Sequence record: NC_106597.1
Direction: 5' to 3' (one strand)
From: Escherichia phage BB1
Length of the DNA stretch: 64,000 bases
The translations under genes and the position numbers were made by a program. The notes beneath the pieces are model-generated. The model made no database searches and was not told where the DNA came from. It saw only the letters and a list, made by a program, of their open reading frames with translations. Shown in pieces: positions 1 through 64,000 of this stretch (position 1 is the first letter of the stretch; the number at the start of each line of letters is the position of its first letter).

Positions 1-213
1 AGATTGCTGGAAAAACGATAAAAACTTTATGCTTCTTTTTGAGTTTAATGTTGACAATGATACCATCAAAAGTTTTGCACCATTGCCCACAGGTATTTTT
101 GAAAATTTTAAACGATCACATAAGCAAGATGTGGAGTTAACTTTAGAAGAAATTCTAGCGGATGATTGGGAGATTGTTGAGCTAGATGTGTAGCAATTAC
201 CGAAAAATTTCAG

Positions 214-242
214 TTGCTTAATCCTATAATTCTTGATATAAT
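214..242 (+). promoter_or_regulatory. sigma70-type promoter (TTGCTT, 17-bp spacer, TATAAT)
   Basis: Read directly: -35 at 214-219, -10 at 237-242. Confidence 0.55.
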
Positions 243-299
243 ATTCTCATAGTTTGAAAGAACTATTCTGTTTAATTCTTAATTAAGGAAATATAAAAT

Positions 300-710
300 A
301 TGACTACTCCAACTCAGTGGACTGATGAACTGTTCGAAAAAATGTCTTCCGAATACGTTGCTCGTATGGAGCAATTCCCAGAGGATGAACGTCCGGGTGT
401 TAGCATGGAAATTGTTAGCGAAATTGCTCAGGAAAATGGTGTAACTCCGAACGGTTTTCGTATGAAGTTGACCAAAGCAGGTGTATATATCAAGAAAGCT
501 GCTGGCTCTGCTTCTAAATCTAGCGCATCTACTGGAGAAAAGGCTTCTGGTGGTTCTCGTACTTCCAAAGCCCAAGCTCATGCCGACCTTCGTTCAGCAT
601 TCTCTGATGCTGGCTTAGCCCCAGATTTTCTGGATGATGCAATTATCGACAAACTGACCGGTAAAGCGGCTGCTCATCTGGCAGAAGCAATCCGAGCTAT
701 CACTAAGTAA
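300..710 (+). CDS. hypothetical protein with HTH-like motif; shares a ~25-aa motif with ORF 3436..4203 and ORF 49446..49853
   Basis: ORF with AAGGAA ribosome-binding site 8 nt upstream; host-like codon choice (ctg/cgt/gct); consensus promoter directly upstream. Confidence 0.6.
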   Translation: MTTPTQWTDELFEKMSSEYVARMEQFPEDERPGVSMEIVSEIAQENGVTPNGFRMKLTKAGVYIKKAAGSASKSSASTGEKASGGSRTSKAQAHADLRSAFSDAGLAPDFLDDAIIDKLTGKAAAHLAEAIRAITK

Positions 711-746
711 TTTTAGATAAATCCACCAACAAAAGGAACTACAGTT

Positions 747-1043
747 ATGACCAAAGCTGAAATTATCGCACAATGTGAAAAATTTGGTGAGTTTTATCTT
801 CATTACGAGAAACTTCGTCAGAAAGGAACCACGTACCTTCAGGGTACGATGGAATTTGATCCAGCCCAAGATAAATATCTGGCTGAGCGTATTAAACGTG
901 AACGTATTCGTAAAGCGAAAGATGATGAGATCCTTGTCTTCTCTCGTACTAATGATAGCTTCCGTTTTATTCCTGTCGAAAAAGTCCGTCGTGTGACTAG
1001 CCTCCAATCAGAGTTAGATCGTGCTTCTCCAGTAGGCCGATAA
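747..1043 (+). CDS. hypothetical protein
   Basis: ORF with AAGGAA RBS; followed by rho-independent terminator. Confidence 0.55.
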   Translation: MTKAEIIAQCEKFGEFYLHYEKLRQKGTTYLQGTMEFDPAQDKYLAERIKRERIRKAKDDEILVFSRTNDSFRFIPVEKVRRVTSLQSELDRASPVGR

Positions 1044-1053
1044 GAAACCAATT

Positions 1054-1076
1054 AGCCCCTATATGGGGCTTTTTGT
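1054..1076 (+). terminator. rho-independent terminator
   Basis: AGCCCC-TATAT-GGGGCT followed by TTTTT. Confidence 0.7.
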
Positions 1077-1093
1077 GTATTTGGGATATGTAA

Positions 1094-1402
1094 ATGAGCG
1101 AACAGGTAAATCAAAACTATGAAGGACACGTTGATGACCAGTCCATCATACTTTGGGAGAAGGAGGGAGAACAAGTAAGACTAACAGTATCTGAATTTCG
1201 TGGGAATCTATACATGGGTATTCGTTACTGGCTTCTTGATATTAATGATGAATGGTTTCCAACGAAATCTGGCTTCTCTTTTCCTTACACCCTAGAAACA
1301 ACATCACAGCTTTTCTATGCGTTTACACAGATTCTTAGCGAATCTGAGGTTTTACATGAAGTACAGAAACGAGCTGAAGAACTCAAAGCCAAGAATGCCT
1401 AG
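1094..1402 (+). CDS. hypothetical protein
   Basis: ORF bracketed by two terminators; weak RBS. Confidence 0.45.
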   Translation: MSEQVNQNYEGHVDDQSIILWEKEGEQVRLTVSEFRGNLYMGIRYWLLDINDEWFPTKSGFSFPYTLETTSQLFYAFTQILSESEVLHEVQKRAEELKAKNA

Positions 1403-1416
1403 TTCTTGGCTTTTTC
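1388..1416 (+). terminator. rho-independent terminator overlapping stop codon
   Basis: GCCAAGAA-TGCCTAG-TTCTTGGC followed by TTTTT. Confidence 0.7.
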
Positions 1417-1429
1417 TTTATAAATGTAT

Positions 1430-1458
1430 TTGCTTTCAACTCAGTTTTATTATATAAT
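1430..1458 (+). promoter_or_regulatory. sigma70-type promoter upstream of ligase N-terminal subunit
   Basis: -35 TTGCTT 1430-1435, 17-bp spacer, -10 TATAAT 1453-1458; downstream ATTTATATAAATTGAT identical to the ligase C-subunit promoter. Confidence 0.6.
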
Positions 1459-1489
1459 ATTTATATAAATTGATGAGAGATATAAATAA

Positions 1490-2461
1490 ATGACTAATGT
1501 AAAAGACTTTATTAAACGCTGTCAAGAAGCATATTATCAAGGTATGTCTTTAATCTCTGATGAGGAGTATGATTGCCTGGTAAAACGCTTCCCATTAGAA
1601 GAAGAGATCGGACCTAAGGGTGATATTCCACATCTATATCGTATGTATTCTTTACAGAAAGTTTATTATAATCGTGGAGATAAACCCCCATTCAACCCAT
1701 TAGGTCAGGTAGAAACTGATAAGTTAGATGGTTGTGCGATTTCTCTGTTATATATTAATGGAGAATTTGTTCAAGCACTAACTCGTGGCAATGGTATTCT
1801 GGGAAATGATGTCACAAGCAACGTAAGATTGCTGAATATCCCTAAAAAGATTTCCCAAAAAATACCTACTCAAATCACTGGTGAAGTTCTAATTACAAAA
1901 GAAGTAGAAAATAAACGTAACTTTGCCTCTGGTGCTATTAACCTCAAAGATAGCGATGATTTCGTACAGCGTATCGGGGAAGGTGGTTTAATCTTCGTCG
2001 CATATGGCATTCAGTGTTCTGCTGAATCTGTAGGTATTACAGAAGCATATTTAAAAGATATGCTTTGGCTGGAGAATGAGAACTTCTTAACAGTTGTTAA
2101 TGTACGTTCCTTCTTTAAATGGATTCCGACGGACGGTAAAGTTGTTCGTATTAATGACAACAACAAATTCTTCCGTGAAGGCTGGACTAATAAATTCCCT
2201 CGCGGGGCGTTCGCTATTAAAGAGGATGAAGAAGGCGAGATTACAACTCTTACTAAAGTTGAATGGCAGGTAGGGGCTTCTGGTAAAGTAACTCCAGTTG
2301 GTTATTTCGAACCGGTAATTATTGATGATGCTACAATTGTTAAAGCGACTCTTAATAACGTTGATTATATTAACTCTCTCGATCTAGAGATCGGTTGCCA
2401 GATTCGAGTGATTCGTGCTGGTGGTGTAATCCCGTGCATAGTAGAGCGAGTATACGATTAA
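1490..2461 (+). CDS. NAD-dependent DNA ligase, N-terminal (adenylation) subunit
   Basis: KxDG adenylation motif (ETDKLDGCAISLLY); own consensus promoter; T5-like phages carry a split NAD ligase. Confidence 0.8.
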   Translation: MTNVKDFIKRCQEAYYQGMSLISDEEYDCLVKRFPLEEEIGPKGDIPHLYRMYSLQKVYYNRGDKPPFNPLGQVETDKLDGCAISLLYINGEFVQALTRGNGILGNDVTSNVRLLNIPKKISQKIPTQITGEVLITKEVENKRNFASGAINLKDSDDFVQRIGEGGLIFVAYGIQCSAESVGITEAYLKDMLWLENENFLTVVNVRSFFKWIPTDGKVVRINDNNKFFREGWTNKFPRGAFAIKEDEEGEITTLTKVEWQVGASGKVTPVGYFEPVIIDDATIVKATLNNVDYINSLDLEIGCQIRVIRAGGVIPCIVERVYD

Positions 2462-2511
2462 TACATAACCCTTTGCTACCCATCTACCATATCGGAATTA
2501 TAAAGTGGTTA

Positions 2512-2540
2512 TTGACATTTTCGCCGCTTAGGTATATACT
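2512..2540 (+). promoter_or_regulatory. sigma70-type promoter (TTGACA, 17 bp, TATACT)
   Basis: Read directly in the ligase intergenic region. Confidence 0.45.
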
Positions 2541-2604
2541 ATTATCATTCAGTTGAGGGATAGAAAGTTATGGCGAGGGTAAGCAAAGTTAGTTAAAATT
2601 GTAG

Positions 2605-2633
2605 TTGCTAAATGCTTAAATACTTGCTATAAT
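2605..2633 (+). promoter_or_regulatory. sigma70-type promoter upstream of ligase C-terminal subunit
   Basis: -35 TTGCTA 2605-2610, 17-bp spacer, -10 TATAAT 2628-2633. Confidence 0.6.
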
Positions 2634-2663
2634 ATTTATATAAATTGATAAGGAAGAAATTTG

Positions 2664-3443
2664 ATGAAAATCGAAATTCCAACACAATGTCCCTCTTGTG
2701 GTTCTAAGCTAGATCTTGTCAACGGACAATTATTCTGTCGGAATAAGTCCAACTGTCCAGCGCAATCAAGCAAGTTAATTGAGAACTTCTGTTCAAAAAT
2801 GAAGTTAAAGGGCTTTGGCCCAAAAACTATTGAGAAGCTGGAGCTGACGAAGATTTCAGAACTATTTTACCTAACCGAAGAAGATTTGGTTAGAGCCGTG
2901 GGTAGCAAGGTTGCCGCTAAGTTAATTAGCGAATTAAATACTAAAGTTCGCGGAGACATTGACTTTGGTTCAGTTCTCGGTTCTTTAGGAATCCCTCTAA
3001 TTGGAGAGGTTGCAGCAAAGAAATTATCCCAAAATTGCACTAGCTTCCATGATGTGAAGGCTGACGGCAAGGCTGGAGAAAATTATAAAGCCTGGCTAAA
3101 TTCCCCACAAGGCAAGGATGTTATCGAATTACCGTGGAAATTTTCAACTGGTATTAAGGGCACTAAAGCTGACGTCATCATTACAGATGAATTAGTTGCC
3201 CAGCCAAATGGAATCGCGGTATGTATTACCGGATCTTTGCAAGATTTTGCAAATCGAACGGATGCAACAAACTATTTAGAAAGTCTAGGGTATACGGTTA
3301 AGAAATCCGTTACCAAAGACGTCAAATACCTAATCTGTGAGGATGAATCGAAGCGTTCTTCCTCATCTTATAAGAAAGCCGAAACGAATGGGATAGAAAT
3401 CCTGTCGATTAAAGAACTATTGGAGAAAAATAATAATGTCTAA
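2664..3443 (+). CDS. NAD-dependent DNA ligase, C-terminal subunit (Zn-finger/HhH/BRCT)
   Basis: Four-Cys zinc finger (CPSCGSKL...CRNKSNCPAQ); start moved to ATG 2664, 7 nt after AAGGAAG; track ORF begins at TTG 2661. Confidence 0.75.
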   Translation: MKIEIPTQCPSCGSKLDLVNGQLFCRNKSNCPAQSSKLIENFCSKMKLKGFGPKTIEKLELTKISELFYLTEEDLVRAVGSKVAAKLISELNTKVRGDIDFGSVLGSLGIPLIGEVAAKKLSQNCTSFHDVKADGKAGENYKAWLNSPQGKDVIELPWKFSTGIKGTKADVIITDELVAQPNGIAVCITGSLQDFANRTDATNYLESLGYTVKKSVTKDVKYLICEDESKRSSSSYKKAETNGIEILSIKELLEKNNNV

Positions 3444-4203
3444 ACTGAACTGGAACGTAGAAGGTGTAACCGAGTCTCTGAAAGCAAAAGCCACTGCTCT
3501 GGGTGTTTCTGTAATCTCTCAAGAACAAGTAGCTGCTATCGCTACTGAACTGGCTGCTGAAACTGGCAAAGATGTTACTGCTCGCTCTGTTGGCTCTAAA
3601 CTGCGTAAAGAAGGTTTTGAAGTACAGAAAGCTAACGAAGTACAGAAATCCCCGTGGACTCCTGAGCAGGAAGCTGAACTGGTTGATTTCCTGAACGCTC
3701 ATGCTGGTCAGTATACCTATGCTGAAATCGCTGCTGCTGTAGCTGGTGGTCAGTTCGGTGCTAAACAGGTACAGGGTAAGATCCTGAGTCTGGAAATGAC
3801 TGCTTCTGTTAAACCAACTGAAAAAGCTGCTGCTGTTCGTTCCTTTACTCCGGATGAAGAAACTGATTTTGTTAATCAGGTTGTTGCTGGTGCTACTATT
3901 GAAGCTATCGCTGCTCACTTCGGTCGTAATATCAAGCAGATCCGTGGTAAAGCTCTGAGCCTGCTTCGTGAAGGTCGTATCGCTGCTATGCCGGTACAGG
4001 AAACCTCAAGTGCTAAAACTCGTGAAGATCTGTTAGAAGGTCTGGATCTGGCTAACATGACTGTTGCTGAGATCGCTGAGAAAACTGGTAAATCTGAGCG
4101 CGGTGTTAAATCTATGCTGTCTCGTCGTGGTCTGGTTGCTAAGGACTATGATGGTGCCGCTAAGCGTGCTAAACTGGATGCAAAAGCTGCGGCTGCTGAA
4201 TAA
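3436..4203 (+). CDS. putative abundant DNA-binding protein with four tandem HTH-like repeats (possibly T5 D5-like)
   Basis: Strong host-like codon bias; four internal repeats of a LuxR/sigma region-4-like motif (e.g. VAEIAEKTGKSERGVKSMLSRRGLVAK); size fits a ~28 kDa protein. Confidence 0.45.
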   Translation: MSKLNWNVEGVTESLKAKATALGVSVISQEQVAAIATELAAETGKDVTARSVGSKLRKEGFEVQKANEVQKSPWTPEQEAELVDFLNAHAGQYTYAEIAAAVAGGQFGAKQVQGKILSLEMTASVKPTEKAAAVRSFTPDEETDFVNQVVAGATIEAIAAHFGRNIKQIRGKALSLLREGRIAAMPVQETSSAKTREDLLEGLDLANMTVAEIAEKTGKSERGVKSMLSRRGLVAKDYDGAAKRAKLDAKAAAAE

Positions 4204-4220
4204 TCTGGTAAATTAAACCT

Positions 4221-4253
4221 AAGGGGAGGGGGCTATGCTCCTTCCCCTTTTTG
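4221..4253 (+). terminator. rho-independent terminator
   Basis: AAGGGGAGGGGG...CCTTCCCCTT followed by T-run. Confidence 0.7.
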
Positions 4254-4285
4254 CATTTAGAAGGCACGAAAGCGTGCAAAGGAGA

Positions 4286-5758
4286 ATGACCTTGTTTAAC
4301 GTGCAAGCTGTAGTGTTGAAGATGCTTCTAGCTTCTGAACAGAAGCAAATAGCATTGGAAACATTCTCAAAACTGCATAAAGATCATTTTAATGACGCTT
4401 TCTCCTCAATTTACCAAGCCGTCCAGAATTATTATAAAAAATATAACACAATGCCGTCCATTGATGCACTGATGCTTGAGGCTAATAGGAACGCCCGCCT
4501 TTCTCAAGCTCTAGTCGTCTTAGCTAACACTCAAATTCCAGAAGTGAGCATGGAACAGGCACTTGAAGTCCTAGAGGCCGAATATACACAGGATTTATTC
4601 CTGAAGCTTCTAGAAACAGACGTGCTTCAAGATTTAACAATGCTGGATCAGGGAGAAATTCTCAACCGAGTTGCCTCCCTTCACTTAAAATTAGAAGAGA
4701 AAGTAACGAATACTGGAAAAGTATTCAACGCAGATAACATGCGTATTTTCCAGAGAGAAGAAGATACCAAACTGAACCTAATCGCTCTTGGTATTTGTAA
4801 TGAGTTCGACGCTCAAATTGGTTTAGCTCGCACAGAAACGTTACTGCTTGGTGGTTGGCGTGGTACTGGTAAATCCATTATCTGTTCAAACATACAGGTT
4901 CAGCAATATTTGAATGGAGATATTGCTCCATACTTCTCAATTGAGATGAAAGAACATGAAGTATTTAGACGTAATCTAGCCATGTTAGCTGGTGTATCAG
5001 CATTAGCAATGCGTAATAATACTCTAGAAGGTGCAGCTCTGTTGAGATTGGCCAGAACTAGAGCTAGAATGTTTAATGGGGGTGAAGAGCTTTTTGATAA
5101 CTTCGTTAAACAGTACACAATGGCTAAGATGAGTGATTTCTACGATATGGAGAGTAAGCTAATAGAGGGATATGAACTACATACTCCCATGATTATTGTT
5201 TATGATCCTGAACTGTCCATTACAACAGTTGACGTAGAATTAAATAAATTAGTTGCTAGATACGGAGATAAAGTTACAGTAGCTTTACTGGACTATATTA
5301 ACCAAACCCGACTTCCAGACTCTAAAACCATTGATATGTATGACTGGAAAGAACAGATGGTTGTTAGCTCGTCTTTCAAATCTATCTGCCAGAAACATAA
5401 CGTGGCTGGCGTAGCTCCTTACCAGATCGATCAAGATGGTAGAACACGTATGTCAAAGGGGATTCTTGATTCTGCAGACATGGCTGCTAATCTTAATGCT
5501 GCAAAAGCTGATAATGGTCAAGGTGCTATTATGTTTGACTTCGTTAAGACTCGTTCTTCTGATAGCGTGAAGTTTATGCCTAAAATGAACTGGGAAACCC
5601 TGCGGATGGATAACACTACCAACCTAGCAATGGAAGATATATCTCAAATGGAAGCTGAGTTCGTTATCCCTATTGAGAAGGATAAGCCGGCTCAACCTAA
5701 ACGTGCTAAGAAAGACAAAGCTGAAAATTCAACAGGTGAACAGGCCAGCGATATATGA
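4286..5758 (+). CDS. DnaB-like replicative helicase / RecA-fold ATPase
   Basis: P-loop LGGWRGTGKS; sits directly upstream of primase; track ORF start 4235 lies inside a terminator hairpin so start is probably ATG 4286 or TTG 4292. Confidence 0.55.
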   Translation: MTLFNVQAVVLKMLLASEQKQIALETFSKLHKDHFNDAFSSIYQAVQNYYKKYNTMPSIDALMLEANRNARLSQALVVLANTQIPEVSMEQALEVLEAEYTQDLFLKLLETDVLQDLTMLDQGEILNRVASLHLKLEEKVTNTGKVFNADNMRIFQREEDTKLNLIALGICNEFDAQIGLARTETLLLGGWRGTGKSIICSNIQVQQYLNGDIAPYFSIEMKEHEVFRRNLAMLAGVSALAMRNNTLEGAALLRLARTRARMFNGGEELFDNFVKQYTMAKMSDFYDMESKLIEGYELHTPMIIVYDPELSITTVDVELNKLVARYGDKVTVALLDYINQTRLPDSKTIDMYDWKEQMVVSSSFKSICQKHNVAGVAPYQIDQDGRTRMSKGILDSADMAANLNAAKADNGQGAIMFDFVKTRSSDSVKFMPKMNWETLRMDNTTNLAMEDISQMEAEFVIPIEKDKPAQPKRAKKDKAENSTGEQASDI

Positions 5759-6645
5759 GTAGAATAACAGAACTACTTGATCTGAAAGGCATTGAATATA
5801 AAGACACAGGTGGGGACATCCTCATCTGTTGTCTCAATCCAGATCATGACGATAAACACCCAAGTTTGCGTATTGATCCTGAAACAGGTATTATGCACTG
5901 CTTGAGTTGTGGCTTCGGTAAAGGTATACCGAGCATTTACCATTATTTTAATGAGACTCAGTACCGACAGTCCCCAAGACTATCACAGGTACGTAAAAAG
6001 ATTTCAGAGATTAGGAATGGATCTACGAATCTTGCAATTCCTGAATCTGCTTACCTTTTCGAAGGTGATTTCCGAGGTATAAGTTCTAAGACCTTGAAGA
6101 AATATTTTGCTTTCCAACACCAAGCAGACTGGGAAGGCAGAATTGTATTCCCAATCACAGATGCTGTTGGACGCAATATCCTATTTTTGGGTCGTTCTAT
6201 AAACAGTTCTGCCCCTCCTAAATACCTAGTAAAACCAAAACAAGTTTCACCGCCAATTTTTCCTGTACGATATAATACTCCAGTTCTTATTCTAGTTGAA
6301 GGTATCTTTGATATGCTGAATCTAGAGGATAATGGTATAGACTATGCTTCTTGTTGCTTTGGTACACATCAGTTTACTTCAGACAACATTGCAGATAAGT
6401 TCAGTCCGTATATTATTGCTGGTGTTAAAGTTGTTGTTATCTTACTAGATAATGATGCTTCTGGTAATAAAGCTGCACAAGCACTGGCTAAGCTAATTCG
6501 TACAAAAACGCGTTTAACACCTGTAGTTGCTAACTTTCTTCTGCCTGAAGGTAAAGACCCAGGTGACTTAAATAAAGAAGAAATTGATATGTTAGCAAAA
6601 CGTATTGAAATTTTAGTTGCTGAATCGCTTAAAGATTTGGTATAA
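5755..6645 (+). CDS. DNA primase (CHC2 zinc finger + TOPRIM)
   Basis: CxxH...CxxC zinc finger (CLNPDHDDKHP...HCLSCG); TOPRIM-like LVEGIFDMLNL and acidic LLDNDASG; ATGA overlap with helicase. Confidence 0.7.
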   Translation: MSRITELLDLKGIEYKDTGGDILICCLNPDHDDKHPSLRIDPETGIMHCLSCGFGKGIPSIYHYFNETQYRQSPRLSQVRKKISEIRNGSTNLAIPESAYLFEGDFRGISSKTLKKYFAFQHQADWEGRIVFPITDAVGRNILFLGRSINSSAPPKYLVKPKQVSPPIFPVRYNTPVLILVEGIFDMLNLEDNGIDYASCCFGTHQFTSDNIADKFSPYIIAGVKVVVILLDNDASGNKAAQALAKLIRTKTRLTPVVANFLLPEGKDPGDLNKEEIDMLAKRIEILVAESLKDLV

Positions 6646-6671
6646 TAGTCCTAAATAACTGAGGAGCTACT

Positions 6672-7001
6672 ATGGAATATGTATATATTTATGCGGATGT
6701 TCCAGTGTATGATAGTATAACACACAAAGAGGTTAAACTAGAGCGGTTTACAACACTGGAGTCCCTTAATAAACGAAAGAATTTCCATTTATTTGGTGAT
6801 CCTAAATTACCTGCATCTTATATTTACTTTAAAGTAAAAGATACAGGTCAAGAGGTATACCTAACATATGATTGGGCTGTTGTAGAAAATACTGAGCAAT
6901 CTATGAAAGCGCTAGATGCTTTTCTGCGTATAGATGAAGAATTTCGGGTACTAGAAAAGCAGCGCAATGAAATGCGTAAATTACTTCACACCTATAAATA
7001 G
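6672..7001 (+). CDS. hypothetical protein
   Basis: ORF with GAGGAG RBS. Confidence 0.5.
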   Translation: MEYVYIYADVPVYDSITHKEVKLERFTTLESLNKRKNFHLFGDPKLPASYIYFKVKDTGQEVYLTYDWAVVENTEQSMKALDAFLRIDEEFRVLEKQRNEMRKLLHTYK

Positions 7002-7004
7002 TAT

Positions 7005-7033
7005 TTGCTATTATCCCAATATTTTGATATAAT
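7005..7033 (+). promoter_or_regulatory. sigma70-type promoter upstream of DNA polymerase
   Basis: -35 TTGCTA 7005-7010, 17-bp spacer, -10 TATAAT 7028-7033. Confidence 0.6.
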
Positions 7034-7094
7034 ATATTGGTAAGTTAGAGAAGAAACACTGAAGTTATACTTACTTACCAAGAGGAGATTAAAT

Positions 7095-9662
7095 TTGAAA
7101 ATCGCAGTAGTTGATAAAGCTCTAAACAACACTCGTTATGATAAACATTTCCAGCTATACGGCGAGGAAGTTGATGTATTCCATATGTGTAACGAGAAGT
7201 TATCTGGTCGTTTGCTTAAAAAGCACATTACTATTGGAACACCAGAAAACCCATTTGATCCTAATGATTATGATTTTGTTATACTAGTAGGTGCCGAACC
7301 TTTCCTGTACTTTGCAGGTAAGAAAGGTATTGGTGATTATACCGGTAAACGTGTAGAGTATAATGGATATGCTAACTGGATTGCGAGTATCAGCCCAGCC
7401 CAGTTACATTTTAAACCTGAAATGAAACCAGTTTTTGATGCAACAGTAGAGAATATCCACGATATTATCAATGGTCGTGAGAAGATTGCAAAAGCTGGTG
7501 ATTACCGTCCTATTACTGACCCTGATGAGGCGGAAGAATATATCAAGATGGTGTATAATATGGTTATCGGACCTGTCGCATTCGACTCCGAAACCTCAGC
7601 ACTATACTGTCGAGATGGTTATCTGCTTGGTGTTTCTATGTCTCACCAAGAATATCAGGGTGTATATATCGATTCTGATTGTCTCACAGAGGTTGCAGTA
7701 TATTATCTCCAGAAAATTCTGGATAGTGAAAACCACACTATTGTTTTTCACAACTTGAAGTTTGATATGCACTTTTATAAGTACCATCTGGGACTTGCTT
7801 TTGATAAAGCGCATAAAGAACGCAGGCTCCATGATACCATGTTGCAGCACTATGTTCTAGATGAACGTCGTGGTACTCATGGCTTGAAATCTCTAGCGAT
7901 GAAGTACACCGATATGGGTGACTATGACTTCGAACTAGATAAGTTCAAAGATGATTACTGCAAAGCACATAAAATCAAGAAAGAAGATTTCACCTATGAT
8001 TTAATTCCGTTTGATATTATGTGGCCTTACGCTGCGAAAGATACAGATGCTACCATACGTTTGCACAACTTCTTCTTACCAAAAATTGAGAAGAATGAAA
8101 AACTTTGCAGTCTGTATTACGATGTTCTAATGCCTGGTTGTGTATTCCTACAGCGTGTTGAAGATCGTGGTGTACCTATTTCTGTTGATCGTTTAAAAGA
8201 AGCTCAGTATCAGTTAACCCATAATCTGAATAAAGCCCGTGAGAAACTGTATACTTATCCAGAAGTCGTTCAGCTAGAAAAAGACCAGAACGAAGCATTT
8301 AACCCAAACTCTGTTAAGCAGCTACGTGTTCTTCTGTTTGATTATGTTGGTTTAACTCCAACAGGTAAACTGACGGATACTGGAGCAGATTCTACGGATG
8401 CAGAAGCTCTGAATGAACTGGCTACGCAGCATCCAATTGCTAAAACTCTGCTAGAGATTCGTAAGCTGACTAAGCTAATTTCTACTTATGTTGAGAAAAT
8501 TCTTCTGAGTATTGATGCAGATGGTTGCATTCGTACTGGTTTCCACGAACATATGACTACTTCTGGTCGTCTGAGTTCTTCTGGTAAACTGAACCTGCAA
8601 CAGTTACCTCGTGATGAATCTATTATCAAGGGTTGTGTAGTAGCTCCTCCTGGGTACCGTGTAATCGCGTGGGACTTAACAACTGCGGAAGTTTACTATG
8701 CTGCTGTTCTATCTGGTGATAGAAATATGCAACAGGTATTTATCAACATGAGAAATGAACCTGATAAATACCCTGACTTCCACTCTAACATCGCACACAT
8801 GGTATTTAAGCTCCAATGCGAGCCTCGTGATGTTAAAAAGTTATTCCCAGCTCTGCGTCAGGCTGCTAAGGCAATTACCTTCGGTATTTTGTATGGTTCT
8901 GGTCCGGCTAAAGTAGCTCATTCTGTTAACGAAGCTCTTCTGGAACAGGCTGCTAAGACAGGAGAACCGTTTGTTGAGTGTACTGTTGCTGATGCGAAGG
9001 ACTATATCGAAACTTACTTCGGTCAGTTCCCGCAGCTTAAGCGTTGGATTGATAAGTGCCACGATCAGATCAAGAATCATGGATTTATCTATAGTCACTT
9101 TGGTCGTAAACGTCGTCTGCATAATATCCATTCAGAAGACCGTGGCGTTCAGGGTGAAGAAATTCGTTCTGGGTTTAACGCAATCATTCAGTCTGCTTCT
9201 TCTGATAGCCTACTTTTAGGTGCTGTAGATGCAGATAATGAGATCATTTCTCTTGGCCTAGAACAAGAGATGAAGATTGTTATGCTGGTTCACGACTCCG
9301 TAGTTGCTATTGTTCGTGAGGATTTGATCGACCAATACAATGAAATCCTGATTCGTAATATTCAGAAAGACCGTGGTATTAGTATTCCTGGCTGTCCGAT
9401 TGGTATTGATTCAGATTCTGAAGCTGGAGGTTCTCGTGACTACTCTTGTGGTAAGATGAAGAAACAGCACCCATCAATCGCTTGTATTGATGATGATGAA
9501 TATACTCGTTATGTCAAGGGTGTATTACTTGATGCAGAGTTCGAGTATAAGAAACTAGCTGCAATGGATAAAGAGCATCCAGATCATAGCAAATACAAGG
9601 ATGATAAGTTTATTGCTGTATGTAAAGATTTGGATAACGTGAGAAGGATTCTCGGTGCTTAA
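7095..9662 (+). CDS. DNA polymerase, family A, with 3'-5' exonuclease domain
   Basis: Exo motif FDSETSALY; motif B RQAAKAITFGILYGSG; motif C LVHDS; TTG start 7 nt after AGAGGAG; 855 aa, as recalled for T5 polymerase. Confidence 0.9.
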   Translation: MKIAVVDKALNNTRYDKHFQLYGEEVDVFHMCNEKLSGRLLKKHITIGTPENPFDPNDYDFVILVGAEPFLYFAGKKGIGDYTGKRVEYNGYANWIASISPAQLHFKPEMKPVFDATVENIHDIINGREKIAKAGDYRPITDPDEAEEYIKMVYNMVIGPVAFDSETSALYCRDGYLLGVSMSHQEYQGVYIDSDCLTEVAVYYLQKILDSENHTIVFHNLKFDMHFYKYHLGLAFDKAHKERRLHDTMLQHYVLDERRGTHGLKSLAMKYTDMGDYDFELDKFKDDYCKAHKIKKEDFTYDLIPFDIMWPYAAKDTDATIRLHNFFLPKIEKNEKLCSLYYDVLMPGCVFLQRVEDRGVPISVDRLKEAQYQLTHNLNKAREKLYTYPEVVQLEKDQNEAFNPNSVKQLRVLLFDYVGLTPTGKLTDTGADSTDAEALNELATQHPIAKTLLEIRKLTKLISTYVEKILLSIDADGCIRTGFHEHMTTSGRLSSSGKLNLQQLPRDESIIKGCVVAPPGYRVIAWDLTTAEVYYAAVLSGDRNMQQVFINMRNEPDKYPDFHSNIAHMVFKLQCEPRDVKKLFPALRQAAKAITFGILYGSGPAKVAHSVNEALLEQAAKTGEPFVECTVADAKDYIETYFGQFPQLKRWIDKCHDQIKNHGFIYSHFGRKRRLHNIHSEDRGVQGEEIRSGFNAIIQSASSDSLLLGAVDADNEIISLGLEQEMKIVMLVHDSVVAIVREDLIDQYNEILIRNIQKDRGISIPGCPIGIDSDSEAGGSRDYSCGKMKKQHPSIACIDDDEYTRYVKGVLLDAEFEYKKLAAMDKEHPDHSKYKDDKFIAVCKDLDNVRRILGA

Positions 9663-10152
9663 TTTCAAATTGCCCGTATATGCTTTACGGGCGTTTGTAT
9701 CAATTGAGCAAGAAGGTGATTATTCCGTAATTACAACAAGATATAATAAATATGTGCTAGATAATAGGAAGTTGCCTGGCACATTTTCTCAACGTAGGCT
9801 TATTCTATTTGAGAAACGGAAAGAATTACCATACAAGCTCTATCCTATTAGAGGTAGAATATCAATGTTGTCCCAATTAGTTGGGTCAAAGCGTAGCCAA
9901 TTTATAGATTCTGATGGAAATCTTATTAACTGGAAGAAAACTACGTTCTATGATGTTGTCACCTCTAAAGTTTTGCATTCAGCTAGAATCTATAACGGAA
10001 AATACCAATGCTATGTAGCTAAAGTTCCATATCCATTTGTATTATCCTATGTTCCAGCTTATATAAGCTATATTCTGGTAAATAATAGCCCTGTTATTTA
10101 TCAAGTCCATCAAGAGGAGCCTGAAATTCCTAGACTTAGAATAAAATTATGA
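9655..10152 (+). CDS. hypothetical protein
   Basis: GTG-initiated ORF overlapping the polymerase stop; AT-rich codon usage. Confidence 0.4.
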   Translation: MLNFKLPVYALRAFVSIEQEGDYSVITTRYNKYVLDNRKLPGTFSQRRLILFEKRKELPYKLYPIRGRISMLSQLVGSKRSQFIDSDGNLINWKKTTFYDVVTSKVLHSARIYNGKYQCYVAKVPYPFVLSYVPAYISYILVNNSPVIYQVHQEEPEIPRLRIKL

Positions 10153-11501
10153 AGGTTGTTATATCTAATAAAGCCTATTTCAAGCCCGATGATGAACTTT
10201 GGGATTACTGTAGTAAGCAAACCACTTATCACATAGAGACAATGACTAGTAAATACCCTATTATGTATAAGAATAGTGGTGTTGTTGCCAAAGAGATTAA
10301 GTGGATTCCTATTACGCGTCTGGACTTACTAGATGCTAAAGGAGTAAAATACGAATTAGTCGATAAACGCACATTAGCTCCAGTAGATATACCAAAACCT
10401 AAGTTCAAGCTGCGTGAAGAAGACCAGCTCCCAATATATGAAGAGTGCGATGATACCTGTATTATTAATGGTAAGCCTGGATTTGGCAAAACTATCCTAG
10501 CTCTTGCACTTGCATATAAATTTGGCCAGAAAACTTTGGTAATTTGTACCAACACATCTATTCGTGAAATGTGGGCGGCAGAAGTTCGTAAATGGTTTGG
10601 GTTTGAACCAGGTATCATAGGTTCTGGGAAATACAATATTGATCCACCAATTGTGGTCAGTAATATTCAAACAGTGAATAAACATGCGAATAATCTTTCT
10701 AAAGTATTCGGTACTGTTATAGTTGATGAAGTTCACCATTGTGTGGCTACAACTTTCACTAACTTCCTAGAAATATCATGTGCCCGCTATAAGATTGGAC
10801 TATCCGGTACATTAAAACGAAAAGATGGTCTACAAGTTATGTTCAAAGATTTCTTTGGATATAAGATCTTTAGTCCGCCGGTTAATAATACTGTTGCACC
10901 TACAATCCATAGGTACTCCGTGCCTGTTGAGTTATCGGGTAACCAAAACGTACCATGGGCATTACGTGCTAATGATGTGTATAATCATCCTGAATATCGA
11001 GAGACTATTATAAACCTGGCGCATTTATATGTGAATATGGGGCATAAAGTGCTCATTGTAAGTGACAGAACAGAGTTGATCCAAACAGTACTAGAAGCTC
11101 TTGCACAGCGTGGTGTTACAACATACGAAATTATAGGGGCAACCCACTTGGATGACCGATTAAAAATTCAGGAAGATATAGCAAAAGGTGGACCTTGTGT
11201 ACTTGCAGCAGCTCAAAGTATCTTCTCTGAAGGTATTTCCCTTAATGAGCTGTCTTGTTTAATAATGGGAAGTCTCATTAATAATGAATCTCTAATCGAA
11301 CAGCTTGCAGGACGTGTTCAACGTATTGTCGATGGTAAACTCGACCCTATTGTTGTAGATCTAATTATGAAAGGTGGCACTGGACTAAGACAGGCTTCCG
11401 GACGTATGGCAGTATATCGTAACAACGGGTGGAAAACTATTACCATGACTCCGGAAAAAGCAGTTCAATTAGCTAAAATTGCATTTGGCAACAGCTCATA
11501 A
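10149..11501 (+). CDS. SF2 helicase (T5 D10-like)
   Basis: Walker A GKPGFGKT; Walker B DEVHH; ATGA overlap with upstream ORF. Confidence 0.7.
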   Translation: MKVVISNKAYFKPDDELWDYCSKQTTYHIETMTSKYPIMYKNSGVVAKEIKWIPITRLDLLDAKGVKYELVDKRTLAPVDIPKPKFKLREEDQLPIYEECDDTCIINGKPGFGKTILALALAYKFGQKTLVICTNTSIREMWAAEVRKWFGFEPGIIGSGKYNIDPPIVVSNIQTVNKHANNLSKVFGTVIVDEVHHCVATTFTNFLEISCARYKIGLSGTLKRKDGLQVMFKDFFGYKIFSPPVNNTVAPTIHRYSVPVELSGNQNVPWALRANDVYNHPEYRETIINLAHLYVNMGHKVLIVSDRTELIQTVLEALAQRGVTTYEIIGATHLDDRLKIQEDIAKGGPCVLAAAQSIFSEGISLNELSCLIMGSLINNESLIEQLAGRVQRIVDGKLDPIVVDLIMKGGTGLRQASGRMAVYRNNGWKTITMTPEKAVQLAKIAFGNSS

Positions 11502-11513
11502 ATGATGTATAAT
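11485..11513 (+). promoter_or_regulatory. sigma70-type promoter with CATAAATTTGAGAGAG initial transcribed region
   Basis: -35 TTGGCA, 17-bp spacer, -10 TATAAT 11508-11513. Confidence 0.5.
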
Positions 11514-11584
11514 ATATACATAAATTTGAGAGAGAAAGTTTCGGATTGATAAGAAAGTCCGAAGCAGAAAAATAAAAATTTTAG

Positions 11585-11614
11585 TTGCTAAATTCTCTCG
11601 AAATCTAGTATAAT
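11585..11614 (+). promoter_or_regulatory. sigma70-type promoter with CATAAATTCGAGGAG initial transcribed region
   Basis: -35 TTGCTA 11585-11590, 18-bp spacer, -10 TATAAT 11609-11614. Confidence 0.55.
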
Positions 11615-11721
11615 ATATACATAAATTCGAGGAGAAAACAAAAATTAAATTCTTCGATTATGAAAAGCTATACTTACTAGCTAGAGGAAATTCCGACCTA
11701 ATTATTAAGCTATTCAAAAGA

Positions 11722-12006
11722 ATGCTTACAGAGCCTGATGCTCACCAATTATTGGTCGGTTCTTCATTCATTTTGAATGAATCAACAATAGTTGATAATC
11801 CAAATAAATTGTCTAATAGACAACTGGCAGAATATCTAGGAATTTTAAGTCTACGAAATTATGCCGAATACAAGTTTACAAACGATCCTAGTTTGGACAT
11901 ACAATATGTTCCAGTATGGATACCACGTTTAGTAATCGACACTAACCCACTAATCGCAATTAACAAATCGAAATTAATCTTTAAAGAGGAAATAAAATAT
12001 GGCTAA
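11722..12006 (+). CDS. hypothetical small protein (doubtful)
   Basis: ORF without RBS, lying in a long leader downstream of two strong promoters. Confidence 0.25.
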   Translation: MLTEPDAHQLLVGSSFILNESTIVDNPNKLSNRQLAEYLGILSLRNYAEYKFTNDPSLDIQYVPVWIPRLVIDTNPLIAINKSKLIFKEEIKYG

Positions 12007-12772
12007 GTCTTGGGGCGAAACTACTGGCGGTTCTAATGATAAAATCGAATTCCTGAAGTTCAACAACGGTATCACTCGTGTTCGTATCGTTTCTGGTGTT
12101 CTTCCACGTTATGTCTATTGGCTGACTAATAAAGAGGGTAGCGTAGCTCCTTTCGAATGTCTCCGTTTTAACCGTGACAAAGAGAGCTTTGTTCGTGGTA
12201 AAGCCGATCCGGTTCATGAGATGGGCTTCTTCGAGAAAGAGCTGGATAAAGATGGTAATCGTGTTCCGCTGAAACCGAAGAAAAACTATATCGCTTTTGT
12301 TATCGACCGTTCTGATAACAAACTGAAAGTAATGGAAGTCAAGGCTACTATTCTGAAAGGCATCCAGTCTATCATGAAGCAGTTGAATCTGGCAACCCCA
12401 TTTGATATTGATATTTCTATCGAGAAAAAAGGTAAAGGTTTCGATACTGAGTATGACGTACAGCAGATTGCTGCTATGCAGTTCCAGATTAAGCTGCAAG
12501 ATCCTAACAGTGCAGAATCTAAGCAATATGCTGCAGACGTAGATCTAATCGGTGAAGCTATGTGTGACGAAGATGGCGACATCATTAAGTTCGAAAAAGT
12601 TCCTTCTCTGGAACAAACCTATCCGGTTCCTACCTATGAAGAGCAGAAAGAAGCGATTCAAGCCTTCATGGAAGGTCGTGAGAATAAAGATGATGATGCC
12701 AAATCTGGTAATAGCAATGCGGGCTCCCAGAAAGGTATTGACTCAGAAGCTGCAAGCGATCTGGACGACTAA
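11999..12772 (+). CDS. D11-position protein; possible ssDNA-binding protein
   Basis: Good RBS AAAGAGGAAA; host-like codons; acidic C-terminal tail (SEAASDLDD); terminator follows. Confidence 0.4.
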   Translation: MAKSWGETTGGSNDKIEFLKFNNGITRVRIVSGVLPRYVYWLTNKEGSVAPFECLRFNRDKESFVRGKADPVHEMGFFEKELDKDGNRVPLKPKKNYIAFVIDRSDNKLKVMEVKATILKGIQSIMKQLNLATPFDIDISIEKKGKGFDTEYDVQQIAAMQFQIKLQDPNSAESKQYAADVDLIGEAMCDEDGDIIKFEKVPSLEQTYPVPTYEEQKEAIQAFMEGRENKDDDAKSGNSNAGSQKGIDSEAASDLDD

Positions 12773-12778
12773 TAAATA

Positions 12779-12804
12779 GAGGGGCTTCGGCCCCTTTCTT
12801 TTTA
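12779..12804 (+). terminator. rho-independent terminator
   Basis: GGGGC-TTCG-GCCCC followed by TTTCTTTTT. Confidence 0.75.
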
Positions 12805-12808
12805 ACCA

Positions 12809-13786
12809 ATGAGAATATTATTTAGTGCTGATCATCATATCAAACTAGGACAAGATAAAGTTCCAAAGGAATGGCAGAAGCGTCGCTTCCTGATGCTAGG
12901 AGAACGGTTAAATGATATATTCCATAATCATAACTGTGATCTTCATATTGCTGGTGGTGATATACTTGATGTTGCCGACCCGTCGTCAGAAGAAATAGAG
13001 CTGCTTGAACAGTTCATGTCAAGACTCGACCATCCAGGCAAAATCTTTACTGGAAATCATGAAATGTTAACTAAAACCATTTCATGTCTATATCACTATG
13101 CAGGAGTTATTAATAAAGTAACTAGTGGAAAGTGGGAAGTAATTACCAAACCATATCGTTCTCCTGAATTTGATATTGTTCCGTATGATGAGATCCATAA
13201 ATCTAAGTGGAAACCATCTGAATCAAAACTATGTTTCACGCATGTTCGCGGTGAAATCCCTCCGCATGTAAAACCAGAAATTGATCTAACTAAGTACAAC
13301 TGTTATGATACTGTAATTGCTGGCGATTTACATTCTTATACTAATAGCCAGACTATCGGATCTACTAGACTCCTCTACCCAGGGTCTCCATTAACTACAT
13401 CGTTCCATAGAGAACGCACAAAAGGTACAAATGGTTGCTTTATCATTGATACCGACACATTAAAAGTAGAATGGATTGAACTCGGTGATTTACCACAACT
13501 GATTCGTAAAACAATCGGAGCTGGTGAAGAGATGGAACCTAGTGATTATGATCGTGTAGTCTATGAAGTTACTGGTGACGTTGTTCAATTAAAGTCTATC
13601 AAAGACTCTGATTTATTAGATAAGAAGATTAACCATCGAGTTACTAAAGACGCTAAGTTAAATCTTGTTGATCTTGATATGTTAGGCGAACTTGAACTTT
13701 ACTTCCGTGAAGTCGAGAAGCTATCTCAAGGCGACATTGATAGAATCTTGGCTAGAGCTGCGAAATATGTCAAAGATTACAATTAA
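12809..13786 (+). CDS. SbcD/Mre11-like nuclease
   Basis: Calcineurin-like phosphoesterase motifs in order: ADHH, GGDILD, GNHE, GDLH. Confidence 0.75.
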   Translation: MRILFSADHHIKLGQDKVPKEWQKRRFLMLGERLNDIFHNHNCDLHIAGGDILDVADPSSEEIELLEQFMSRLDHPGKIFTGNHEMLTKTISCLYHYAGVINKVTSGKWEVITKPYRSPEFDIVPYDEIHKSKWKPSESKLCFTHVRGEIPPHVKPEIDLTKYNCYDTVIAGDLHSYTNSQTIGSTRLLYPGSPLTTSFHRERTKGTNGCFIIDTDTLKVEWIELGDLPQLIRKTIGAGEEMEPSDYDRVVYEVTGDVVQLKSIKDSDLLDKKINHRVTKDAKLNLVDLDMLGELELYFREVEKLSQGDIDRILARAAKYVKDYN

Positions 13787-15605
13787 GACACTAAAATTTA
13801 GTAACGTTATGTCTTACGGTAAGGACATCGTAATTCATTTCGATAAGAATCCAGTTACTCAACTAATTGGTGGCAATGGGCTAGGGAAATCCACCATTGC
13901 TACTGTTATTGAAGAACTATTTTATAATAAGAACTCACGCGGTATTAAGAAAGATGCTCTGTTCTCTTGGTCTTCTCCGAAAAAAGAGTATGATATGCAC
14001 GCTTATTTCTCGAAAGATGAAGATGAGTATGAACTGCATAAAGTAGTTAAGTCAACTGCTAAAGTAACTCTTATTAAGAATGGGGAAGATATTAGTGGAC
14101 ACACGGCAACCCAAACATACAAGATGATTGAAGAGATTATGGGTGGTGACTTCCAAACATTCACCAAACTAATTTATCAATCAGTGGGTTCCAATCTAGA
14201 CTTTCTAAAAGCAACAGATGCAACACGTAAGGCTTTTCTTGTTAACTTGTTCAATCAAGAACAGTACAAAGAAATGTCAGAAACTATTAAGGCTGACCGT
14301 AAAGAAATAGCAAATACCTTAAATAATTTGCAGGGCCAAATGGCTGTAATTACGAAAATCCTTAATGGAAAGAATAACTTGGGAACCTTACAAGAACCAG
14401 TCGAAGTGCCGGAGTTTGATGAAGAGCCATTAGCACAAGAACTTACTGAATCGAAAATTAAGGCGGCATTAGCCAAGTCTCAAGAGGCTAATATTACTAA
14501 ATTGCGTAATTTGGACAAAGCTGTACAAGTTGCCGAACAATCTTTCGAGCCTTTTAAAAATTTGCCTGCGCCCACTGACCAAAACGAAGAGATCTCAAGT
14601 GTTACGCGTGACCTAACGATTGTGACCTCACGTGCGGGCGAAGTTAAGAAACGTTATCAGAAGTTCAAGCAAGAGGCTTCAAATACTGAATGCCCTACCT
14701 GTGGTACTCATCTAGATACAACTGCTGCTCAAAAAGCAATGGATATGGCTAGAACAGAATATGATCCTCTGTTCAAAGAGAAGCAATCTCTTGAAGCTAA
14801 GCTAGAACAGTTGAAGAAAGAACAACTTGAGTATGTTGCGTATACTAGAGCAAAGGATGCTTTGGATAAAGCAGTGGTAGCTAGAGACGAGTTCAAAAAT
14901 TCAATGAGTGATGCTTCTTTTGAAGAACTCAATGTGCAAATCCTACAGGTGCAAATCCGACAATTAGAACAGGAAATCGCTGATGGGCGTTCTAAGGTTG
15001 CAATTGCTAAAGAACATAATGCAAATGTTGAGTTAGCCAATGCAAAATATAAAGCGAAACTAGAGCAGATTGAGAAAGCTGAAGCAGAAATGTCCGAGAT
15101 TACTTCTAAACTGGATGGAGTATCCGAAGCTGTTGCTGATCTCGATATTCTGATTGCTGCATTAAAGAATCTAGTAGGGTATAAACTAGAGCATAGTGTG
15201 AAAGTATTTGAAGAGCTAATTAATAAATACCTTTCAATTATGACTGGTGGTAAATTCGCACTTGGATTTGAACTTGATGAAACAAAATTACAAGTAGTAA
15301 TCTTCAATGATGGAAACCGTACCAGTATGGAGAACTGCTCTACTGGTCAGCAAAGTCGAATTAATCTAGCAACCCTGTTAGCTATTCGGATGCTGTTAAC
15401 ATCTATTAGTAAAGTTAATATTAATCTTCTATTCCTTGATGAAGTAATTAGCTTTATTGATACAAAAGGACTTGATACTCTCGTTGAACTATTAAATGAG
15501 GAAGAGAGTCTAAATTCTATCATTGTTTCTCATGGGCATACGCATCCACTAGCTCATAAGATTACTGTCAAAAAAGATGCAGAAGGATTTTCCTACTTAG
15601 AATAA
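13767..15605 (+). CDS. SbcC/Rad50-like ATPase
   Basis: Walker A GGNGLGKST; long coiled-coil; central CPTCG zinc hook; C-terminal LLFLDEV; start moved to Met26 of track ORF. Confidence 0.75.
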   Translation: MSKITIKTLKFSNVMSYGKDIVIHFDKNPVTQLIGGNGLGKSTIATVIEELFYNKNSRGIKKDALFSWSSPKKEYDMHAYFSKDEDEYELHKVVKSTAKVTLIKNGEDISGHTATQTYKMIEEIMGGDFQTFTKLIYQSVGSNLDFLKATDATRKAFLVNLFNQEQYKEMSETIKADRKEIANTLNNLQGQMAVITKILNGKNNLGTLQEPVEVPEFDEEPLAQELTESKIKAALAKSQEANITKLRNLDKAVQVAEQSFEPFKNLPAPTDQNEEISSVTRDLTIVTSRAGEVKKRYQKFKQEASNTECPTCGTHLDTTAAQKAMDMARTEYDPLFKEKQSLEAKLEQLKKEQLEYVAYTRAKDALDKAVVARDEFKNSMSDASFEELNVQILQVQIRQLEQEIADGRSKVAIAKEHNANVELANAKYKAKLEQIEKAEAEMSEITSKLDGVSEAVADLDILIAALKNLVGYKLEHSVKVFEELINKYLSIMTGGKFALGFELDETKLQVVIFNDGNRTSMENCSTGQQSRINLATLLAIRMLLTSISKVNINLLFLDEVISFIDTKGLDTLVELLNEEESLNSIIVSHGHTHPLAHKITVKKDAEGFSYLE

Positions 15606-15608
15606 AAC

Positions 15609-16091
15609 ATGGCTGTAGATAGTAGAGAGAAAGGTAAACGTGGCGAATATCAGGTAAGAGATATTTTACGTGAACGTACAGGTCTTGAGTGGGAACGTGT
15701 TCCTGGTTCTGGTGCTTTTGGCCAGAGCCACGGACTGAAAGGTGACATCTACCTTCCACCACAAAGCGGGCACATTAGTAAATACTGCTTCGAAGTTAAG
15801 TGGTATAAAGATGATAATATATCAAGTAATTTATTTAATGTTGGTGAATCCACTCTAGAGAAATGGTGGCAGCAGTGCTCACGTGAAGGTGAGCAGATGA
15901 ACTCCAAGCCTGCATTAATATTCAAAAAAGACAGAGGACAGTGGTTAATAGCTTTGGATAGCTCAGACCCGATGGTTGACAACTTAATGAGTCGTACCCA
16001 TATGGTGTTAAATAAGAAAGACATGGAAATCGTAATTGGCTTATTTGAACCGTGGCTACATCATGCATCTGTTGAGGACTTAATTAAATAA
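15609..16091 (+). CDS. putative PD-(D/E)xK nuclease, Hjc-like Holliday junction resolvase
   Basis: Motif order KGKRGE...SG...GDIYL...EVKW resembles Hjc-type resolvases; sits between SbcC-like gene and flap endonuclease. Confidence 0.4.
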   Translation: MAVDSREKGKRGEYQVRDILRERTGLEWERVPGSGAFGQSHGLKGDIYLPPQSGHISKYCFEVKWYKDDNISSNLFNVGESTLEKWWQQCSREGEQMNSKPALIFKKDRGQWLIALDSSDPMVDNLMSRTHMVLNKKDMEIVIGLFEPWLHHASVEDLIK

Positions 16092-16966
16092 TGAGTAAAT
16101 CCTGGGGAAAATTTATTGAAGAAGAGGAAGCTGAAATGGCTTCCCGTCGTAACCTAATGATTGTCGATGGAACTAACTTAGGCTTTCGCTTCAAGCATAA
16201 CAATAGTAAAAAACCATTTGCCTCAAGTTATGTTTCCACTATTCAGTCTCTTGCAAAATCTTATTCTGCTAGAACTACAATAGTTTTAGGAGATAAAGGG
16301 AAGTCTGCATTCCGCTTAGAGCATCTTCCCGAGTATAAAGGGAATCGAGATGAGAAATACTCACAGCGTACGGAAGAGGAGAAAGCATTAGATGAGCAGT
16401 TCTTCGAGTATTTGAAAGATGCTTTCGAATTATGTGAAACTACATTCCCAACTTTCACTATTCGTGGTGTAGAAGCAGATGATATGGCAGCTTATATTGT
16501 TAAGTTGATCGGACATCTATATGATCACGTTTGGCTGATTTCTACTGACGGTGACTGGGATACTTTATTAACTGATAAAGTATCTCGCTTCTCTTTCACA
16601 ACACGTCGTGAATATCATCTTCGTGATATGTATGAGCATCATAATGTTGACGATGTAGAGCAGTTTATCTCTCTAAAAGCAATTATGGGTGATTTAGGGG
16701 ATAATATCCGTGGTGTTGAAGGTATTGGGGCAAAACGCGGGTATAACATTATTCGTGAATTTGGTAACGTTCTGGATATTATTGATCAGCTTCCACTGCC
16801 TGGAAAACAGAAATATATACAGAATTTAAATGCTTCGGAAGAATTGCTTTATCGAAACCTAATTCTGGTTGATTTACCTACCTACTGTGTGGATGCTATT
16901 GCTGCAGTGGGTCAAGACGTATTAGATAAGTTTACAAAAGATATTTTGGAGATTGCAGGACAATGA
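16091..16966 (+). CDS. flap endonuclease / 5'-3' exonuclease (T5 D15-like)
   Basis: PIN-like acidic motifs (GVEADDMAAYIV, STDGDWD) and H3TH-like region; 291 aa. Confidence 0.8.
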   Translation: MSKSWGKFIEEEEAEMASRRNLMIVDGTNLGFRFKHNNSKKPFASSYVSTIQSLAKSYSARTTIVLGDKGKSAFRLEHLPEYKGNRDEKYSQRTEEEKALDEQFFEYLKDAFELCETTFPTFTIRGVEADDMAAYIVKLIGHLYDHVWLISTDGDWDTLLTDKVSRFSFTTRREYHLRDMYEHHNVDDVEQFISLKAIMGDLGDNIRGVEGIGAKRGYNIIREFGNVLDIIDQLPLPGKQKYIQNLNASEELLYRNLILVDLPTYCVDAIAAVGQDVLDKFTKDILEIAGQ

Positions 16967-17409
16967 TTAAAATTAAATTAACCCATCCAGATTGTATGCC
17001 TAAGATTGGCTCCGAAGATGCCGCAGGTATGGATCTGCGAGCGTTCTTTGGTACTAACCCTGCTGCAGATTTACGTGCTATTGCACCAGGCAAATCTCTT
17101 ATGATTGACACCGGTGTCGCGGTAGAAATTCCGCGAGGTTGGTTCGGTTTGGTGGTCCCTCGTAGCTCCTTAGGTAAACGTCATCTGATGATTGCAAACA
17201 CCGCAGGAGTGATTGACTCAGACTATCGTGGAACTATTAAGATGAACCTTTATAACTATGGTTCTGAAATTCAAACTCTGGAAAATTTTGAAAGACTTTG
17301 TCAGCTAGTAGTAGTACCGCACTACTCAACTCATAATTTTGAAATCGTTGACGAACTAGGGGAGACTGGTCGTGGGGAAGGCGGATTTGGAAGTTCAGGA
17401 AGCAAATAA
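16963..17409 (+). CDS. dut: dUTPase
   Basis: dUTPase motifs AGVIDSDYRGT and C-terminal GRGEGGFGSSG; 148 aa. Confidence 0.85.
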   Translation: MIKIKLTHPDCMPKIGSEDAAGMDLRAFFGTNPAADLRAIAPGKSLMIDTGVAVEIPRGWFGLVVPRSSLGKRHLMIANTAGVIDSDYRGTIKMNLYNYGSEIQTLENFERLCQLVVVPHYSTHNFEIVDELGETGRGEGGFGSSGSK

Positions 17410-17635
17410 TTTTACCGATCCTAATATGGTAGGTATTAATACTAATACGTCAACTTATCAGATTAAAACTACTGAACCAGAAACGGTTGTACTAAAAACA
17501 GATAAAGAAGGTAATGTTATTTTCTGGGATCCTGAAGGTTTTGTAGAGCTTTGTACTAATACGGATAATGAGCAGTTAAAAATATTATTAACTATTTATA
17601 ATCTTGGTATTATAGAAGGTTGTAGAAGTGAATAA
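17372..17635 (+). CDS. hypothetical small protein
   Basis: ORF overlapping dut 3' end; no clear RBS; followed by bidirectional terminator. Confidence 0.3.
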   Translation: MGKADLEVQEANNFTDPNMVGINTNTSTYQIKTTEPETVVLKTDKEGNVIFWDPEGFVELCTNTDNEQLKILLTIYNLGIIEGCRSE

Positions 17636-17639
17636 TAGA

Positions 17640-17677
17640 AAACCCCAGTGGATTTTGTCCACTGGGGTTTCTTTTTA
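17640..17677. terminator. bidirectional terminator between converging early and late transcription
   Basis: CCCCAGTGG-loop-CCACTGGGG with A-run 5' and T-run 3'. Confidence 0.7.
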
Positions 17678-17681
17678 GCTA

Positions 17682-20600
17682 TTATCTATTCGCTAGTAGA
17701 GAGTTAACTACTATGGTTAGATCTGCAATTTGCTTTTTAAGATCAGATACTTCTGATTCTAGAGCTGTGATCCTGCTATCAGATTCTCTGCTTACCTGTA
17801 CTAACAACCCGGTAATGGCCCCATAATCTACCGAATAGAATCGTTCCTCTCCAACGAGAGGCTCACCGTTTAGGGTGGCACCTGCGAGATCTGTATATTT
17901 TGTAAATCCACTTACAGCCTCCGGTAGCGCTTCCATCACTTCCTGGGCTATAACTCCCGCGTACGGCATACCGTTTTCTTTAAGGGTATATGTATATCCT
18001 TTCATTTTACGGAGAGATTCTGTAGCATTGGGTATCTCTACTATGTTATCTTTTAGATCCCTATCAGAAGCTTGGTTAAATGCGATTGCTTGAGCAGCCC
18101 CATTTACTTGGAGAACACGAGATCCATCAGTATTTTGTTGCGCATAAAATAAGTATCCATCAGTTAATTTACACTCAATAACAGAAGGTCTTCCAGTAGT
18201 ATTACCCCATAATTGAAGTATAGCATCTTTAGCTGCATTTGATGTATTTTCAATTCTAAACTGTCGATTATTTGAACGACGTACAACTATAGCAGTACTA
18301 TCTGCAAAAACTCCACCACCATAATTAGGGGTCCTTATTGAAGTATTACCATCCTCCCCTAAACTTAATGAACTGCCCATCATCTCATTAGCTATAACAA
18401 CAGATTTTCCAGCTCCGGTTTTACCAAAATACCACATTCTAGTATTATTAGCTGTTCTACCTGCTAAATAACCACTTTCAGAAGTATCATCAACACTAGA
18501 TTTTAGGGTTAATGCCTCTCCATTTTTATTTATAAAAAGAGGGACTTTAAAATCAGCATATTGATCCGTAATTATACGATTCCATGCACCTATAGTGCCA
18601 GATTCAATACTTCTCAGATAATATTTATTACCCCTACCGGCTAGTTGAGTAGCATAGTTACCACTAAAACCTATATGTACCCCACCATATACAACATTGT
18701 TTTCAGGACTATTAACTTGACCAGCAATACCATAAAACTTATTGATAGTGTTATGTTGTGTATTCCAGTCTACACCAGTAGAAGATAACATACCTGAAGG
18801 AGCTGAGAAGGTCCCATCCTTATTAAAATTAAAGAATTTATGACTAGCAGAACTAGTCATATCCCTAACAATAATCTGTCCAGCTTCTTCTGTTGCCCTA
18901 AACTCACTTTGTCCTAATATGGTATCAGCACTATTTACTAACTGAGATGTGTATGTATTTTTTGTTACAGCATCGCCTCTAGCAGAAAAACTATTAGCAC
19001 CAACAACACTACCATTAAAAGTAAAAGAAGGTGCAGTAGCAGAAAAGGCGTTACCAGAGTTAAGATTATTAGTTAAAGCAAAATTAGGAGATAATCCCTG
19101 ACGGAAAGGATGATTAGAGTAAAAGCCAGAACCGCCACCAGTAAAGTTCAAGAGGTTGCTAACATTACCCTCAGCATTTCCATCACCCGCATCTGTTACT
19201 CCAAATTTAAATTTAACCCCGTTAGTTCCTAATACATAGTCTTCCGTTGGAACATTTATAACAACCTTTGGGTCTGTCATAATGTTCACAGGAAATGCTT
19301 TATAGTGCACATAAACTGCTATGTGTTGAGCATAGTCCTTGTTACTTCCTTTTATGCATAGAATACCCAACTCATTGGGGTCATACGTTGTGAATACTCC
19401 ATATGCTATACTAGGGCTATCGCTCCAGCCACCACAAGTTACGTAGCCAGAAAAAACATTATTATTCATCTCATGGCCGGCCGATCTACCAGGAGTACGA
19501 ATAGATATAGGTACTGGCATAACCCCATTACCATTAACACCTCCAGTATAAAATATAACTGGATAGTATTTCCCATCAACAGCACCTGAAGGCGCATTAA
19601 TAGTTTGGTAAGTACCTATAAATCCTGTAGTAGGTATACCTAAATTTTGTTGAGTTACAGTAAGATTCCTAACAGCTATAGTATCCGTATTAATCTCATT
19701 TGGTACGAATAGTTGACCATTATGTTTAAAATGGAATGTTTTATAAGATGGGCCAGTATCTTCTCCCATAATCTGCAGAGTTGCAGCAGCAGTACCATCA
19801 GAAAGTTTTTCAGGGTATAAGCGCATACGCGCTCTTTGAGTACCATTCACAGCTCTTAAGTAACTATTAATAATACCTCCAGCAGCTGCCGTACTATCAC
19901 TATATCCAGTTAATGATAGACCAGCAAATAATGGTGCATGCTGGGAACCTAGCTCAATAAGCTGTCTACAGTAGCTAGGATCGTAACTATTAAGGATAGA
20001 TCCCCAGGCAGACCATGTTGAGGTACCTGGGTTATAACTACGTTCGTATATCCTATTAGTACTAAAGGTAATGTATATCTGACAACATCCAGCAACCCCA
20101 TTAGCACTATTTTGTAGTACCATTAAGTTTCCCGCTTCTTGAATAGGATAATTACGGGCTATAGTTGCATTAGCAGATAGATTCTGGTAATAGAAACCTG
20201 CAGACTCACCCGTAAGATCATTCAAGTTCTGATCTGTTAAGGTAGAAAATCTACGATACATTACTTCCAGATTTCTACGTGCGTCAGAAGTATTAAGAGC
20301 ACCAGTGCCGCCCTGAGCTATTGCGAGAGGTTGCCACCTACTAGTTGTAGGATTAAATGCTCCCCACTGACCACCAGCATCAACCTGTAAGTAACAGCCA
20401 TCCGACTGAATATCTGTTGAACAAACGATGGTTCTTGTATCACTGGAACGTTGGAAGCGGTTTAGCTGTAGATTAGTTCTCGCTTCAGCAGCTGATCTAC
20501 CTCCGGTACCACCCTGTCCTACTGCAAGAGGTATGTATGTCCTATTCTCTATATCATAAGCTCCCCAGAGTTTATTGGAAGTAATAATTATTTTTGCACC

Positions 20601-21584
20601 TTCATTAGGGTTTAATAGTTGAGTTTCAGAATTTAGTTGGACGAGCTTATCAACCTCATTCTTACGTGCATGACGTGTCCACTGCGGGCCAGTAGATGTA
20701 CTCCAACGATAGGTGTATAATGAGCGAGACGCCCATCCTTGGAAAACACCAGTGTACGCTGGACTACCATCCACTTGACTAATAAACCCTGTAAGACTAC
20801 TCTCACCAGAGGCTATTGATGGGAAGCCTACTGCATTACTCATGATACGCATAAAGCCAATATACGCAGAAGGATTACCAGAAATATCAGGACAATCACG
20901 AGGGGCATTACCTAAACCTATAGAGGCTTTCATGCCGGAAGCTACATTTTCAGCTTTAGTAGCTGAAGCAGCCGCATTAGTTTCCGAAGTTTTAGCATTA
21001 GTTTCTGATACTTTAGCAGCATTAGCACTGTTAGCAGCAGCAGTTTTACTACTATTAGCGTTAGTTTCAGAAGTTTTAGCGGCAGAAGCAGATGCAGCAG
21101 CATTAGTTTCTGAGGTTTTTGCTGCGGAAGCAGATGCAGCAGCAGCAGTTTTGCTACTATTAGCATTGGTCTCAGAAGTTTTAGCCGCTGTTTCACTAGC
21201 TTTTGCATTGGTTTCTGAAGTTTTTGCAGCCGTCTCACTAGCTTTTGCGTTAGTCTCAGAAGTCTTAGCAGCTTTAGCGCTATTAGCAGAAGTAGTAGCA
21301 GAAGAGGCAGACTGAGTTGCAGATTGCTGGGAAGATGCTGCGGAAATTTCTGCTTCATTCTCAGAGTCTTTAGCGTTTAGCTCTGACTGTTTAGCATTAA
21401 TCTCTGATTGTTTAGCTGCTGCAGCAGAAGCTTTAGAGGATTCTATAGCAGTAGTTAGTTCTCCTGCCGTAATAGAGCTAATGGAATTAGAAAGCACAAC
21501 TGTATACTTAGGATACTTACTTGCAGTTATGCTATTCTGGTCCATAATGACCATTTGCTGTAAAATTATTTTAGTTATAGCCAT
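17682..21584 (-). CDS. L-shaped tail fibre protein (pb1-like) with C-terminal intramolecular chaperone domain
   Basis: 1300 aa; N-terminal tandem fibre repeats (AAKTSETNAKASETAAKTSETNA...); C-terminal S74-type chaperone signature (EIPNATESLRKMKGYTYTLKENG...SVDYGAITGLLVQV). Confidence 0.8.
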   Translation of the reverse strand: MAITKIILQQMVIMDQNSITASKYPKYTVVLSNSISSITAGELTTAIESSKASAAAAKQSEINAKQSELNAKDSENEAEISAASSQQSATQSASSATTSANSAKAAKTSETNAKASETAAKTSETNAKASETAAKTSETNANSSKTAAAASASAAKTSETNAAASASAAKTSETNANSSKTAAANSANAAKVSETNAKTSETNAAASATKAENVASGMKASIGLGNAPRDCPDISGNPSAYIGFMRIMSNAVGFPSIASGESSLTGFISQVDGSPAYTGVFQGWASRSLYTYRWSTSTGPQWTRHARKNEVDKLVQLNSETQLLNPNEGAKIIITSNKLWGAYDIENRTYIPLAVGQGGTGGRSAAEARTNLQLNRFQRSSDTRTIVCSTDIQSDGCYLQVDAGGQWGAFNPTTSRWQPLAIAQGGTGALNTSDARRNLEVMYRRFSTLTDQNLNDLTGESAGFYYQNLSANATIARNYPIQEAGNLMVLQNSANGVAGCCQIYITFSTNRIYERSYNPGTSTWSAWGSILNSYDPSYCRQLIELGSQHAPLFAGLSLTGYSDSTAAAGGIINSYLRAVNGTQRARMRLYPEKLSDGTAAATLQIMGEDTGPSYKTFHFKHNGQLFVPNEINTDTIAVRNLTVTQQNLGIPTTGFIGTYQTINAPSGAVDGKYYPVIFYTGGVNGNGVMPVPISIRTPGRSAGHEMNNNVFSGYVTCGGWSDSPSIAYGVFTTYDPNELGILCIKGSNKDYAQHIAVYVHYKAFPVNIMTDPKVVINVPTEDYVLGTNGVKFKFGVTDAGDGNAEGNVSNLLNFTGGGSGFYSNHPFRQGLSPNFALTNNLNSGNAFSATAPSFTFNGSVVGANSFSARGDAVTKNTYTSQLVNSADTILGQSEFRATEEAGQIIVRDMTSSASHKFFNFNKDGTFSAPSGMLSSTGVDWNTQHNTINKFYGIAGQVNSPENNVVYGGVHIGFSGNYATQLAGRGNKYYLRSIESGTIGAWNRIITDQYADFKVPLFINKNGEALTLKSSVDDTSESGYLAGRTANNTRMWYFGKTGAGKSVVIANEMMGSSLSLGEDGNTSIRTPNYGGGVFADSTAIVVRRSNNRQFRIENTSNAAKDAILQLWGNTTGRPSVIECKLTDGYLFYAQQNTDGSRVLQVNGAAQAIAFNQASDRDLKDNIVEIPNATESLRKMKGYTYTLKENGMPYAGVIAQEVMEALPEAVSGFTKYTDLAGATLNGEPLVGEERFYSVDYGAITGLLVQVSRESDSRITALESEVSDLKKQIADLTIVVNSLLANR

Positions 21585-22006
21585 TATTGAGTTACCCCAT
21601 CGCTAATATAAACTTTGCCTTCCATAATACGGAAAGAGCTAGCAGCGCTACCAACAGCTGTTCTAGTAATTATAACATCGTAGTATCCAGCTAACCTTTG
21701 TCTAGGATTATACCTATCTCTTTCTTTAGATGCTTTAGATGCAATAGTAGTTACAGCATTAACAGGTAAACTTATAGATGCTACACCTTGTTTAGCATCT
21801 ATAATAGAAGTGGTAAAGGATGCTAAATTTTCAGCCCCATCCTCTAAACTACTCTTAATACTTCCTCTAAGAGAGAAGCCAGTAAGATCTACTGGCTTAG
21901 ATGTAGCAGGATAAACACTATCATCTACATCCATAAATTGCATAAGTAAACCATAAGGTACGTTTTCGTCTACTACTAAATCAATAACTCTATTTTCTGT
22001 ACTCAT
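21584..22006 (-). CDS. small tail/collar protein (p132-like by position)
   Basis: 140-aa ORF; TAATG stop/start overlap with tail fibre gene. Confidence 0.4.
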
Positions 22007-22011
22007 TATTT

Positions 22012-24150
22012 TTACCTTATATGGATATACCCGTTTTGCAGGTCTATCTTCATTTTGTAAGATCCCTCTGGATTAGAGGATAGTGCGGCTGCACGATCAT
22101 ATATAATATTTACACCAATTTGTGATAAGAAAGCGTTATTAGCAACAATTTTACTAGCAGTTACCGTACCATTAACTATCATATCACCATGTAAAACCAT
22201 TGCAGGGCTAGCCCATGCTGAACCATTCCACTGCCTAGTGAATGCTGTTCCTGGTGCCCCACTTTTATACTCGGTTAATACATCATATTTAACAGGACCA
22301 GTACCAAAATTAGATGTAAAAAACGAATTAGCCTGAGAATCATTCCATGCCGTTAAGTTAGCAATAGCAAGAGAATACATTCCAGGACCACGTTGTCCGT
22401 CTGCTCCTGGCCGCCCATCAGCACCTGGTTTTCCATCGGCACCTGGTTTTCCATCAGCACCTGGTAGTCCATCAGCTCCCGGCTTACCATCTACCCCTTC
22501 TGTACCGCTCCATTGAACTACATCTGACCAACTAGTTCCGGATACTAATTGATTAGTAACAGGGTCCAGAGTACCCGTAGAACAGTAAATATTCTGAGTA
22601 TTAGATATTCTATTCGGCGGAGTTTTAGACCAACCAGAAGGTGGGTATGCAGGGCTTGTTGGTTTAGCAGGTAATGAAGTACCTAGAATATAAATAAATA
22701 CTGTTTGCTTACCTTGTATACCTGTTTCTATATCAATATCGCCATTAGGTGTACCAATTACAACTCCACTAGAAATTCTTAATGTATCACCATCGAAACG
22801 AATATATTGCGTAGCATTACCAATATCTACTTTTGGCTTCGCAGTAGCATTATCCATGCCCATCCAAATACCAGATTTTGTATCTCCCCAAGTTTTACCT
22901 TGAGTATAAATTGCTGGGTTGTCTTGACCAGTTAAGTTAGTCATTACAAAGTTCGCAGCATTAATGGTTTTAGTTATTACACTTCCATCAACGTTAATTA
23001 TCTTTTTAATAGGGTCAAAAGATATTGGTGCTTTTCCTTCTGCATCTAGAAGACCTATATTAATAGCACCTGTAGCAGCATCTATTAGGAAGGTTTGTTT
23101 CCAGGTAGATCCATCTTTGATCTTACCCTTAATGTACGCGTAATTTACTTCGATACCAGTTTCATTAACAAAACTATTATCTAATGGAGTACTCTCATTT
23201 AATATAAATGTCTGTACTGCGGAATCAGTAACATCTTGAGCATCTGGTCCCCAGGCAATAGATGACACTTTAAATTTATGCTCTACTTTCCATGGAAATG
23301 ATATAATTGTTGCTGACTGAGCAGCACCCACGTTGATTTTTTGTGCCTTAGTCCATCCAGTTCTAGCAAATTCTGCTGAATCTATATATGATAGAACGAA
23401 TTCACGAACGTTGGCGCCTGTCCCTCTATTCCAATCCCATTGCACACGTAAATCATAGCGTTCTTTACCATCCGCTATACGCGCAGCTTTAAACACAATA
23501 TTAACAGGAGCTGTAGGAGGTACAAAGTTATATCTAACTTCAAAGACAGTAGGATACTCATAGTATCCAGATGAATCAATAGTTACTCCGTCTGGCAGGG
23601 ATACTTGTCCAGAAATTCTTACCTTATAGGATCCGATTGGCACACCACCAAACATAATAGTTGGCATCAACGCACCAACATAATATTTAACCCACGGATT
23701 ATTAGCATTAGAATTATTTTTTAATTCTATAGTACAATAATCAGCTTCTCCTGTAGTATCTATATAAACTATTGGCGCTCCAACACCTACGTCTACAGGC
23801 TCTGATTCACATCTAACACCTGTAATTCTAGGTGCTGACTTCATTTTAAAAGTTTGTTTATCAGATAGATTAATACCTATCTGAGCATTAAGTAGTTCAG
23901 AGTCTATTATAGAATCATAAAATGCACCCTGAACTTCATAAGTTGTTGTAGGTTTTAAGTTATTAATAGTTACAGAAAAGGTATCAACTCCAGTAAAATC
24001 TCTACGAGTAACGTTGCTACCTTCTTTAAGCCAAAAAGATCTACCTATAACGTCATAATCAGAATAGATAGAATGCTGGATATACGCCAACGTATATCCA
24101 GTTAAGACGCTATTTAGAACCATTTTAGCTGGTGCATTATTTGAAATCAT
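22012..24150 (-). CDS. tail tip/baseplate protein (pb4-like) with collagen-like repeat
   Basis: 712 aa; G-x-x repeats ([34 protein letters not shown]); position between hub and fibre. Confidence 0.55.
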
Positions 24151-27000
24151 TTAAATAGTAGCCCAACCAACAGATTGCTCACCATTTTCCCCTTCTGCTC
24201 TAATCCTGAATCGTAGTTTACGATTAATTCCTAAAGCACCAGAGTTTAATAGTGCAAAATCCGCCTTATTATATGTTAATAGATAGTCATAGGTATAGGC
24301 ATCCTCTATCCTAATACTACGAAGCATTCTATCCTGAGAATCATGTATTTCTAGAGTATAATAAATTTCTGGAATTATTTCTTCCTCGGGTATCTTATCC
24401 CAAGCAAGTTTCACGTCTGGTCCAACAAATTCAGTCACGTCTCCAGAAGCTGTATTAGTTACTCTAAAGTTACTAACTACACTTAAGTTTCTAGCAGAGT
24501 TAAGATCCACGGAAAGGGTAACAGGAGAACTACGTCTACCATTAATATCAACAGCACGTAACTCAAAAATAGCTAAACCAGCAGGCTCACCTATAATCTC
24601 CTGAACCATCCTTTCATTAGGATTATTCTCTAATTGCTGAATTATGTAAGGATCTACATGACCTGAATGAGCTATAGAATAATATACTACGTTATTAGTA
24701 AGACTAGGTAGCCAAGATAGTTCCCCATTTTTACCTATAGCACCTATCATACCACCAGGAGTTGGTGTATACTTAAAGTCCCTAGGAGGAAGTACATTAT
24801 TACTAATATCTGGAATATCATTACCACTGTTATCCACTTGATCAGAGTTGATAAATACATCTTCACCATACTCTTGTAGTGTTAAGTTAATCTTACCATC
24901 ACGAGTATTTTCTACTTCATCTACTAGGAAGAACTTATCCTTCCACCCATAACGCTCATAAGTAAAAGCAATCGGATCATTTGGCTCTATACCAATAAAC
25001 TTATAAGGTACTGAGAAGCTAAGTGTACGTGAGTATCTAGATTTTTTAAGTTCCCTATCTGCATAACTACGAGCAGTGTAGTAGTTAGTAATATTTGCAA
25101 AAGATAGCTGAAGTTTTTTATCCAAACCCTTATCTTGTTCTTTAAACTTAGAGTTATAGAATGTAATAGAGTTTGTTTTCCAACTTAGCGCAGGATCTAC
25201 TAGGGATGCTTGTACTGAGTTAAACTTATTTCTACCAGTAGTATCAGATAAGTCTAAGTCCCCGTAAGTATCTAGAAAACCTATCTTCAAAGGAGTTGTA
25301 GAATGCTTCTCTACAGTTATTCTATACTCACCAGATAAGTTATTTATAGCTCCGCCAAAAGAATCCAGTACTCCTTGAACATTTTTAAATACTGATTCGG
25401 AGGTATCTAATATAGTGTTTAACTGAACTACTTGGCGATGTTCAGAAATAGAATCACTCCAACCAACATATCTCCAATAGGGTTGCCAGCTAATCTGATA
25501 AGATTCATCAATTATATCTAGAATTTTTGCTTCTGATATAATCTTTTGTAGCGGGAACTGATCCAGAGTTATATTAGCCCCATAACGTTCAGAGGTTAGA
25601 TAGTCCATGAGCTGCCAGATACCGTTAAGGCTAGTTTTATCAGCTTTAACAGACCCATCAGAGCTATATACTTTGACTTTCTTACCTTGTACTTCAGCAC
25701 TAATTTCTGGAATTTCAGTTCTATTCTCATTAATAGTAAATCTAACTACAGCGTAGGCTGTGTCTAAGAGCTTATAACGAGAATCCCAGTATTCTGGGCC
25801 ATTGCCATTTTGATTTTGTAAATAGAAACCCTTTCTTTTAGCGATATCCACTAATACTTGAGCTGCTGTCTGATCTGGTTTGCCATGAAAAGTCCATATT
25901 CTTATGTCACCATTACCATCATTATACTTATACTCCTGACCATGAACAGAAGGTTGAGAAGTGCTTGTACCAGCAGCTAGTCTATGCATTGTATCACCTA
26001 CTAGTTTCTTACGACCGAAGCAGGTTCTAGTATTGGAATCTGCTTCATCGAAACAGATCATTGGGCTGTCCCCAATATAGAAATCTAGGAATCCATCAAT
26101 TTCTCCTTCCGAAAAAGCATAGACTACATACACTATATTAGGGTTATTTAGCTCAGTATCTGCAAAAATAGGGATACCAGGGATTTTCTGAACCCCATAT
26201 ACAACAGGTATAAATTTAGCAGCTAAGTTAAAGTCTAAATCAACTTCTTTAGTTACAGTCTCATAATACTTTTTAAGACTGTAACTTCTTGATAGCCCAA
26301 AAAGTTTCTTCTTGGACTGAAGTTTATAACGCTCTTCTTTTACTTGATATTTAGCTAATATAGTGGTACTTTTATTAGAGTGGAAGAAGCCATAGTCTTC
26401 TTGGTACTCAGGACGTTTAGCACCATTAGAAGGTTGTAATTGTCCATTAACAACTTCAAGCCCTCGGTGGGAAGCATCATCGGTATAACGACCGTTCACT
26501 CTATCAAAATCATAGAACTGATTAGAACAGTTCCATGTTATAACAGAGGTTCCTATACCGGAAGTACTAACGTTGTCCTTTATTCCGCCGCCAGTAATTT
26601 TACCACGAAAGAATAGTAAAGGTCCATTAGTATCAGGATCTACAGGAAGAATATTACCTTCTTCATCAATTATAGCTTGATGTATAGTGATAGTTCTATC
26701 TAAGAAAGATACTCCATTTTGAACTAGTTTTAATACTTCATCTTCTGCTGTACCAGTTATGGTAAAAGATAGACTACCAATAGATAGTTCACGGTTTTGC
26801 TTATGGGAGCCGATACTTTTTACTTTACCAGATCTATATAAGATTCCATTATAGGTAACATCTCTAAAGTAGTCAGTTAAATAAACATAAGTAGCAGCAG
26901 AGCCTGATGAACTAGGAAGCTCTAAAGCTATAAGACAAGCTGTTTTTAGCTTGTCATGAGTATTAAGATATGTTTTAGCACTATCGAGTATCTGCTTCAT
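24151..27000 (-). CDS. baseplate hub protein (pb3-like)
   Basis: 949 aa ORF immediately after distal tail protein; call by size and position only. Confidence 0.5.
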   Translation of the reverse strand: MKQILDSAKTYLNTHDKLKTACLIALELPSSSGSAATYVYLTDYFRDVTYNGILYRSGKVKSIGSHKQNRELSIGSLSFTITGTAEDEVLKLVQNGVSFLDRTITIHQAIIDEEGNILPVDPDTNGPLLFFRGKITGGGIKDNVSTSGIGTSVITWNCSNQFYDFDRVNGRYTDDASHRGLEVVNGQLQPSNGAKRPEYQEDYGFFHSNKSTTILAKYQVKEERYKLQSKKKLFGLSRSYSLKKYYETVTKEVDLDFNLAAKFIPVVYGVQKIPGIPIFADTELNNPNIVYVVYAFSEGEIDGFLDFYIGDSPMICFDEADSNTRTCFGRKKLVGDTMHRLAAGTSTSQPSVHGQEYKYNDGNGDIRIWTFHGKPDQTAAQVLVDIAKRKGFYLQNQNGNGPEYWDSRYKLLDTAYAVVRFTINENRTEIPEISAEVQGKKVKVYSSDGSVKADKTSLNGIWQLMDYLTSERYGANITLDQFPLQKIISEAKILDIIDESYQISWQPYWRYVGWSDSISEHRQVVQLNTILDTSESVFKNVQGVLDSFGGAINNLSGEYRITVEKHSTTPLKIGFLDTYGDLDLSDTTGRNKFNSVQASLVDPALSWKTNSITFYNSKFKEQDKGLDKKLQLSFANITNYYTARSYADRELKKSRYSRTLSFSVPYKFIGIEPNDPIAFTYERYGWKDKFFLVDEVENTRDGKINLTLQEYGEDVFINSDQVDNSGNDIPDISNNVLPPRDFKYTPTPGGMIGAIGKNGELSWLPSLTNNVVYYSIAHSGHVDPYIIQQLENNPNERMVQEIIGEPAGLAIFELRAVDINGRRSSPVTLSVDLNSARNLSVVSNFRVTNTASGDVTEFVGPDVKLAWDKIPEEEIIPEIYYTLEIHDSQDRMLRSIRIEDAYTYDYLLTYNKADFALLNSGALGINRKLRFRIRAEGENGEQSVGWATI

Positions 27001-27611
27001 AGACTTTCCCTCAAGGAAAGTGAAATACCAGAGTAAGTACCATTGTTATTTAATGTAGAACCAAAAGAATCAGCATTCATTAGCTTAGTTCTAAATAAGA
27101 TACCATTAAAAACTGGTTTTTCACTACCCGTAGTAGTAATAAATAGGTCAGGGTATAAGGATAAGTTCCATACATTTCCTGAGCTAGTAAAATTTGTTAT
27201 TTTATAGACTTTTGGGTGATTGGATAATTTAAATAGATCTCCAGCTTTTGGTAGTCCTGTCAAAGTTCCATTAGTATTTAGTATAATCTGAGAACCTTTC
27301 TGGCCTGCTGGTATAGTAACACTTTTAGTATCACCACGTACTCTAAATGCTTCATACTGAGGTAGAAGTACTTCTAGATAATCTCCAGTTCTTTTATATT
27401 CTAAAATTTTAGAATCTAGGAATGCATATTCATCTGGGAAAAGTTCCGGGTATGAGATATTAATTCCCCAGTATTGAGCAGATATTTTAACCTCTTTGAC
27501 TTTACCATTAGGTAATTCATCACGAATCATAGGGTCATTATCTACTACGTTGACGCTTTCAAAACCTAACCCTGGGTACTCTGGGTTCGTGTATGGATCT
27601 GGTAGTCTCAT
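26997..27611 (-). CDS. distal tail protein (pb9-like)
   Basis: 204 aa; follows tape measure; AGAGGAG RBS. Confidence 0.5.
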   Translation of the reverse strand: MRLPDPYTNPEYPGLGFESVNVVDNDPMIRDELPNGKVKEVKISAQYWGINISYPELFPDEYAFLDSKILEYKRTGDYLEVLLPQYEAFRVRGDTKSVTIPAGQKGSQIILNTNGTLTGLPKAGDLFKLSNHPKVYKITNFTSSGNVWNLSLYPDLFITTTGSEKPVFNGILFRTKLMNADSFGSTLNNNGTYSGISLSLRESL

Positions 27612-27681
27612 AGTTAATTTCTCCTCTTTAATAACAATATTATAATAGTATTGGAAAATTTTATCAAGAAATTTTTATTTT

Positions 27682-27713
27682 TCCATAAAGAAAAGGAGGA
27701 CATAAAGTCCTCC
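27682..27713 (-). terminator. terminator hairpin after tape measure gene (copy 1 of a recurring late element)
   Basis: GGAGGAC-ATAAA-GTCCTCC with U-tract on minus strand. Confidence 0.55.
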
Positions 27714-27720
27714 TCCAATA

Positions 27721-30700
27721 TTACATATTACCAAGAGATTTAAGGGTGGATCCATTCTCATTAAGAGCCAGTTCCACGGCATCTCTTAAAGCAGTGCTGT
27801 TATTCGATGCAAAATCTCTAAAGCTAGCAGCATCCATTGTGCTAATATTCAGAATGATTGGTCTTCCAGAGGTAGTCTTTGATCCATCAGAAAGCTGATC
27901 ATTAGGTGTGGCTTTCATAGGAACCATAGGAGTTACTACTTCGGTACCATGCTCACCCATTTGATAACTAACCCCAGGGTACATCATACCACCTTCAGCA
28001 CGAGGAACAAATGAGTTGGCATTACCAATACCTTTATCACCACGTAGGTAGGATAATTCTCCTGAGCTAGCTTGCATAGATACATCAACGTTCTTCTGTC
28101 GCTCACCTAGGGTTAGGTACTGAGTAGTATCTGCTCCAGAATCTGCAATAGAAGACATACCAGATGCAGAAGATGCTTGAGCAAGAGCTAAGGCACCTGC
28201 TAAACCTGCCGCCACCATCAAAGGAATAGAGAACGGGTATGGTACAGCTGTTGCTGCCTGCATTACTGCCACTGCTGTCTGGATAATAATTTGTTTCTTT
28301 GCTGCGTCTTGCTGGATTTTTAACTTTTCAGCTTCTAACTTTTTCAGTTTAGCTTTAGATGCTTCAGATTTACCATCTCGTTTCTGTTCTGCTGCAATAG
28401 CCTGATCAATTGCACTAACCTGTTGACTAGTACTATATTGAATCATAGAGGCCACAGTCTGCATACCAGAAGCAATCATAGACGTAGTATCTAGAGATCC
28501 CTGTGAGAATTGAATCATAGAGTTAGTTAAATTACCCATGCTTTGAGCTACAGCAGTTGCTTCGGAATTTAACTCAGATAGTTTAGAGATTGCCTGATCA
28601 TATGAAGACATCCTATTCTGCATATCAGCAAAATCTTTATCTGCTCCAGATAGACCAGTTGTAGGAGTATAAGTAGCTCCAACAGAAGAACCTACCTGTT
28701 GCTGCATCTGAGCATTACGTTGTGCTGTTAAAGCTGACATCTGGGCCCTTGTCTTGGCTATTTCGGCATTCCAGCGCATTTGCTCGTTAGCATTACCTTT
28801 GGTAAGTTCTTTCATCTGAGTATAAAAATCTAACTGCATTTCCATTTTTTGCATTTCCCCTGCCAGAGGGAACATGGAAGTTAGAGTATTTTCAAAGGCT
28901 TCTTGCCTTTTACTGGTCATTTCAGCTTGCTGATCCTGACGGAATTTCCATATTTCACGTTCAATTTGGGCTTGAGAACGTCTAGACTGTTCAGCCTCTT
29001 TCTGTTTATCAGCTTGTTTTGTATACCATTCGTACTTCTCTTTTTCAATGGTCAATTCAAGATTTAACTGTGCTAGACGATACTGAGTATCTGTCATAGT
29101 ACGGTTATTTAAGAGAGCTATCTCACGATCTACACCAAGAATTTTATCTGTGTAATCCTTGACCTTCTTCTGAGCTTCCATACCATGATTGGTAAGTTTA
29201 AGTTTCTCCAGCTGAATTTTTTCAATTTCTTTCTCAACAGCTTTATTTCCCTGGTTTGTTTGAAGAACACGGCGTAAAGCAGTTTCTTGCTCTTCTAACT
29301 GTTGCAACTCTAAACGTCTACCAGCTTCCTGAGCTTTTTCCTTATCCTTAGTTTGATTATACACATCAGCTATTTTCTGTTGAACTGCTAACTGATTTTT
29401 AGTTTCATTACCCGTTAGTTTAACGTACTCGGATAAGGCTTGGGAAGCAGTTTTCATCTCAGATAGGGTGTTAAACCCTAAGTTGAGACTTTTAACATAC
29501 TCATCCGCACTCTTACCAGTTCCTGCGGAGAGAGATTCTACATTTCTAATTACCTCTTCAAAAGTTGCACTAGTTTTAGCAGCGGTATCTGTACTACTAG
29601 CTATATTTTGAAAGTCATTAGCTAAATCACTAGCCGTTTTCTTAGTCTGATTATATGCTTTTTGTTGTTCTGTCAGGCTCTTTAGAGCAGCAGAATTAAA
29701 GTCGTATACAGCATCTGGGTCATACACATCTTTCTGTAGATTAATCTGTTTCTGGAACTCTGGATTAGCTTTTGCAGCAGCAGCTCCAGCAGCTTGATAA
29801 GCCGATTTCCAAGCATTGAGGTTCTCTGTAGAATCCTCTACTTCCTTACCAAGTCTAGTTACTTGTAGACCCATAGCCGCTGTTTCTTCTACAAACTTTT
29901 TATTAGCTTCGGAAGCGCCCGCGGCTGCAATACCAACAGGAATACCTTCACCAACTTGACGTATAGCTAGTTTTGTATAGAAATCTGCTTGTTCCATTCG
30001 TTTATCGAACTCAGATTTTAGCTTATTACGCTTATCAAGAGATTCCTTATACATATCTAGAGCTTTATTATAGCCTTCTTCAGAAGCGGCCAAACTTAAA
30101 GCAACAGCACCAACGTTGGTAGGATCTATCTGTCTATTAGTTTTTTCTTGAGCTCTAGCTGCTTCAGCAGATACAGAAGCCTGAGAAGTATAAAATACTG
30201 TGTTGATAGCATCAATTACTGGCCCTAAGTACTTAGCAGCAGCTTGTTGTATTGTTCTTAGTGCAGCATCTGCGTTAGCAGCAAATTGCTCCCACGGAGT
30301 AGCACGTAAAACTTCATCTAAGTAACCAAAACGTTTAGTAGATTCTGCTATAACAGCATTAGCATACGCTTGCTGTTTCTGGAAGGTAGTAAGGCTATTA
30401 ATATTATATGTTATACCCGTGTTTGCAGCATTTAACTGTTTAACGTAATCAGCATAAGCATCGTTAAGACGAATAGTAACACCAAGTTCATCCAGAAGTT
30501 CGATTTCTTGTTTAGATACACCCTTAATTACACGGTTAAGTGCGTCAGTCATATCAACGCCAAGAACAGCAGCAGCACGACGAGCTACTAGACCAAACTT
30601 ATTAAGTTGTTCAGCATCAAATCCATAAGCGGACGCTGAGGATGCTTGTCTCATAGCTTCTTCAAAAGAGATTGCATAGCCAGCTGCCTCTTGCAGTGAT

Positions 30701-31404
30701 CTAGCAAGGGACTGAACAGGAGTACCTGTCTGAGTACCTACTATAACACCAAATTTTTCTAGACGATTTAGCTGATCACCTAGTTTAAGTTGTTCGAATG
30801 CAGATTGCAAAACGAAGATGTTGGAAGCAAGAGCTGCGTACATAATAGGTAAACTACCACCTATCTTAGCCATTGCTGCAAAATCACGAGTTGCACCGCG
30901 TGCTGAACCAGAAGTATTACCAATAGCTCTAGAAGCTCTACCAGCAGCACCAGCAGTATCATTAAAACCTCTAGCTGTACCGCCTAAAACTCTATTGGTA
31001 TCATACAATCTATCTTGAACTTTCTCTGTTGCAGCTGCAACATCATTACCCATTGCTTTAACAGATCTAGAAACTCCATCGAATCCAATTTCTAGTTTAT
31101 CTGTTACTTCAATAAGTTGGATAGCCAGGTAATCTAGCTTATCACCAATACCATCAATGGATTTAGTGATACCAGCCATACCCCTACTAGCTTGCATTTT
31201 AGTAAGACTTTTTGCTGCTCTATCTGCTGCCCTCTCAATGGAGTATAGAGTTCTGGGCATTTTACCTAACTGTTCATTTGTTAGTTCAGAAGCAGCAGCA
31301 GCGTTCTCTAATGCATCAGCTACGTTTTCAATAGACTTTGCAGTACGAGTTGCCCCCTTCTGTTTAACGTCTATTAGTAATTCTCGTATTAGCTTATCAG
31401 TCAT
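27721..31404 (-). CDS. tail tape measure protein
   Basis: 1227 aa, long coiled-coil, Ala/Gly-rich hydrophobic segment near C-terminus; between chaperone-like genes and distal tail protein. Confidence 0.8.
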   Translation of the reverse strand: MTDKLIRELLIDVKQKGATRTAKSIENVADALENAAAASELTNEQLGKMPRTLYSIERAADRAAKSLTKMQASRGMAGITKSIDGIGDKLDYLAIQLIEVTDKLEIGFDGVSRSVKAMGNDVAAATEKVQDRLYDTNRVLGGTARGFNDTAGAAGRASRAIGNTSGSARGATRDFAAMAKIGGSLPIMYAALASNIFVLQSAFEQLKLGDQLNRLEKFGVIVGTQTGTPVQSLARSLQEAAGYAISFEEAMRQASSASAYGFDAEQLNKFGLVARRAAAVLGVDMTDALNRVIKGVSKQEIELLDELGVTIRLNDAYADYVKQLNAANTGITYNINSLTTFQKQQAYANAVIAESTKRFGYLDEVLRATPWEQFAANADAALRTIQQAAAKYLGPVIDAINTVFYTSQASVSAEAARAQEKTNRQIDPTNVGAVALSLAASEEGYNKALDMYKESLDKRNKLKSEFDKRMEQADFYTKLAIRQVGEGIPVGIAAAGASEANKKFVEETAAMGLQVTRLGKEVEDSTENLNAWKSAYQAAGAAAAKANPEFQKQINLQKDVYDPDAVYDFNSAALKSLTEQQKAYNQTKKTASDLANDFQNIASSTDTAAKTSATFEEVIRNVESLSAGTGKSADEYVKSLNLGFNTLSEMKTASQALSEYVKLTGNETKNQLAVQQKIADVYNQTKDKEKAQEAGRRLELQQLEEQETALRRVLQTNQGNKAVEKEIEKIQLEKLKLTNHGMEAQKKVKDYTDKILGVDREIALLNNRTMTDTQYRLAQLNLELTIEKEKYEWYTKQADKQKEAEQSRRSQAQIEREIWKFRQDQQAEMTSKRQEAFENTLTSMFPLAGEMQKMEMQLDFYTQMKELTKGNANEQMRWNAEIAKTRAQMSALTAQRNAQMQQQVGSSVGATYTPTTGLSGADKDFADMQNRMSSYDQAISKLSELNSEATAVAQSMGNLTNSMIQFSQGSLDTTSMIASGMQTVASMIQYSTSQQVSAIDQAIAAEQKRDGKSEASKAKLKKLEAEKLKIQQDAAKKQIIIQTAVAVMQAATAVPYPFSIPLMVAAGLAGALALAQASSASGMSSIADSGADTTQYLTLGERQKNVDVSMQASSGELSYLRGDKGIGNANSFVPRAEGGMMYPGVSYQMGEHGTEVVTPMVPMKATPNDQLSDGSKTTSGRPIILNISTMDAASFRDFASNNSTALRDAVELALNENGSTLKSLGNM

Positions 31405-31419
31405 ATTTTATTTTTCCCA

Positions 31420-31452
31420 ATAAAAAAGGCTCTGGGCAAATCACCCAGAGCC
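31420..31452 (-). terminator. terminator hairpin immediately upstream of tape measure start (copy 2)
   Basis: GGCTCTGGG-CAAATCA-CCCAGAGCC with T6 on minus strand. Confidence 0.6.
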
Positions 31453-31487
31453 AAGCCTCATCGTGGAACGCCCATTGGAGGAAACTT

Positions 31488-31856
31488 TTACCGTGCACGA
31501 GATCTAGCATGTGGCTTAACGTTAGGAATCCTTCCGTTTTGCGGTTTATGCTTCTCGGCACGTTTACGTGCAGCATCTACAGCTTTAGCATCAAATATAT
31601 TGATAATGTGTAGAACAAATTCTTTTTCTATAGGATCAGTAATCCCATAAATATCAAATAAAACACCTAAAGCAGCTTTGTCTTTACCTATAAAAATAGG
31701 AAAGTCACCAGGTATGAAACAGTCAATTAGACTATTATAAATATTCATACTAATAGCTACAATAGGTGGAAAGTCTTCAAGTTCAACAGGCATAGCCTTA
31801 GGATCAGGCTCTATACCCATTGATTCACAAAGTATTAAATATTGTTGTTTAGTCAT
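31488..31856 (-). CDS. hypothetical; possible T-like extension of tail assembly chaperone
   Basis: No RBS; its frame is open for about 29 codons upstream of its ATG, overlapping the 3' end of ORF 31918..32322 in the +1 frame. Confidence 0.35.
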   Translation of the reverse strand: MTKQQYLILCESMGIEPDPKAMPVELEDFPPIVAISMNIYNSLIDCFIPGDFPIFIGKDKAALGVLFDIYGITDPIEKEFVLHIINIFDAKAVDAARKRAEKHKPQNGRIPNVKPHARSRAR

Positions 31857-31917
31857 TTTAGATGCTGAGCTTTTAATACACTTATCTGCAAAATCAGCAA
31901 CAGCATCTAGTAATTCT

Positions 31918-32322
31918 TTACGCTTTTGAGCTACGAAAAGTGTCTAAGTGGAACACTGTCTGGTTGATCCAAGAATCAAACGCGGCGGAGTTCTGCATAA
32001 GCATTACAGCATTATCACGACTAAATGGAACTTCAGTAGCAGGATCAGCATCTGTTTCAATCAGCATCAGTTTTTCAACGTCACCTACAGTCAAACCAGT
32101 CCAACCTTTAATCGCAGCATCAACGAAGGCTTCAATGAACTTATCATCATCCTGTACCTGAATCAAAGTACCGTTAACCCACTCGTCACGCTTAGCAGAA
32201 GTGATAACTCGCTTAGAAGTAGCACGAGACATATAATTAAGCTCTAGCTTAAAGTTAGGCATACCTGGGTATGAAAGGGTGACAGTACGAGTTTCTAGGG
32301 TAATATCTTTTAAGTTAATCAT
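31918..32322 (-). CDS. putative tail assembly chaperone (G-like)
   Basis: 134-aa acidic ORF between tail tube and tape measure genes. Confidence 0.4.
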   Translation of the reverse strand: MINLKDITLETRTVTLSYPGMPNFKLELNYMSRATSKRVITSAKRDEWVNGTLIQVQDDDKFIEAFVDAAIKGWTGLTVGDVEKLMLIETDADPATEVPFSRDNAVMLMQNSAAFDSWINQTVFHLDTFRSSKA

Positions 32323-33218
32323 TATTTTCTTTCTCCAAAGAAGTTTATTTCTACAGGATCTGAATCAGCAGTTGGTATTACATCATACTCTACCTGATAC
32401 AAATCTGAGAAGTTTAGGCGTTTTGAAATACGTGCTAAAGGGAATGTTATAGAAACATATTTATTTTTAATAATTAGTGGAGTTCTTGTTTCCGGGTCTA
32501 GATTCAAGAACTTATCTCCTACCAATCTCTTAACGTAATAGAAAGCTAGCGTTGCGGAAGCATTCATCTCATTGACATAAGCTCGTTTATTAGTATAAAC
32601 TTTATTTATATCAAATATACTTCTATCTTCTCTCCAAGAACATTGTTGCTGGAAGGACATAGATGCTGAAATTAATGCGGGCAATGGCGCGCTATTAGTA
32701 TACACAGCTGGAGGACTATATGGAAGTACTTCACCTTGTGTAATTGTATATCCATCGCGGAAAGTAGATACTTCAGAGAATTTTCCAGACTCAATACCAA
32801 CATTTAGGATCGGTATACTCTTATCTAAAGAAAAATCAACTGTTGATACATAACAGTTTTCGAAATAAATACAGCTATTATTATGATTAATAATATACAT
32901 ATTGAACATAATAGGTTCAATATTGGGAGTATTTCTTGGCAAAAATAAAGAATTTCCCTCACGCGTGAATCCCATCCAATCAAAGAAATTAGATTCAATA
33001 AGCGTAGTACTGAAATTTATTGCCAATGAAATAGATGAAGGATCTTGAGCATTAATAATAGAGTCTGCATAGTTGGTACGATTATGAATAGTACGTCTAA
33101 GAGTTTTAAACTCTTGAAAAGACGTACTAGCATCATAGTTAGAGAGGGCATCGAAATGATACCCTCTACCATCATACTCAATAACTATTTTAGACTCTCG
33201 CATGAGAGAATAAAACAT
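32322..33218 (-). CDS. tail-associated protein (p140-like by position)
   Basis: 298-aa ORF directly downstream of major tail protein. Confidence 0.35.
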   Translation of the reverse strand: MFYSLMRESKIVIEYDGRGYHFDALSNYDASTSFQEFKTLRRTIHNRTNYADSIINAQDPSSISLAINFSTTLIESNFFDWMGFTREGNSLFLPRNTPNIEPIMFNMYIINHNNSCIYFENCYVSTVDFSLDKSIPILNVGIESGKFSEVSTFRDGYTITQGEVLPYSPPAVYTNSAPLPALISASMSFQQQCSWREDRSIFDINKVYTNKRAYVNEMNASATLAFYYVKRLVGDKFLNLDPETRTPLIIKNKYVSITFPLARISKRLNFSDLYQVEYDVIPTADSDPVEINFFGERK

Positions 33219-33222
33219 TTAA

Positions 33223-34617
33223 TTAACCACCTGCTGTTACAGTAATCTGTTTAGTGCCTTTAACTCCAGAACCATCTTTAGCAGTAGCTTCTACAGTTAC
33301 TGCACCAGTTTTACTAACATCTGCTTTTAGTAATCCTGTTGCACTGATAGTAGCTGCATCACCAGCAGTGATAGCCCAAGTAACTTCCTTATTTTCTGCG
33401 GAAGAAGGAGTAACTTCAACACTCATCTGAAGAGTGGCAGAAGTGTTTACTGTAGTAACATTACCCGCAGATTTAACAGTAATTGCAGTTACAGCATCAG
33501 TAGCACCATTACCATTAACAATCAAGTTATTAATAGTTGTTTTGGTATACTTACTAGAGAAGCCTAAGTAACCCTCATCACCTGCATCCAGCTCTGACGG
33601 AATAGCCTTAAACTCTACTGATGTACCAAGTACATCATCAGTCTCAATCGTAGGAATATTAACGTGCGCTTGTTTGGCTACCAGAATAGCTGCAGGACGT
33701 TCATCCTCATACTCGCCACCAAGTACTAGAGCTATTTCGAAGCGGTTAACTACCTTCAGAGTTTTGATAAGATCTTTATACAGTTCCATAGAACCAAGAG
33801 ATTTATCATTCAGATAAGCAGTTAACGAACCAGTTAATTCAAAAGCACCAGTAAAGGAACCAATTGGAATAGTAACACGGGACATTACATTAGGTGTTAG
33901 ATAAGTAATGTTGTTGTTAATAGTAAAAGTACCACCGGTAATTGGTATGTCGTAAGACTTATTGGTATCCATGTCCTTGATCTTAAGGATCGTTAATTTG
34001 TTCTTGATGTAAGAACCCTGGATAGTCATATAAGTTTCATCATCAATACCTATTTCATCTGGGTCAAATGGTTGCTCATCCAGAGGAATAAGCTGATTAC
34101 CATTACCAGACCAAGTTACACGGCCAATATCTTCAATATCAACGTTAACTTCTGCTTGATTAATCTGACAGGAATCGATATAACTCCATGCTTTATCAGT
34201 CAGAATATAAATGTGTAACATTGCTAACTCGTGATAAGAGTTATCTTTGAAGTTAACCATAAAGTTAGCTTCGTTATTGTGTGCCCCCGTATTACCTTCT
34301 AGGTTAATAGCTTTACCACTAGAAAGTGCATGCCATAACATATAGTCAGGAACAATTTGTTTGTTAGTAGTTTTGTCTTTATATGGCAGGATATAGGTAG
34401 AGAAACTCCACTCAGCTGCGTTTAAAGAGTCGTTAAAACGTTTAGAACCACGAGTTGGACGCGGACCAGCCTCATTAACAGTAATATCTGTTGAGTTACT
34501 GTCCTGACCCCAAGAAATATCATCCTGAACTAGAATCTCTTGCGTGTTGGTCTTATTATGACCAGTCTTAACCGTAGACACGAAGATTCGAGTATTACGT
34601 AATAGTTGTAAAGACAT
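33223..34617 (-). CDS. major tail tube protein (pb6-like) with C-terminal Ig-like domain
   Basis: 464 aa; C-terminal Ig-like segment (TVKSAGNVTTVNTSATLQMSVEVTP...VTVEATAKDGSGVKGTKQITVTAGG). Confidence 0.6.
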   Translation of the reverse strand: MSLQLLRNTRIFVSTVKTGHNKTNTQEILVQDDISWGQDSNSTDITVNEAGPRPTRGSKRFNDSLNAAEWSFSTYILPYKDKTTNKQIVPDYMLWHALSSGKAINLEGNTGAHNNEANFMVNFKDNSYHELAMLHIYILTDKAWSYIDSCQINQAEVNVDIEDIGRVTWSGNGNQLIPLDEQPFDPDEIGIDDETYMTIQGSYIKNKLTILKIKDMDTNKSYDIPITGGTFTINNNITYLTPNVMSRVTIPIGSFTGAFELTGSLTAYLNDKSLGSMELYKDLIKTLKVVNRFEIALVLGGEYEDERPAAILVAKQAHVNIPTIETDDVLGTSVEFKAIPSELDAGDEGYLGFSSKYTKTTINNLIVNGNGATDAVTAITVKSAGNVTTVNTSATLQMSVEVTPSSAENKEVTWAITAGDAATISATGLLKADVSKTGAVTVEATAKDGSGVKGTKQITVTAGG

Positions 34618-34643
34618 TTAATTATTTTCTCCTAATCTGTAAC

Positions 34644-35129
34644 TTATCTGCGAAGTGACCTACGTGGAGGCTGATACCTCACTGTTACATTTATTTCTGC
34701 TAAACCATATGGGGCCAGTAGACCCTCATCTGTACTAACTGATGTAATGATCATATCAGTTGCCTCACATGGGAAGGTCGATCCATTAGGTTTACTAACA
34801 GTATATTCTAAATTTCCACCTGTGTCAATAACGGTTTTTATATCCGCTACGAGTTTTTCAAGTTGCTCTTGAATGTCTGTTTTCTCTTTATCGTACACCA
34901 GGATTGGAAGTTCTAAAAACATCCACTGTTGGCCTGAAGGAAGATACTGCCCAGTTTCAGTTCCGATATGAACTGCTACATAAGGAAACTCTCGTATTTC
35001 CTCAAATTTATAGGTTTGACGAGAAACGTTTCCGTATAGATTATTAAAATATTCGTCAGGTTGAGAACCATCCATTTGTTTAGAGATTCGGTCAACCATA
35101 GCTTGTGCAATACTTGTTCTGTGGTCCAT
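34644..35129 (-). CDS. putative tail terminator / tail completion protein
   Basis: 161-aa ORF immediately upstream of major tail gene. Confidence 0.4.
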   Translation of the reverse strand: MDHRTSIAQAMVDRISKQMDGSQPDEYFNNLYGNVSRQTYKFEEIREFPYVAVHIGTETGQYLPSGQQWMFLELPILVYDKEKTDIQEQLEKLVADIKTVIDTGGNLEYTVSKPNGSTFPCEATDMIITSVSTDEGLLAPYGLAEINVTVRYQPPRRSLRR

Positions 35130-35132
35130 TTA

Positions 35133-35900
35133 TTAGGTTCCTTGATTAACCTTAATTTTATATCTGGAGTGAATCAGGTCTCTTGCAGCTTTTGCTATAG
35201 CCTCACCAATAAGTTTTTGTGGGTTTCTAGCGCCAGGATAAGGTCGTAGAGATAATCTTCTGTATGTAGATACTGCCGGATTGAACACAGAATATGGACG
35301 AGTCATATAATTATATGTTACGTTCAATTCAGGGGAGCCTTTACTAGTTTCAGAATCACGAAGCATAACATCTTTAATTTTTAAAGAGTTTGCAAAGCGA
35401 CCGGTCCTAAATTTTAGTGGTGCTCCCGCTTTTTTCATATCCTTTATTAAGTATTCTTTAGCAACTATCTCCAGTATAACCTTCATATTGCTATTAGACA
35501 CGAAACGTCCAGAAGCACCTGTTACTGCACCAGAATATCCATCTTCAACATCACTAGGATCACCAAAATTTACCTGCACTCTACCAGTAGAACGTTTTTT
35601 ACCTACTGAGGATTTTTTACCAGCGGTTGCTTGTATTAAGTTCTCTAGAGCACCTAAATCTCCAGAAAGATCTAAACTAGAGGATACAGCTTTTAATATA
35701 GAAGCTGTTCTAATATTAAGGAGATCTTGTGATACAGGTTTTGAAAACTTAAAAGATACTTGAGCAACAGTACCATCTCTGGTAGGATCTTTTAATCCTG
35801 TTTCAACAGAGTATACAACAGTATTCTTATTGTTTTCAGATCGACTTGCAGTATCTAGCTGCTCTTTAATAATTTGTCTAGCTAGATCAGAAAGAGACAT
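35133..35900 (-). CDS. putative head-tail joining protein
   Basis: ORF in capsid-to-tail junction. Confidence 0.35.
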   Translation of the reverse strand: MSLSDLARQIIKEQLDTASRSENNKNTVVYSVETGLKDPTRDGTVAQVSFKFSKPVSQDLLNIRTASILKAVSSSLDLSGDLGALENLIQATAGKKSSVGKKRSTGRVQVNFGDPSDVEDGYSGAVTGASGRFVSNSNMKVILEIVAKEYLIKDMKKAGAPLKFRTGRFANSLKIKDVMLRDSETSKGSPELNVTYNYMTRPYSVFNPAVSTYRRLSLRPYPGARNPQKLIGEAIAKAARDLIHSRYKIKVNQGT

Positions 35901-36412
35901 TATACTCTCCTATATACTTCAATAATAGTACGAATATGCTCTGGAATACCAGATTTAGTATTATTGAAGGTTACTGTTTCACCACCAATTGTTTTAGCTT
36001 GGCGATAATCTTGTTTGTGCCAATGATCTACTAGCATACATGCTGCAAGTTTGAGATCTTCAGGTATTGGATTGAATCCACCTTGTGTATATGCTACATC
36101 CATATAACCTTCTGGAGGATTAAATTTGAGAAGGATAATACCATCAGAGTATAGCTTATACTGCTCTGGGTCAATCTCATTATCGTTAATCGTCACTTTA
36201 GTTACGGAGGTAGCAGATGGTGAGCTCAGAAAATATTTCCTACGTGTAGGTTTTGTATTGATTAACTGGTCTACCGCATCAGCATCATCCATGCCTAGAA
36301 GGCTCGTGATCAGCGCATTGGCAGCAGTAATCATCATTTCTACACCAGATTCTAATTCAGGTCGTTTTAAACCGCCATATAATCTATAATCTTCGGCTGT
36401 GATGATTTGCAT
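35900..36412 (-). CDS. putative head completion / adaptor protein
   Basis: ORF immediately after the capsid terminator element. Confidence 0.35.
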   Translation of the reverse strand: MQIITAEDYRLYGGLKRPELESGVEMMITAANALITSLLGMDDADAVDQLINTKPTRRKYFLSSPSATSVTKVTINDNEIDPEQYKLYSDGIILLKFNPPEGYMDVAYTQGGFNPIPEDLKLAACMLVDHWHKQDYRQAKTIGGETVTFNNTKSGIPEHIRTIIEVYRRV

Positions 36413-36425
36413 TTATTTTTCCCAA

Positions 36426-36450
36426 TAAAAAAGGAGAGCCGAAGCTCTCC
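36426..36450 (-). terminator. terminator after major capsid gene (copy 3)
   Basis: GGAGAGC-CGAA-GCTCTCC with T7 on minus strand. Confidence 0.7.
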
Positions 36451-36471
36451 TTATCGGCTGAAAAGCCTGTA

Positions 36472-37848
36472 TTAAGATGCAGCGTAAGCACCAGATACAA
36501 CGCCATTATTAAAGTAACGTTGCAGGTTAACACGCTGAGTAACGTAGTACGCATCACGCTGTTTACCAGCTTGGCGCTCACGTTCAACAGTAACAGCACG
36601 CTGACGTGGCATTACGAAGTTATCTTTGTAAACAATAACTGCGAACTCTGCGGAGGTAGCTTTAGCCGGGAAGTACTCAGAAACTACAACCGGCAGACCG
36701 TAAATACGACCAACCTGACCTTGCAGTTTAACAGCATCATTACCAACCTGGGCAACATCCTGCCATTCTTCATCTTCCAGCAGATCGTAATAAGCATCCA
36801 TAGATACGATCAGTACCAGTTTGCTCAGTTTCAGACCATGACGGCCCAATTTACGACGCAGTTTAGAGATAGTTTTAGCAGTTACCAGAACAGAACCATC
36901 AGCTTTAGCTTCAGTAATAACTTTAGCACTGTCTTCACTAGCAAGAGTCAGCAGACCTTTCGGCTTACCAGAACCATCACCAGTCATGAAAGCTTCTTCG
37001 ATAGAAACAGCATGTGCTTCAATCAGACGCTTACGAAGCAGTGGCAGCAAGGAGAAGATTGCATCTTCTTCAGTTTCATCAGTAATGAAGGATTTAGCAG
37101 CCAGTTTGTAAGTTTTGAAACTGATCTCTTTAAGAGCGCCTTTAACTTCATTACCAGTAGTAGCATCAGTACCGTAAGTAGCGGCATCTACCCAAGTAGC
37201 TTTACCAGCATCTGGTTCAACCAGCATAGTAAGAATTTTGCTGGACATTGGCAGTTCTTCAAACAGAGCACCAACTACTAGTTCTTTCTGCAGGTCACGA
37301 ATAATACGCTGGGAGAAAATAGTTTCATAGCTTTCACTAGAAACTTCTACTGAAGAGGACTGGTTTACAGTTTTCAGGTGTCTCTGGCCATGTTCGGTAT
37401 CAAATACACCTTTTTCCATCACGTAGGACAGAAGAACCAGTTTCTCCACTTCGTCTTCAAAGTTTTCTTGAGTACCGTACAGTGCTTTAGCTACGCTATC
37501 ACCGACGAAGGAACGCCCTTCACGAGCTGCCAGCAGAGATTTGATTTCGTCCTGAAGACCAACAATAGTTTCCTGCTGTTTTTCTACAGTCTGTGCAAAC
37601 AGTTCTGCGCTCTTCTTGGATTTTTCATCCAGGGATTTAACCAGTTCCAGAGCTTCTTCTAGCTTCTGACGATCTTCGCCAACTGCTTTAGAAACCAGAT
37701 CATTCATACGAGCCAGTTCTTTTTCTTCCTGCTCTTTACGCATACGTTCAGCTTCCTGAGCTTTCTGAGCAGCGGTCAGACCTTCCAGAGATTTAGCCAG
37801 ATCACCCAGACCAAGTTCTTCTTTCAGCTTATTAATATCAATAGTCAT
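36472..37848 (-). CDS. major capsid protein precursor with N-terminal scaffold-like domain
   Basis: 458 aa; N-terminal ~150 aa charged coiled-coil, then HK97-like region; strong terminator immediately downstream. Confidence 0.8.
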   Translation of the reverse strand: MTIDINKLKEELGLGDLAKSLEGLTAAQKAQEAERMRKEQEEKELARMNDLVSKAVGEDRQKLEEALELVKSLDEKSKKSAELFAQTVEKQQETIVGLQDEIKSLLAAREGRSFVGDSVAKALYGTQENFEDEVEKLVLLSYVMEKGVFDTEHGQRHLKTVNQSSSVEVSSESYETIFSQRIIRDLQKELVVGALFEELPMSSKILTMLVEPDAGKATWVDAATYGTDATTGNEVKGALKEISFKTYKLAAKSFITDETEEDAIFSLLPLLRKRLIEAHAVSIEEAFMTGDGSGKPKGLLTLASEDSAKVITEAKADGSVLVTAKTISKLRRKLGRHGLKLSKLVLIVSMDAYYDLLEDEEWQDVAQVGNDAVKLQGQVGRIYGLPVVVSEYFPAKATSAEFAVIVYKDNFVMPRQRAVTVERERQAGKQRDAYYVTQRVNLQRYFNNGVVSGAYAAS

Positions 37849-37865
37849 TTTTAAATAATTCTCCG

Positions 37866-38498
37866 TTATTCTTTAACGTAGCCTAAAGCTATCGCAAGTT
37901 TTTCTAGTTCAGAAAGATTACGTTCTTGAGCTGGGACAGCTTTAGAACTTATTGCAGTAAAAGATTTACGCCATTCAGTATAATCATGACCATTCATGCT
38001 CTTAGCGAGATTGAATGTCGAGTCCTGATTACAAGGTACAGAAACTACCGAAACTTCGTATAGTTCTAAATCTTTAATAATAAATATATCAGTAGCTTCA
38101 TCCCACTCTGCATCTAGGCAGCGGAATCCGATACTAAAAGTTTTCAGTACACCGTTTTTAATTAGTGAAAAGATAGCCGGGTCAGAACTTTCATAGATCT
38201 CGCATTCGATTTCGAGACCCATTTCAGTAGGATTAAGATCAATACACTTGCCGATTGGACGACGATGGTCGTGTCCGAAAAGAATAATCGGGTTTTTCAT
38301 GTAGTTAGCAAGTGCATTAGATGTTTTCCATGCCGAAGCAGGGATTACATCACCAGCGCGATCTTTACTAATTGTATTAGCGAATCCACGTATTTTTACA
38401 ACACCCTCTTTGGATTCGCTATCAATAGATTTAATATAAGCATCTAAATGAACCGGTGCTGATTTTAACTTGTTATAGTCAATAGCAGCTTGTGTCAT
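37866..38498 (-). CDS. prohead maturation protease
   Basis: 210-aa ORF between portal-side genes and capsid gene. Confidence 0.55.
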   Translation of the reverse strand: MTQAAIDYNKLKSAPVHLDAYIKSIDSESKEGVVKIRGFANTISKDRAGDVIPASAWKTSNALANYMKNPIILFGHDHRRPIGKCIDLNPTEMGLEIECEIYESSDPAIFSLIKNGVLKTFSIGFRCLDAEWDEATDIFIIKDLELYEVSVVSVPCNQDSTFNLAKSMNGHDYTEWRKSFTAISSKAVPAQERNLSELEKLAIALGYVKE

Positions 38499-38501
38499 TT
38501 A

Positions 38502-38981
38502 TTAGCCTCCACTTGGGTTTACTGTCACAGTACATGTAGTAGAAGGTTTACTAACTTTCTTACTATCTGTTACAGTTACTTTATAAGCTCCAGAATCCCC
38601 AGTAGCTGCTGTAGGCTTAGTATAGGTAGCTCCTGAAGCCTCTGGAATAGGAGAACCATCTTTAGTCCATGCATAAGTATATGGACCAATACCACCGGTT
38701 GCAGTAACAGAAAGGGTTAACGCTGCTCCCTCTTCAACGGACATGCTAGCAGTTAAATCCTTAGAAAGAGTTAATGGTGGAGCAGGAGGAACTGCTTTAC
38801 CATAGGTCTCTACAAATTTCTTCCATACTTTACGGTTAGTATGCGCAGATGAAAGTCCTAGTTCTCTACGCAGAAAAGCGTAGCTAGGAACATATTTATG
38901 CGCAGCAACCGTAGCAAAGAAGATATGAGATTCTGGCAGTTTTTCACCAAAAATGGTCTTTAGACCACTATAATCAATCAT
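38502..38981 (-). CDS. capsid decoration protein with C-terminal Ig-like domain (pb10-like)
   Basis: 159 aa; C-terminal Ig-like sequence (LTLSVTATGGIGPYTYAWTKDGSPI...YKVTVTDS). Confidence 0.5.
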   Translation of the reverse strand: MIDYSGLKTIFGEKLPESHIFFATVAAHKYVPSYAFLRRELGLSSAHTNRKVWKKFVETYGKAVPPAPPLTLSKDLTASMSVEEGAALTLSVTATGGIGPYTYAWTKDGSPIPEASGATYTKPTAATGDSGAYKVTVTDSKKVSKPSTTCTVTVNPSGG

Positions 38982-40195
38982 TCTTTATCTCCCTCGGTGG
39001 AACCTTGAGGTCTACCACCTTCTTGACCAGATACGCCTGTTGCAGAACCAGCAACGTTAGCAGGAATACGAATCTTATTCATCTGCTCATCATCTAAAGG
39101 TTCAAGGTTCAGCTCTAAACGAGCTTCGTTACCAGTTATAATACCATTATTAACCAATGAGGTTAAATGTTTAGCCTCAGATTCTTTATCTGGTGTTAAT
39201 GCAGCTACTTCCTTAGTATTAGGAGTAATCTTATAACCAAAAAAGAAAGTAAGAGAACTAGTCAGCTTGTTCAGCATAGGGATGATAGTCATATAGTAGA
39301 ACAATTCGATGTTTGGTCGAATGTTCGCATTATTACCACCATCAAGCAGTACTTGCGGAACACCAAAGGCTAGACAGATAGATTTATTAAATCCTTCAAT
39401 GTCTTCCTTAAAGTCTAGATCTTTAAAAGAGGATATTTGGGAGTACGGTTTAGCTTTCATACCACCATCTAGAATCAGGACAGAGGACTGACCAGTACTA
39501 GGATTATAATCTAGTTGTAATTCTTCTTGTTTACGCTCACGCAATTTCTTGTTCAGGATTTCATCCGTCTCAAGAATAAGACCAATCACGGTTCCGTTAT
39601 CGAGGAATTTCTCTTTAAAGTTAAGCATCTTGGAACGCTTCTCAAGAGAATCAATAACAGTAGCAACACGAGATTGTCCAGAAATTTGAGAGTTTGTGCC
39701 ACACACGTAACTGTTATCCTTTATAAAGATAATCTCATCTACGCGATAGTCTATCTGATTATTAAATATAAATTTTTTGATAAACTTATTGGCATCTGCC
39801 TCTACTTGCATTAGTGCAGCAGGGACATGATAAAGTGCTGTGCCATCCCAATAGATGTATGCACAACCTTCAAAAAGTAGGTCAGTGACTACAAGTCTAC
39901 GGAATGTGCTTATATCCATGAATGGATTAGGTCGTACATTTAAGAGAGTGTCTAGAGTCTTTGTCTTGATGCCATTGGCATACGTGACAATATTATATTT
40001 ATCTCCGACAGTATAAGAACACTCCGCCGCACTATCTATAACCATATTAGCAGTTCTATTGAGAATCTCAATTTTACTGTAGGCTTGTCCAGTGGTAAAA
40101 GGCTTACGGTTAGTGCGATGACTAACTGGTTCCATGTCTCTTATAATACGTTGACCCGGATTTAGCTTTTCAGTAATCCAGCTTTTAAAACCCAT
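38978..40195 (-). CDS. portal protein
   Basis: 405-aa ORF between terminase and protease. Confidence 0.65.
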   Translation of the reverse strand: MGFKSWITEKLNPGQRIIRDMEPVSHRTNRKPFTTGQAYSKIEILNRTANMVIDSAAECSYTVGDKYNIVTYANGIKTKTLDTLLNVRPNPFMDISTFRRLVVTDLLFEGCAYIYWDGTALYHVPAALMQVEADANKFIKKFIFNNQIDYRVDEIIFIKDNSYVCGTNSQISGQSRVATVIDSLEKRSKMLNFKEKFLDNGTVIGLILETDEILNKKLRERKQEELQLDYNPSTGQSSVLILDGGMKAKPYSQISSFKDLDFKEDIEGFNKSICLAFGVPQVLLDGGNNANIRPNIELFYYMTIIPMLNKLTSSLTFFFGYKITPNTKEVAALTPDKESEAKHLTSLVNNGIITGNEARLELNLEPLDDEQMNKIRIPANVAGSATGVSGQEGGRPQGSTEGDKE

Positions 40196-40632
40196 TATAA
40201 GAACCTTGCGAATCCTGATTTTGTTTCAGTCTTGACTTGTGTCTTTTCTTGAGGATTCTGTAATTTGTCTTTCTGCTTTTGAACCCACACTTTTTGCTTA
40301 TTAGCAGAAAATAAAGGAGGTTCTTTTGTGTAAACCTTATGTAATAATTGGTGATGGTGTACACAAAGGGTAACAGTGTCTTCTACTAGCTCATGCCTAT
40401 ATCGATCATAGAATGCCGTCCTATTTGAAAGGACTGTTTCTTCGTCAGTGAAATCCAATTGGAGTTCTTTAGCAAATTTTTTAACTAGTAGAGACACCGT
40501 ATGGTAATGATGAAGCTCTAATTCTTCAGCACAACCGCAGATAGCACATTGAGAGTCTTTTTTATATTGACTTTTTATTCCGTCTCTCATAAGGGATATA
40601 GCATCGCGTTTATATTTTATATTGCTTGCCAT
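40195..40632 (-). CDS. HNH endonuclease
   Basis: CAICGC...LELHHYH...CVHHHQLLH motif; start moved to ATG 40632 with GAGGAG RBS; track ORF extends to 40719. Confidence 0.6.
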   Translation of the reverse strand: MASNIKYKRDAISLMRDGIKSQYKKDSQCAICGCAEELELHHYHTVSLLVKKFAKELQLDFTDEETVLSNRTAFYDRYRHELVEDTVTLCVHHHQLLHKVYTKEPPLFSANKQKVWVQKQKDKLQNPQEKTQVKTETKSGFARFL

Positions 40633-40746
40633 AGTGTTCTCCTCAACTGTATGAATATAGTATACATAATCGTATCGAATTTGTAAAGGGGATTTTAAAA
40701 TGCAGGAATGGGATACCAACTGAGTAGTATCCCATCCTATATTTAT

Positions 40747-42063
40747 TTATTTACCACGGGAAATAGAGTAAATTCCATAGCGCAGCGCATCACAAAGGTG
40801 AGAGTTAGCATCATGACGTGGTTTTTCACGTGATAATTTCTCTTCACCCTCTTGGAAATCCCACTTGTAGTTCTGCAATGCATGGATTAATGAGGAACAT
40901 GAAGCATCTACAATAATCTTACCCTGCTGGAATAGCGCTTGCAAGCATGCTAGACCGTCTAGGACAGATTTTTTAGCTGGAGCTGATGCAATTTCATGTT
41001 CATAAGCTAAGTCCTGACGGAACTGAGCTGCGGCAGAGTCAACAAAAACACGATCAACTTTATAACGATCTATACAGTGCTGAATATACGCAGCATGCTG
41101 AGCTGTAGTTTTCTCCGCCTGCTGGTACTCTTCTAATACATAGTAAGTATCTGTATCATAGTGATATTTAATAGTAAGAACTGCTGTAGGGTCACGATAA
41201 CCAACGTCAATGCCAAGCAACGTTTCGAATGCCTCATCATCTTTAAAGAAGTGACGCATACCTTTGAGGTCTTTAACATGATCGATAGCATTAAAGGTAT
41301 CAAAGATCTGACCTTCGAATACAGAGAAGTCAGCCTCGTATTCCTGGCGGAAGTAGTTTTTACTAACTGTACGGCGTGCTTCCTCAATATCATTCAAGTC
41401 AGCACGCGGGTTATCACGATATGTACCATGAATAGATACCCAGTTAGGCAACGTATCATCAAATCCGTAGGCGTAAAACTCTTTAAACCAGTTACCTCCA
41501 CGAGGGGTGGAAATAAATAGAGCCTTAGAATTAGGTTTATCTAGAGTAGGACGCAGCTGAACCCTGAAGGCATCACCTCCCACATCGGAAATTGCCGCCT
41601 CGTCAAAAATGATAAAATCATATGAACGTCCAACTGCGGAGTCAGCCTGAGCCGCAGAAGCTAGTTTAAATAGAGAACCATTAGCTAACTCAATCTCTTT
41701 ATCTTTAGCGTTCTCACGTTCGGTTTGTAGGCCATACTTCTTAATGAGACCACGAATCTGAGACCATCCGATATTGGCCAGTGAGTAGTTAGGGGCAACT
41801 ACTAGCACCTTCACATTAGGTTCCAGCAATTTTAGGAACCCAAGAGTATATGCTATAAAGGATTTACCTACACGGCGTGACACACACGCCGTTACAAAAC
41901 GATGTCTAGGATCTTCTAGAGCATTGATAATTGCTATTTGAGGACCATTAGGTGTAATACCTTCTTGCGCTAGTATTCCCGAAACAGGCAGACGAAAGAA
42001 ACGTTTGTCTATTCCGAAATCAATAACATCTACTGTGTTAACGTAGGGTCTTGATACTTCCAT
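40747..42063 (-). CDS. terminase large subunit
   Basis: Walker A-like SRRVGKS; Walker B-like FIIFDEAA; 438 aa. Confidence 0.8.
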   Translation of the reverse strand: MEVSRPYVNTVDVIDFGIDKRFFRLPVSGILAQEGITPNGPQIAIINALEDPRHRFVTACVSRRVGKSFIAYTLGFLKLLEPNVKVLVVAPNYSLANIGWSQIRGLIKKYGLQTERENAKDKEIELANGSLFKLASAAQADSAVGRSYDFIIFDEAAISDVGGDAFRVQLRPTLDKPNSKALFISTPRGGNWFKEFYAYGFDDTLPNWVSIHGTYRDNPRADLNDIEEARRTVSKNYFRQEYEADFSVFEGQIFDTFNAIDHVKDLKGMRHFFKDDEAFETLLGIDVGYRDPTAVLTIKYHYDTDTYYVLEEYQQAEKTTAQHAAYIQHCIDRYKVDRVFVDSAAAQFRQDLAYEHEIASAPAKKSVLDGLACLQALFQQGKIIVDASCSSLIHALQNYKWDFQEGEEKLSREKPRHDANSHLCDALRYGIYSISRGK

Positions 42064-42545
42064 TACTTCTTACCTCCAGTAGCTAGGGAAGTAATTAAGT
42101 CCATGTAGTTTTGATCCCCGGCTCCAGCAATAATATTATTCTGGATATTGGTCTGACTAGCAGGAGCTCGGACGGCAGCTTTAGCTTTTTCTAGCTCCAC
42201 CATCATTTTCATCTCTTCCATCTTCATTTTATGTGCCTTCCATAGAATATCCATAATATCCTGGTCAGAACCCATGCCAGTTTCTTCCAGTTCCTCCAGC
42301 TTACGTTTAATAACTTCATCTAGAACACCGAACAAACGATCTCTGTTACGGAAACCACTTTCCATAAAAATATCGTTTAAATAGTTCTTAACTTCACTAC
42401 GATTCATAATATCTCGGAAAGCAATTTCGGACATTCCAAGACTACGTGCGGCAGAAGGCACATCGCTACCACACTGTAAATAAGCTTCAATTACATCCAT
42501 CCCTTCAGGGGACATAAGATCTGGTACTAATACATCATTTGCCAT
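42063..42545 (-). CDS. terminase small subunit (putative)
   Basis: 160 aa with N-terminal HTH-like segment ([21 protein letters not shown]); directly upstream of large subunit. Confidence 0.5.
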
Positions 42546-42555
42546 ATTTCCTCCT

Positions 42556-44328
42556 TTAGGTAAGGCGTTGAACTGTTACTCGTAGTCTCGGTAAGAAAAC
42601 TGCAGAACCTAAACTAACGTGTAGTATAACACCTAATTCTGCATTACCATTACCAAGATTTTTTATTGTATATATAAAACTGTTTCTACTAAAAGCTCCG
42701 CTATCTGGAGTATATTTATAAGCAGAAGTAGTATGGAAAGGCACTAATTTTCCAGGAGGAAGAACTAAAATTTGGTGAAATATAGCATCCCCTCCCGTAT
42801 AACTTTGTGATTTTCTTCCTTGCACCTGAAAAACACTACCATTCCACGTATTTACTGGTAACCCAGCAACATTAAGGTTACCCGATAATATTTCACTAGT
42901 TAGTATAACAGTAGAGTTATTATTTGGTAGGCCTAGTCCAACTGTTGCTAGTGATTTATAAACATTACCAGTGCCCGGATAGGTCGGAGTAATATCATTA
43001 CCAATATAGGCACTAGCCACATTACCGGATAATAGGCGTAAAGGTATTGATGAAGGTCCCCAGACAACACCATTCTCATTACCAATAGTATTATTATTAG
43101 AGTTTACATACCAGGTCTTACTAGCAGAGAACTTATAAATACTAAGTTGTGCTCTTGTACCACTATAGTTGACTGGTGCCCATATAGATCCTTTGTTAGA
43201 GCATACAAATTCACATCTTCCAGTAGTATCCCCAAACACCCCACCATGCGCAGCGTTTACTCCAATATACTCCATATCAGCACGAGAACTTAGATTCCCT
43301 AGAGCATTCTGATTAATAAACTTCCAACCAGTAGTAGATAACTTAACTCCCTTAATAGTAAAGTTGGACGGAGAAATTATTATGTCAGAACCTGTAAAGG
43401 GATTGCTAGAAACAGACATACTACCATTAGAATACCTTAGGTTCAGCACATACCATATAACTTTTGTAGGGGTTACTCCATAACCATCTTGAACTATTTT
43501 TGTATTAGCTGATTGACTTACTAACTTAGTAGTAGAACCTCTACAAACATATCTATACCCACCATCACTAAAGTGCTGTACTATATTGCTAGGGATTGTT
43601 TGTTTGTATCCAGCATACCCCCTAATATTAGAATTACATACATAAAACCAGTTGTGCCCACGTTTACCAGCCCCCATTGGAGCCATCCAGTTAGGATCCC
43701 AATAGTACGTATCACCTGAAGATATAGGAACAGAAGTACTTCCTATAGGATACCCTAGTTGTTTGAAAGTTTCAGCTACAGTAGCACCTACAGGTGCACC
43801 ACCACCTGGTCTTACAACACCATGATAAGTACTATGTAGTACAGTACCGCCAGTACCACTTCTAGCTATAGATTCTTCATGCCCTAGAGAACTATTATAG
43901 GAATAAGTACCTGAAGCTAGACTATTACCAAAAGCAAATCCAGCAGTTTGACTTAAGCTAGCAAATGATCTAAAAGGATCGGCCTGAGGATCGGCCTGAG
44001 TAGAAGAAAGAAACTGCCCAACTTGAGATTGAGTACCATTCAAAAAACCACGATGGGTACCATTAACTTCTATAGCTGTTAGTATAACTCTACCAGGATC
44101 ATTACTCTTTAAGTTAGCTATTGCAGAAGGCATCTGGCATACATAGAAACCATTCCCAGCACTACTTAATGCGCTCTCATAAGTGCTTTCTACTAATACG
44201 AAGGGCATATCAGAATGAAAAATAGTATTAGTACTAGGGTTTTTATGAGCATTAATATCTCCACCACTAGCAGTATTTAGTGATAATACAGTTTTACCAT
44301 CACTATATTTTCCAGCGAAAAAACCCAT
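42556..44328 (-). CDS. receptor-binding protein (pb5-like); receptor not determinable from sequence
   Basis: 590-aa ORF at the end of the late operon, divergent from an llp-like lipoprotein gene. Confidence 0.55.
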
Positions 44329-44353
44329 ATAATCTCCTATTATAAAAATGTAT

Positions 44354-44382
44354 TTGCTTTCATCCCTCTATTTTGCTATAAT
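44354..44382 (+). promoter_or_regulatory. sigma70-type promoter driving llp
   Basis: -35 TTGCTT 44354-44359, 17-bp spacer, -10 TATAAT 44377-44382, then AGATTCATAAATT. Confidence 0.6.
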
Positions 44383-44413
44383 AGATTCATAAATTAGAAA
44401 TGGAGAGATAAAT

Positions 44414-44680
44414 ATGAAAAAGTTTGTGATTGCACTAGTTGCCGCAGTTATGTTATCTGGTTGTGCACCTGCTCCCAAACCATTTTGTACAGGATTTGTA
44501 AAATCTTTTGGTGGTGTGGGAGAAGAACATTACGGTCTCAAGGTTCAAAAAGTTCGTATTAAGGGAGATCGCTTTCCAGTAGTACAGCTCCGTACTAAGT
44601 TTGGATGGTGGGATCTCAGTCAGTTTGACCTTAAATATGGTGATTGTAAATTTAAACTAGAACAATCTAATTACCTGTAA
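44414..44680 (+). CDS. llp: lipoprotein, Llp-like (receptor-blocking superinfection exclusion)
   Basis: Signal peptide with lipobox LSGC; divergent from receptor-binding gene; driven by a T5-type consensus promoter. Confidence 0.7.
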   Translation: MKKFVIALVAAVMLSGCAPAPKPFCTGFVKSFGGVGEEHYGLKVQKVRIKGDRFPVVQLRTKFGWWDLSQFDLKYGDCKFKLEQSNYL

Positions 44681-44727
44681 TTAGTATAAAACAAAAAGAC
44701 ATCCAAGTAAACTAAATTTTTTATTTC

Positions 44728-45066
44728 TTGGATGGTGTACTGGCAGAAAACACTATGCAAGAAAATGAGAAGCCCTTCCAGGAACCCATGCCACTTGAGA
44801 TGAATCCTAGGGCAAAAGCAGTTCATGATGCAATTAATGAAATCATTCAGGATGTCATACAAGACACTATGGAAGATGTAATGGGAACATCATTTCTTCT
44901 AGAAGAATCTGGATTTGATGAAATGATGGATCTCGTAGGAACAGTTATAATGGTTCGTGCAATTGCTAGAATATTCCAAATACCACATTTACGGGAGCAT
45001 GAAAGACATGTCAAACGGCAACAAAAGAAAGAACAGGCGCGGAGAAGTGTACGAAGCGTGGATTAA
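44728..45066 (+). CDS. hypothetical acidic protein
   Basis: ORF; start uncertain (ATG 44728 or 44755). Confidence 0.35.
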   Translation: MDGVLAENTMQENEKPFQEPMPLEMNPRAKAVHDAINEIIQDVIQDTMEDVMGTSFLLEESGFDEMMDLVGTVIMVRAIARIFQIPHLREHERHVKRQQKKEQARRSVRSVD

Positions 45067-45245
45067 CATTTACGGATTTGGCTTTGTATTATTCCTAATC
45101 TTCGTAGGTTTTTGGTTAGCAGCTATGGCGGGGTGGATCTAATGGAATGGGTAATTATTGCACTACTGGGGATTGTGATTATTGGGCAGTGTATTTTAGA
45201 TAATCACTTAGCTAGAATTGAAACCTTACTATCGGAGAAACGTAA

Positions 45246-45440
45246 ATGATGGAAGTGGCAGTTACACTAATAGTAATATTAGTCTGGGTAATCCTCATTG
45301 CCTCTCGTATCGTGTATATTCGCCTAAAAACTCTAGAAGCCCAGGTAAAACAACAACAAGTTGCGCTAGAAAAGCTAGTACTACTGCAACGGTGTGATAG
45401 CACCCGTATTCTGCAAATTGAGAAGGAATTAGATGTTTAG
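45246..45440 (+). CDS. small membrane protein
   Basis: N-terminal hydrophobic helix then coiled-coil-like tail. Confidence 0.35.
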   Translation: MMEVAVTLIVILVWVILIASRIVYIRLKTLEAQVKQQQVALEKLVLLQRCDSTRILQIEKELDV

Positions 45441-45678
45441 TATTGTAATTGCTTTTATTATCGGGATACTCGCTGGAGTTTTCGGGACGACTGCGGCAAT
45501 CAATAAGCATCGGGAATATATTGCGGGAGTGACGCGGGAGATTGCGGAAAGGGAGCGGAAGTTTGACGAGAAACGTGCGGAGTTTGAGCGGAAGTGGTCG
45601 GATGGATCTCGGGCGTCGCGGAAGAGATTCCGTGAGTTCAGACCAGAACACAGGTTTGATGACCCTTCTATGCGCTAA
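45433..45678 (+). CDS. small membrane protein
   Basis: N-terminal TM helix, basic C-terminus. Confidence 0.4.
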   Translation: MFSIVIAFIIGILAGVFGTTAAINKHREYIAGVTREIAERERKFDEKRAEFERKWSDGSRASRKRFREFRPEHRFDDPSMR

Positions 45679-45843
45679 TTTGGAAATCTCGAAATTTCAT
45701 AAGATTACACATGGAGGTGTGCCCAGTGGGTCGGGGGAGAATACTTAGTCTGCTAACCGCCACCCCCCGTTACTATTAGCAGGGTAATTGTTTCATCCTG
45801 CAACCATTTTAATCGCAGGATGAAATTATTTCAACTTTAATTA

Positions 45844-46578
45844 TTACGCAACTTTTAATTTCTCAATATATTGTTGCGGGCTGCAACTATATTCTGCGCG
45901 TTCTTCCTCGGTCATACCTTCCCAGCATAGTTTTAAACGGTCAGCTAGGAATTGATAATCATTATCATCGTCGAGCGATTCATCAATAAAGGTTTCACCT
46001 ATTAATGTTACACCTATTGATAGAATATCATTAACGGCTTGCGCGTCCAGCGTTTTAAATCCGTATGATGCTGCCGCCGATAGCACACCTTTATGATCAT
46101 CAATCATTGTAAAATCAGCGTTCGGATATAACTGTTTAAATAATTCAAAATAATAAGATTTATATACTGCGTCTTTGCTGTGGTATATTTCGCTAACTTT
46201 ATCAGCTTTAAAATATTTATGCAGTGTGTCGCGGGAAAATACGCGGATATTGCTATTTCCTCGACCTCGCAAGCCTTGTTTGCGCAAGAAATAATAGTCC
46301 GACTTACTCATCAATCGAGCGGTGCAAATAATGTTTAAAGTATTTGCATCATTCATGCACTGGCGCATATATTCAACCAATGGCAATAAAGTATCTTGCA
46401 TTATTAAATGATGTTTGCAGGCTTCATTTTTATATTTATTTAAATCTAAATTGCCCTCATTATCAAAGCAAGGCGCTACACGATGGAAAGAATTAACGAT
46501 AGTGCCGTCTAAATCCCAAATCATGACGCGGGAAATATGCGGGAAATTACGGAAAGAATTAATAATAGATTTATTCAT
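45844..46578 (-). CDS. dmp: HAD-family 5'-deoxynucleotidase (Dmp-like)
   Basis: HAD motif I near N-terminus (MIWDLDGTIVNS); 244 aa; GC-richer codon usage. Confidence 0.7.
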   Translation of the reverse strand: MNKSIINSFRNFPHISRVMIWDLDGTIVNSFHRVAPCFDNEGNLDLNKYKNEACKHHLIMQDTLLPLVEYMRQCMNDANTLNIICTARLMSKSDYYFLRKQGLRGRGNSNIRVFSRDTLHKYFKADKVSEIYHSKDAVYKSYYFELFKQLYPNADFTMIDDHKGVLSAAASYGFKTLDAQAVNDILSIGVTLIGETFIDESLDDDNDYQFLADRLKLCWEGMTEEERAEYSCSPQQYIEKLKVA

Positions 46579-46657
46579 TTGTTACGTTCTCCATTAAAGG
46601 GATTTAGTTATTTCAGCATTACCCGCTATTTATAAGCGGGTAATAATAAATTAACTA

Positions 46658-47053
46658 TTAAAGACCATAAGCCAACGCATCGGCAATAAAACTAACATCC
46701 TCACCTGATACGCTGGAACGAATACCAGCACAAGTATATACTTTTGCACTGATCAATTGATCATCAAGGCAAGCGGGGCAAGGCGCGACAACTGCAAAGG
46801 CAAGGCCGGATTTTACGGCGTCGATGATAATCGTTTCTTGCTTCACCGTATCAACATAAACACCTTTTGCTTTAATATGACTGGTTAGTTTGCCCTGCGT
46901 ATATGCGAATGTTGTAACCTGTAAAGCGTCATTGAAATCTAATAGATCATCAATAACATGCCCCGCCTCGACGTGGTAACGTTCGCCGTTAGAATAAACC
47001 AGAACAATTGAGGATTGAGCGCGGTCAAATGGGATGCGATTAGATTTAGCCAT
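46658..47053 (-). CDS. pre-early hypothetical protein
   Basis: 131-aa ORF with GGAG RBS; preceded by GC-rich hairpin. Confidence 0.5.
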   Translation of the reverse strand: MAKSNRIPFDRAQSSIVLVYSNGERYHVEAGHVIDDLLDFNDALQVTTFAYTQGKLTSHIKAKGVYVDTVKQETIIIDAVKSGLAFAVVAPCPACLDDQLISAKVYTCAGIRSSVSGEDVSFIADALAYGL

Positions 47054-47089
47054 GTTTATAACTCCAGTTATTTTAATAAGGAATTTAAT

Positions 47090-47347
47090 TTATTTGATAA
47101 TAATCTGCATTTGGTACGGCGTTAATTCACCGTTTACGGGTAAATTATTATCACTCAACCATTCATAAAAAGCGTCATCATCATCAAAAGGAACAACATC
47201 ATTATCACGATAATCGACCGTAATAATACCATCAGTATTAGTTTTAGCGGCTAGGATAGGCCCGAAGCTGTAAACTTTATCGGATTCCATTTCATCCGGT
47301 GAAATGAATGCTTTTTCGTCCAATGTTTTGGGTAGTGTAACTTTCAT
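47090..47347 (-). CDS. pre-early hypothetical protein
   Basis: Start moved to ATG 47347 (AGGAG 7 nt upstream); track ORF begins at TTG 47380. Confidence 0.45.
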   Translation of the reverse strand: MKVTLPKTLDEKAFISPDEMESDKVYSFGPILAAKTNTDGIITVDYRDNDVVPFDDDDAFYEWLSDNNLPVNGELTPYQMQIIIK

Positions 47348-47401
47348 TTTTTGACTCCTGTAATAGCGGCTATATTTCAAGCCGCTAGGGGAATAATTTA
47401 A

Positions 47402-49066
47402 TTATGCGAAGAATTTACCATTCTTAAAGTCGATCAAAGTACGCTGACCGTTTGCATAGGTAATTAAATGCGTTTGCGTCCAGCTTGACGCGCCAACGTT
47501 GTAACCCATATCCAGACTACCAGCTACTCCAGCGGTATAAACGCCACCGTAAATGCTAGCGGTATGGGTGTGTCCCGTGTTTAGCTTGCCCAATTTCTTA
47601 AACTGTTTAGGATTGCCACGACTGCCGTTAATGCCGTTGTGACCGTGTACACCGCACTCAATGCCTGCAATCTTGAAAGATTGGTCAGTGGTTAGGAAAA
47701 TGGCGTTAAACTCACAACCTGCAACCTTGCGCAGCGCATAATCTAGCACGTTAAAAGTATCATCATGATCACTGATCGCCGCGTAAATTGCAGCATTCAG
47801 GCGGTGATATAGTTCGGCGTTGGCTGGATCGTCTTTGATGTTAGCATTACGATCATCTAACCAGCGGGATAGCGCCAAATCGTGATTAGATTCAACAATG
47901 ATTGTTTGAGAGAAATCACGTTCCATTGATTCCAGCACGCGCCCCGTATCGATAAGATCATCCAGAACTTTATCACGTCCAGCGGCATACTGTTTTGCTA
48001 GGAATACACCGGATGCACGGTTATGATGATTGCGCGATGTAAAATCATGCACGTCATGAATAAACTGATATTTAGGTTTAAGAATATCAAGCAAGCTATT
48101 TTCGCCAGCCCATGACGCAACGGCACAATCATCATCTAATTTTTCGGCGTGAATATCGCCATATTGCAAGCCTAAAACATGCCCCGACGTTTCATAGCAT
48201 CCAGCAGGAGTAGCGCAAACATTCAGATCATAAAACACCCCGCTTTCATCCATCGTTTCAAGCTGGCGAACAAAAAATTCCCCGTCGTCGTCGAACTCAA
48301 CAATAAGCGCACCGAAGTTATGCAGCGCCTCGGCCTTTTGTCCTGCTTTCTGCTGAATGTAGTTTTTGAGCGTTGCCGTTCCGGTTGAATACATACGGCG
48401 CACTACTTCACCTTTTAAAGCTGGCACGCTTTCAGCGGTAATTTTAGCGTGACCAATTGCCAGCCCTTCAATATTTAAAGCCGTTGCAGTTTCTGCAAAT
48501 CCTGAAAGCGGATAGTCTGCGGTAGGCAAAACATTAATTTCAGCCATGAAAGCAAAACGGCGGTTATTTAAAAACACGTTTTTGCTGCAAATATATTTAT
48601 CAAATGCGGGATCGTATTTGATACCGTCTGCACCTTCTCCATTCTGGAAGCCGTTTTTATTATAAATATACTTAGAAACAAGCAAATCAGCACCGATATA
48701 TTCAGCGAATTTTTCCAGACTTGCTAAAAAGTTTTTATGTGGGAAAGTATTATTCTGAATCGACGTAATAATAAAGCGTTTACCCTGTTTTACTTCCCAT
48801 TGCTCAACCGTACTAGAAACAATCCCCGCCGCTTCTGGGCGCTCATCGTTTTTAATGGCTTTTGCTACTTTTGCCGCTTTCGGTTTAGCTGGTTTATTTG
48901 CTTCCAGCCAGTCGCAGATAGCGGTTGAATGCTTCGTTGTATCGTAGACCGCTTTTGATATATCGTCGCAGACTTCCAGTTTAGTAGCGCGCAGACGTTT
49001 ACCATAGAAATTAAAGTCAGCGGCCATTTTCAGGATAACGGTTTGTTTTTCTGCGGAAATAATCAT
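47402..49066 (-). CDS. A1: A1-like pre-early protein with metallophosphoesterase motifs
   Basis: 554 aa; GDIH, SNHD and GHTH motifs in calcineurin-like order. Confidence 0.65.
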   Translation of the reverse strand: MIISAEKQTVILKMAADFNFYGKRLRATKLEVCDDISKAVYDTTKHSTAICDWLEANKPAKPKAAKVAKAIKNDERPEAAGIVSSTVEQWEVKQGKRFIITSIQNNTFPHKNFLASLEKFAEYIGADLLVSKYIYNKNGFQNGEGADGIKYDPAFDKYICSKNVFLNNRRFAFMAEINVLPTADYPLSGFAETATALNIEGLAIGHAKITAESVPALKGEVVRRMYSTGTATLKNYIQQKAGQKAEALHNFGALIVEFDDDGEFFVRQLETMDESGVFYDLNVCATPAGCYETSGHVLGLQYGDIHAEKLDDDCAVASWAGENSLLDILKPKYQFIHDVHDFTSRNHHNRASGVFLAKQYAAGRDKVLDDLIDTGRVLESMERDFSQTIIVESNHDLALSRWLDDRNANIKDDPANAELYHRLNAAIYAAISDHDDTFNVLDYALRKVAGCEFNAIFLTTDQSFKIAGIECGVHGHNGINGSRGNPKQFKKLGKLNTGHTHTASIYGGVYTAGVAGSLDMGYNVGASSWTQTHLITYANGQRTLIDFKNGKFFA

Positions 49067-49156
49067 AGTAATAAAACTCCATTAAAGGGATTAGATTAAT
49101 AACGGCAATATTGCCAAATATAACGCCTCAAATAATAGGCGTTATAATTTGCAACA

Positions 49157-49354
49157 TTAATTTAAAGGCACTAGGCTAGAACTAACACCACAAGCAACGG
49201 CAGCGATAAAACAAAGCAAGCCCAAACGTTTTGCTAACTTAGATTTACGTTTAAAATAATATGAATCTAAATCATTTTGAAAATAAGCAAATAATAATGA
49301 GGCCGCCATAATAAACAAGCCTAGAATTAATGATTCAGTAGGAAAGAAAATCAT
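49157..49354 (-). CDS. small membrane protein (two predicted TM helices)
   Basis: 65-aa ORF with conserved upstream RBS element. Confidence 0.4.
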   Translation of the reverse strand: MIFFPTESLILGLFIMAASLLFAYFQNDLDSYYFKRKSKLAKRLGLLCFIAAVACGVSSSLVPLN

Positions 49355-49445
49355 TTTTTAAAACTCCTGATTTAAGGGAAGAAAATAACTATCGCTAAAC
49401 AGTTATATTATTGCCCCCTCACTAAAAGGGGGCAAGGTATAACTA

Positions 49446-49853
49446 TTATTCGCCTGCGGCTTGTTTTACTTCATCGGCAACGCCTAACAGTTGCGCTACT
49501 GCGTCCAGCGTTTCAAGTTTTGCACTTTCCAGACTTGCCAGATCGTCGGCGTCTTTGATAATGCCGGAATCAATAGCATGTTTAGCGATAACGCGCACAT
49601 AGTGAGCTTTACGCACAGAGCTACCGCCACCAACTTTACGCGGCTTATCGCTTTTTTGATAGGCTTTTGCACTGGTCAATTTTGAGCGAACGGATACAGG
49701 GGAAGCCGCGCCAACTGCTTTTGCAATCTCTTTTAAACCGTCGCTATTTGCGAAATCTAAACCGTTTTCATTAATTAACTGCTGATACATGGAAACAGCT
49801 TTCTGAGTGTTTTCTTCATTCCATGCGAATTTTGCGGTTTTAACGTTAGTCAT
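49446..49853 (-). CDS. putative DNA-binding protein (A2 candidate; shares motif with ORFs 300..710 and 3436..4203)
   Basis: 135 aa; basic stretch KPRKVGGGSSVRKAHYVR and HTH-like motif; conserved upstream RBS element. Confidence 0.4.
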   Translation of the reverse strand: MTNVKTAKFAWNEENTQKAVSMYQQLINENGLDFANSDGLKEIAKAVGAASPVSVRSKLTSAKAYQKSDKPRKVGGGSSVRKAHYVRVIAKHAIDSGIIKDADDLASLESAKLETLDAVAQLLGVADEVKQAAGE

Positions 49854-49951
49854 GATATAAACTCCTATTAGTTTAATTTAAGGGATTAGATTAACTTAAT
49901 GTTAATCGTTATATCCCCCTGAAATAAGGGGGATATAAAGTTAACACTAAA

Positions 49952-50203
49952 TTACAGAACAGCTTCCCATTTTTCGTTACGTTGAACAACCTTTACAACG
50001 TCGCCGGATTTAACGCGAACGTTAAAAACAGGTTTGCCGTTGTTACTACGTTCATTTTCAACATATACCGCGTCGATTGTATCAAACGGCATAAGCGCCG
50101 CGCCTTTAATACGTTCGGCCTTTCCGGTTAATTCATCCGTTTTAGTAACGAAAGGAATAAAAACGGATTGACCAATTTTTGGCGCGGTAATAACGTTTTG
50201 CAT
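49952..50203 (-). CDS. pre-early hypothetical protein
   Basis: 83-aa ORF with GGAG RBS; downstream of a large palindrome. Confidence 0.45.
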   Translation of the reverse strand: MQNVITAPKIGQSVFIPFVTKTDELTGKAERIKGAALMPFDTIDAVYVENERSNNGKPVFNVRVKSGDVVKVVQRNEKWEAVL

Positions 50204-50227
50204 AATATAAACTCCGAGTTATTTGGT

Positions 50228-50278
50228 GGATTGTTCCGCATTACCTGCTAGAAAGTAGCAGGTAATAAGTAACAATCC
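50228..50278. repeat. 51-bp compound palindrome
   Basis: GGATTGTT-CCGC-ATTACCTGCTA-GAAAG-TAGCAGGTAAT-AAGT-AACAATCC. Confidence 0.6.
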
Positions 50279-50406
50279 GCTCGCCAGTATAATCGATTTA
50301 AAGAACTCCACGTAGGCCGCTATATCCCAGTTAGGGGGCGGGATGCATTATGGTAAGCACCGACCGTCAAATTTTATCAAGTTATCGCTCTTATCGAACT
50401 GGGTAC

Positions 50407-50435
50407 ATCTTAAAACCTATCGGCTAGGTTGTCAA
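50407..50435 (-). promoter_or_regulatory. candidate sigma70 promoter for leftward pre-early transcription
   Basis: Minus strand -35 TTGACA (50430-50435), 17-bp spacer, -10 TAAGAT (50407-50412). Confidence 0.3.
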
Positions 50436-50635
50436 GCGGTTTTTTGCAGTTTTTTATGATTTTCTTTCAAGTCAATCATAATATTTCGCCAGATCATTTC
50501 TAAACCTTGCTGGCGACCTTTCTTGTACTGCGTGAATCTATATTTTACTGATCTTTGTGCTACTGTCAACAAGTTTTTTGTTTTGCTATCTAGTGCCTTA
50601 ATAGGCTTGCCAGTGATCAAAAGCGTTTGTTTCAT
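50432..50635 (-). CDS. hypothetical basic protein
   Basis: 67-aa ORF, first gene of the leftward operon. Confidence 0.35.
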   Translation of the reverse strand: MKQTLLITGKPIKALDSKTKNLLTVAQRSVKYRFTQYKKGRQQGLEMIWRNIMIDLKENHKKLQKTA

Positions 50636-51082
50636 ATCGTCGATTCCTTATAATGAATAAGTTTACCGCCGATAGGCTTTAAGATGTACCCAATTTTTAA
50701 AGAGCGTGGCGGTAAACTTCCCGCCGTGTAGTTCGTCATTGCCGCCCTACGAAATAAATAATAGGGGATTCCCGAAAATGGCGCAACCTTATTTTTGTAA
50801 AGAAACGTAAAGACACGATCCACCGGACGGCGTGCGGCGACGGCCTAAAATTAAAAGAAACGGGCGCGCGAATACCACAAAACATAGCAAATAGGCAAGT
50901 AATTTTTTCATTTATATTTACTTTGCCCTACTTGACAAAACCTAAAAAGCTCGTGACAGCGATAAACGGCTTATCCCTTTATGATGAGATGGCTAAAAAC
51001 TTCATCGCGTTCTAGGGCGTTTTAGGCGCATTCTAGCCTTGTTGATAACTTATCCCCAGAAGCAAAAATGAAATTTTCCTAG

Positions 51083-51115
51083 TTATCCACTTGACTTTTA
51101 TTTTCCAGTGGATAA
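51083..51115. promoter_or_regulatory. inverted pair of DnaA-box-like 9-mers
   Basis: TTATCCACT ... AGTGGATAA separated by 15 bp. Confidence 0.5.
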
Positions 51116-51398
51116 CTACTTATTTTATAAAATAAATTAATTGACTTTTATCTGTTAGTATGCATCGGAAAGATAGCAGACTAATAATTGCTAGGATGAT
51201 AATCATGCTGGTGGATTGTAACGGCTTAAATTATTAGCAGACTATTAATCACGGAAAATCTCATTAGCCAACTAACTATTTCATGATATATAATATACTT
51301 ATAAATTAATGAGAAATAATAATTATAATAAATAATAACTACAGTAAATAATAACTATAAGAAACTATCGGCCTAAGTGAGAACCACTATCATTTAAG

Positions 51399-51505
51399 TT
51401 ATTCACAACGTTATCCACAGCACAAAATAATTTGACACGATAGGCGGCGATATAAGGACTTTTGCACAGACTTATCCACAGGTTATTCCACTGTATAAAT
51501 ATACA
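51399..51505. promoter_or_regulatory. three direct DnaA-box-like sites plus CTGTATAAATATACA motif
   Basis: TTATTCACA, TTATCCACA (51411-51419), TTATCCACA (51472-51480), motif at 51491-51505. Confidence 0.55.
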
Positions 51506-51773
51506 AGGTAAAAAGGTAGTGTTAACAACTGCAATCAATTTTGAGCGGCCTAAATCGCATTCTAACGAGCTAAACGCTGCGGAGTAATATTAAAGTAAAG
51601 CCTTAATGCGGCGGCCTGGTGGCTTCACCGTGTTTTGCTCTTTATTACACCGCTGCGCGGTTAGCATAAAATTAGACGCTAGGCAAGGAAAATAAAAAGG
51701 TAAAATAATATTTGCCTATGCTAGAAAATTACCTTTATCATTCACTCACCGATTAACGAGGGAGGCCGAACAA

Positions 51774-52769
51774 ATGAGGCTGTATAAACCAGATAACGCA
51801 ACCGTCTTAAAAGGTGCATTGCGCAACCTGCTGGAGGGTAGCAAGTCAACCAGCATTAAACATTTTATTAACAAGGCTGAAACTATTCATCAAAACTTTT
51901 TTGATGATTATGACGGTTATGATATAGATAGTTTTCTACCACTATATAAGCAAGGGGCAACGCTTGTTTTATATAACCGTGATTGCCATATCTTTACAGG
52001 CAGGGGAGCGGGGCCGGATGCCGATTTTATTATTGCGCAGGGCAATAATATTGTTGCGTATCATAGCAATTCAGGCCGTCAATCATTTAATATAAATGGT
52101 TTTGAGCTTATTGGACTTGATCTGATAAATGGACTTTCTAGTATTGAGGGATTTTTAAATGTTATCTGGAAGTATTTACCCGCTGGATGGCATAAGCCGG
52201 ATAATGACGGATCTCAATATACCGCTATAATGGCTTTTGATGGCGACGGTAATTTTTTGTTACCACGGGAGCTATACCCGTATATTTATGATGGGGATAT
52301 TGAAAGCGCTGGTTTTTCTTTCTGGAAAGATGAAGATCAGATTATTGACAGTATAGAAAACCATGCTGTAAATTCTAACACTCAAACTACTGAAAACAAA
52401 GGAAAAAATACCATGACTAAGATTGCTAACATCGTTGCCGCTAATAAATCCGCTGTTGTAAATGCTGCAAAACTGGAGGCGGGTAAAATTGCATTAACTC
52501 AAATCACGAAAGTAGCGGCTAAAAAAGCGCCGTTTATGATTAAAGGTTATATTGATACGCCGATTGGTCGTGTAGTGATCGCTAACCTGCTAAGTGTAGC
52601 GGTTGACCAGTACGCACCGAGTAACCAAAAGGCGAAAGCGGTAGCAGGTGCAGCTATGGAGGCGGCAATGTTGGAAATGGTGCAAAGTTTTAACATCGCT
52701 GAAATGATTGATGAAATGGTAAAAGGTATTGATATTTCTACTTTTACCACTAGCACCGAAAGCGAGTAA
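51774..52769 (+). CDS. hypothetical protein
   Basis: 331-aa ORF with GAGGGAGG RBS; followed by GC hairpin. Confidence 0.5.
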   Translation: MRLYKPDNATVLKGALRNLLEGSKSTSIKHFINKAETIHQNFFDDYDGYDIDSFLPLYKQGATLVLYNRDCHIFTGRGAGPDADFIIAQGNNIVAYHSNSGRQSFNINGFELIGLDLINGLSSIEGFLNVIWKYLPAGWHKPDNDGSQYTAIMAFDGDGNFLLPRELYPYIYDGDIESAGFSFWKDEDQIIDSIENHAVNSNTQTTENKGKNTMTKIANIVAANKSAVVNAAKLEAGKIALTQITKVAAKKAPFMIKGYIDTPIGRVVIANLLSVAVDQYAPSNQKAKAVAGAAMEAAMLEMVQSFNIAEMIDEMVKGIDISTFTTSTESE

Positions 52770-52834
52770 TAATAACTAGCGGGGATTATTTCCCCGCTTT
52801 ACTATTCCCTTGTTAACTAATAGGAGGCTAATAA

Positions 52835-53329
52835 ATGGCTGAGGAAAAATACGGCTTCTCGCTAGGGGAAGTGAGCACGGCTAAACACGATATGATCATT
52901 TTAGTCGATTGTCATACAGGTTATTGCGGAGAAGGTTGGACGGAGGAACATTTTGTTCCTGCTGGTACGGATCTGGACGCTTTCGCTCATGAAATGGCTG
53001 TTGATAATGCTTCTCGTTTTGGTAGCGATGGCTATGAAGACGAAGAAACTGGCGAATGGTATGAAAATGAAAACGTATATGCAAGCCTTTATCATTATCA
53101 ATTAAGTAAATCCGGCACATATGTAAACGGCGGCGATCCTATTAATTCCGTCATGAAATTAATTATTAAACATGGTGGCGTCGAGATAATTGATAACAAA
53201 GCGGTAATATATGCAAACCGATTAAAACAGCTTATTTATATTCCTGATAGTACCCGATGGGAGGAATATGCTGTTTTGCATGACGAATTAAAACGATGTT
53301 TCAATATTGAAGCCTTACAAGTAGTCTAA
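52835..53329 (+). CDS. hypothetical acidic protein
   Basis: 164-aa ORF with AGGAGG RBS; followed by terminator-like hairpin. Confidence 0.5.
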   Translation: MAEEKYGFSLGEVSTAKHDMIILVDCHTGYCGEGWTEEHFVPAGTDLDAFAHEMAVDNASRFGSDGYEDEETGEWYENENVYASLYHYQLSKSGTYVNGGDPINSVMKLIIKHGGVEIIDNKAVIYANRLKQLIYIPDSTRWEEYAVLHDELKRCFNIEALQVV

Positions 53330-53342
53330 TGTAAAGTTTTGT

Positions 53343-53371
53343 AAAGGTCGCCTTTTATGGTGGCCTTTTTT
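53343..53371 (+). terminator. terminator-like hairpin with G-U wobbles
   Basis: AAAGGTCGCC-TTTTAT-GGTGGCCTTT then T-run. Confidence 0.4.
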
Positions 53372-53434
53372 GTTATAATGCCTTTACACCAAAACGGTGG
53401 ATTGAAAATTTTCCCAAAAATTTGGAGGCTTAAA

Positions 53435-53665
53435 ATGGTTGCTTATTCTTCTGCTAGTCATCTGTTTACCGCGCAAGGCTGGGTATCTAATCGTGCTGTC
53501 ATCTATGAAATGGTGCAGGAGTTCGGCATTGCTAAAACCTATAATACCATTCAGGAACTATATAACGCCGATAAAATCGATCAGCAAACGGCTGGCTTTT
53601 TGCTGGATACCCTGAAAGCTGAACATTGCACTAAAAAACAAGCCGCTAAAATTGTTTTAATGTAA
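53435..53665 (+). CDS. hypothetical small protein
   Basis: Start moved to ATG 53435 (GGAGG RBS); track ORF starts 53357. Confidence 0.45.
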   Translation: MVAYSSASHLFTAQGWVSNRAVIYEMVQEFGIAKTYNTIQELYNADKIDQQTAGFLLDTLKAEHCTKKQAAKIVLM

Positions 53666-53714
53666 TTAATAACGGGGCGATACTTTCGCCCCGATAACTA
53701 GGAGGCTATCACAA

Positions 53715-53864
53715 ATGGTTATTTTTCGATCTATTTTAGCGGGTATCTTGGGCGCTATTTTATCGTTATTTGCGATAGCTTTCGGCGTTCACGCTGTTAT
53801 TATTGGCGCTGGCATTGCCGTATTTTCTTATCTGTTAGGCTGCATGACTAGTAAAGGAGAATAA
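53715..53864 (+). CDS. small hydrophobic membrane peptide (49 aa; not in supplied track)
   Basis: ATG preceded by AGGAGG; translation MVIFRSILAGILGAILSLFAIAFGVHAVIIGAGIAVFSYLLGCMTSKGE. Confidence 0.45.
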   Translation: MVIFRSILAGILGAILSLFAIAFGVHAVIIGAGIAVFSYLLGCMTSKGE

Positions 53865-53866
53865 AA

Positions 53867-54079
53867 ATGATTCGTAACGTTTCCCTTGCACGTTCGAAAG
53901 GCTTTAAGCTGGTGGATGTAAACACGTTTGAGCGGGAAGATTGTAAAATCGAATATGTAGCACGTAACAAAAATGCCTTTCGTGTTACCGAGAAAAAATT
54001 CGACAAGCGCGGCAACGTGATAGCTGAAACAGTTAAACATTTTGCCACCTTTTATGCTGCCTTTCGTGGGGTGTTATAA
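53867..54079 (+). CDS. hypothetical small protein
   Basis: ORF with AAAGGAG RBS. Confidence 0.45.
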   Translation: MIRNVSLARSKGFKLVDVNTFEREDCKIEYVARNKNAFRVTEKKFDKRGNVIAETVKHFATFYAAFRGVL

Positions 54080-54080
54080 A

Positions 54081-54425
54081 ATGGTTATTTATGAAGGCAA
54101 TCGCTTTGTTGCTAATTGCCGTCCGGCATTATTAGCAAACTATTTAAATCAGCTTTCCCCAGCCTATAAGGGCGTTATTAATATTTATGAGGGCAAGGCG
54201 CATTATAAAATTAATGCGGTCGTTGCCCGTGAACTAGCGTTTCAATTTTTGACTTTTGCATCTTGTGACGTTCAGGTTATGGGGGAAGCATTAATTGCAG
54301 AAAATGAAGAGGATTTTATTAATATTTTCCGTAAGGTATGCACTGAGCGCTTGATAATGAAAGGCGCGTATATTCAATCAACTGCGGAAAGTATTGAAAC
54401 AGCATTTCGAAAGGTGGCGCAATGA
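54081..54425 (+). CDS. hypothetical protein
   Basis: Start moved to Met14 of track ORF 54042..54425 to remove overlap. Confidence 0.4.
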   Translation: MVIYEGNRFVANCRPALLANYLNQLSPAYKGVINIYEGKAHYKINAVVARELAFQFLTFASCDVQVMGEALIAENEEDFINIFRKVCTERLIMKGAYIQSTAESIETAFRKVAQ

Positions 54426-54491
54426 AATTATATATTTTCGTTGGTAATAGTAAGGCCGCTATTGGCAAAAATATATTTACTAGTGGTTATT

Positions 54492-54686
54492 ATGAGCAAT
54501 AAAATTATTGTTACCAAAACCAGTACAATGGTTGATGTTTTTTACGTTCCCGATACGCCGGAAAACCGACAAGCGGTCGAGCGTGGCGAGTATGATAAAG
54601 TGATTTATGATCACGATGGTTATTATCAACATTTGGTGGATTCCTACGGGGAGGAGGAAAAAATCACGCACCGACTACCAGACTAA
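54492..54686 (+). CDS. hypothetical small protein
   Basis: Start moved to internal Met (MSNKIIVTK); last gene before the repeat block. Confidence 0.35.
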   Translation: MSNKIIVTKTSTMVDVFYVPDTPENRQAVERGEYDKVIYDHDGYYQHLVDSYGEEEKITHRLPD

Positions 54687-54726
54687 TAATCACAGGGCAC
54701 AACTACTAGGAAGTGCCCCCCAATTC

Positions 54727-54751
54727 TCAAATGAGAATGATTCTCATTTGA
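54727..54751. repeat. perfect 25-bp palindrome
   Basis: TCAAATGAGAAT-G-ATTCTCATTTGA. Confidence 0.6.
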
Positions 54752-54944
54752 CCGCGCCCGAGATGGTTAGCCTGCTAATGGTTAGGGTGTTACGTGTCGC
54801 CTTGTGTGATCGTTAGCGAGCTAACCAATTTTTAAGCCTCCTCCAATTTTGCCATTGTTTTAGTATCCCCGCCAAAATTAAACGCGTTAGAATGCGATCT
54901 AGGACGTTTTAACGCTATATTAGAACTATTCACTGCGCAGGAAT

Positions 54945-55053
54945 ACTGTATAAATATACAGTAGGATAAGCTGTGGATAAGTCTGTTAATAACGCCTCAA
55001 AATGGCTAGGATTCTGTCAAGTCAAATCGTGCTGTTAATAAGTCTGTGGATAA
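54945..55053. promoter_or_regulatory. two DnaA-box-like sites in opposite orientation plus palindrome ACTGTATAAATATACAGT
   Basis: Palindrome 54945-54962; TGTGGATAA at 54972-54980 and 55045-55053. Confidence 0.55.
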
Positions 55054-55079
55054 CTTAAATAACAGTGTTTCTCACTTCC

Positions 55080-55260
55080 ATTCTTAAATGCAAATTATTA
55101 TCATTTGTATTTCACTATCTAACTAATAATCATTTCACTTTTTAAATGAGAATCGTTTCACTTCCTGAATAATTTTCATTTCACTTTTTAAATGCGAATG
55201 ATTCTCATTATCATTCCGCTTTTTAAATGCGAATTATTATCATTATCATTCGCATTCAGG
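55080..55260. repeat. degenerate tandem repeats of a ~30-bp unit containing TTTAAATG(A/C)GAAT
   Basis: At least four copies read directly. Confidence 0.55.
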
Positions 55261-55264
55261 CTAG

Positions 55265-55280
55265 CAGGGCAATTGCCCTG
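55265..55280. repeat. perfect 16-bp palindrome CAGGGCAATTGCCCTG
   Basis: Read directly. Confidence 0.6.
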
Positions 55281-55287
55281 CGCTTTT

Positions 55288-55886
55288 GTGCAAATCCGAC
55301 ATTGCTCCATGGGTGTTACGTGCGGGCGTGTATGTGCGAATCCGACAATTTTTGGTAGTGTGCAAATCCGACCCGAAAAATTTTTATAGTGTGCAAATCC
55401 GACAATGAATTTTCCTAAAAACTCCAGCAATCACGAACTGCGTTCGAATCCTGTGGGGTATGTGCAAATCCGACATGGTTTTTCTAGGATTAAGATGTGC
55501 GAATCCGACAAGATTTTTGTGACTTCGATTGGAGGGTGTGTGATTGTGTGAGTTTGGGGAGAAGTTGAAAGAGTGAGAGAAATTTGGGGGAACTGCGGGA
55601 GGGGTGCATGTTTGGTGCGGAGCACCTGATTTGCGGGGATTTTGTGGAAGAGTTGAGAAGATTTGGGTTAATTTGAGATAAGTGCAGATAAAGTAAAATT
55701 TTATTAGCTAAATGGGGCAAAATAGCTTGACAAGTGAAAATTTCTGTGGCTCCAAAAACTCAGGCAATCATGGGCCTTCGGCCCGAAATAATGCTGCCGT
55801 TTTCAGGAGATTATATGTTCCTAAAAACTTAGGCAATTGTGCAAATCCGACCAGTTTTTAAACTCTTGTCAGTGTGCAAATCCGAC
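55288..55886. repeat. eight direct copies of 13-mer GTGC(A/G)AATCCGAC, irregular spacing
   Basis: Copies start near 55288, 55334, 55360, 55391, 55462, 55497, 55839, 55874. Confidence 0.7.
55500..55700. other. C-depleted G/T/A-rich tract (~200 bp) with strong strand asymmetry
   Basis: Almost no C on + strand; GGGG/GTGTG runs. Confidence 0.5.
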
Positions 55887-55926
55887 AGTAATTTCTAGAA
55901 ATGTGTTTTGGAAAAATGTCTTCTAG

Positions 55927-55968
55927 AAATAACCGCCCTCCCAATAACCGCCCTGTATTAACCGCCTA
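55927..55968. repeat. three closely spaced direct repeats (A/T)TAACCGCC(C)T, iteron-like
   Basis: Copies near 55929, 55945, 55959. Confidence 0.5.
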
Positions 55969-56385
55969 TTGCTGGAGTTTCTAGGAATATGAAAACCGCC
56001 TAAGTTGACTAGAGTTTTCCTAGAAACTTAGGAGTCTAGAAGAAAGTGTTGTGCCATCCTAGCAGATGAGCGGCAACAGGTGTATCATCTTGAACACAAA
56101 TATTGCCTTTAAATATTATAAGGTAAATAAAAGTTAATATACCCCCATTTCATGAGAGTTAGTCCCTCTAGGCGCGTGCGATTTGATACATCCTCCTGAG
56201 TCTCGGGGAGGAAGAACAATTGACGAGAACCTGCGAACAGAACCGTCATCAAGTGTTTTCCTACGAGGAATGATGTAAATCTACGGCCTAGAGGTAAAAA
56301 CAAGTTGATGTTTTTAATCTATGAGATTATTATAACACATTATTCTCACGAATGTCAAGCAAATTTCGTTACTTTTAAATTTTCG

Positions 56386-57114
56386 TCATGAGTTTGGAGT
56401 TGGGTAAATTTTTATGCAACCTTGACTTAATAGATATTTTTCTGCCTCTACAGCTTTAATATTGAATATCTCTTTTGCTCCATCGAATTTATAATGATTA
56501 GCAAATTTATTCTCGAAAAATTTATGTGCTTGGTGTTCTATTTTGTAAGCAAGTTCTTTCGATCCTTTCTTGTACTGGTAGATACCAAATACTTCCATAT
56601 CTTCAAAACCCGGCACACGCAATTTATCATACTCTAGATTCTTAAACCTTTGATGTGGCTCTCTAGAAACCCCAATCTTTGTCTTTAATTTCTTCCTAGA
56701 CTGATCTTTATTAGAGAAGATATAGAGATATGTGGGAAATTGAACATCTTCTTCTACTTCCGGTTTCTCGATAGGTGTATTGAGGTTGCTTTCTCTAGCA
56801 CATTGTAAACAACCGTGCCCATCTAGGTGAGATCTAGCAGTTTGCATAAAGTATCCTTTATGCTTATAGCACCATATCTCTACTAACTGATTGGCTGTCT
56901 TATAATTAACTCTTTCATACCCATACTCTTCTTTCTGGACTTTTAAAGCTTTCCTAATAAAGATAAGGTTTAAGGCCTCTTGTTGGAAGTCAGGGTGAAG
57001 TTGCCTAATCTTCGTTATATTAGTAGAGCCATTTGACTTCAAAAAGTTTTTAAGAGGAAACCTCCTGGCTTCCTCGCGTAGCTTTTTATTAATTTCAGCA
57101 CGTAAATCATCCAT
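56386..57114 (-). CDS. hypothetical protein; possible GIY-YIG-like nuclease-related domain
   Basis: 242-aa ORF; weak resemblance (YLYIFSN...KIGVS) to GIY-YIG patterns, plus Cys/His cluster HLDGHGCLQC. Confidence 0.35.
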   Translation of the reverse strand: MDDLRAEINKKLREEARRFPLKNFLKSNGSTNITKIRQLHPDFQQEALNLIFIRKALKVQKEEYGYERVNYKTANQLVEIWCYKHKGYFMQTARSHLDGHGCLQCARESNLNTPIEKPEVEEDVQFPTYLYIFSNKDQSRKKLKTKIGVSREPHQRFKNLEYDKLRVPGFEDMEVFGIYQYKKGSKELAYKIEHQAHKFFENKFANHYKFDGAKEIFNIKAVEAEKYLLSQGCIKIYPTPNS

Positions 57115-57832
57115 CTTTATTAACCTTTAGAATAACTCCTTTTGACGCCATGAAAAGGAATGTTGCTAAGTAAGATGACTCGGAGTTTAGCGCAGAATAA
57201 TCTACACTTCCTCTAGGTCTAGTTTCTTGTTTAGTGTCAAGAATTGTTGCTATATCAAACTTAACAGACTTTGCAACTTTTCTAGCTTGTTCAGGATCAC
57301 GTAAAATTTCAAAGTGTGCAGCATCTAGAATAGGATTAGATGTTGTTGAGTCGTCAACTATACTTAGATGAACCTGCGCAAGTGTCGATACAATTCCTAG
57401 CTTTAATTCAGATAGAGAAGAATAAGGTGGTTCTACTTTCTTTGTAAGTCTAGGAAGATGATCGTATTTACATTGCTTAGGTGGAATCATCAAAATCTTA
57501 GGATAACATTCTAGGGCTGTCTTTGCACTTCCTTCTTTAAAATGTGGGAGTTCTTTATCAGCAAAGACATGGAATGAATCTGCTGAAAATCCTTTAATAG
57601 TCGGATCAACAGTTTGAATCAGACGACGTATACTAATATAAGAAGGAGCTAACGTAACTTCTTCTGCATCTTTATTATATTTAGGTTGTCCACTAGCATT
57701 AATGTATGCAGGATAGAACTCTGCACAAAATGCCACTGCATGTGCCTCTAACTCATTAAGCTGAGAAACACATTTCCCATTACAAGCTCTAGCTAATTTA
57801 ATAATCTCTGCTAAATTCTTTTTTATACTCAT
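57107..57832 (-). CDS. hypothetical protein
   Basis: ORF in co-oriented early operon. Confidence 0.45.
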   Translation of the reverse strand: MSIKKNLAEIIKLARACNGKCVSQLNELEAHAVAFCAEFYPAYINASGQPKYNKDAEEVTLAPSYISIRRLIQTVDPTIKGFSADSFHVFADKELPHFKEGSAKTALECYPKILMIPPKQCKYDHLPRLTKKVEPPYSSLSELKLGIVSTLAQVHLSIVDDSTTSNPILDAAHFEILRDPEQARKVAKSVKFDIATILDTKQETRPRGSVDYSALNSESSYLATFLFMASKGVILKVNKDG

Positions 57833-58443
57833 TAATTACCTCTCTTATCTTCATTAATAGCAGCTCCCAACGCTTCAAGGATAGTATCACTTATACTCCC
57901 AGGTCTAAGATTATTAAAGTGAGTAACATAGAGGGGACTTTTAAAACCTTCAGCATCCGCAGGTGCTACGCTTCGCATATCAGATTCAAAAGCTTCTTGA
58001 GTATGTTTCAACTGTACAGAAGGGCCGTAATCTTCCCCAAACTTATATGACTTCGTACTACTTACCACACCCCCACAAGGAACATTGTGCATATCCGACA
58101 TTAACCTTTTATCGGAGTTACTCAGCATTGAGATTGTCCCTGACTGCCACGGATCTCTAATAGTTACAGGAGTACTAGGACGGTTAACCTCAGCCTTCAC
58201 TAGTTTGTATCCTGCATCGATCAGTGCATTAATCAGGTTATCAGCCGGGATGCGAGCCGTGCCAAAAATCTTACGAGCATCTTCGAGCTTACCTTCAAGA
58301 TCTTTACATGCTCTAAGGTCAGTGTGTGCAAATGTTAGCTTCATAGATTTGAGTTGTATAGTAGCAGTTAAATCTTTAAAGCTATAATCCCATGTGTTCA
58401 GTTCATGGTCTGGTACTACTTGAATAGGTTGTTGTGTAAACAT
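57832..58443 (-). CDS. hypothetical protein
   Basis: ORF in co-oriented early operon. Confidence 0.45.
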   Translation of the reverse strand: MFTQQPIQVVPDHELNTWDYSFKDLTATIQLKSMKLTFAHTDLRACKDLEGKLEDARKIFGTARIPADNLINALIDAGYKLVKAEVNRPSTPVTIRDPWQSGTISMLSNSDKRLMSDMHNVPCGGVVSSTKSYKFGEDYGPSVQLKHTQEAFESDMRSVAPADAEGFKSPLYVTHFNNLRPGSISDTILEALGAAINEDKRGN

Positions 58444-58628
58444 TATTTATTCTCCAGTTTGTCTAACAGTTTATGTGCTGCTAGATTATATTGTTTAAGT
58501 TCACGATTAAGGATTTGGTTTTCGCACTTTAACTCTAGATTCTTGTTGTTAAGAATGTTGCAGATTAGTAGAAGTGCTAGTATTAGTAACAGAGAACCTA
58601 CGAGCATTAAAAGAAAAAGAGTTTCCAT
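58443..58628 (-). CDS. small type-II-like membrane protein with coiled-coil
   Basis: N-terminal TM helix then charged helix. Confidence 0.35.
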   Translation of the reverse strand: METLFLLMLVGSLLLILALLLICNILNNKNLELKCENQILNRELKQYNLAAHKLLDKLENK

Positions 58629-58861
58629 TATTTGAGCCCTAAGTGCTTTTTAAGCTGTTTAATAAAATCTTCAGGAGTATGGTTTCTATTGCCCTGAACT
58701 ACAAATAACTTCAGAGCTTCATGCTGTAGGTTAAGCCTAGCCTTTTCACCACGTAGTTTTCTGTTATCATCTATAGTCCTATTAAGATCACGAGTCTTTT
58801 TAATAGATATGCTGATTGCAAATAATAGTGCTATTGCAAGAATAATTAATACAATTTCCAC
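58628..58861 (-). CDS. small type-II-like membrane protein with coiled-coil
   Basis: N-terminal TM helix then charged helix. Confidence 0.35.
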   Translation of the reverse strand: MEIVLIILAIALLFAISISIKKTRDLNRTIDDNRKLRGEKARLNLQHEALKLFVVQGNRNHTPEDFIKQLKKHLGLK

Positions 58862-58921
58862 TATAGTCTCCTTTTATATGTACTCAAAAGGCCAGAACAA
58901 CTAAGTCCTGGCCTCCTAAAA

Positions 58922-59293
58922 TTAATGAAGTTGTTTACCACTTCTTAACATAGTGGCCGTTTCCATAAGACCTAGCGTAGCATCACGCTTATTGATCTGT
59001 TTACCAAGTTCATCAGTACGTTTACCGATGTAAGCATTAATAGCCATATTCATAGCTGTAGCGAGATCTTCTTTGGTTATCTCTTCATCGTCTAAAGCTA
59101 ATTTAGCCAAAGAATCAAATGTGCTAGAGAGTCCTATAAGATCTGAGGTTTCTCCAGCCAAAATAGGATTAATGTTATCTACTGTTACTTCTAGCATGGA
59201 GTTGACAATATCTTCACCGTCTATTAGACCAGTTTCAATATTACTCTCCCACTCCTTCATCTGCTCCAATAATGGATTTTTCTTTTCTGTCAT
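58922..59293 (-). CDS. hypothetical protein
   Basis: Start moved to ATG 59293 to limit overlap; terminator-like hairpin downstream. Confidence 0.4.
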   Translation of the reverse strand: MTEKKNPLLEQMKEWESNIETGLIDGEDIVNSMLEVTVDNINPILAGETSDLIGLSSTFDSLAKLALDDEEITKEDLATAMNMAINAYIGKRTDELGKQINKRDATLGLMETATMLRSGKQLH

Positions 59294-59702
59294 GGTAGAG
59301 GTTTCCTGTATCAGTTGGTAAGAAGGACGATTGAGCTTTAGGCGGATGTTGTTTAGCAATCCAGTTAAGAATCAGTACACGACTAGGAACAATATCAGTG
59401 TTGTACCAGAAATCATGAACCCATTGACGAGCATCCTCAAACTTACCAAATTTATACGCTTTCTTAAACAATTCAAACCCAAAACAATCTGGTGTGAAGT
59501 CTACTTCACGATATTGAACTACTTTAGAACCAGTTAGGTCTTGGATCGCTGCATTAATTTCTGTATGCGAGAATTTTGTTTCGTGAAACTTGTTAAAGAA
59601 TCGGTAGTTGAAGCGTCCGTTCGTTTCGACAAACAACTGGATGAAAAGATCGTTAAATTGGTTATCAAACCAGTAATTCTGTAGTTGTTGTAGTGCTGTC
59701 AT
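59241..59702 (-). CDS. hypothetical protein
   Basis: 153-aa ORF. Confidence 0.45.
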   Translation of the reverse strand: MTALQQLQNYWFDNQFNDLFIQLFVETNGRFNYRFFNKFHETKFSHTEINAAIQDLTGSKVVQYREVDFTPDCFGFELFKKAYKFGKFEDARQWVHDFWYNTDIVPSRVLILNWIAKQHPPKAQSSFLPTDTGNLYHDRKEKSIIGADEGVGE

Positions 59703-59899
59703 TTACGAACTCCGTTGATTGCCACGATGATGCCTTCGTACATAAAAGGAAGTAACCCAGAAGTGTAGAAGATATTTTCCGTTATTCCTAGATGTCGAAA
59801 AAGTGTATTAAATAATGCTGTTAGAAATACAATCTGAGGCAGTAATACAAAATACTCAGTTACAATCTTTGGTGCCTGATAAACAAGACGTTTTATCAT
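59699..59899 (-). CDS. small membrane protein
   Basis: 66-aa hydrophobic ORF overlapping the next gene by 4 nt. Confidence 0.3.
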   Translation of the reverse strand: MIKRLVYQAPKIVTEYFVLLPQIVFLTALFNTLFRHLGITENIFYTSGLLPFMYEGIIVAINGVRK

Positions 59900-59998
59900 T
59901 GTTTTTAAGTCTCCTTATTACTTTGGCCTACTCCACAATAATAAAAACTGCAAGCACTAATAGTGCTATTAGCCCCGCAGTAATTGGTACTAAATCAA

Positions 59999-60325
59999 TC
60001 ATGGGAGACGCCATACGTAATTAGCTGTCTGTAGAGTCTTAGCGGTATCATCATGGTACATTACTACAGACTTTGGTGAATAGCTATCAGCTAGTTCTTT
60101 ACGAATCATCTTACATTCTTCACCAGTATCGATATTTTTAACTATCACTTTCATATTAAGGGGTGTTAATACAGAAAGCGGTTTCCAGGAGTCCTCAATT
60201 TCAATTCCTACCTTTTTCTCGATTAACATGAGAACTTCTAGCGTATCATCTGGAATGCTAATATTATTATTCACAAACTGTAGTATCTTATGTAAGGTAT
60301 TTAATTCATTAAAATTAAGCTTCAT
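59999..60325 (-). CDS. hypothetical protein
   Basis: 108-aa ORF. Confidence 0.4.
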   Translation of the reverse strand: MKLNFNELNTLHKILQFVNNNISIPDDTLEVLMLIEKKVGIEIEDSWKPLSVLTPLNMKVIVKNIDTGEECKMIRKELADSYSPKSVVMYHDDTAKTLQTANYVWRLP

Positions 60326-60560
60326 CTTTAAGAATATCCTCTACCATATCACAAGACTGTTGCAATTCATCAGCAATACGTTTAATATCGGTTTTTGTTA
60401 TTTTACCGATTAACATCACCAGTAACATAGAAAGTATAATAAGCGGGACTGGAATAACAAACAGTGCTACCTTAACTATATTCTTTGGTGCCCATGTATG
60501 GTACTTAGTAACCAGTACACCAACCACAATCAAATAAAACGCTAGAATAAACATCATCAT
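60315..60560 (-). CDS. small membrane protein
   Basis: Two hydrophobic helices. Confidence 0.4.
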   Translation of the reverse strand: MMMFILAFYLIVVGVLVTKYHTWAPKNIVKVALFVIPVPLIILSMLLVMLIGKITKTDIKRIADELQQSCDMVEDILKDEA

Positions 60561-60838
60561 TTTTTAATCTCCGTGATTATCTGTGTACGCATTACTTTAG
60601 CAGGTAATTTATTATTCCCAACTATTGCTTCTATATTATTTAATTTTTCCTTAAGAATATCCGAGCGTCTTTGTGCTAATTCAATGTCCTGCTCTTGCTC
60701 TAGCAAACGGTGGTGTAGTCCATCATTAGTAATAAGCATATTTTCCATGCTTTTTCGTGCATTCACAATCCCAATAACTCCACCAATCGCTACTAGTGTC
60801 ATAAGCACTAGCAATCCAATGAGAATTTCTGTAATCAT
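60557..60838 (-). CDS. small type-II-like membrane protein with coiled-coil
   Basis: N-terminal TM helix, coiled-coil tail; ATGA overlap with upstream frame. Confidence 0.4.
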   Translation of the reverse strand: MITEILIGLLVLMTLVAIGGVIGIVNARKSMENMLITNDGLHHRLLEQEQDIELAQRRSDILKEKLNNIEAIVGNNKLPAKVMRTQIITEIKK

Positions 60839-61372
60839 TTATTTAAGTCCTCTAAAGTAGGTAAGGGTTTTGTATGATCAAAAGTTTCTATAACAGCATT
60901 AGGCCCATGTAGTTCTAAACGTAGTTCATTAGCTCTTTGAACTGCCAACTCTAAATCTAGATACCTAAAGTAGCCTCCGTGTACTGTAATGCTTTCGGCG
61001 CTTCTGGCCTGGACTCTCCATTGTTGTCGATCTTTTTTTCCAGGTAACTCCTAAGTACCCCGAATTAGATTGAGCGATTTTGCTACGATTATTCTCTTGG
61101 GACGTACAATCTTTTAAATTACACCATCTATTATCTTTTCTTATATTATTTAAGTGGTGTACTAGATTTGGAATATACCCCTCCATGTACAAAAAGGCTA
61201 ATCTATGGGCTGCATATCTTTTTCTATTTATCCCAATAAATATATAACCATCCTTATCAGGACTACCAGCAATACTACCTGCTTTACCTCGTCCTCTACT
61301 GACTTTCCTTATAAACTCGCCCGTTTCCGGGCGGTATTCAAATAACTCTTTTAATCTTTCTTGTGTTAGCAT
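60835..61372 (-). pseudogene. HNH-AP2 homing-type endonuclease interrupted by a frameshift at an A7 homopolymer
   Basis: HNH motif (HHLNNIRKDNRWCNLKDCTSQENN) in track ORF 60965..61372; a 1-nt shift at the A7 run (+ strand T7, about 61033-61039) restores an AP2-like domain (GVTWKKDRQQWRVQARSAESITVHGGYFRYLDLELAVQRANELRLELHG) ending in an ATGA overlap at 60835. Confidence 0.5.
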
Positions 61373-61662
61373 TTTTTCTTTAATTGCTTGACTTCACGCT
61401 CAAAGCTAGCTGCTCGGCGTTCTGCCACTGCTTGATGCTCCTTAGCAAAGCGTGCCTCTTGTTTTGCTAAGTTAAAGGCCATAGCGTTCTTGTTAAGAGA
61501 ATCATACATCTTCTTCATCGCCGGAATAGACATTTTCATCAGTTGCCCCTCAAATCCTTGCATGTCGAGGAGAATTGCTAATACATTGGCCATTTCAGTC
61601 TTGGTAAGGTTAGAGGCGTCGAAGTCTTTAGTCATGTTTTCCATTAGAATTTCCTCTCTCAT
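61366..61662 (-). CDS. hypothetical protein
   Basis: 98-aa ORF with RBS. Confidence 0.45.
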   Translation of the reverse strand: MREEILMENMTKDFDASNLTKTEMANVLAILLDMQGFEGQLMKMSIPAMKKMYDSLNKNAMAFNLAKQEARFAKEHQAVAERRAASFEREVKQLKKKC

Positions 61663-61722
61663 TAATTTATGAACTTATTATACAGAATTTTAAGGCTTAA
61701 AGCAACTGAATTTTTTAATTAC

Positions 61723-62154
61723 TTACCAATCGTTAACAACGCCGGAGAACTCAGAAGCAAAAACTTTTTCAAATTTCTCTGCAATTTCAGGATGATCTTT
61801 GCAGATCAGCTCAATACAGGCTTCTGGAGTCATTCCTTCATCTTCAGGATCCCCATAGTATTTATCCCAAAGATCATCAGGAATGATATGCTCCGCCAAA
61901 TCTTGGAAAGAGATTAACTGATAACGTTCTGCTTCCTCGGGGATAAGGATTTCACAAAGATCTTTATCTATATCACTACGGTAATCAGCAATTAGCAGGG
62001 CATTGCAAGCATGACACTCCCAAACCATCAAGCGTTCAGAAATAGGATTAGACTTATCCTGTACGTAAGACTGAAACAGGGTTCGGAAAGTTGCCTTAAC
62101 TTGTTCAAACTTATCTGCTGCTGCGAAAACTAGAGCTTTATCAACTTTGTTCAT
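61723..62154 (-). CDS. hypothetical acidic protein
   Basis: 143-aa ORF. Confidence 0.45.
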   Translation of the reverse strand: MNKVDKALVFAAADKFEQVKATFRTLFQSYVQDKSNPISERLMVWECHACNALLIADYRSDIDKDLCEILIPEEAERYQLISFQDLAEHIIPDDLWDKYYGDPEDEGMTPEACIELICKDHPEIAEKFEKVFASEFSGVVNDW

Positions 62155-62313
62155 TTTGTTTCCTTCTCATCAATTTATAAAGTAATTATACAGAAACTTA
62201 AGCATTTTAGCAAATAAAACTTTTAATTAAAATGCCTAGTCCTGTACCAATAGCAATACAAATGATTATAAGTATTGCTACTACTTGTATGATTCGTTTA
62301 ATAATACCCATGA

Positions 62314-62835
62314 TTAGACATTTAACATCCAACTAGTTTTATCATGAGAGGTATATTTACCACTCATTATGTCTTCCAGCCGTACTGGTGATTTTGCATA
62401 CTCAACGCAAACGTTAATATAACGAGGGTCTCCCATTAACTCAAAGTGAGTATGCCCGTGTAAGTTCTTCTTGCCCCTTAACTCTTCTGGATGTACTGGA
62501 GCATGGGAAAGCCAAAAGTTTTTATACTTAACTAGGGATTGTACATTATCTACTACTCCTACTAAGTCTTTGAAAGATAATCCTTCTCGCTCTAAGTCGT
62601 GGTTCCCCAAAACTAATGTAGTTCTAACATTGCTAAAGAGTTTTTCGAACTTCTCCAAACCATTTCTAGATACAAATGCATCTCCTAAAATATAAAATAC
62701 TGTACGCTTATCTTTCATGGATGTAATAGTATCCATAATAAATTCATCATGCTCTTCCATAGTAGAGAAGATTGGTCTGAATTTAGTAATATTTGCATGT
62801 CCTAAGTGGAGATCACTCCAAAAGCAAACTTTCAT
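62314..62835 (-). CDS. metallophosphoesterase (small calcineurin-like phosphoesterase)
   Basis: Motifs DLHLGH, GDAFVSRNG, GNHD, GHTH. Confidence 0.6.
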   Translation of the reverse strand: MKVCFWSDLHLGHANITKFRPIFSTMEEHDEFIMDTITSMKDKRTVFYILGDAFVSRNGLEKFEKLFSNVRTTLVLGNHDLEREGLSFKDLVGVVDNVQSLVKYKNFWLSHAPVHPEELRGKKNLHGHTHFELMGDPRYINVCVEYAKSPVRLEDIMSGKYTSHDKTSWMLNV

Positions 62836-63710
62836 TAAAGAATCCTCTGTATGCCACAGCTATCTTCTCGAAGCGTGGTAAATGTTGTAATTTTGCCAGT
62901 TTCATCATTAACTTGCGCAACCGTCAACTGCCCGTTGAAAACACCGCCAGTATCTAGGTAAACACGATTCTGGTATAAAATAGGGTAAGGTACTCCAGTA
63001 TGCCCATGAAACACAAAGTCTACCCCACTAACTGGGGGTACTTCTACCATGTATTTCTCTTTAAACCCTGCATAACGCTGGAAATGTGAGTGTTCTTCAC
63101 CATTTTTAGCTAAGTGAAAACCTATTTCTTGGATTACATCTCGATCCCATAAGTATGGCTCAACATGGTATCCAGGATGGTCATGTGGGTCTTCCTTAGC
63201 TGTTTCTACTTGTGCAATAAGGCTATCCCATACTGGGGTTTCTACTTCGTTACCGCATTCTTTGTACGTAAAAGATACACCACCATGAACAACACCATAC
63301 TTTTTACCACGATGCAATACAGTCAGAAATACTGGCATTTTTTCAGCCATGTCTTCAGCAATATTTTTAATGGTATCTGCATCTAGTTCATTCATGGCCC
63401 ACATACCACCGTTATACATCCAGTTAGCCCAATCTCCCACAATCATAAATTGGTCATGATTACCACGGACACTGATAAAGCGTGGATTATACAGGAATTT
63501 GGCTAAAACTTGTAGGTTCTGCGTGCCTCGATCAATTAAATCCCCTACGCATACAACGCAGTCTTTCTTGCCGTTATAGCCAGCTAATTGTAGTGCATCT
63601 TCTAGTAAATCGTTGCATCCATGAATATCCCCAACAAAGAATAAGTTAACATCATCAGGTACTACTAGTGTTTTATGCACATTAAATTCTTTTTTCATAA
63701 TTATTCCCAA
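62835..63710 (-). CDS. serine/threonine protein phosphatase (PPP family)
   Basis: GDIHGC, GDLIDRG and GNHD motifs in canonical order. Confidence 0.7.
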   Translation of the reverse strand: MGIIMKKEFNVHKTLVVPDDVNLFFVGDIHGCNDLLEDALQLAGYNGKKDCVVCVGDLIDRGTQNLQVLAKFLYNPRFISVRGNHDQFMIVGDWANWMYNGGMWAMNELDADTIKNIAEDMAEKMPVFLTVLHRGKKYGVVHGGVSFTYKECGNEVETPVWDSLIAQVETAKEDPHDHPGYHVEPYLWDRDVIQEIGFHLAKNGEEHSHFQRYAGFKEKYMVEVPPVSGVDFVFHGHTGVPYPILYQNRVYLDTGGVFNGQLTVAQVNDETGKITTFTTLREDSCGIQRIL

Positions 63711-63946
63711 ATAACATTTAAAATAGTTGTACCATAATTATTTGATAGTTTGAGAGTATAACCCTCTTTATTGAGGGCTTTTATAGCTTCATAACTAATT
63801 TCGTCACGATTAAGCTGTACAAAAGAACCTCCAATCTCGACAGAAGATACTATCCTCCGCTTAACCCATCTATACGTTTTCTTTCGGCTCTTGAGAAGAG
63901 CAGCTCTATTAACTCTAGCTAAACGTTTTGCTTGCTCTGCTAACAT
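63701..63946 (-). CDS. hypothetical basic protein
   Basis: 81-aa ORF overlapping the phosphatase start. Confidence 0.4.
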   Translation of the reverse strand: MLAEQAKRLARVNRAALLKSRKKTYRWVKRRIVSSVEIGGSFVQLNRDEISYEAIKALNKEGYTLKLSNNYGTTILNVIWE

Positions 63947-64000
63947 TTAATCCTCCTATCAATCTATATAAATATTATACCAAAATTTTTAGCAAAAAGC

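Follow-up and report, generated by a model that had tools for sequence, protein, structure and literature searches.

The DNA analyzed here, referred to as the window, is a stretch of 64,000 nucleotides from Escherichia phage BB1 (NC_106597.1) in which a short gap separates two genes of the minus strand. The 901 bases around this gap have matches in 443 phage records, the best of which are Tequintavirus and related T5-like phages with 95–99% identity. In the genomes with annotated terminal repeats, the matched region is located 4.2–5.1 kb from the left end, which corresponds to the first-step-transfer region. On the basis of these similarities we assign the window to a T5-like phage (Tequintavirus) and the gap to its terminal-repeat pre-early region, with the operon on the minus strand. 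The order of the minus-strand genes agrees with the T5 records: hdi, the gap, T5.007, A2, T5.005, A1, T5.003, T5.002 and dmp. The positions of those that matter here are as follows.

50635–50432, minus strand: hdi/T5.008, directly upstream of the gap
50204–50431: the gap (228 bp), between the open reading frames 49952–50203 and 50432–50635, both on the minus strand
49952–50203, minus strand: T5.007 homolog (83 amino acids, DUF7177), first gene past the gap, with its ATG at 50203–50201
49853–49446, minus strand: A2
49354–49157, minus strand: T5.005
49066–47402, minus strand: A1
46578–45844, minus strand: dmp

The product of the T5.007 homolog appears as a small SH3-like beta-barrel in a structure model, with weak fold matches. 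Deletion of gene 007 in T5 has almost no phenotype (2026 preprint), so an effect specific to 007 expression would be subtle. Transcription signals around the gap, all read on the minus strand, are listed below.

50758–50786, minus strand: promoter-like TTGCGC-17-TATTAT, conserved across all lineages aligned
50542–50569, minus strand: P-H22 ortholog within hdi (TTGACA-16-TAAAAT), a tandem promoter upstream of P-D/E20, annotated in T5
50436–50460, minus strand: A-tract-rich, UP-element-like region AAAAAACTGCAAAAAACCGC, upstream of the −35 hexamer
50430–50435, minus strand: −35 hexamer TTGACA, overlapping the hdi stop codon (50432–50434)
50407–50412, minus strand: −10 hexamer TAAGAT, after a 17-nt spacer
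50400, minus strand: predicted transcription start (A, 7 nt past the −10), equivalent to T5 4683

A first-pass annotation of this DNA had proposed a minus-strand promoter, TTGACA-17-TAAGAT (50435–50407), and was right in doing so. The site has 10 of 12 consensus matches, and such a sigma-70-type match is weak when taken alone, as a scan of the window returned 42 sites for 29.6 expected. Conservation is more telling. The site is kept in all 28 distinct close relatives, with an invariant −35 hexamer in 27 of them, and in distant lineages the −35 reads TTGACA or TTGACT and the −10 reads TAATAT or TATTAT, with the 17-nt spacing retained. T5 has TTGACA (4718–4713), 17 nt and TAAGAT (4695–4690) at the homologous place, and the window promoter aligns with T5 4718–4690, within the feature that AY692264 annotates as ‘promoter P-D/E 20’ (4664–4738, complement). 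AY587007 annotates T5 4663–4737 as ‘putative pre-early promoter T5P1’. The RefSeq record of T5, NC_005859, puts the P-D/E 20 label at 4338–4664 and thereby leaves out the hexamers; these coordinates look misplaced by a coordinate error. P-D/E20 of T5 (Bujard laboratory), whose activity was measured in T5, sits at the same place, between the end of hdi and the start of T5.007, with identical hexamers, 17-nt spacing, an A-rich upstream sequence and ~90% identity over the core; a few spacer bases differ, none of them material. By position and similarity, we identify the window promoter as the ortholog of T5 P-D/E20, that is, as an element already known and not a new one.

P-H22 and P-D/E20 are experimentally characterized strong promoters of T5 that overlap hdi fully and partly, respectively, and that prevented cloning of the T5 locus (2026 preprint). 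Transcription from P-H22 was mapped in T5 by primer extension (Klimuk et al. 2020). If the 75-nt T5 annotation 4664–4738 is taken as −55 to +20, transcription from the window promoter would start at 50400. The A-tract-rich region at 50436–50460, which recurs ahead of P-H22 (direct repeat D1), may function like an UP element. The gap has the size of 228 bp initially given for it, but it does not hold the entire promoter since the −35 hexamer straddles its edge. Nor is it the head of the operon, as had been thought, because P-H22 (50569–50542) and the promoter-like site at 50786–50758 are both found upstream in the same orientation; the latter is predicted to start a transcript bearing a boxA. 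The gap is best explained as the promoter and leader of the principal leftward transcription unit among the pre-early genes of a T5-like phage. Within that leader we distinguish the following elements.

50204–50400, minus strand: untranslated leader of ~197 nt of the T5.007-A2-005-A1-003-002-dmp mRNA from P-D/E20 (fold z = −3.0)
50342–50361, minus strand: small leader hairpin GGUGC-N10-GCAUC, in T5-type phages only
50228–50278, minus strand: palindrome (51 bp), read as an RNA stem-loop in the leader
50212–50215, minus strand: Shine-Dalgarno sequence GGAG, 8 nt upstream of the T5.007 ATG (50203–50201)

The dominant element is the palindrome. Its 23-nt arms (50228–50250 and 50256–50278) are complementary at 20 of 23 positions (87%) and surround a 5-nt center, GAAAG. 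The outer stem has 8 bp (GGATTGTT/AACAATCC) and the inner stem 11 bp (ATTACCTGCTA/TAGCAGGTAAT), with a non-complementary 4×4 block (CCGC/AAGT) between them; repeat and fold analysis thus confirmed the 51-bp nested palindrome with stems of 8 and 11 bp that had been noticed in the letters. Read on the sense strand, the hairpin is GGAUUGUU/ACUU/AUUACCUGCUA/CUUUC/UAGCAGGUAAU/GCGG/AACAAUCC, and its arms make 19–20 pairs, a helix of about two turns on the coding strand downstream of the promoter. It occupies approximately positions +123 to +173 of the predicted P-D/E20 transcript and does not overlap the promoter. It ends about 12 nt ahead of the T5.007 Shine-Dalgarno sequence, and the ribosome-binding site is not sequestered by it in the leader fold. 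Hairpins of this size class (arms of at least 18 nt, at most 3 mismatches, loops of 3–13 nt) occur three times in the 64 kb, compared to 0–1 (mean 0.1) per sequence in 20 first-order Markov simulations; one of the other two is in the same operon and the remaining one is terminator-like. The predicted fold energy is −28.1 kcal/mol on the sense (minus) strand and −31.9 kcal/mol on the plus strand, with z-scores of −7.5 and −8.8, respectively. These values confirm that the palindrome is far beyond chance.

The small hairpin upstream of it emerged from a consensus fold of 22 T5-type leaders; for each of alignment pairs 48-63 and 49-62, double changes preserve complementarity in 3 sequences. We rejected a leader mini-ORF (AUG CAU CCC GCC CCC UAA), which has no Shine-Dalgarno sequence and lacks its AUG in one of the loci compared (L016), and also rejected an intrinsic terminator, the 41% G+C hairpin being followed by ACCAAAUAACUC without a U tract. 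A search of positions 49000–52000 against Rfam 15 (E ≤ 1) returned nothing relevant, its sole match being a chance-level miRNA located elsewhere.

For comparison we used 37 loci of viral contigs together with five phages from GenBank and four contigs from metagenomes, all of which encode a T5.007 homolog; a 007 protein profile run against the viral contigs gave no loci beyond those 37. We observed the same organization at all of these loci, namely hdi, a gap of ~150–260 nt, 007 and A2. The compound hairpin is present in 31 out of 31 distinct leaders, which represent Tequintavirus, Epseptimavirus, Sugarlandvirus and four metagenomic T5-like lineages. It has 18–27 pairs and arms of roughly 20–25 nt, and ends 10–25 nt before the Shine-Dalgarno sequence. 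In Tequintavirus the hairpin is nearly fixed; its variants are double changes from C-G to U-A or to A-U, along with several U.G wobbles. Epseptimavirus retains the lower stem, in which a G-C pair is exchanged for A-U, and has a different upper stem, UAAUAGCGUUUC/GAGGCGCUAUUG; further upper stems, each distinct, are found in loci L048, L049, L046 and L047 and in the Klebsiella Sugarlandviruses. Our results show that the structure and position of the hairpin are conserved while the sequence of its upper stem differs between lineages.

This conservation of pairing is also apparent position by position. In an alignment of 19 sequences, 95.5% of the paired cells are complementary, versus 30–56% when the partner is slid, and 9 of the 20 pairs have changes on both sides. 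None of 500 shuffles matched the observed value on any of the five measures used. Where the G-C pair of the lower stem is lost, UUUC/GGAA pairs are gained across the former internal loop, so that the helix keeps its length of ~21–22 bp, about two turns. A U.C mismatch is found in the lower stem of about half of the T5-type sequences, and the apical loop varies freely, to the point of being inverted in two lineages, where GAAAG replaces CUUUC.

Watson-Crick covariation alone does not distinguish an RNA hairpin from a DNA palindrome. The non-Watson-Crick cells of the operon strand are G.U in 27 cases, 17 of them at one nearly fixed pair, and A.C in 6, all of the latter at the apical end, in three sequences whose loop is enlarged. 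This asymmetry may, to a moderate degree, favor folding of the transcribed strand. Given that the plus-strand fold is slightly more stable in the window, the strand assignment rests on the direction of transcription and on this modest excess of G.U. Several observations jointly favor RNA on the operon strand: the genes and promoters here all point leftward with the palindrome inside the transcribed leader, G.U exceeds A.C, compound hairpins exist at other junctions of the operon where there is no promoter, and a covariance model of the 007-leader hairpin finds the hairpin that precedes dmp. We conclude that the most plausible reading of the palindrome is a conserved RNA stem-loop of the untranslated leader rather than a DNA operator.

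The latter possibility had been the initial suggestion for this palindrome, in the form of an operator or cruciform-forming site controlling the shut-off of pre-early transcription. In this scenario a phage early protein such as A1 or A2 would bind the DNA palindrome and stop transcription as a roadblock past P-D/E20. A large and near-perfect palindrome adjoining a strong promoter is compatible with this scenario, as is the fact that the compensatory changes preserve DNA symmetry too. Moreover, A2 is a DNA-binding protein, and A1 associates with RNA polymerase and is needed for shut-off (Klimuk et al. 2020; 2026 preprint). The palindromic operators usually found in phages and bacteria likewise display dyad symmetry near a promoter, but they are much shorter than the one described here. 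Furthermore, the palindrome is situated 122–172 nt past the predicted start, away from the promoter, and the half-site formed by the upper stem is replaced between genera, with its pairing and location unchanged. A wobble asymmetry that favors one strand is nothing that duplex DNA would select, and equivalent hairpins are found between cistrons that have no promoter. Searches of the 64-kb window with a covariance model of the hairpin and with both half-sites (up to 2 mismatches) revealed, apart from the paralog before dmp, no other palindromic copy, be it near P-H22, the upstream promoter-like site or the rightward pre-early promoter. Two other exact copies of ATTACCTGCTA, at 22665 and 60598, were discarded because they are in coding sequence and not palindromic. 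Finally, P-H22 transcripts fall off together with those of the rightward P11 (Klimuk et al. 2020), hence a shut-off operator private to P-D/E20 would not explain shut-off. We consider an operator or cruciform at this position to be extremely improbable.

The palindrome is not an isolated structure. Compound hairpins with arms of ~22–28 nt are found in five leader or intercistronic gaps of the operon, before 007, A2, 005, A1 and dmp. The four that follow the leader hairpin are given here.

49892–49954, minus strand: compound hairpin of 15 bp + 12 bp, from the T5.007 stop to the A2 start
49398–49447, minus strand: compound hairpin of 10 bp + 10 bp, from the A2 stop to the T5.005 start
49107–49158, minus strand: hairpin with 22-nt arms, from the T5.005 stop to the A1 start
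46605–46657, minus strand: paralogous compound hairpin, from the T5.002 stop to the dmp start, with the upper stem AUUACCCGCU

Common to the hairpins of the 007 leader and of the dmp junction are AUUACCYGCU as upper stem and GGUAAUGCKGAA as 3′ motif. A covariance model trained on 007-leader hairpins only detects the pre-dmp hairpin with E = 7e-9 in T5, 5e-8 in phiR2-01 and 9e-6 in the window; in the whole 64-kb window it finds nothing besides the 007-leader hairpin and this paralog. Downstream of each of the dmp, A1, 005 and A2 hairpins come UCCCUUWAAU and, after it, GGAG. Exact copies of UCCCUUWAAU number four in the 64 kb, all of them at the dmp, A1, 005 and A2 junctions, and the 007 leader contains a variant. 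The A1-leader hairpin is nearly unchanged in sequence in Klebsiella phage IME260. This set of hairpins and motifs is unannotated in three T5 GenBank records. Altogether, our analysis places the palindrome in a set of conserved hairpins and motifs that extends over the operon.

The part of the shared 3′ motif that reads AAUGCKGAA, together with the near-invariant A1-leader hairpin, suggests sequence-specific recognition, which could be exerted by a protein rather than by RNase III. The main rival to the reading that we prefer is for this reason a specific RNA-binding factor, as pointed to by the loop motif common to the 007 and dmp hairpins. The hairpin would then be either the RNA site of a phage pre-early protein governing how the 007 and dmp messages are translated or how stable they are, or a nut-like element that, with the boxA of the leader, renders RNA polymerase resistant to termination. 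GGUAAUGCKGAA occupies the 3′ side of the internal loop in both hairpins of T5-type phages, and its phiR2-01 versions are AUUGUGGAA and AAUGCUGAA. A canonical boxA is found ~45 nt upstream of the hairpin in the leaders of Epseptimavirus, Sugarlandvirus and the metagenomic lineages, and the succession of promoter, boxA, hairpin and gene resembles lambda nutL. A1, which is required for pre-early shut-off, co-purifies with RNA polymerase (Klimuk et al. 2020; 2026 preprint). In the 007 leader of T5-type phages a canonical sense-strand boxA is absent, and in that of the window only the degenerate GAGTTCTTTAAATCGATT (50308–50291) is seen; the reverse complement of boxA, CGCTCTTA, is carried by the other strand of this leader (50386–50393). 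Recognition by such a dedicated protein seems to us unlikely, though well worth keeping in mind.

The hairpin could also act as a pause site or as an attenuator at which a fraction of the transcripts initiated at P-D/E20 and further upstream would end, thereby tuning the entry of polymerase into 007-dmp. It has the stability (−28 kcal/mol) and the location in an untranslated leader that such a device would call for, and the presence of boxA-type antitermination signals in the same unit would be sensible if termination needed to be overridden. Against this stand the absence of a U tract after the stem in any lineage (AAUCC ACCAAAUAACUC), the fact that a terminator scan of the window does not report the hairpin, and the nature of its stems, which are long and A/U-rich, unlike the intrinsic terminators of the window such as the one at 52778–52798. 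Attenuation is, in our opinion, highly unlikely.

We rank RNase III-type processing first because of the 23-nt arms, the internal loop, the location ahead of a start codon and the repetition of such hairpins along an early operon transcribed by the host. By analogy with known systems, we estimate at roughly 60% the probability that the leader hairpin acts in RNA and is processed or stabilized by host RNase III. Host sigma-70 RNA polymerase would start at the P-D/E20 ortholog near 50400 and produce an untranslated leader of ~197 nt. The palindrome would act after transcription, as an RNA stem-loop with an 8-bp lower stem, a 4×4 internal loop and an upper stem of 11–12 bp. Host RNase III would then cut the hairpins before 007, A2, 005, A1 and dmp, separating the leader and the cistrons from each other, and the hairpin-protected ends left behind could set the relative lifetimes and the translation of the pre-early messages. 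The sequence features, their orthology to P-D/E20 and the conserved, covarying pairing of the hairpin are established by our comparison; formation of the structure in RNA is inferred, and RNase III is the putative enzyme, chosen solely by likeness to other operons. In vivo RNase III cleaves intramolecular stems, and it accommodates a double-stranded RNA of ~22 bp (Altuvia et al. 2018, PMC6212723). Our literature search found no paper linking T5 and RNase III.

Further RNA signals are located upstream of the gap, in the region that would be transcribed from the promoter-like site at 50786–50758. They form a leader module of their own.

50668–50725, minus strand: upstream leader module, made of a boxB-like hairpin, boxA and inverted repeat A′ (IRA′)
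50725–50708, minus strand: boxB-like hairpin GGCGG-GAAGUUUA-CCGCC, with an N8 loop
50706–50694, minus strand: boxA CGCUCUUUAAAAA, directly preceding IRA′
50695–50668, minus strand: IRA′, 5′ arm of a long-range helix whose 3′ arm is 50424–50397
50397–50424, no strand assigned: inverted repeat A (IRA), covering the −10 hexamer, the 12 nt of spacer before it and positions +1 to +4

IRA and IRA′, which are annotated in AY587007 (Wang et al.), are 28 nt long, 93% complementary and 243 nt apart across hdi. They stay complementary in 14 distinct lineages though their sequence changes, with 31 G.U and 4 A.C among the non-Watson-Crick positions of the operon strand. This pattern points to an RNA duplex that would form in transcripts started further upstream. 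The core of promoter P-D/E20 doubles as the 3′ arm of this covarying long-range RNA helix. In 44 of the 45 loci compared, one or two copies of the 9-mer GCTCTTTAA are found, without exception on the operon strand. In the T5-type P-D/E20 leader the canonical boxA is gone and its complement AAGAGCG is found within an extended inverted repeat. No paper mentioning boxA together with T5 came up in our literature search.

Pre-early genes of T5 are turned on within seconds and off within minutes, and how this is achieved has been a question since the 1970s. A1 is needed for pre-early shut-off (Klimuk et al. 2020; 2026 preprint), and one of these two reports calls the class-switching mechanisms of T5 unknown. 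Our analysis turns the palindrome from a speculative operator into a testable RNA element: an unannotated, probable RNA stem-loop, of a kind known from leaders and cistron junctions of early phage operons, located behind a known promoter. If the hairpins are RNase III sites, T5 joins T7 and lambda in using host RNase III for early expression; if they bind a phage protein instead, that protein becomes a candidate for the missing shut-off factor. Strong promoters combined with structured leaders explain the resistance of this locus to cloning (2026 preprint), and the same promoters and leaders are of relevance to the engineering of T5-like therapeutic phages.

The closest parallel to the hairpin series is provided by the early operon of T7, likewise a polycistronic operon transcribed by the host polymerase, with its RNase III sites R0.3, R0.5, R1, R1.1 and R1.3. 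When folded in the same manner, the T7 sites have two stems around an internal loop and a motif common to the 3′ side of that loop. In both phages, paralogous hairpins with arms of roughly two helical turns are found in the leader and at cistron junctions. The T7 sites lie 27–35 nt before the next start codon in four cases out of five and 120 nt before it at R1.1. Their coordinates, which we take to be those of Dunn and Studier (1983), were checked against the conserved CCUUUAUGAU loops, with which they coincide. The two sets of hairpins are without sequence similarity, and those of the T5 type have a symmetric (4×4) internal loop and an upper stem of 11–12 bp versus 9–10 bp in T7. Cleavage by RNase III is known for the T7 sites, to which the T5-like hairpins are likened from their sequence.

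Phage lambda offers a second precedent. In the pL leader, nutL (boxA-boxB) is reportedly followed by a large stem-loop sensitive to RNase III, close upstream of the N ribosome-binding site. The pL order of promoter, boxA, large hairpin, Shine-Dalgarno sequence and first gene is the one seen in the leaders of Epseptimavirus, Sugarlandvirus and the metagenomic lineages, whereas in the window and in T5 the leader boxA is lost or degenerate (GAGUUCUUUAAAUCGAUU, 50308–50291). Neither a lambda-like small boxB nor an N-like protein was identified for the 007 leader.

The upstream module finds its counterpart in bacterial rRNA operons. In the rrnB leader of E. coli, too, a boxB hairpin precedes the boxA, ACUGCUCUUUAACAAUUU, and phages phiR2-01 and IME260 have identities of 18 and 19 nt to the rrnB boxA region. 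A tentative idea, which we hold with more doubt than confidence, is that the leftward pre-early operon copies the logic of an rRNA operon, with a conserved promoter feeding a boxB-boxA leader that recruits the Nus antitermination machinery of the host, a long-range helix and two-turn hairpins, the palindrome among them, each with UCCCUUWAAU behind it. Antitermination, RNase III processing and possibly a phage factor reading the shared motifs would then make up an undescribed RNA-level programme that sets both the burst of pre-early expression and its rapid, A1-dependent shut-off. The rrn-like module lies outside the gap except for its 3′ arm (50397–50424). In E. coli rrn, boxB and boxA are followed by one strand of the long-range 16S RNase III stem, an arrangement shared by the upstream module; the helix encloses rRNA in the rrn operon and the small protein gene hdi in the phage.

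Analysis of the region around hdi on the minus strand of the BB1 window revealed the following elements:

50758-50786, minus strand: promoter-like site TTGCGC-17-TATTAT, with duplicated TCTTTAC motifs 5′ of it
50694-50725, minus strand: small hairpin GGCGG-GAAGUUUA-CCGCC followed directly by a boxA, CGCUCUUUAAAAA, both upstream of hdi
50636-50743, minus strand: T5.009 homolog, an annotated ORF of 35 codons
50397-50424 with 50668-50695: long-range inverted repeat pair IRA/IRA′ (inverted repeat A/A′ of Wang et al.), extending to about 50385-50706 and enclosing hdi

Both the TTGCGC-17-TATTAT site and the predicted start of its transcript (UUAUYUCGUAGGGCGGCAA) are kept across every lineage aligned, and the counterpart of the site carries no promoter annotation in the T5 records. 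This candidate promoter would be the true head of the leftward operon. The annotated pre-early promoter P-D/E20 lies at the 3′ end of hdi, and its core forms the 3′ arm of the IRA/IRA′ pair. Its label in the RefSeq T5 record (NC_005859) covers 327 bp (4338-4664) that leave the promoter hexamers outside, probably a coordinate error in the annotation, and the Paris-Orsay T5 record (AY692264) places it correctly at 4664-4738. IRA and IRA′ covary: over 14 lineages we counted 349 Watson-Crick positions, 31 G.U pairs (on the operon strand), 4 A.C and 8 other combinations. These pairing counts suggest that the two arms form an RNA duplex in transcripts initiated at the putative upstream promoter, and such a duplex would be a likely RNase III substrate.

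Further elements were observed in the leaders of the pre-early genes and in the space between the divergent pre-early units:

51090-51125, minus strand: hairpin formed by a pair of inverted sequences that resemble DnaA boxes, TTATCCAC and GTGGATAA
49876-49885, 49370-49379, 49081-49090 and 46593-46602, minus strand: UCCCUUWAAU copies before A2, 005, A1 and dmp, respectively
49104-49158, minus strand: hairpin before A1; a second small palindrome, GGCAAUAUUGCC, overlaps its 3′ arm

The UCCCUUWAAU motif occurs exactly four times in the 64 kb, each time downstream of an intercistronic hairpin and ahead of the Shine-Dalgarno sequence that serves a leftward pre-early gene; with a variant also found before 007 in T5, it could represent a shared translational or stability signal. 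Because of the overlapping palindrome, two alternative structures are possible upstream of the essential A1 gene. In Klebsiella phage IME260 the sequence of this hairpin is almost the same, whereas protein identity is only about 55%. In the hairpin of the 007 leader, alignment of close relatives revealed that the apical loop and closing base read GAAAG in L018/L020 and L025/L026 instead of CUUUC. This is a precise inversion of the kind that template switching across a palindrome would produce, and it shows that the loop sequence is free of constraint. The DnaA-box-like hairpin is located in the non-coding stretch that separates the divergent units, in agreement with Davison's discussion of DnaA boxes (bioRxiv 866236). 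A weak match to Rfam mir-3012 (51067-51131, E = 0.03) probably reflects a chance resemblance to this hairpin.

The T5.009 homolog occupies the same stretch as the boxB-boxA-IRA′ leader. Neither its ATG nor its reading frame is conserved in Epseptimavirus or IME260, in which the RNA motifs of the leader are kept, and 009 is present in less than 15% of Demerecviridae according to a preprint; T5.009 may not be a gene. Judged by its sequence, the hairpin and boxA at 50694-50725 is a predicted rrn-type antitermination signal. We found no paper connecting boxA with T5 in the searchable literature. Counterparts of the boxA region are located at 1073-1090 in L042 and at 1078-1092 and about 589-607 in L043, two of the relatives compared. 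Epseptimavirus and Sugarlandvirus carry a further boxA immediately 3′ of their P-D/E20-like promoter, in which 18-19 nucleotides are identical to the boxA region of E. coli rrnB.

Follow-up and report, generated by a model that had tools for sequence, protein, structure and literature searches.

The feature is known from bacteriophage T5, whose GenBank record already annotates it as IRC, IRD, palindrome D, IRD' and IRC'. The DnaA boxes of T5, the topic of Davison's papers, were noted in 1987 and became the basis of a DnaA model for the injection-stop signal (Davison, 2020 preprint); experimental studies were described as lacking in 2023 (PMC10644984), and a PNAS paper of 2026 still words it 'thought to'. 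Davison also gives a second FST band at ~5.8 kb, close to the left arm of the repeat. The window studied here, i.e., the whole 64-kb stretch of DNA, is a T5-like (Tequintavirus) genome with the terminal repeat collapsed to a single copy at ~45,714-55,750. Since the window is 94% identical to T5-like phages, with the locus inside their left terminal repeat, both arms are orthologous to the annotated IRC/IRD/palD/IRD'/IRC' of T5, and the T5 iss annotation covers the right arm, the locus is almost certainly the Tequintavirus pre-early 'right operon' (T5.011-T5.017 homologues plus one extra gene) flanked by the IRC-spacer-IRD / IRD'-spacer-IRC' pair. The inverted "DnaA-box modules" of the initial annotation are the already described 131-bp inverted repeats around the rightward pre-early genes in the T5-like terminal repeat. 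New here, we find, is a conserved putative LexA (SOS) operator-type palindrome in each arm, located at the cassette-facing end.

The repeat search delimited two arms (131 nt, 73% complementary) and a second inverted segment (29 nt, 83% complementary). The modules had been described as approximate inverted copies of ~35 nt; the sequences stand at the positions given and their inversion is real, but the arms span 131 nt. The features of the two arms and their flanks are as follows:

51040-51115, strand not applicable: more DnaA-like boxes, to the left of the left arm; those at 51040/51050 are back to back, those at 51083/51107 form the inverted pair TTATCCACT
51375-51505, + strand: left arm, orthologue of T5 IRC-spacer-IRD (Repeat Region 2), from the repeat pair, the alignment with the T5 arms and the T5 IRC and IRD annotation
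51399-51419, + strand: double DnaA box TTATTCACA-acg-TTATCCACA with 3-bp spacing, as in in vivo DnaA sites (PMC11317965)
51460-51492, + strand: double DnaA box TTTTGCACA-gac-TTATCCACA; 2 bp further on, a weak third box TTATTCCAC abuts the palindrome
51489-51508, no strand: degenerate LexA-operator-like palindrome CACTGTATAAATATACAAGG, 15/20 match to the SOS-box consensus, one CAG changed to CAA
51546-51574, + strand: second inverted segment, containing ATCGCATTCTAACG, partner of 54878-54906 (repeat search)
54878-54906, - strand: right partner of the second inverted segment (repeat search)
54944-54963, no strand: LexA-operator-type palindrome TACTGTATAAATATACAGTA (T5 palindrome D), 19/20 match to the SOS-box consensus
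54947-55077, - strand: right arm, orthologue of T5 IRD'-spacer-IRC', from the repeat pair; 93% identical to T5
54961-54992, - strand: three tandem boxes TTATTAACA-gac-TTATCCACA-gc-TTATCCTAC, the last overlapping the palindrome
55033-55053, - strand: double DnaA box TTATCCACA-gac-TTATTAACA

The left arm is 78.5% identical to T5 6022-6224. The right arm comes after palindrome C (an annotated terminator), close to where the terminal repeat ends on its inner side, and the injection-stop region annotated in T5 (iss, 9140-10149 of NC_005859) has this arm as its inner edge. Over ~130-200 bp the arms share a fixed order of a AAGTGAGAA-type motif, a tandem double DnaA box, an invariant TTGACA, a second double DnaA box and the LexA-operator-type palindrome, and the ATCGCATTCTAACG motif is kept in the arm flanks of relatives.

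Exact TTATCCACA sites number four in the 64-kb window, all of them within the arms (51411, 51472, 54972 and 55045), as compared to a mean of 0.64 in shuffled sequence, where none of 100 shuffles reached four. When one mismatch was allowed, 11 of the 23 sites of the window fell in 51040-55053 (binomial P 4e-8). Similarly, tandem double boxes, defined by a spacing of 2-3 bp and at most three mismatches in all, occur six times in the window, three per arm and nowhere else (shuffle mean 0.25). The additional DnaA-like 9-mers of the initial annotation were recovered in the site scan at 51083/51107, 51399 and 55045; the inverted pair at 51083/51107 has 15-nt arms that are 93% complementary, and the boxes at 51040-51115 are kept in a subset of relatives. 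In vivo, DnaA binding was associated with double boxes 2-3 bp apart in 15 of 16 ChIP-seq regions (PMC11317965). The recruitment of host DnaA by the arms, as suggested earlier, is plausible because the boxes are tandem pairs 3 bp apart, the layout that DnaA needs in vivo (PMC11317965), and DnaA is likely to bind there.

The CTGTATAAATATACAG part of each module, overlooked in the initial annotation, fits the LexA/SOS-box consensus, scored here as TACTGTATATATATACAGTA over 20 positions. The operators of E. coli K-12 itself match this consensus at 14-18 of 20 positions (recA 16, lexA 15 and 14, sulA 17, umuD 18), so that the right palindrome is nearer to it than those of recA, sulA or umuDC. Across relatives the arms CTGTAT/ATACAG are conserved while the centre is variable: TACTGTAT-N4-ATACAGTA is present in 27 of 32 unique right arms and in distant relatives, and CTGT-N8-ACAG is retained in 30/32 unique right and 25/31 unique left arms. 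Judged by this match, LexA probably binds the right palindrome.

Between the arms lie seven + strand ORFs (51774-54686), each with a full-length match to a phage protein family, among them the 49-aa membrane peptide reported earlier, which was confirmed at 53715-53864 with two TM segments:

51712-51741, + strand: promoter-like site TTGCCT-18-TATCAT upstream of the first gene, at the same position as the T5 promoter annotated 5' of T5.011 (NC_005859 feature 6411-6489)
51774-52769, + strand: gene 1, 331 aa, T5.011 homologue (DUF7566; PF24450 E 7e-109 and phrog_4263 E 3e-159, both full length)
52835-53329, + strand: gene 2, 164 aa, phrog_6741, no assigned function, an insertion relative to T5
53435-53665, + strand: gene 3, 76 aa, T5.012 homologue, no assigned function (phrog_5145 full length; synteny with NC_005859)
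53715-53864, + strand: gene 4, 49 aa, hydrophobic, T5.013 homologue (phrog_5607; NC_005859 note 'two transmembrane domains')
53867-54079, + strand: gene 5, 70 aa, T5.014 homologue (phrog_4227 E 4e-50)
54081-54425, + strand: gene 6, 114 aa, homologue of locus tag T5.015 (phrog_4379 full length)
54492-54686, + strand: gene 7, 64 aa, T5.017 homologue, no assigned function (phrog_6973; T5 alignment)
54729-54749, no strand: palindrome AAATGAGAATGATTCTCATTT, equivalent of T5 palindrome C, in T5 annotated as putative rho-independent terminator closing the cassette operon

In the alignment to T5, window positions 52774-53325 had no T5 counterpart. The promoter upstream of T5.011 was reported to be experimentally characterised (bioRxiv 10.64898/2026.04.02.716235). 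To describe these genes as lacking a recognisable function is out of date: in E. coli T5.011 is toxic, T5.013 has two TM segments, is toxic and causes lysis upon ectopic expression, and the toxic Ung-dependent nickase of Mahata et al. (2021) is T5.015, the gene 6 homologue, judging by its locus tag and by the primers used for cloning, 15ATG and 15Stop, which map to NC_005859 8300-8644. The annotations conflict here, as PHROGs and RefSeq put the Ung-dependent AP-site nickase label on T5.014, the gene 5 homologue. The cassette is made up of host-takeover genes in a variable assortment, of which several are toxic to E. coli, and the earlier label 'host takeover' is a fair one. In T5, the deletion hegG-017 (~5393-9081 of AY587007) removes the left arm and the whole cassette, and the phage is viable with small plaques.

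Comparison across T5-like genomes showed that the modules are conserved and tied to the cassette borders, so that this check did not refute the initial annotation: in 39 of 40 loci anchored on the A2 gene both arms were found, 1.85-4.06 kb apart, and are therefore positionally linked to a variable cassette; the 40th locus is truncated. Four DnaA-like boxes are retained in 24/31 unique left and 31/32 unique right arms. Because left arms are 85% and right arms 89% alike among phages, as compared to 75% between left and right, the arms appear to be an old duplication under selection. Moreover, the palindrome adjoins DnaA boxes in relatives ranging from E. coli phages to most Vibrio phages examined. 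Phages of Yersinia, Klebsiella and Pectobacterium have this arrangement, as do the Vibrio phages Ceto and D260, whose A2 is only 41-43% identical, and metagenomic contigs with A1 only ~31-35% identical; the surrounding sequence in distant relatives is no longer alignable. In the stretch of Vibrio phage 70E35.5a examined, a LexA-like palindrome had no DnaA box within 120 bp. The combined pattern was detected in 82 stretches of viral contigs versus only 15 in 596 Gb of bacterial genomes. In the five lineages compared, the near palindrome is strong if an operon is directed towards it (Klebsiella, My1) and degenerate if the operon points the other way (T5-like, phiR2-01, Ceto).

Both LexA operators and DnaA boxes are well known as repressor sites, and the arms might be regulatory regions where pre-early promoters are repressed or timed by host LexA and DnaA, through promoters within the arms or looping between them, so that the cassette would respond to host SOS or replication state. 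DnaA-regulated genes are listed in PMC11317965, the T5 left arm lies between divergent pre-early promoters (NC_005859 features 5938-6012(-) and 6411-6489(+)), and deep-branching relatives carry a single compact cluster of the same motifs between divergent operons, with no cassette inside. Furthermore, the palindrome holds a -10-like TATAAA/TATATT, used by a leftward candidate TTAACA-16-TATATT at 51525-51498, but this candidate is not conserved in T5, and promoter-like matches in the region (24) are barely higher than the shuffle expectation of 16.3. Neither the known nor the predicted promoters overlap the palindrome or the boxes (that of T5.011 is ~200 bp off, and those predicted in L057 lie outside the cluster), while the right arm is downstream of the operon terminator with no further gene inside the repeat, which makes such an operator function unlikely.

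Alternatively, the palindrome, and perhaps the AATGAGAA-type repeats and ATCGCATTCT, could be bound by phage proteins, best by the essential dimeric A2 together with A1, so as to lift an injection block or cut the DNA, the likeness to LexA operators being incidental or a matter of competition. A1 and A2 are pre-early genes conserved family-wide and needed for second-step transfer, A2 is a DNA-binding dimer, a near-perfect 9-2-9 palindrome fits any dimeric protein, and other conserved motifs without known partner accompany the palindrome even in deep-branching relatives. However, the match is to the exact LexA consensus, with conserved CTGTAT/ATACAG and a variable centre, and the palindrome persists while A2 diverges to ~40% identity, although drift would be expected of a site that co-evolved with such a diverging protein of the phage. 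A2 has no match to known DNA-binding families and therefore nothing ties it to the palindrome; phage-protein binding is an improbable explanation.

An origin, one of the roles offered initially, is very unlikely, as are signals for making or recognising the terminal repeat ends. The DnaA box clusters adjoin an 89% A+T stretch (51280-51360), iteron-like GTGCAAATCCGAC repeats are present, a 13-mer direct repeat occurs in eight copies at 55288-55886, and the far arm is 0.5-0.8 kb from the inner end of the repeat in T5, this window and Vibrio phage Ceto. Against this, T5 origins were mapped by electron microscopy to the vicinity of the genome centre and first-step transfer proceeds without expression of the replication genes (Davison), the mutant without left arm and cassette is viable, GC skew shifts only with gene direction, and the profile search found no initiator gene among the cassette genes. 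That the inverted repeats are ends of a transposon-like or invertible segment is hardly credible despite the variation in gene content and length (1.85-4.06 kb) and a main cassette operon reversed in some lineages, given that no cassette protein has a transposase, integrase or invertase domain, the arms differ from one another by 27% yet each is conserved with its orthologue and at a fixed genomic position in all relatives, and T5 is almost without DNA homology here to Type 2 and 3 phages (Davison), which is not simple inversion.

Most likely, the arms are boundary or arrest elements loaded with host proteins, a barrier or arrest role that we propose tentatively. DnaA inside a transcribed region can block elongating RNA polymerase (cited in PMC11317965). 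Against a barrier, the left arm is dispensable in T5, and proteins bound to DNA already in the cytoplasm offer no obvious brake on entry. The lone motif cluster without cassette in deep-branching relatives resembles a stop site less than it does a regulatory or topological element, and the palindrome could instead be a site of A2. LexA is not membrane-associated, and we know of no case in which it acts as an elongation roadblock. T5 is able to grow on recA cloning strains, and LexA cleavage therefore cannot be required.

Taking identity, anatomy and the barrier of DnaA and LexA together, the account that we favour, with slightly more doubt than confidence, is as follows. After entry of the first-step-transfer DNA into the cell, host DnaA would bind the double boxes, either as dimers or as a short oligomer, and a dimer of host LexA would bind the palindrome, both together forming a tight nucleoprotein barrier or anchor. 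The left (near) arm would be an old, partly degenerate and dispensable duplicate between divergent pre-early promoters. The right (far) arm, just beyond the operon terminator and ~0.7 kb inside the terminal repeat end, would mark where the first-injected DNA and pre-early transcription end and would therefore be the proximal part of the 'injection stop signal', for which Davison proposed DnaA alone, whereas here DnaA and LexA may act together.

Two arms enclose the seven plus-strand genes of the cassette in Escherichia phage BB1. A repeat search recovered them as an inverted repeat of 131 nt with 73% complementarity, followed towards the cassette by a second inverted segment (51546-51574 and 54878-54906). 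The module sequences quoted in the initial annotation were found where it had placed them and their inverted relation is real, but the repeat is far longer than the approximately 35 nt noted there. The features are the following:

51375-51505, plus strand: left arm
51399-51419: DnaA box pair, left arm, 3-bp separation
51460-51480: DnaA box pair, left arm, 3-bp separation (four boxes in this arm)
51489-51508: left palindrome, LexA-operator type
51774-54686, plus strand: cassette of seven genes
54944-54963: right palindrome, LexA-operator type
54972-54992: DnaA box pair, right arm, 3-bp separation
55033-55053: DnaA box pair, right arm, 3-bp separation (four boxes in this arm)
54947-55077, minus strand: right arm

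The 4.1 kb around the arms and cassette showed 92-94% identity to many T5-like phages, within their left terminal repeat, with window positions 51000-55090 corresponding to 5283-9744 of phage vB_EcoS_MM-1. Alignment to T5 revealed that the terminal repeat of about 10 kb is collapsed to a single copy in the window assembly (~45,714-55,750), preceded by sequence matching the T5.159-T5.162 region that lies ahead of the right repeat of T5 and running on into the early region on its right side. As a result of the collapse, homologues of T5.159-162, which are unique genes of the right end, are directly adjacent to the repeat, and the repeat in turn abuts the early region. Since arms and cassette lie inside the Tequintavirus terminal repeat, they are part of the pre-early first-step transfer (FST) DNA. 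The left arm is located between the A2-side operon and the T5.011 homologue, and the right arm between the end of the cassette operon and the DRC/DRD repeats, directly past the operon terminator and ~0.7 kb from the inner end of the terminal repeat. The arms are almost certainly the inverted repeats IRC-spacer-IRD and IRD'-spacer-IRC' of the T5 family: they are orthologous to, and of the same 131-nt length as, the T5 elements at 6022-6152 and 9332-9462 of AY587007 with their palindrome D, which constitute Repeat Regions 2 and 3 of the T5 left terminal repeat (AY587007 annotation; bioRxiv 10.1101/866236). Identity to the T5 arms was 78.5% for the left and 93% for the right arm by blastn, and a four-way alignment was also made. 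The arms of both phages carry DnaA box pairs 3 bp apart, are placed in the same manner around the T5.011-017 operon ahead of the DRC/DRD repeats and show no essential difference; in detail, the BB1 left arm retains all four boxes, whereas T5 lost one according to Davison (bioRxiv 10.1101/866236), and its palindrome carries a CAG-to-CAA change.

The arms and their DnaA boxes are thus already known from the T5 GenBank annotation and from Davison's papers. The AY587007 annotation lists inverted repeats C and D (6022-6060 and 6112-6152), palindrome D (9330-9349) and inverted repeats D' and C' (9332-9372 and 9424-9462), and RefSeq NC_005859 labels 9140-10149 as 'injection stop signal'. The 131-bp elements were described for 25 T5-like phages with eight DnaA or DnaA* boxes paired at a distance of 3 bp, a constant 52-bp spacer and a highly variable coding region between the arms (bioRxiv 10.1101/866236). 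By Davison's account, a DnaA box of the arm region had been recorded in 1987, and it was proposed that membrane-bound DnaA on these boxes halts injection (bioRxiv 10.1101/866236), an idea carried as a hypothesis by later papers. The interpretation in the initial annotation was partly right, its observation being correct and statistically solid, but it had been published before. Our additions are confined to the LexA-operator reading and the mapping of a published deletion, both of which direct attention to the right arm. No link between LexA and T5-like phages was found in Davison's preprint or the literature searched; the 1987 injection-stop, 2005 T5 genome and Davison 2015 papers lay outside that search, so that priority of the LexA reading is uncertain.

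The richness of the modules in DnaA boxes was borne out statistically. All four exact TTATCCACA sites of the 64-kb window are located in the arms (0.64 expected; four reached in 0 of 100 shuffles), 11 of its 23 one-mismatch sites are packed into 4 kb (P ~4e-8), and all six tandem box pairs 2-3 bp apart fall within the arms, three in each (shuffle mean 0.25). In E. coli, ChIP-seq showed that nearly all DnaA-bound regions contain two tandem boxes 2 or 3 bp apart, often one perfect box and one matching at 7/9 positions, and that a spacing change of +1 bp abolishes binding (PMC11317965). The arm 9-mers fit TTWTNCACA in this tandem arrangement (criterion from PMC11317965), as in the pair TTATTAACA-gac-TTATCCACA, and the right arm possesses a third, weak box 2 bp beyond the pair, overlapping the palindrome. 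They resemble the double boxes of purH-type regulon sites and the low-affinity arrays of oriC (Stringer, Fitzgerald and Wade 2024, PMC11317965) in their same-orientation 9-mers 2-3 bp apart, typically one perfect TTATCCACA and one 7/9 match, but differ from them in lying on phage DNA, in the presence of two double boxes per arm ~52 bp apart, and in having no established regulated promoter or unwinding element next to them. Because the boxes follow the double-box grammar observed in vivo, confidence in DnaA binding is increased, and judged from sequence DnaA would with good probability bind the arms. By eye, no periodic TAG/TAA trio pattern of the DnaA-trio/basal unwinding type was seen beside the double boxes.

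The right palindrome, TACTGTATAAATATACAGTA, which faces the cassette and corresponds to palindrome D of T5, matches the SOS-box consensus TACTG(TA)5CAGTA at 19 of 20 positions, as compared to 16 for the K-12 operators of recA, 15 and 14 for lexA, 17 for sulA and 18 for umuDC. With its intact CTGT/ACAG and A+T centre it shares the features of gammaproteobacterial LexA operators and is nearer to the consensus than these E. coli sites; unlike them, it overlaps no known promoter and belongs to a virulent phage, where it adjoins DnaA boxes and is placed at an operon end. The promoter-like matches that overlap the palindrome are all weak, and the known T5 promoters are located elsewhere. The left palindrome of the window, CACTGTATAAATATACAAGG, is degenerate (15/20), with ACAA in place of the ACAG of CTGT-N8-ACAG. 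Among the relatives, CTGT-N8-ACAG is kept in 25 of 31 unique left and 30 of 32 unique right arms, and the longer form TACTGTAT-N4-ATACAGTA in 27 of the 32 right arms. Moreover, the centre alternates between AAAT and ATTT among relatives, as expected from a symmetric dimer site. Taken together, the match and its conservation make it likely that LexA binds the right palindrome. NrdR, TyrR and ArgR boxes, compared by eye, fitted it less well than LexA.

An A2 homologue is encoded in roughly 890 phage records. Conservation was surveyed in 40 T5-like loci anchored on the A2 gene, whose arms comprised 31 unique sequences on the left and 32 on the right. The modules are conserved and positionally tied to the cassette: both arms are present in 39 of the 40 loci, the remaining one being truncated, at a distance of 1.85-4.06 kb from each other. 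Left arms are 85% and right arms 89% alike, but left and right arms only 75%, which indicates an old duplication without homogenisation. Both arms share the motif AAGTGAGAA-CACT, two box pairs with an invariant TTGACA between them, and the palindrome. In more distant relatives the palindrome is likewise present and the rest of the arm is beyond alignment. It lies beside DnaA boxes in Yersinia phage phiR2-01, Klebsiella Sugarlandvirus, Pectobacterium phage My1 and Vibrio phages Ceto and D260, as well as in metagenomic contigs whose A1 is only ~31-35% identical, while in the retrieved stretch of Vibrio phage 70E35.5a no DnaA box occurs within 120 bp of it; A2 of these Vibrio phages is 41-43% identical. 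The composite TTATCCACA-N(2-32)-CTGTAT-N4-ATACAG was found in 82 stretches of the viral collection as compared to 15 in 596 Gb of bacterial genomes. At least one of the bacterial stretches (L142, two inverted matches on a 3-kb contig) looks like phage DNA. Copying of a host regulatory region by the phage was rejected, the DnaA-plus-LexA arrangement occurring in only 15 stretches across the genomes of 185,579 species. In three deep-branching metagenomic relatives (L121, 4816-4962; L055, 2121-2267; L057, 3319-3465; A1 ~31-35% identical), a single compact cluster of ~150 bp lies between divergent operons, beside dmp-A1-A2 and with no internal cassette; it comprises two palindromes resembling the LexA operator and five or six DnaA boxes. 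This cluster may represent the ancestral state from which the two arms were split.

Further motifs were observed around the repeat. The Fur-box consensus GATAATGATAATCATTATC is matched at 16/19 positions at 55194-55212, 55229-55247 and 45948-45972, with no other match of at least 16/19 in the 64 kb (shuffle mean 0.055). Two of these sites (GATAATGAGAATCATTCGC and GATAATGATAATAATTCGC, minus strand) belong to the direct repeats immediately beyond the right arm, and the third (45948-45972) is an overlapping pair ~235 bp from the terminal repeat's left boundary. T5, phiR2-01 (18/19 near the left terminus), My1 and one Klebsiella phage have comparable sites, which are absent from the Vibrio phages; since the AATGAGAAT motif itself is conserved family-wide, they may serve another protein. 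The 13-mer GTGCAAATCCGAC ('direct repeat D' of T5) is present in eight copies at 55288-55886, right of the arms, and outside the terminal repeat as a tandem pair (14934-14961) and a single copy (58087-58099). Additionally, the conserved motif ATCGCATTCT(AACG) is found on the palindrome side of both arms (51546-51574 and 54878-54906), in Repeat Region 1 (51010-51035) and in deep-branching relatives (L057, 3490-3506).

The seven plus-strand ORFs of the cassette are genuine genes, each matching a phage protein family end to end. Synteny and family matches identified homologues of T5.011 (an intact 331-aa protein, DUF7566), T5.012, T5.013, T5.014, T5.015 and T5.017, and a 164-aa gene (52835-53329, phrog_6741) is inserted relative to T5, in the unmatched segment 52774-53325; T5.016 is absent (region ~54460-54485). 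T5.011 is likewise a single gene in NC_005859 and is divided into ORF011 and ORF012 in AY587007. Toxicity in E. coli was reported for genes 011, 013 and 015, and lysis for Gp013, which has two transmembrane segments (bioRxiv 10.64898/2026.04.02.716235); that preprint also repeats the identification of 015 with the Ung-dependent nickase described by Mahata et al. (2021). Given the reported activities of T5.011, T5.013 and T5.015, the earlier statement that the bracketed genes have no recognisable function is outdated, while its 'host takeover' label is apt. The nickase name is attached to different proteins: PHROGs (phrog_4227) and NC_005859 give it to the 70-aa protein T5.014 (53867-54079), whereas the T5.015 locus tag, like the primers used for cloning in the 2026 I2BC preprint, designates the adjacent 114-aa protein (54081-54425, phrog_4379, 'unknown function'). 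The numbering of the 70-aa ORF as 'ORF015' in AY587007 may be the source of this slip. A 26-codon ORF, MKLYIFVGNSKAAIGKNIFTSGYYEQ (54422-54502), overlaps the stop codon of the 114-aa gene (ATGA) and is the positional equivalent of the small 'ORF017' of AY587007 and of a CDS in phage MM-1; it is possibly an eighth cassette gene. Searches of the seven cassette proteins against Pfam, PHROGs and NCBIfam detected no recombinase or transposase domain; in Pfam and NCBIfam, DUF7566 was the sole match, and neither an initiator nor a regulator was found. A mobile or invertible cassette, a reading suggested by the inverted flanks, is hardly credible given that no recombinase or transposase is encoded.

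A deletion of T5 'from hegG to 017' has been constructed and, combined with left-hand deletions, gave viable phage with small plaques (bioRxiv 10.64898/2026.04.02.716235). We mapped its junction primers onto T5, which placed the limits at ~5393-9081 of AY587007 (~5390-9160 of NC_005859). The cassette is thereby lost together with the T5.011 promoter and the entire left arm; palindromes C and D and the right arm are spared. Left arm and cassette are therefore dispensable in the laboratory, in agreement with the absence of IRC/IRD from some lineages (bioRxiv 10.1101/866236).

We propose that host DnaA and LexA would load onto the arms once the FST DNA has entered and form a tight nucleoprotein complex, that on the right arm marking how far FST DNA and pre-early transcription extend. 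That the arms are such barrier or arrest elements is put forward tentatively, as a possibility that falls short of being probable. In every case the palindrome is at the cassette-facing end, and a polymerase leaving the cassette in either direction would meet the palindrome first and then the boxes in the same orientation. Furthermore, among the five lineages compared, the near palindrome is near-perfect where the operon runs towards it (Klebsiella phages and My1) and degenerate where the operon runs away from it (T5-like phages, phiR2-01 and Ceto). Arm orientation and palindrome strength in relation to operon direction are weak hints that such a barrier may be direction-dependent. There is precedent for DnaA roadblocks to RNA polymerase (PMC11317965), and Davison's text mentions an old report of a second FST band of ~5.8 kb, near the left arm. 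The transcript-ending DnaA/DnaA-box complex at asnC (Schaefer and Messer 1988, as cited in PMC11317965) is comparable in having boxes downstream of a transcription unit; in the two BB1 arms, the boxes share one orientation relative to the departing polymerase. Unlike at asnC, an intrinsic terminator is already present upstream of the right arm. Phage T7 resembles T5 in its staged entry, a first segment with early host-takeover genes entering alone up to a limit defined in cis. Entry of the T7 genome halts once its first part is inside, the remainder being pulled in by transcription. Against the barrier model, cytoplasmic proteins have no obvious reason to brake DNA entry, and T5 grows on recA strains. 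Moreover, the single compact cluster of the deep-branching relatives, with two palindromes and five to six boxes and no cassette, looks more like a regulatory or topological element.

The arms might instead form an operator complex controlling the pre-early promoters, to which such a cluster between divergent operons would be suited; the promoter scan of the arms was ambiguous, barely above shuffle expectation, and for this reason we do not take this unlikely model as the best explanation. It is also improbable that they are sites for the phage's own pre-early proteins A2 or A1, A2 having neither a Pfam family nor a relative in the PDB. A replication origin or packaging signal, with DnaA boxes near a stretch of 89% A+T (51280-51360), is very unlikely: the left arm is dispensable, and T5 origins lie mid-genome in the literature cited by Davison (bioRxiv 10.1101/866236). 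GC skew over 44-58 kb shifts only with gene direction and is uninformative on an origin. An Rfam scan of 50500-56400 gave two matches, mir-3012 (27 bits; cut-off, 90) and HIV-1_SL3, both at chance level, and no known RNA element.

The halt of T5 injection after 8% of the genome, and its restart, have been a puzzle since the 1960s; the arm repeats are the leading cis-acting candidates for the stop. Three handles are gained: double boxes of the type bound in vivo, near-consensus palindromes of LexA-operator type extending to the Vibrio phages, and a left arm that is dispensable while the right one is kept. That the whole T5 family (Demerecviridae) loads LexA and DnaA on its first-injected DNA via a genuine operator, the resulting barrier ending both FST and pre-early transcription, is rather doubtful. 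If true, two-step injection or pre-early expression would be sensitive to the SOS and replication state of the host, and a stop made of host LexA and DnaA would be a new exploitation of host DNA-binding proteins by a virulent phage; the 50-year-old 'injection stop signal' would then be open to point mutations and to lexA and dnaA host alleles.

Follow-up and report, generated by a model that had tools for sequence, protein, structure and literature searches.

Repeat-dense DNA at the inner end of the terminal repeat of Escherichia phage BB1 as the probable orthologue of the T5 injection-stop region

Which DNA elements make the genome transfer of a T5-type phage stop and restart? The two-step DNA transfer of T5 was recognised more than 60 years ago, but the stop and the restart are not understood at the DNA level. 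In our literature search we found no experiment that assigns the stop to a particular sub-element or identifies its binding partner, and a 2026 preprint still agrees with the remark in a first-pass annotation of the present sequence that no reading factor has been established. Here we analysed a 64-kb stretch of DNA (the window) from a T5-like phage (Tequintavirus), in which a non-coding block (54700–56100) occupies the inner end of the left terminal repeat and runs into unique DNA. Such a block is already described in T5, where it is annotated in the sequence record and has been published repeat by repeat; we therefore ask what the BB1 block is, how its parts are arranged and conserved, and which proteins might read them.

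The first-pass annotation had reported about 1.4 kb without a credible open reading frame (ORF) and a resemblance to the T5 injection-stop region. Every element that it listed was found at, or close to, the position given, with small corrections noted below. The block contains no ORF of more than 80 aa, and indels of 10 and 17 nt between relatives also argue against coding. The resemblance turned out to be more than likeness—the block is colinear with T5 (AY543070, approximately 9140–10608) and with Spc35, the T5 injection stop signal (iss; misc_feature, AY543070 9140..10149) aligns to window positions 54678–55682, and the nick and the repeat end of T5, like its iss annotation, map into the block. 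The repeat inventory agrees with that of 'Repeat Region 3' as described by Davison in a 2020 preprint (bioRxiv 10.1101/866236), which rests on earlier sequence papers cited there, and the block matched 473 phage records, T5-like almost throughout. On this sequence evidence, the block is almost certainly the orthologue of T5 Repeat Region 3, which holds the iss. The two regions are homologous (85% identity to T5; up to 94% to other Tequintavirus genomes), lie at the inner end of the terminal repeat, overrun it into unique DNA by approximately 270–350 bp and share an order of elements: IRD'-spacer-IRC' with DnaA boxes, AT-rich DRE/DRC-type repeats, palindromes, nick site, DRD 13-mers and AACCGCC repeats. 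They differ in that 54700–54946 (the first approximately 250 bp) and the DNA past 56094 cannot be aligned with T5, and in that BB1 has eight 13-mers and T5 nine, a segment of approximately 50 nt that bears the extra copy in T5 and Spc35 being absent here. The best overall explanation, to which we assign a probability of roughly 0.85, is that the block is an iss-region orthologue built as a composite of putative protein-binding modules (Table 1). The DnaA-type boxes, the SOS-box-like palindrome, the 7.9% nick site and the repeat boundary were missing from the first-pass annotation. A structured RNA was rejected, as the sole Rfam match of the block was at chance level (E = 0.43, an HIV element), and a search for promoters and terminators within the block returned weak consensus matches only, except for a terminator-like palindrome at the nick.

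Table 1. Elements of the block and genes of candidate partner proteins, in window coordinates (a slash after a sequence marks a cut).
Feature	Position	Strand	Remarks
Terminase small subunit, alternative candidate reader	42063..42545	-	phrog_3802; T5 orthologue 'sciB' in AY692264
Terminal repeat, 10,033 bp	45720..55752	+	Pre-early (first-step-transfer) genes; once in window
A1, DNA transfer protein, candidate partner	47402..49066	-	phrog_1745
A2, DNA-binding pre-early protein, candidate partner	49446..49853	-	phrog_1725 'DNA binding protein'; aligns to T5 A2
25-bp perfect palindrome	54727..54751	.	TCAAATGAGAAT-G-ATTCTCATTTGA
Terminator-like inverted repeat, then T-run	54764..54833	+	Arms 54764-54778, 54813-54827
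SOS-box-like palindrome	54944..54963	.	TACTGTATAAATATACAGTA; 1 mismatch to E. coli LexA 20-mer consensus
IRD'-spacer-IRC' element, 131 nt	54947..55077	+	Inverted partner IRC-spacer-IRD at 51375-51505
DnaA-box pair	54972..54992	-	TGTGGATAA-gtc-TGTTAATAA; consensus TTATCCACA + variant
DnaA-box pair	55033..55053	-	TGTTAATAA-gtc-TGTGGATAA; variant + consensus box
AT-rich repeat block, GC 22-27%	55069..55260	+	23-nt and 35-nt periodic units holding TTTAAATG(A/C)GAAT
19-nt palindromes	55191-55209, 55226-55244		Inside AT-rich repeat block
16-bp palindrome overlapping nick motif	55265..55283	-	CAGGGCAATTGCCCTG, 55265-55280; CCCTGCGC, 55276-55283
Predicted 7.9% major nick	55283/55284	minus	CCCTGCGC/; 5'-pGCGCAGGG
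Exact 13-mers GTGCRAATCCGAC, n = 8	starts 55288, 55334, 55360, 55391, 55462, 55497, 55839, 55874	+	
13-mer copies 1-6	55288..55509	+	GTGC(A/G)AATCCGAC; inside terminal repeat
C-poor, G-run-rich tract	55515..55725	+	Last ~220 nt of terminal repeat
Right end of terminal repeat	55727..55752	+	TTGACA-N20-/ (…CTGTGGCTC/)
GC hairpin	55772..55784	.	GGGCCTTCGGCCC; 20 nt outside repeat
13-mer copies 7-8	55839..55886	+	Unique DNA, 87 and 122 nt beyond repeat end
Two TTCTAGAA palindromes	55893..55928	.	Starts 55893, 55921
AATAACCGCCCT x2 and AACCGCC variants	55928..56000	+	55928, 55943; variants 55960, 55994

The left part of the block begins with the 25-bp palindrome of the first-pass annotation, which we found as described and whose 9-1-9 core recurs in the AT-rich repeat units further right. 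The inverted repeat that follows probably closes the rightward pre-early operon; a putative terminator in the T5 annotation (9275–9296) maps to 54817–54832. The next element is a palindrome of the CTGT-N8-ACAG form of LexA operators, close to the 20-mer consensus, whose CTGTAT-N4-ATACAG core is retained in the corresponding region of each of the eight Demerecviridae lineages examined. No convincing sigma-70 promoter overlies it, and a literature search for T5 and LexA box returned nothing. The 131-nt element corresponds to T5 AY543070 9412–9542 (Davison's 9332–9462 plus an 80-nt numbering offset) and is 73% complementary to its inverted partner. It carries four DnaA-type boxes, two consensus and two variant, in pairs with boxes 3 bp apart, arranged as Davison describes. 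Compared with E. coli LexA and DnaA boxes, the palindrome is a single mismatch from the LexA consensus and TTATCCACA is the consensus DnaA box, but the predicted sites here lie in phage non-coding DNA without a recognisable regulated promoter. DnaA-like 9-mers (≤1 mismatch) are not above chance in the whole window (23 versus 19 expected), and only the clustering and conservation of the boxes, not their window-wide count, are notable.

To the right lies the AT-rich repeat block, which probably corresponds to the published DRE/DRC repeats. Tandem TTTAAATG(A/C)GAAT units had been noted here; three exact copies are present (55141, 55187 and 55222) but are not head-to-tail, belonging instead to the 23-nt/35-nt periodic repeats, in which they form half-sites of 19-nt palindromes, AATG(A/C)GAAT-N-ATT(C/A)T(C/T)ATT. 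The published estimate of the first-step-transfer shear (stop) point converts to approximately 55,230, inside this block, although the 7.9% estimate carries an error of a few hundred bp, so that the set of modules that have entered when transfer pauses is not certain. This position is left of all 13-mers, and these are thus not the most obvious 'stop' element. The perfect palindrome seen by the first-pass annotation at 55265 is present and overlaps a nick motif. The T5 nick annotated at 9748/9749 maps to 55283/55284, where the minus strand reads A/GCGCAGGG (55284/55283), in line with the published T5 consensus R/GCGCRGG; the context CC(C/Y)(T)GCGC/ is common to all four annotated T5 major nicks, and the motif is close to invariant among relatives. 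We predict from these matches a single-strand interruption at 55283/55284. The 13-mer was rejected as a nicking determinant, because the T5 nicks at 18.5% and 32.6% share CCCTGCGC/ yet have no 13-mer within 2 kb.

The eight direct 13-mers of the first-pass annotation are exact copies of GTGCRAATCCGAC, all on the plus strand. With up to one mismatch allowed, 11 copies occur in the whole window, compared with 0.06 expected from shuffled sequences. The 13-mer, GTGC(A/G)AATCCGAC, is the published 'DRD' repeat, of which we counted nine in T5, as did the paper; the extended site is (A/G)TGTGCRAATCCGAC(A), often followed by a T-run. Across five lineages, 50 of 51 sites of the 13-mer type have one orientation. 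Given this common orientation, and sites that are conserved while the spacers vary, the 13-mers are very likely to be protein-binding sites. A tandem 13-mer pair also lies inside the D13 (SbcC-like) gene; it is conserved in T5 and absent from D13 of Vibrio phage phi 3, and was rejected as a conserved internal site because it is lineage-specific. Searching the literature with the 13-mer as text yielded nothing relevant. To our knowledge, the 13-mer does not convincingly match the consensus site of CRP, IHF, Fis, the LacI family, MarA or Fur.

The terminal repeat is present once in the window, as in a collapsed or concatemer-junction layout, and its start (45720) aligns both to T5 position 1 and to the T5 junction of unique DNA and right repeat. 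Its last segment is the C-depleted tract of the first-pass annotation, with 13 C in 201 nt (55520–55720) and a GC skew of +0.66 to +0.69. The same C-poor feature lies just inside the repeat end of Klebsiella phage IME260 and Pectobacterium phage My1; a search for G-quadruplex motifs (loops of up to 12 nt) in the tract found none in the window or T5 and some in IME260 and My1. In each of T5, Spc35, MM-1 and SIA3lw the annotated end of the repeat corresponds to 55752, and seven IMG/VR contigs end at 55750–55752. Position 55752 is therefore predicted to be the right physical terminus of the mature genome and the position at which terminase cuts concatemers, so that, by homology, the block sits where a terminase recognition site would be placed. 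TTGACA-N20/21-/ also precedes the repeat end in IME260 and My1, and TTGAAA-N21-/ does so in Providencia phage PR1. Approximately 350 bp of the block (55753–56100), including two 13-mers, lie outside the terminal repeat. This part holds a hairpin that had been given as GGGCC-TTCG-GGCCC; its actual form is the 13-nt GGGCCTTCGGCCC, with a 5-bp stem and a 3-nt loop. Both palindromic TTCTAGAA copies previously noted are found, with further CTAG-containing inverted repeats reaching to 56050, whereas the three iteron-like AATAACCGCC repeats reduce to two exact copies, accompanied by two AACCGCC variants. A AACCGCCCT pair is also found outside the repeat end in IME260 and My1. We found no comparable repeat arrays at the left repeat end, and arrays there were rejected.

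Absence of the repeats from related phages would have spoken against the annotated resemblance; they are instead conserved across 20 relatives. Expressed as mean per-position identity to the window in these phages, conservation is 0.90–1.00 for the 13-mers (0.90–0.99 for copies 1–6 and 0.99–1.00 for copies 7 and 8, the spacer between the last two reaching 0.55), 0.94 for the 131-nt IRD'-IRC' element and 1.00 for the invariant hairpin, compared with 0.69 for adjacent coding DNA and 0.55–0.65 for some inter-repeat spacers. The non-coding elements are better conserved than the neighbouring genes, which we read as functional constraint. The modules follow the same order in Klebsiella IME260, Pectobacterium My1, Erwinia KEY and Vibrio phi 3, phages with A1 proteins of only 34–73% identity. 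Arrays of the 13-mer type lie next to or astride the mapped repeat boundary in the Klebsiella, Pectobacterium and Vibrio relatives, and an array is present in the Erwinia relative. Providencia PR1 and Proteus phage 1 keep A1, A2 and the LexA/DnaA-type module and have no 13-mer arrays, from which it follows that the 13-mers are not indispensable to the lifestyle of the family.

These elements form a fixed series of modules: (1) a module of host-factor type, with a near-consensus LexA/SOS box and two DnaA-type box pairs (54944–55077); (2) AT-rich palindromic repeats (55069–55260); (3) the 7.9% nick site (55276–55283); (4) six direct 13-mers (55288–55509); (5) the C-poor tract, then the terminus (55752); and (6), in unique DNA, the hairpin, two further 13-mers, and CTAG and AACCGCC repeats. 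We tentatively propose that, as the left end enters first, a pause at approximately 8% of the genome would place modules 1 and 2 (to approximately 55,230) on the cytoplasmic side, where proteins bound to them—host DnaA, as Davison proposed, and perhaps also LexA—would hold or mark the DNA until transfer is restarted by A1 and A2 expressed from the DNA already inside. The 13-mer arrays would be sites for one sequence-specific protein. The LexA and DnaA sites of this scheme are putative consensus matches, and it counts against the scheme that LexA is cytoplasmic and has no obvious means of holding DNA at the membrane.

Short repeats flank the terminase cut in P1 pac and lambda cosB, and terminase sites built of short repeats include the P1 pac hexamers, the lambda cosB R-sites and arrays by the T7 terminal repetition. 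The 13-mer arrays, the C-poor tract and TTGACA-N20 may likewise form a terminase recognition or processing site (pac/cos-like) rather than an injection stop, the small subunit binding repeats on both sides of the concatemer cut; we consider this possible but rather doubtful. As in those systems, several short elements of the same sequence flank, at distances of a few hundred bp or less on either side, the cut (55752), which falls between 13-mer copies 6 and 8 in both the window and T5 (−255/+87 nt) and is bracketed similarly in IME260 (−148/+119) and My1 (−364/+247), while the phi 3 array overlaps the annotated end and the left repeat end has no comparable arrays. The nick, 4 nt from copy 1, needs the late genes sciA/sciB, and AY692264 labels the small-terminase orthologue sciB. 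Here, however, terminase is only a candidate binder, the same DNA in T5-type phages is also where genome transfer pauses, and two family members have no arrays: PR1 and Proteus phage 1, in which a homologous small subunit (52% and 42% identity) is retained together with a similar end motif. Small-subunit identity does not distinguish array-bearing from array-less lineages. The nick sites at 18.5% and 32.6% also have no 13-mers, the packaging direction is unsettled in the literature (one paper has the left end packed first), and a literature search for a T5 pac site found nothing. The first-pass annotation named A1 and A2, both encoded within the terminal repeat, as candidates: in this reading A2 and A1 would act at the 13-mers on paused DNA, restarting transfer or setting the pause. 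A2 is DNA-binding and, with A1, essential for second-step transfer according to the literature, and the arrays lie directly beyond the estimated stop point. We compared the identities of A2, A1 and the small terminase subunit in array-bearing and array-less lineages. PR1, which has no arrays, has the most divergent A2 (28–30%), its A1 (46%) being closer than that of the Vibrio phages. Proteus phage 1, also without arrays, breaks the pattern, with an A2 (39%) closer than that of array-bearing phi 3 (35%); PR1 is thus consistent with A2 and Proteus phage 1 is not, and terminase is consistent with neither. With the stop at approximately 55,230, moreover, the 13-mers would not yet be in the cytoplasm, where A2 is made, and a role in injection explains neither the two copies outside the repeat nor the arrays bracketing the terminus. 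We regard this reading as unlikely, somewhat more so than a terminase site. As reader of the 13-mer, the terminase small subunit is the foremost single candidate, although itself improbable; A2/A1 and some factor outside the named classes follow as equals, and a host protein ranks last. Any link of A2 or of the small subunit to the block is putative.

Iteron-type origins such as RK2 oriV, pSC101 ori and P1 oriR combine DnaA boxes, an AT-rich tract and direct repeats in series, and the block resembles them in layout, with its DnaA boxes, a 190-bp tract of 22–27% GC, six direct 13-mer 'iterons' and a G-rich tract. The 'origin-like' label of the first-pass annotation holds for this layout only. 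An origin, for example one that starts replication from the repeat or duplicates the repeat, is very improbable: the 13-mer has no known cognate initiator, the block lies between rightward genes to its left and leftward genes to its right, a convergent arrangement that is unusual for an origin, the T5 replication genes do not reach the cell before the second step (Davison), and the literature, as far as Davison quotes it, places T5 origins near the genome centre. Davison's own proposal is that the DnaA boxes in IRD'-spacer-IRC' and its partner bind membrane-associated DnaA and arrest the DNA, after which A1/A2 cut to the right of the block. The two consensus and two variant boxes of the window are paired as published and lie just left of the estimated stop, and boxes of the DnaA type occur in all eight lineages, but the window-wide number of DnaA-like sites is close to that expected (see above), no experimental test has been reported, and the partner is dispensable, given that a T5 deletion spanning it (hegG..017) is viable and some lineages do not have it. 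We give this proposal a low probability. The same low weight goes to two overlapping machines, in which a LexA and DnaA-box landing pad for host proteins would set the pause, and the 13-mers bracketing the terminus would be a terminase recognition site for the right-boundary cut (and, through sciB, for the adjacent 7.9% nick) with no part in the injection stop.

Our preferred reading, an iss-region orthologue composed of putative binding modules, adds to the published description the positions that the 7.9% nick and the repeat boundary take with respect to every repeat family, and a placement of the 13-mers to the right of the estimated stop point, where they bracket the genome terminus. New, as far as we could find, are the boundary-linked 13-mer-type arrays in the Klebsiella, Pectobacterium and Vibrio relatives and the array in the Erwinia relative, and the recognition of a near-consensus LexA (SOS) box followed by DnaA-type boxes as the one element kept in 8/8 lineages examined. 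In the family, the arrays thus persist in Vibrio, Pectobacterium, Klebsiella and Erwinia relatives and are missing from the Providencia and Proteus relatives. For the stop and restart of T5-type DNA transfer, this parts list narrows the first choice to a few mutations and four or five purified proteins.

The block at 54700–56100 matched 473 phage records, almost all from T5-like phages of Salmonella, Escherichia or Klebsiella (best match, 93.6% identity); judged by its sequence, the source of the window is a T5-like phage. In an alignment with T5-type sequences, of the kind proposed in the first-pass annotation, the block was colinear with T5 (AY543070) and Spc35. In AY543070, an 'injection stop signal (iss)' is recorded at 9140..10149 and a minus-strand 'major DNA single-chain interruption' at 9748/9749, while the left terminal repeat finishes at 10219; these three features map to 54678–55682, 55283/55284 and 55752, respectively, bearing out the suggested resemblance to the T5 injection stop. 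The equivalent DNA is called 'Repeat Region 3' in the Davison preprint (10.1101/866236) and, given its nine copies in T5, the 13-mer GTGC(A/G)AATCCGAC corresponds to the DRD described there. Coordinates in that preprint equal AY543070 numbering minus 80, which reconciles the two published T5 repeat ends (10139 and 10219). By alignment, the block is thus a known element rediscovered: the earlier observation is confirmed and its interpretation supported.

The block is non-coding, as had been claimed (longest ORF not above 80 aa). Some deposited genomes nevertheless annotate a dozen 'hypothetical proteins' of 30–50 aa in the equivalent region (in Escherichia phage MM-1, locus L005, 1593–3314); indels among relatives that are not multiples of three argue that such small proteins across the block are over-annotation. 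All of the repeat elements first described were present, including the eight exact 13-mers, both perfect palindromes, two copies of palindromic TTCTAGAA, the GC hairpin and the C-depleted tract. The iteron-like repeat AATAACCGCC (plus strand) occurs as two exact copies plus two AACCGCC variants rather than as three copies, and the TTTAAATG(A/C)GAAT units, described as tandem, are present in three exact copies (plus strand) but are set within 23-nt and 35-nt periodic repeats, as half-sites of 19-nt palindromes. Allowing up to one mismatch, the whole window contains 11 13-mers (0.06 expected from shuffles).

Features of the block and their window positions
Feature	Position	Strand	Description
Perfect palindrome	54727–54751		25 bp
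LexA/SOS-like box TACTGTATAAATATACAGTA	54944–54963		Left edge of the 131-nt DnaA-box element; 1 mismatch to E. coli LexA consensus
IRD'-spacer-IRC'	54947–55077		131 nt; inverted repeat of 51375–51505
Perfect palindrome CAGGGCAATTGCCCTG	55265–55280		16 bp
13-mer	55288, 55334, 55360, 55391, 55462, 55497, 55839, 55874 (starts)	+	Exact matches
C-depleted tract	55520–55720		13 C per 201 nt; GC skew +0.66 to +0.69
GC hairpin GGGCCTTCGGCCC	55772–55784		

Position 45720 aligned both with T5 position 1 and with the T5 unique-DNA/right-repeat junction, so the terminal repeat (45720–55752) appears once in the window, with right-end unique DNA to its left and left-end unique DNA to its right. This layout would fit a concatemer junction or a collapsed assembly, and the single repeat copy flanked by both unique ends indicates that the source record is collapsed or permuted and is not the physical linear genome. 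The right repeat end, which closes with CTGTGGCTC, is placed at 55752 by the annotated repeats of T5, Spc35, MM-1 and SIA3lw, and seven IMG/VR contigs stop at 55750–55752. Positions 55753–56100 therefore lie outside the terminal repeat; they hold the hairpin, 13-mers 7 and 8, and the TTCTAGAA and AACCGCC repeats. Each of the four major nicks annotated in T5 directly follows the context CCCTGCGC, which agrees with the published consensus R/GCGCRGG; in the window, this context shares bases with the 16-bp palindrome and precedes 13-mer copy 1 by 4 nt. For the first-step shear point, the published estimate (9618 in Davison numbering; 10.1101/866236) corresponds to ~55,230, within AT-rich repeats and left of every 13-mer. 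The terminus, nick and stop-point positions in BB1 are predicted from homology. Phage DNA is usually expected to be packed and to exit last in, first out. Left-end-first packing of T5 DNA, as stated in one paper (PMC3517423), conflicts with this expectation and is hard to square with the left end leaving the capsid first as well; packaging direction was therefore not used as an argument.

Mean per-position identity to the window across 20 related genomes was 0.90–1.00 for the 13-mers, 1.00 for the hairpin, about 0.99–1.00 for the GCGC-containing palindrome and 0.94 for IRD'-spacer-IRC', with values of 0.69 for coding DNA adjoining the block and 0.55–0.65 for some inter-repeat spacers. The same kinds of module recur outside the genus. 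Sites of the 13-mer type number 11 in Klebsiella phage IME260 and 10 in Pectobacterium phage My1 (both bracketing the repeat end), 8 in Erwinia phage KEY (placement relative to the repeat boundary not mapped), 12 in Vibrio phage phi 3 (variant GTGCAAAACCGA; overlapping the annotated repeat end) and at least 4 in Vibrio phage D411 (variant ATGTGCGAAAYCTA). In the window, T5, IME260, My1 and phi 3, the repeat end is bracketed or overlapped by these arrays, and 50 of the 51 sites in the five lineages point the same way. IME260 and My1 also have a C-poor tract just inside the repeat end, the motif TTGACA-N20/21 running up to that end and a AACCGCCCT pair outside it. The arrays are absent from Providencia phage PR1 and Proteus phage 1, with other repeats in place: CGTCTARA with an 8-nt period in PR1 (locus L133, 9615–9690), which retains one degenerate 13-mer directly after a GCGC motif, and CCATTCTATTATTC with 15–18-nt periods in Proteus phage 1 (locus L136, 7170–7357).

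Copies also occur away from the block. A tandem pair (GTGCAAATCCTAC and GTGCAAATCCGAC, 15 nt apart; 14934–14961) inside the D13 (SbcC-like) coding sequence encodes VQILQVQIRQ and lies ~360 bp right of the equivalent of the 64.8% major nick (GCGC, 14568–14571); it is present in T5 too and absent from the D13 of Vibrio phi 3. A one-mismatch copy (GTGCATATCCGAC, 58087–58099; strand as in the array) lies within a minus-strand early ORF (57832–58443); its T5 counterpart, at about 12153, is an exact core 13-mer, and several IMG/VR T5-like contigs likewise have a single copy ~1.8 kb past the array. Vibrio phi 3 has further sites related to its own version of the 13-mer: four GCACAAAACCGA repeats, spaced 25–29 nt, in the gap past its DNA polymerase gene (locus L132, 20589–20683; record 70588–70682) and an exact GTGCAAAACCGA within a ligase gene (record 62531). 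Immediately downstream of the leftward early operon, on the minus strand at 56329–56358, is a sigma-70 promoter that matches the consensus perfectly (TTGACA-18-TATAAT with TG) and is directed at the repeat boundary; the window has 56095–56385 in common with Spc35-type phages and not with T5.

DnaA-type boxes lie in two pairs within the 131-nt element, one pair reading TGTGGATAA-gtc-TGTTAATAA and the other its mirror image. In the equivalent region, CTGTAT-N4-ATACAG with DnaA-type boxes after it was found in eight of eight Demerecviridae lineages examined (T5-likes, IME260, My1, KEY, PR1, Proteus phage 1, Vibrio phi 3 and D411). The SOS-like box does not appear in the text of the Davison preprint (10.1101/866236), and a literature search returned no T5/LexA-box paper. 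A weaker SOS-like partner lies at ~51491–51506. T5 remains viable when the stretch from hegG to gene 017 is deleted, a deletion that removes the upstream partner element and leaves Repeat Region 3 in place; the partner is therefore dispensable.

Transfer of T5 DNA is interrupted by a pause when about 8% of the genome has entered, and its resumption requires A1 and A2. We propose that the block may serve as a composite platform, in which the segment that has just entered the cell when transfer pauses would consist of the SOS/DnaA-type module with the AT-rich palindromes, and the 13-mers would be candidate sites of one sequence-specific protein. The module and palindromes, in our reading the most widely conserved part of the block, are the best stop candidates, compatible with Davison's DnaA proposal. 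An origin-like function, also suggested in the first-pass annotation, is unlikely given the literature and the convergent orientation of the genes flanking the block.

Two candidates may be considered for the protein that reads the 13-mers. Their placement around the terminus and the lack of comparable arrays at the left repeat end point toward terminase, as does the label sciB, the name of a nicking gene, given to the small-terminase orthologue, whereas the role of A2 in transfer and the divergent A2 of PR1, which lacks the arrays, point toward A2; neither pattern holds across all lineages. The T5 record AY692264 labels the orthologue of the small terminase subunit (42063–42545, minus strand) 'sciB: probable sciB protein', which, if right, would tie the single-chain-interruption gene to terminase. 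The cross-family SOS-box/DnaA-type module and the 13-mers bracketing the terminus are worth the attention of those working on T5 transfer and packaging.

Follow-up and report, generated by a model that had tools for sequence, protein, structure and literature searches.

A candidate promoter-driven structured RNA gene of variable sequence beside the left terminal repeat of T5-like phages

Among model phages T5 is a classic, and for decades no explanation has been found for the non-coding DNA around its injection-stop signal. In Escherichia phage BB1 (NC_106597.1), of which a stretch of 64,000 nucleotides was analysed (hereafter the window), a structured segment at about 56150-56300 lies close to this DNA, and an initial annotation made from the sequence alone had described it as non-coding and as possibly a structured RNA or a large terminator for leftward early transcription. 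The question is what this segment is: the tail of the operon in front of it, a site acting as DNA, or a gene of its own. The explanation that is considered best here, with a probability of roughly one half, is an independent, unannotated small RNA gene that is structured and driven by its own promoter, rather than a tail of the early operon.

Both the segment and the DNA on either side of it match T5-like phages (Demerecviridae), and the closest sequences are those of Escherichia phage DaisyDussoix (96% over 601 bp) and Citrobacter phage CitS1 (100% over 191 bp). By homology with T5 and with EscoHU1, in which the repeat is annotated to 9914, the terminal repeat ends at about 55700-55750 of the window, and the long hairpin of the segment (called the rod below) and the promoter lie about 400-550 bp and about 600-650 bp, respectively, outside the left terminal repeat. 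In T5-like phages the unit is located 400-700 bp outside this repeat, that is, on the first DNA entering the cell in the second injection step. The ORF list and the comparison with T5 agree with the initial annotation that the segment is downstream of the early operon, since the rod is 3′ of the leftward early genes. The nearest of these genes in the window encodes a putative homing endonuclease (Table 1) and separates the promoter from the last early gene that is conserved; it is absent at that place in T5 and in several other versions of the locus, so it looks like a mobile insertion. The next two genes upstream belong to PHROG families without known function, and the second of them (57832..58443) is the counterpart of T5.019.

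The part of the terminal repeat that falls within the window carries the injection-stop region. The sequence GCAGGGCAATTGCCCTGCGCTTTTGTGC at 55264-55290 corresponds to the site that is annotated in T5 as the major 7.9% single-strand nick (T5 AY587007 9661-9668), and the same site also scores as a plus-strand terminator-like hairpin. A DnaA-box-like sequence, (A/T/G)TGTGC(A/G)AATCCGAC, is present in seven copies (regions 55286-55895, 54970-55054 and 55928-55954), and TGTGGATAA, which we take to be the consensus DnaA box, lies inside two copies of a 24-mer in the same repeat-rich region. In addition, AATAACCGCCCT occurs as a tandem pair with more AACCGCC words close by, and the region as a whole corresponds to the injection-stop repeats described for T5. 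Just inside the terminal repeat, positions 55450-55700 have a strong G-over-C skew (GC skew up to +0.73) and contain AAATTTGGGGGAAC, which resembles, in inverted orientation, the GAAATGGGGGT motif that follows the rod. In the analysis of Davison (bioRxiv 10.1101/866236), the repeats of T5 are described only up to position 10409, and the promoter and the hairpin considered here do not appear.

Table 1. Features of the candidate RNA unit and its neighbouring gene (positions of the window).
Feature	Coordinates	Strand	Basis
Sigma-70 promoter: TTGACA, 18-nt spacer, TG-extended TATAAT	56329..56358	-	12/12 hexamer matches with TG
Small A/U hairpin P1, AAAAACA-UCAAC-UUGUUUUU, close to the predicted 5′ end of the RNA	56296..56315	-	Inverted repeat I5
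Long unbranched rod hairpin, about 50 bp	56164..56294	-	Folding; repeat finder (inverted repeat I2)
Conserved ACUCUCAUGAAAUGGGGGU element, weak hairpin, invariant G5 run	56141..56159	-	UGGGGG 3′ of the rod in every version
Near-invariant block UUCAAGAUGAUACACCUGUUGCCGCUCAUCUGCUAGGAUGGCACAACA + CUUUCUUCU, imperfect hairpin then U-rich run	56038..56093	-	Kept in Tequintavirus/Epseptimavirus
T5orf172 / GIY-YIG-like putative homing endonuclease gene, neighbour outside the RNA unit	56386..57114	-	Pfam T5orf172 E 5e-6; PHROG endonuclease and homing-endonuclease families

The rod, its promoter and the predicted transcript

First of all, the structural feature at 56164-56294 is real and significant. 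When the minus strand is folded as RNA, a single unbranched hairpin of 51 pairs is obtained (-54.1 kcal/mol, z -5.24), which none of 200 shuffles equals, while the plus strand of the rod segment gives -47.9 kcal/mol with z -3.11. The long-range complementarity claimed in the initial annotation is thus upheld by folding, the check that it had proposed: CCCTCTAGGC is found at 56164-56173 and GCCTAGAGG at 56286-56294, and an independent repeat finder returned the arms 56158-56173 / 56286-56301, together with a second, small inverted repeat in the same run (56295-56302 / 56309-56316). The internal hairpin proposed at the same time fared less well; its two words exist (TCCTCC at 56191-56196 and GGAGGA at 56207-56212), but it is outside the best fold, in which GGAGGA pairs with the distal arm. 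Similarly, the segment is GC-rich compared with its immediate flanks (47% vs 29-40%) but not unusually so, as neighbouring stretches reach 49%. At the base of the rod there are conserved words, CUCUAGG..GAUU (GAUUAU) on the 5′ side and CACGCGCC on the 3′ side, and the interior is variable. A substrate of RNase III is characterised by at least about 20 bp of near-continuous double-stranded RNA, and the predicted fold offers 51 pairs in one hairpin.

When every 140-nt stretch of the 64-kb sequence was scanned on both strands, the rod segment had the fourth best GC-adjusted fold. The three segments ranked above it, 33081-33220 (-), 17561-17700 (+) and 4141-4280 (+), with residual z of -5.1, -4.4 and -4.0, are branched or multi-hairpin folds, and, judged by inspection of the predicted structures, the rod is the sole single unbranched structure among the top-scan folds listed.

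Between the last gene and the rod there is a predicted sigma-70 promoter aimed into the rod. Defined as two hexamers at a spacing of 16-18 nt with an optional TG, it reads from 56358 to 56329 with every hexamer position matched and the TG present, and the predicted transcription start is at about 56322 on the minus strand. Among relatives, the -35 hexamer and TGTTAT(A/C)AT are kept and the spacer differs in at least nine versions, with TTGCAT as the -35 hexamer in one group. The counterpart promoter matches at 12/12 hexamer positions in Klebsiella phage KpGranit and at 10/12, with TG, in Serratia phage Slocum. In publications on T5 transcription, on BF23 and on Tequintavirus RNA-seq, no mention of the promoter or the hairpin was found; the older T5 promoter-map literature was outside this search, and the promoter may have been mapped there in vitro long ago.

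Elsewhere in the window, an ordinary gene promoter (TTGCTT..TGATATAAT) is located at 214-262 (+), ahead of ORF 300-710. The initial region TATAAT-AnTCTCATAG is common to the RNA promoter and to this gene promoter (window 234-255), and both share the initial transcribed word ATTCTCATAG, which suggests a common T5 promoter class. When a second copy of the promoter-hairpin unit was sought in the window, only this similar gene-promoter start at 234-255 was obtained. The mini-palindrome AATCTCATAGATT at the transcription start was also considered as an RNA helix and rejected, being a feature common to T5 promoters that straddles the predicted start.

In the proposed mechanism, the promoter would start an RNA near 56322, and this RNA would be composed of a short A/U hairpin, the rod of about 130 nt and the conserved AAAUGGGGG element, followed by an A/U-rich tract (56100-56140) and the near-invariant block, in the order of Table 1. 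The position of the A/U hairpin P1 keeps a hairpin in other versions of the locus with different stems: UUAACAACUA/UAGUUGAUUAA, ACAAUAA/UUAUUGU, GUUAAU/AUUAAC and CUAUG/CAUAG. The ACUCUCAUGAAAUGGGGGU element forms a weak hairpin in the window (-7.6 kcal/mol), and its UGGGGG after the rod is invariant, the Klebsiella and Serratia phages included. The block TTCAAGATGATACACCTGTTGCCGCTCATCTGCTAGGATGGCAC (window 56038-56093 and its homologues) hardly varies across all the Tequintavirus and Epseptimavirus loci, that of T5 among them, and is far better conserved than the non-coding DNA around it; its two adjacent hairpins together fold at -14.7 kcal/mol, and the terminator scan did not flag it.

Since the window version has no canonical terminator after the rod, the length and the 3′ end of the RNA are uncertain. 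An intrinsic terminator, that is, a short G+C-rich stem-loop with a U-tract, was sought on the minus strand across 54600-57200 and none was found; the rod, about 50 bp long and followed by CUAACUCUCAUG, does not have this form. A proximal 3′ end is possible near 56125-56135, and the near-invariant block is possibly either the distal 3′ end or a separate cis site. The RNA would be non-coding, with a length of about 200 nt if it ends near 56130 and of about 280 nt if it ends near 56040.

Rod versions among T5-like phages

The locus was gathered from GenBank phages, IMG/VR and metagenomes, and ten G+C-rich loci in the collection were left out as chance matches. The layout of promoter, small hairpin, long rod and AAAUGGGGG motif is found in Tequintavirus, Epseptimavirus, the Klebsiella Sugarlandvirus phages and Serratia phage Slocum; every T5-like phage examined has this layout, with the rod in discrete versions. 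At least 12 of these can be distinguished: A (the version of the window), B, C, D, E, F, G, H, I, T5, Klebsiella Sugarlandvirus and Slocum. In T5 itself a wholly different sequence stands at the same place with the same promoter-hairpin-rod-G5 layout. The conservation in relatives that the initial annotation had called for is thus present as architecture, kept in four phage groups under at least 12 sequences.

Folded independently against shuffles, all 12 versions are rods, with z of -3.8 to -7.9 (this whole range being covered by versions B to H and T5; I -6.6, Klebsiella -4.3, Slocum -6.3). In their interiors, most pairwise identities are at the shuffled level (51 ± 6%), and a residual likeness is seen between A and B (72%) and within the E-H group (56-79%). 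Wherever the flanks allow a comparison, the interior of the rod has changed much more than they have; A and B, for example, are 72% identical in the interior and 98% and 96% identical in the flanks. An alignment of all versions by MAFFT followed by RNAalifold gave no consensus structure; because the interiors cannot be aligned, the support across versions comes from the independent folds and not from column-by-column covariation. Taken together with compensatory changes within the T5 version, folds of this strength in 12 versions whose interiors are mostly at shuffled identity are what is expected of a structured non-coding RNA in general. The structured-RNA reading of the initial annotation is in this way strengthened and also made more precise, as a minus-strand hairpin with its own consensus promoter and an architecture kept across several T5-like genera. 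The feature, most likely an RNA gene, occurs in all four of the T5-like groups sampled and is hypervariable in sequence.

The same comparison bears on the coding capacity of the segment. The initial annotation had counted one implausible ORF; two of at least 30 aa in fact overlap the segment, one of 64 aa (-) and one of 31 aa (+), and its judgement stands in that neither is conserved, no ORF being shared between versions on either strand among 9 versions. A small protein gene, namely the 64-aa ORF at 56109..56303 (-), is scarcely credible as an explanation: the ORF exists, and a 'hypothetical protein' is placed over the segment in several database records, but it has a TTG start, it is truncated or absent in every other version (with none on that strand in T5), and the interior of the rod has been replaced without a reading frame being kept. 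Among these records are Slocum, where the 46-aa CDS CPT_Slocum_029 is annotated over the rod (3256-3393 of locus L084), as well as CitS1, STWB21 and Eps7; since no ORF is conserved across versions, these 'hypothetical protein' CDSs are probably mis-annotations.

Separate transcript, operon tail or DNA site

As a main role, the large terminator for leftward early transcription that the initial annotation had offered is not supported: no U-tract follows the rod in the window, the promoter intervenes, the operon of KpGranit terminates by itself, and type F and Slocum terminate separately. A terminator role of the rod is at best secondary. The wider explanation, in which the rod is a 3′ element of the leftward early operon and serves as an RNase III-type processing site, a stabiliser or a terminator of read-through mRNA, is distinctly unlikely. 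In its favour, no terminator lies between the last gene (stop 56386) and the rod in the window, so operon transcripts should include the rod; moreover, a long near-continuous duplex is the kind of substrate that RNase III takes, and in the early mRNA of phage T7 this enzyme cuts long duplexes. On the other side, a conserved consensus promoter stands between gene and rod in every version, the rod in the window has no U-tract, and the unit is kept beside differing upstream genes. In KpGranit, a bidirectional intrinsic terminator (ACAGGGACT..AGTCCCTGT; 2746-2770 of locus L082) is located between the early operon and the RNA promoter, so that the operon is terminated ahead of the promoter; such a terminator before the promoter is absent from the Escherichia and Salmonella versions. 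In type F, a 14-bp terminator that incorporates the ACUCUCAUGAAAUGGGGGU element lies directly 3′ of the rod, and in Slocum a GGGCUAU..AUAGCCC hairpin with a U-run is found 3′ of the rod. In addition, one and the same rod version occurs behind differing promoter spacers and upstream genes, and the converse is also seen. The terminator of KpGranit, those of type F and Slocum, and this mixing of spacers and upstream genes together favour a separate unit over an operon tail. Read-through from the operon should carry the rod too, and a secondary role in 3′ processing or stabilisation is possible.

The transcript could also be much longer. Continuing leftward into the terminal repeat, it might lie antisense to the pre-early genes, which are read rightward, or cross the injection-stop region; the rod would then be part of its 5′ leader and stabilise it. 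The promoter indeed faces the repeat, no strong terminator is present in the window version, and the pre-early genes beyond the repeat-rich DNA lie on the opposite strand. However, good terminators occur right after the rod in type F and Slocum, and the intervening DNA, about 1.5 kb long, is non-coding and rich in repeats; this explanation is regarded as very improbable.

Whether the rod acts as RNA or as DNA can be approached through the changes that it has undergone. Within the T5 version, 99.1% of the cells are paired, and three pairs have changed on both sides with pairing kept; the covariation score is 0.076, against 0.047 for shuffles (0/500 reach it) and at most 0.032 for slid controls, and this signal stems from essentially one lineage split, of 4 vs 4 sequences. 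There is also a consistent but modest bias of the structure towards the promoter sense: each of the five multi-sequence groups (A, T5, B, E/G/H and F) has its lower consensus fold energy on that strand. One-sided changes in the stem, read in the promoter sense, give 11 G.U against 1 A.C, and in the opposite sense 5 against 7. The covariation in T5, the strand bias, the promoter and the terminators together favour an RNA on the minus strand.

As the rod is an imperfect palindrome, a role at the DNA level is conceivable. In such an explanation the palindrome, with its CTAG/GCGC base and the CCCCCAT motif, would be a cis site for end processing or packaging, replication initiation or DNA transfer, and the promoter would provide transcriptional activation. 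A precedent is given by phages of the T7 type, which have direct terminal repeats and make use of promoters and hairpins close to their concatemer junction. Also in its favour are the position relative to the repeat boundary, conserved across genera within about 400-700 bp, and the words at the base of the rod, which are conserved even without a conserved partner, as CUCUAGG is in versions E to H. When mismatches between the two arms were counted as a cruder test for wobble pairing, the outcome (17 G.U vs 11 A.C) was not significant. The adjoining region, furthermore, is full of repeats, DnaA-box-like words and CTAG palindromes (Davison, bioRxiv 10.1101/866236). Against this, a protein site is not expected to survive the wholesale replacement of about 100 bp with pairing alone kept, the fold energies and one-sided substitutions favour the promoter-sense strand, and in some relatives terminators bracket the unit in a gene-like manner. 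A DNA-level element is considered possible but unlikely. A related idea of a nick site, based on the resemblance of GCGC in CACGCGCC to the T5 nick word, was dropped as an explanation for the locus in general because the rod version of T5 has no GCGC.

Possible roles and comparison with known systems

Returning to the preferred explanation, a separate small RNA gene, the question is what such an RNA would do and whether it belongs to a known class. The covariance search proposed in the initial annotation was run against Rfam and gave no family: there is no match at gathering thresholds in the whole window, and none up to E = 10 on 54600-56500 that overlaps 56100-56360 (6S RNA, phi29 pRNA, tmRNA, riboswitches and ribozymes included). 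ARAGORN reported 0 tRNA or tmRNA genes in the window. A BLAST comparison of the segment with every complete E. coli genome gave no match, so the segment is neither a copy nor a mimic of host sequence at the DNA level. As for candidate pairing targets, a search for 12-mers that recur in the rest of the window, directly or as their complement, gave one match per sense, which is taken as about chance.

Even close relatives among these phages have rods of unrelated sequence, with the shape and the motifs at the base kept, so the RNA is unlikely to act by pairing with a conserved target. A role that depends on structure would fit better, for example the binding or sequestering of a protein that recognises dsRNA, or processing of the RNA by RNase III. 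It is proposed that the RNA accumulates and acts in trans by its shape, in which case it might offer RNase III, or some other factor of phage or host that binds dsRNA, a double-stranded scaffold or decoy; alternatively, it might be a substrate processed from the rod.

Beyond this, the versions are discrete and diverge fast, and in this they resemble loci on which diversifying or balancing selection acts, for example determinants of immunity or incompatibility, or the targets of host sensors. On the other hand, the constant place by the repeat boundary and the transcription towards the repeat keep a role in end processing, packaging or replication alive, to which the G-run, the A/T-rich stretch and the adjoining DnaA-box-like repeats also point. 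In its most specific form, the rod RNA would be a family-wide 'specificity' RNA whose versions are kept by selection, working either in genome-end processing or packaging with a phage protein or as an abundant dsRNA decoy in an arms race with a host sensor, which would account for a shape that is kept under a sequence that is replaced; this form is considered quite improbable.

Several known systems can be compared with the rod. The pRNA of phi29 (Rfam RF00044) is a small structured RNA with an early host-type promoter near the genome end pointing at it, and its fold is kept while its sequence diverges almost fully; these traits are shared by the candidate RNA. It is the closest analogy for a role in end processing or packaging. 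The rod, however, has no Rfam match and shows nothing that would place it in the pRNA family or link it to capsids, and it is a simple rod rather than a multi-helix junction with interlocking loops. We know of no RNA requirement for packaging in T5-like phages. For the decoy mode proposed for the rod, the likeness is with adenovirus VA RNA, an abundant viral decoy that occupies dsRNA-binding host proteins: it is about 160 nt long and largely double-stranded, and has its own strong promoter and a conserved shape despite variable sequence. It comes from a eukaryotic virus and is made by Pol III, so that the comparison is an analogy only, and we know of no identified target in bacteria that senses dsRNA and on which T5-like phages would act.

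The early mRNA of T7, a virulent coliphage whose early transcription depends on host RNA polymerase, also carries long imperfect hairpins, which are processed by RNase III. The T7 sites are shorter, are located between genes of one mRNA and keep their sequence among close relatives, whereas the rod has its own promoter, no gene after it and about 50 bp. ColE1 RNA I/RNA II and the c4-type RNAs of P1/P4, examples of the antisense or primer RNAs by which plasmids and phages determine incompatibility or immunity, share with the rod a strong promoter, a highly folded RNA, discrete sequence 'alleles' and conserved flanks, and the G-run and A/T-rich stretch after the structure with adjoining DnaA-box-like repeats add to the likeness. 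The rod locus differs in having no conserved overlapping antisense promoter or mapped origin, and in having one hairpin instead of three kissing stem-loops. As for 6S RNA (Rfam RF00013), T5 uses sigma-70 RNA polymerase throughout infection, and the overall rod-like shape and the size of 150-200 nt are similar; however, there is no Rfam match up to E = 10, and the large central bubble is seen in no rod version.

In terms of the biology of these phages, the candidate RNA gene adjoins the injection-stop region; in the annotations of T5 and DaisyDussoix (four records) nothing is annotated at the locus, and several other records, where they annotate it, give a 'hypothetical protein' there. An RNA made from this gene would belong to the earliest products of the second-step DNA, and the few structured RNAs listed for virulent phages would gain a new family. 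The gene is a testable candidate for functions to which no gene has been assigned, including early shut-off, end processing, defence evasion and competition between related phages.
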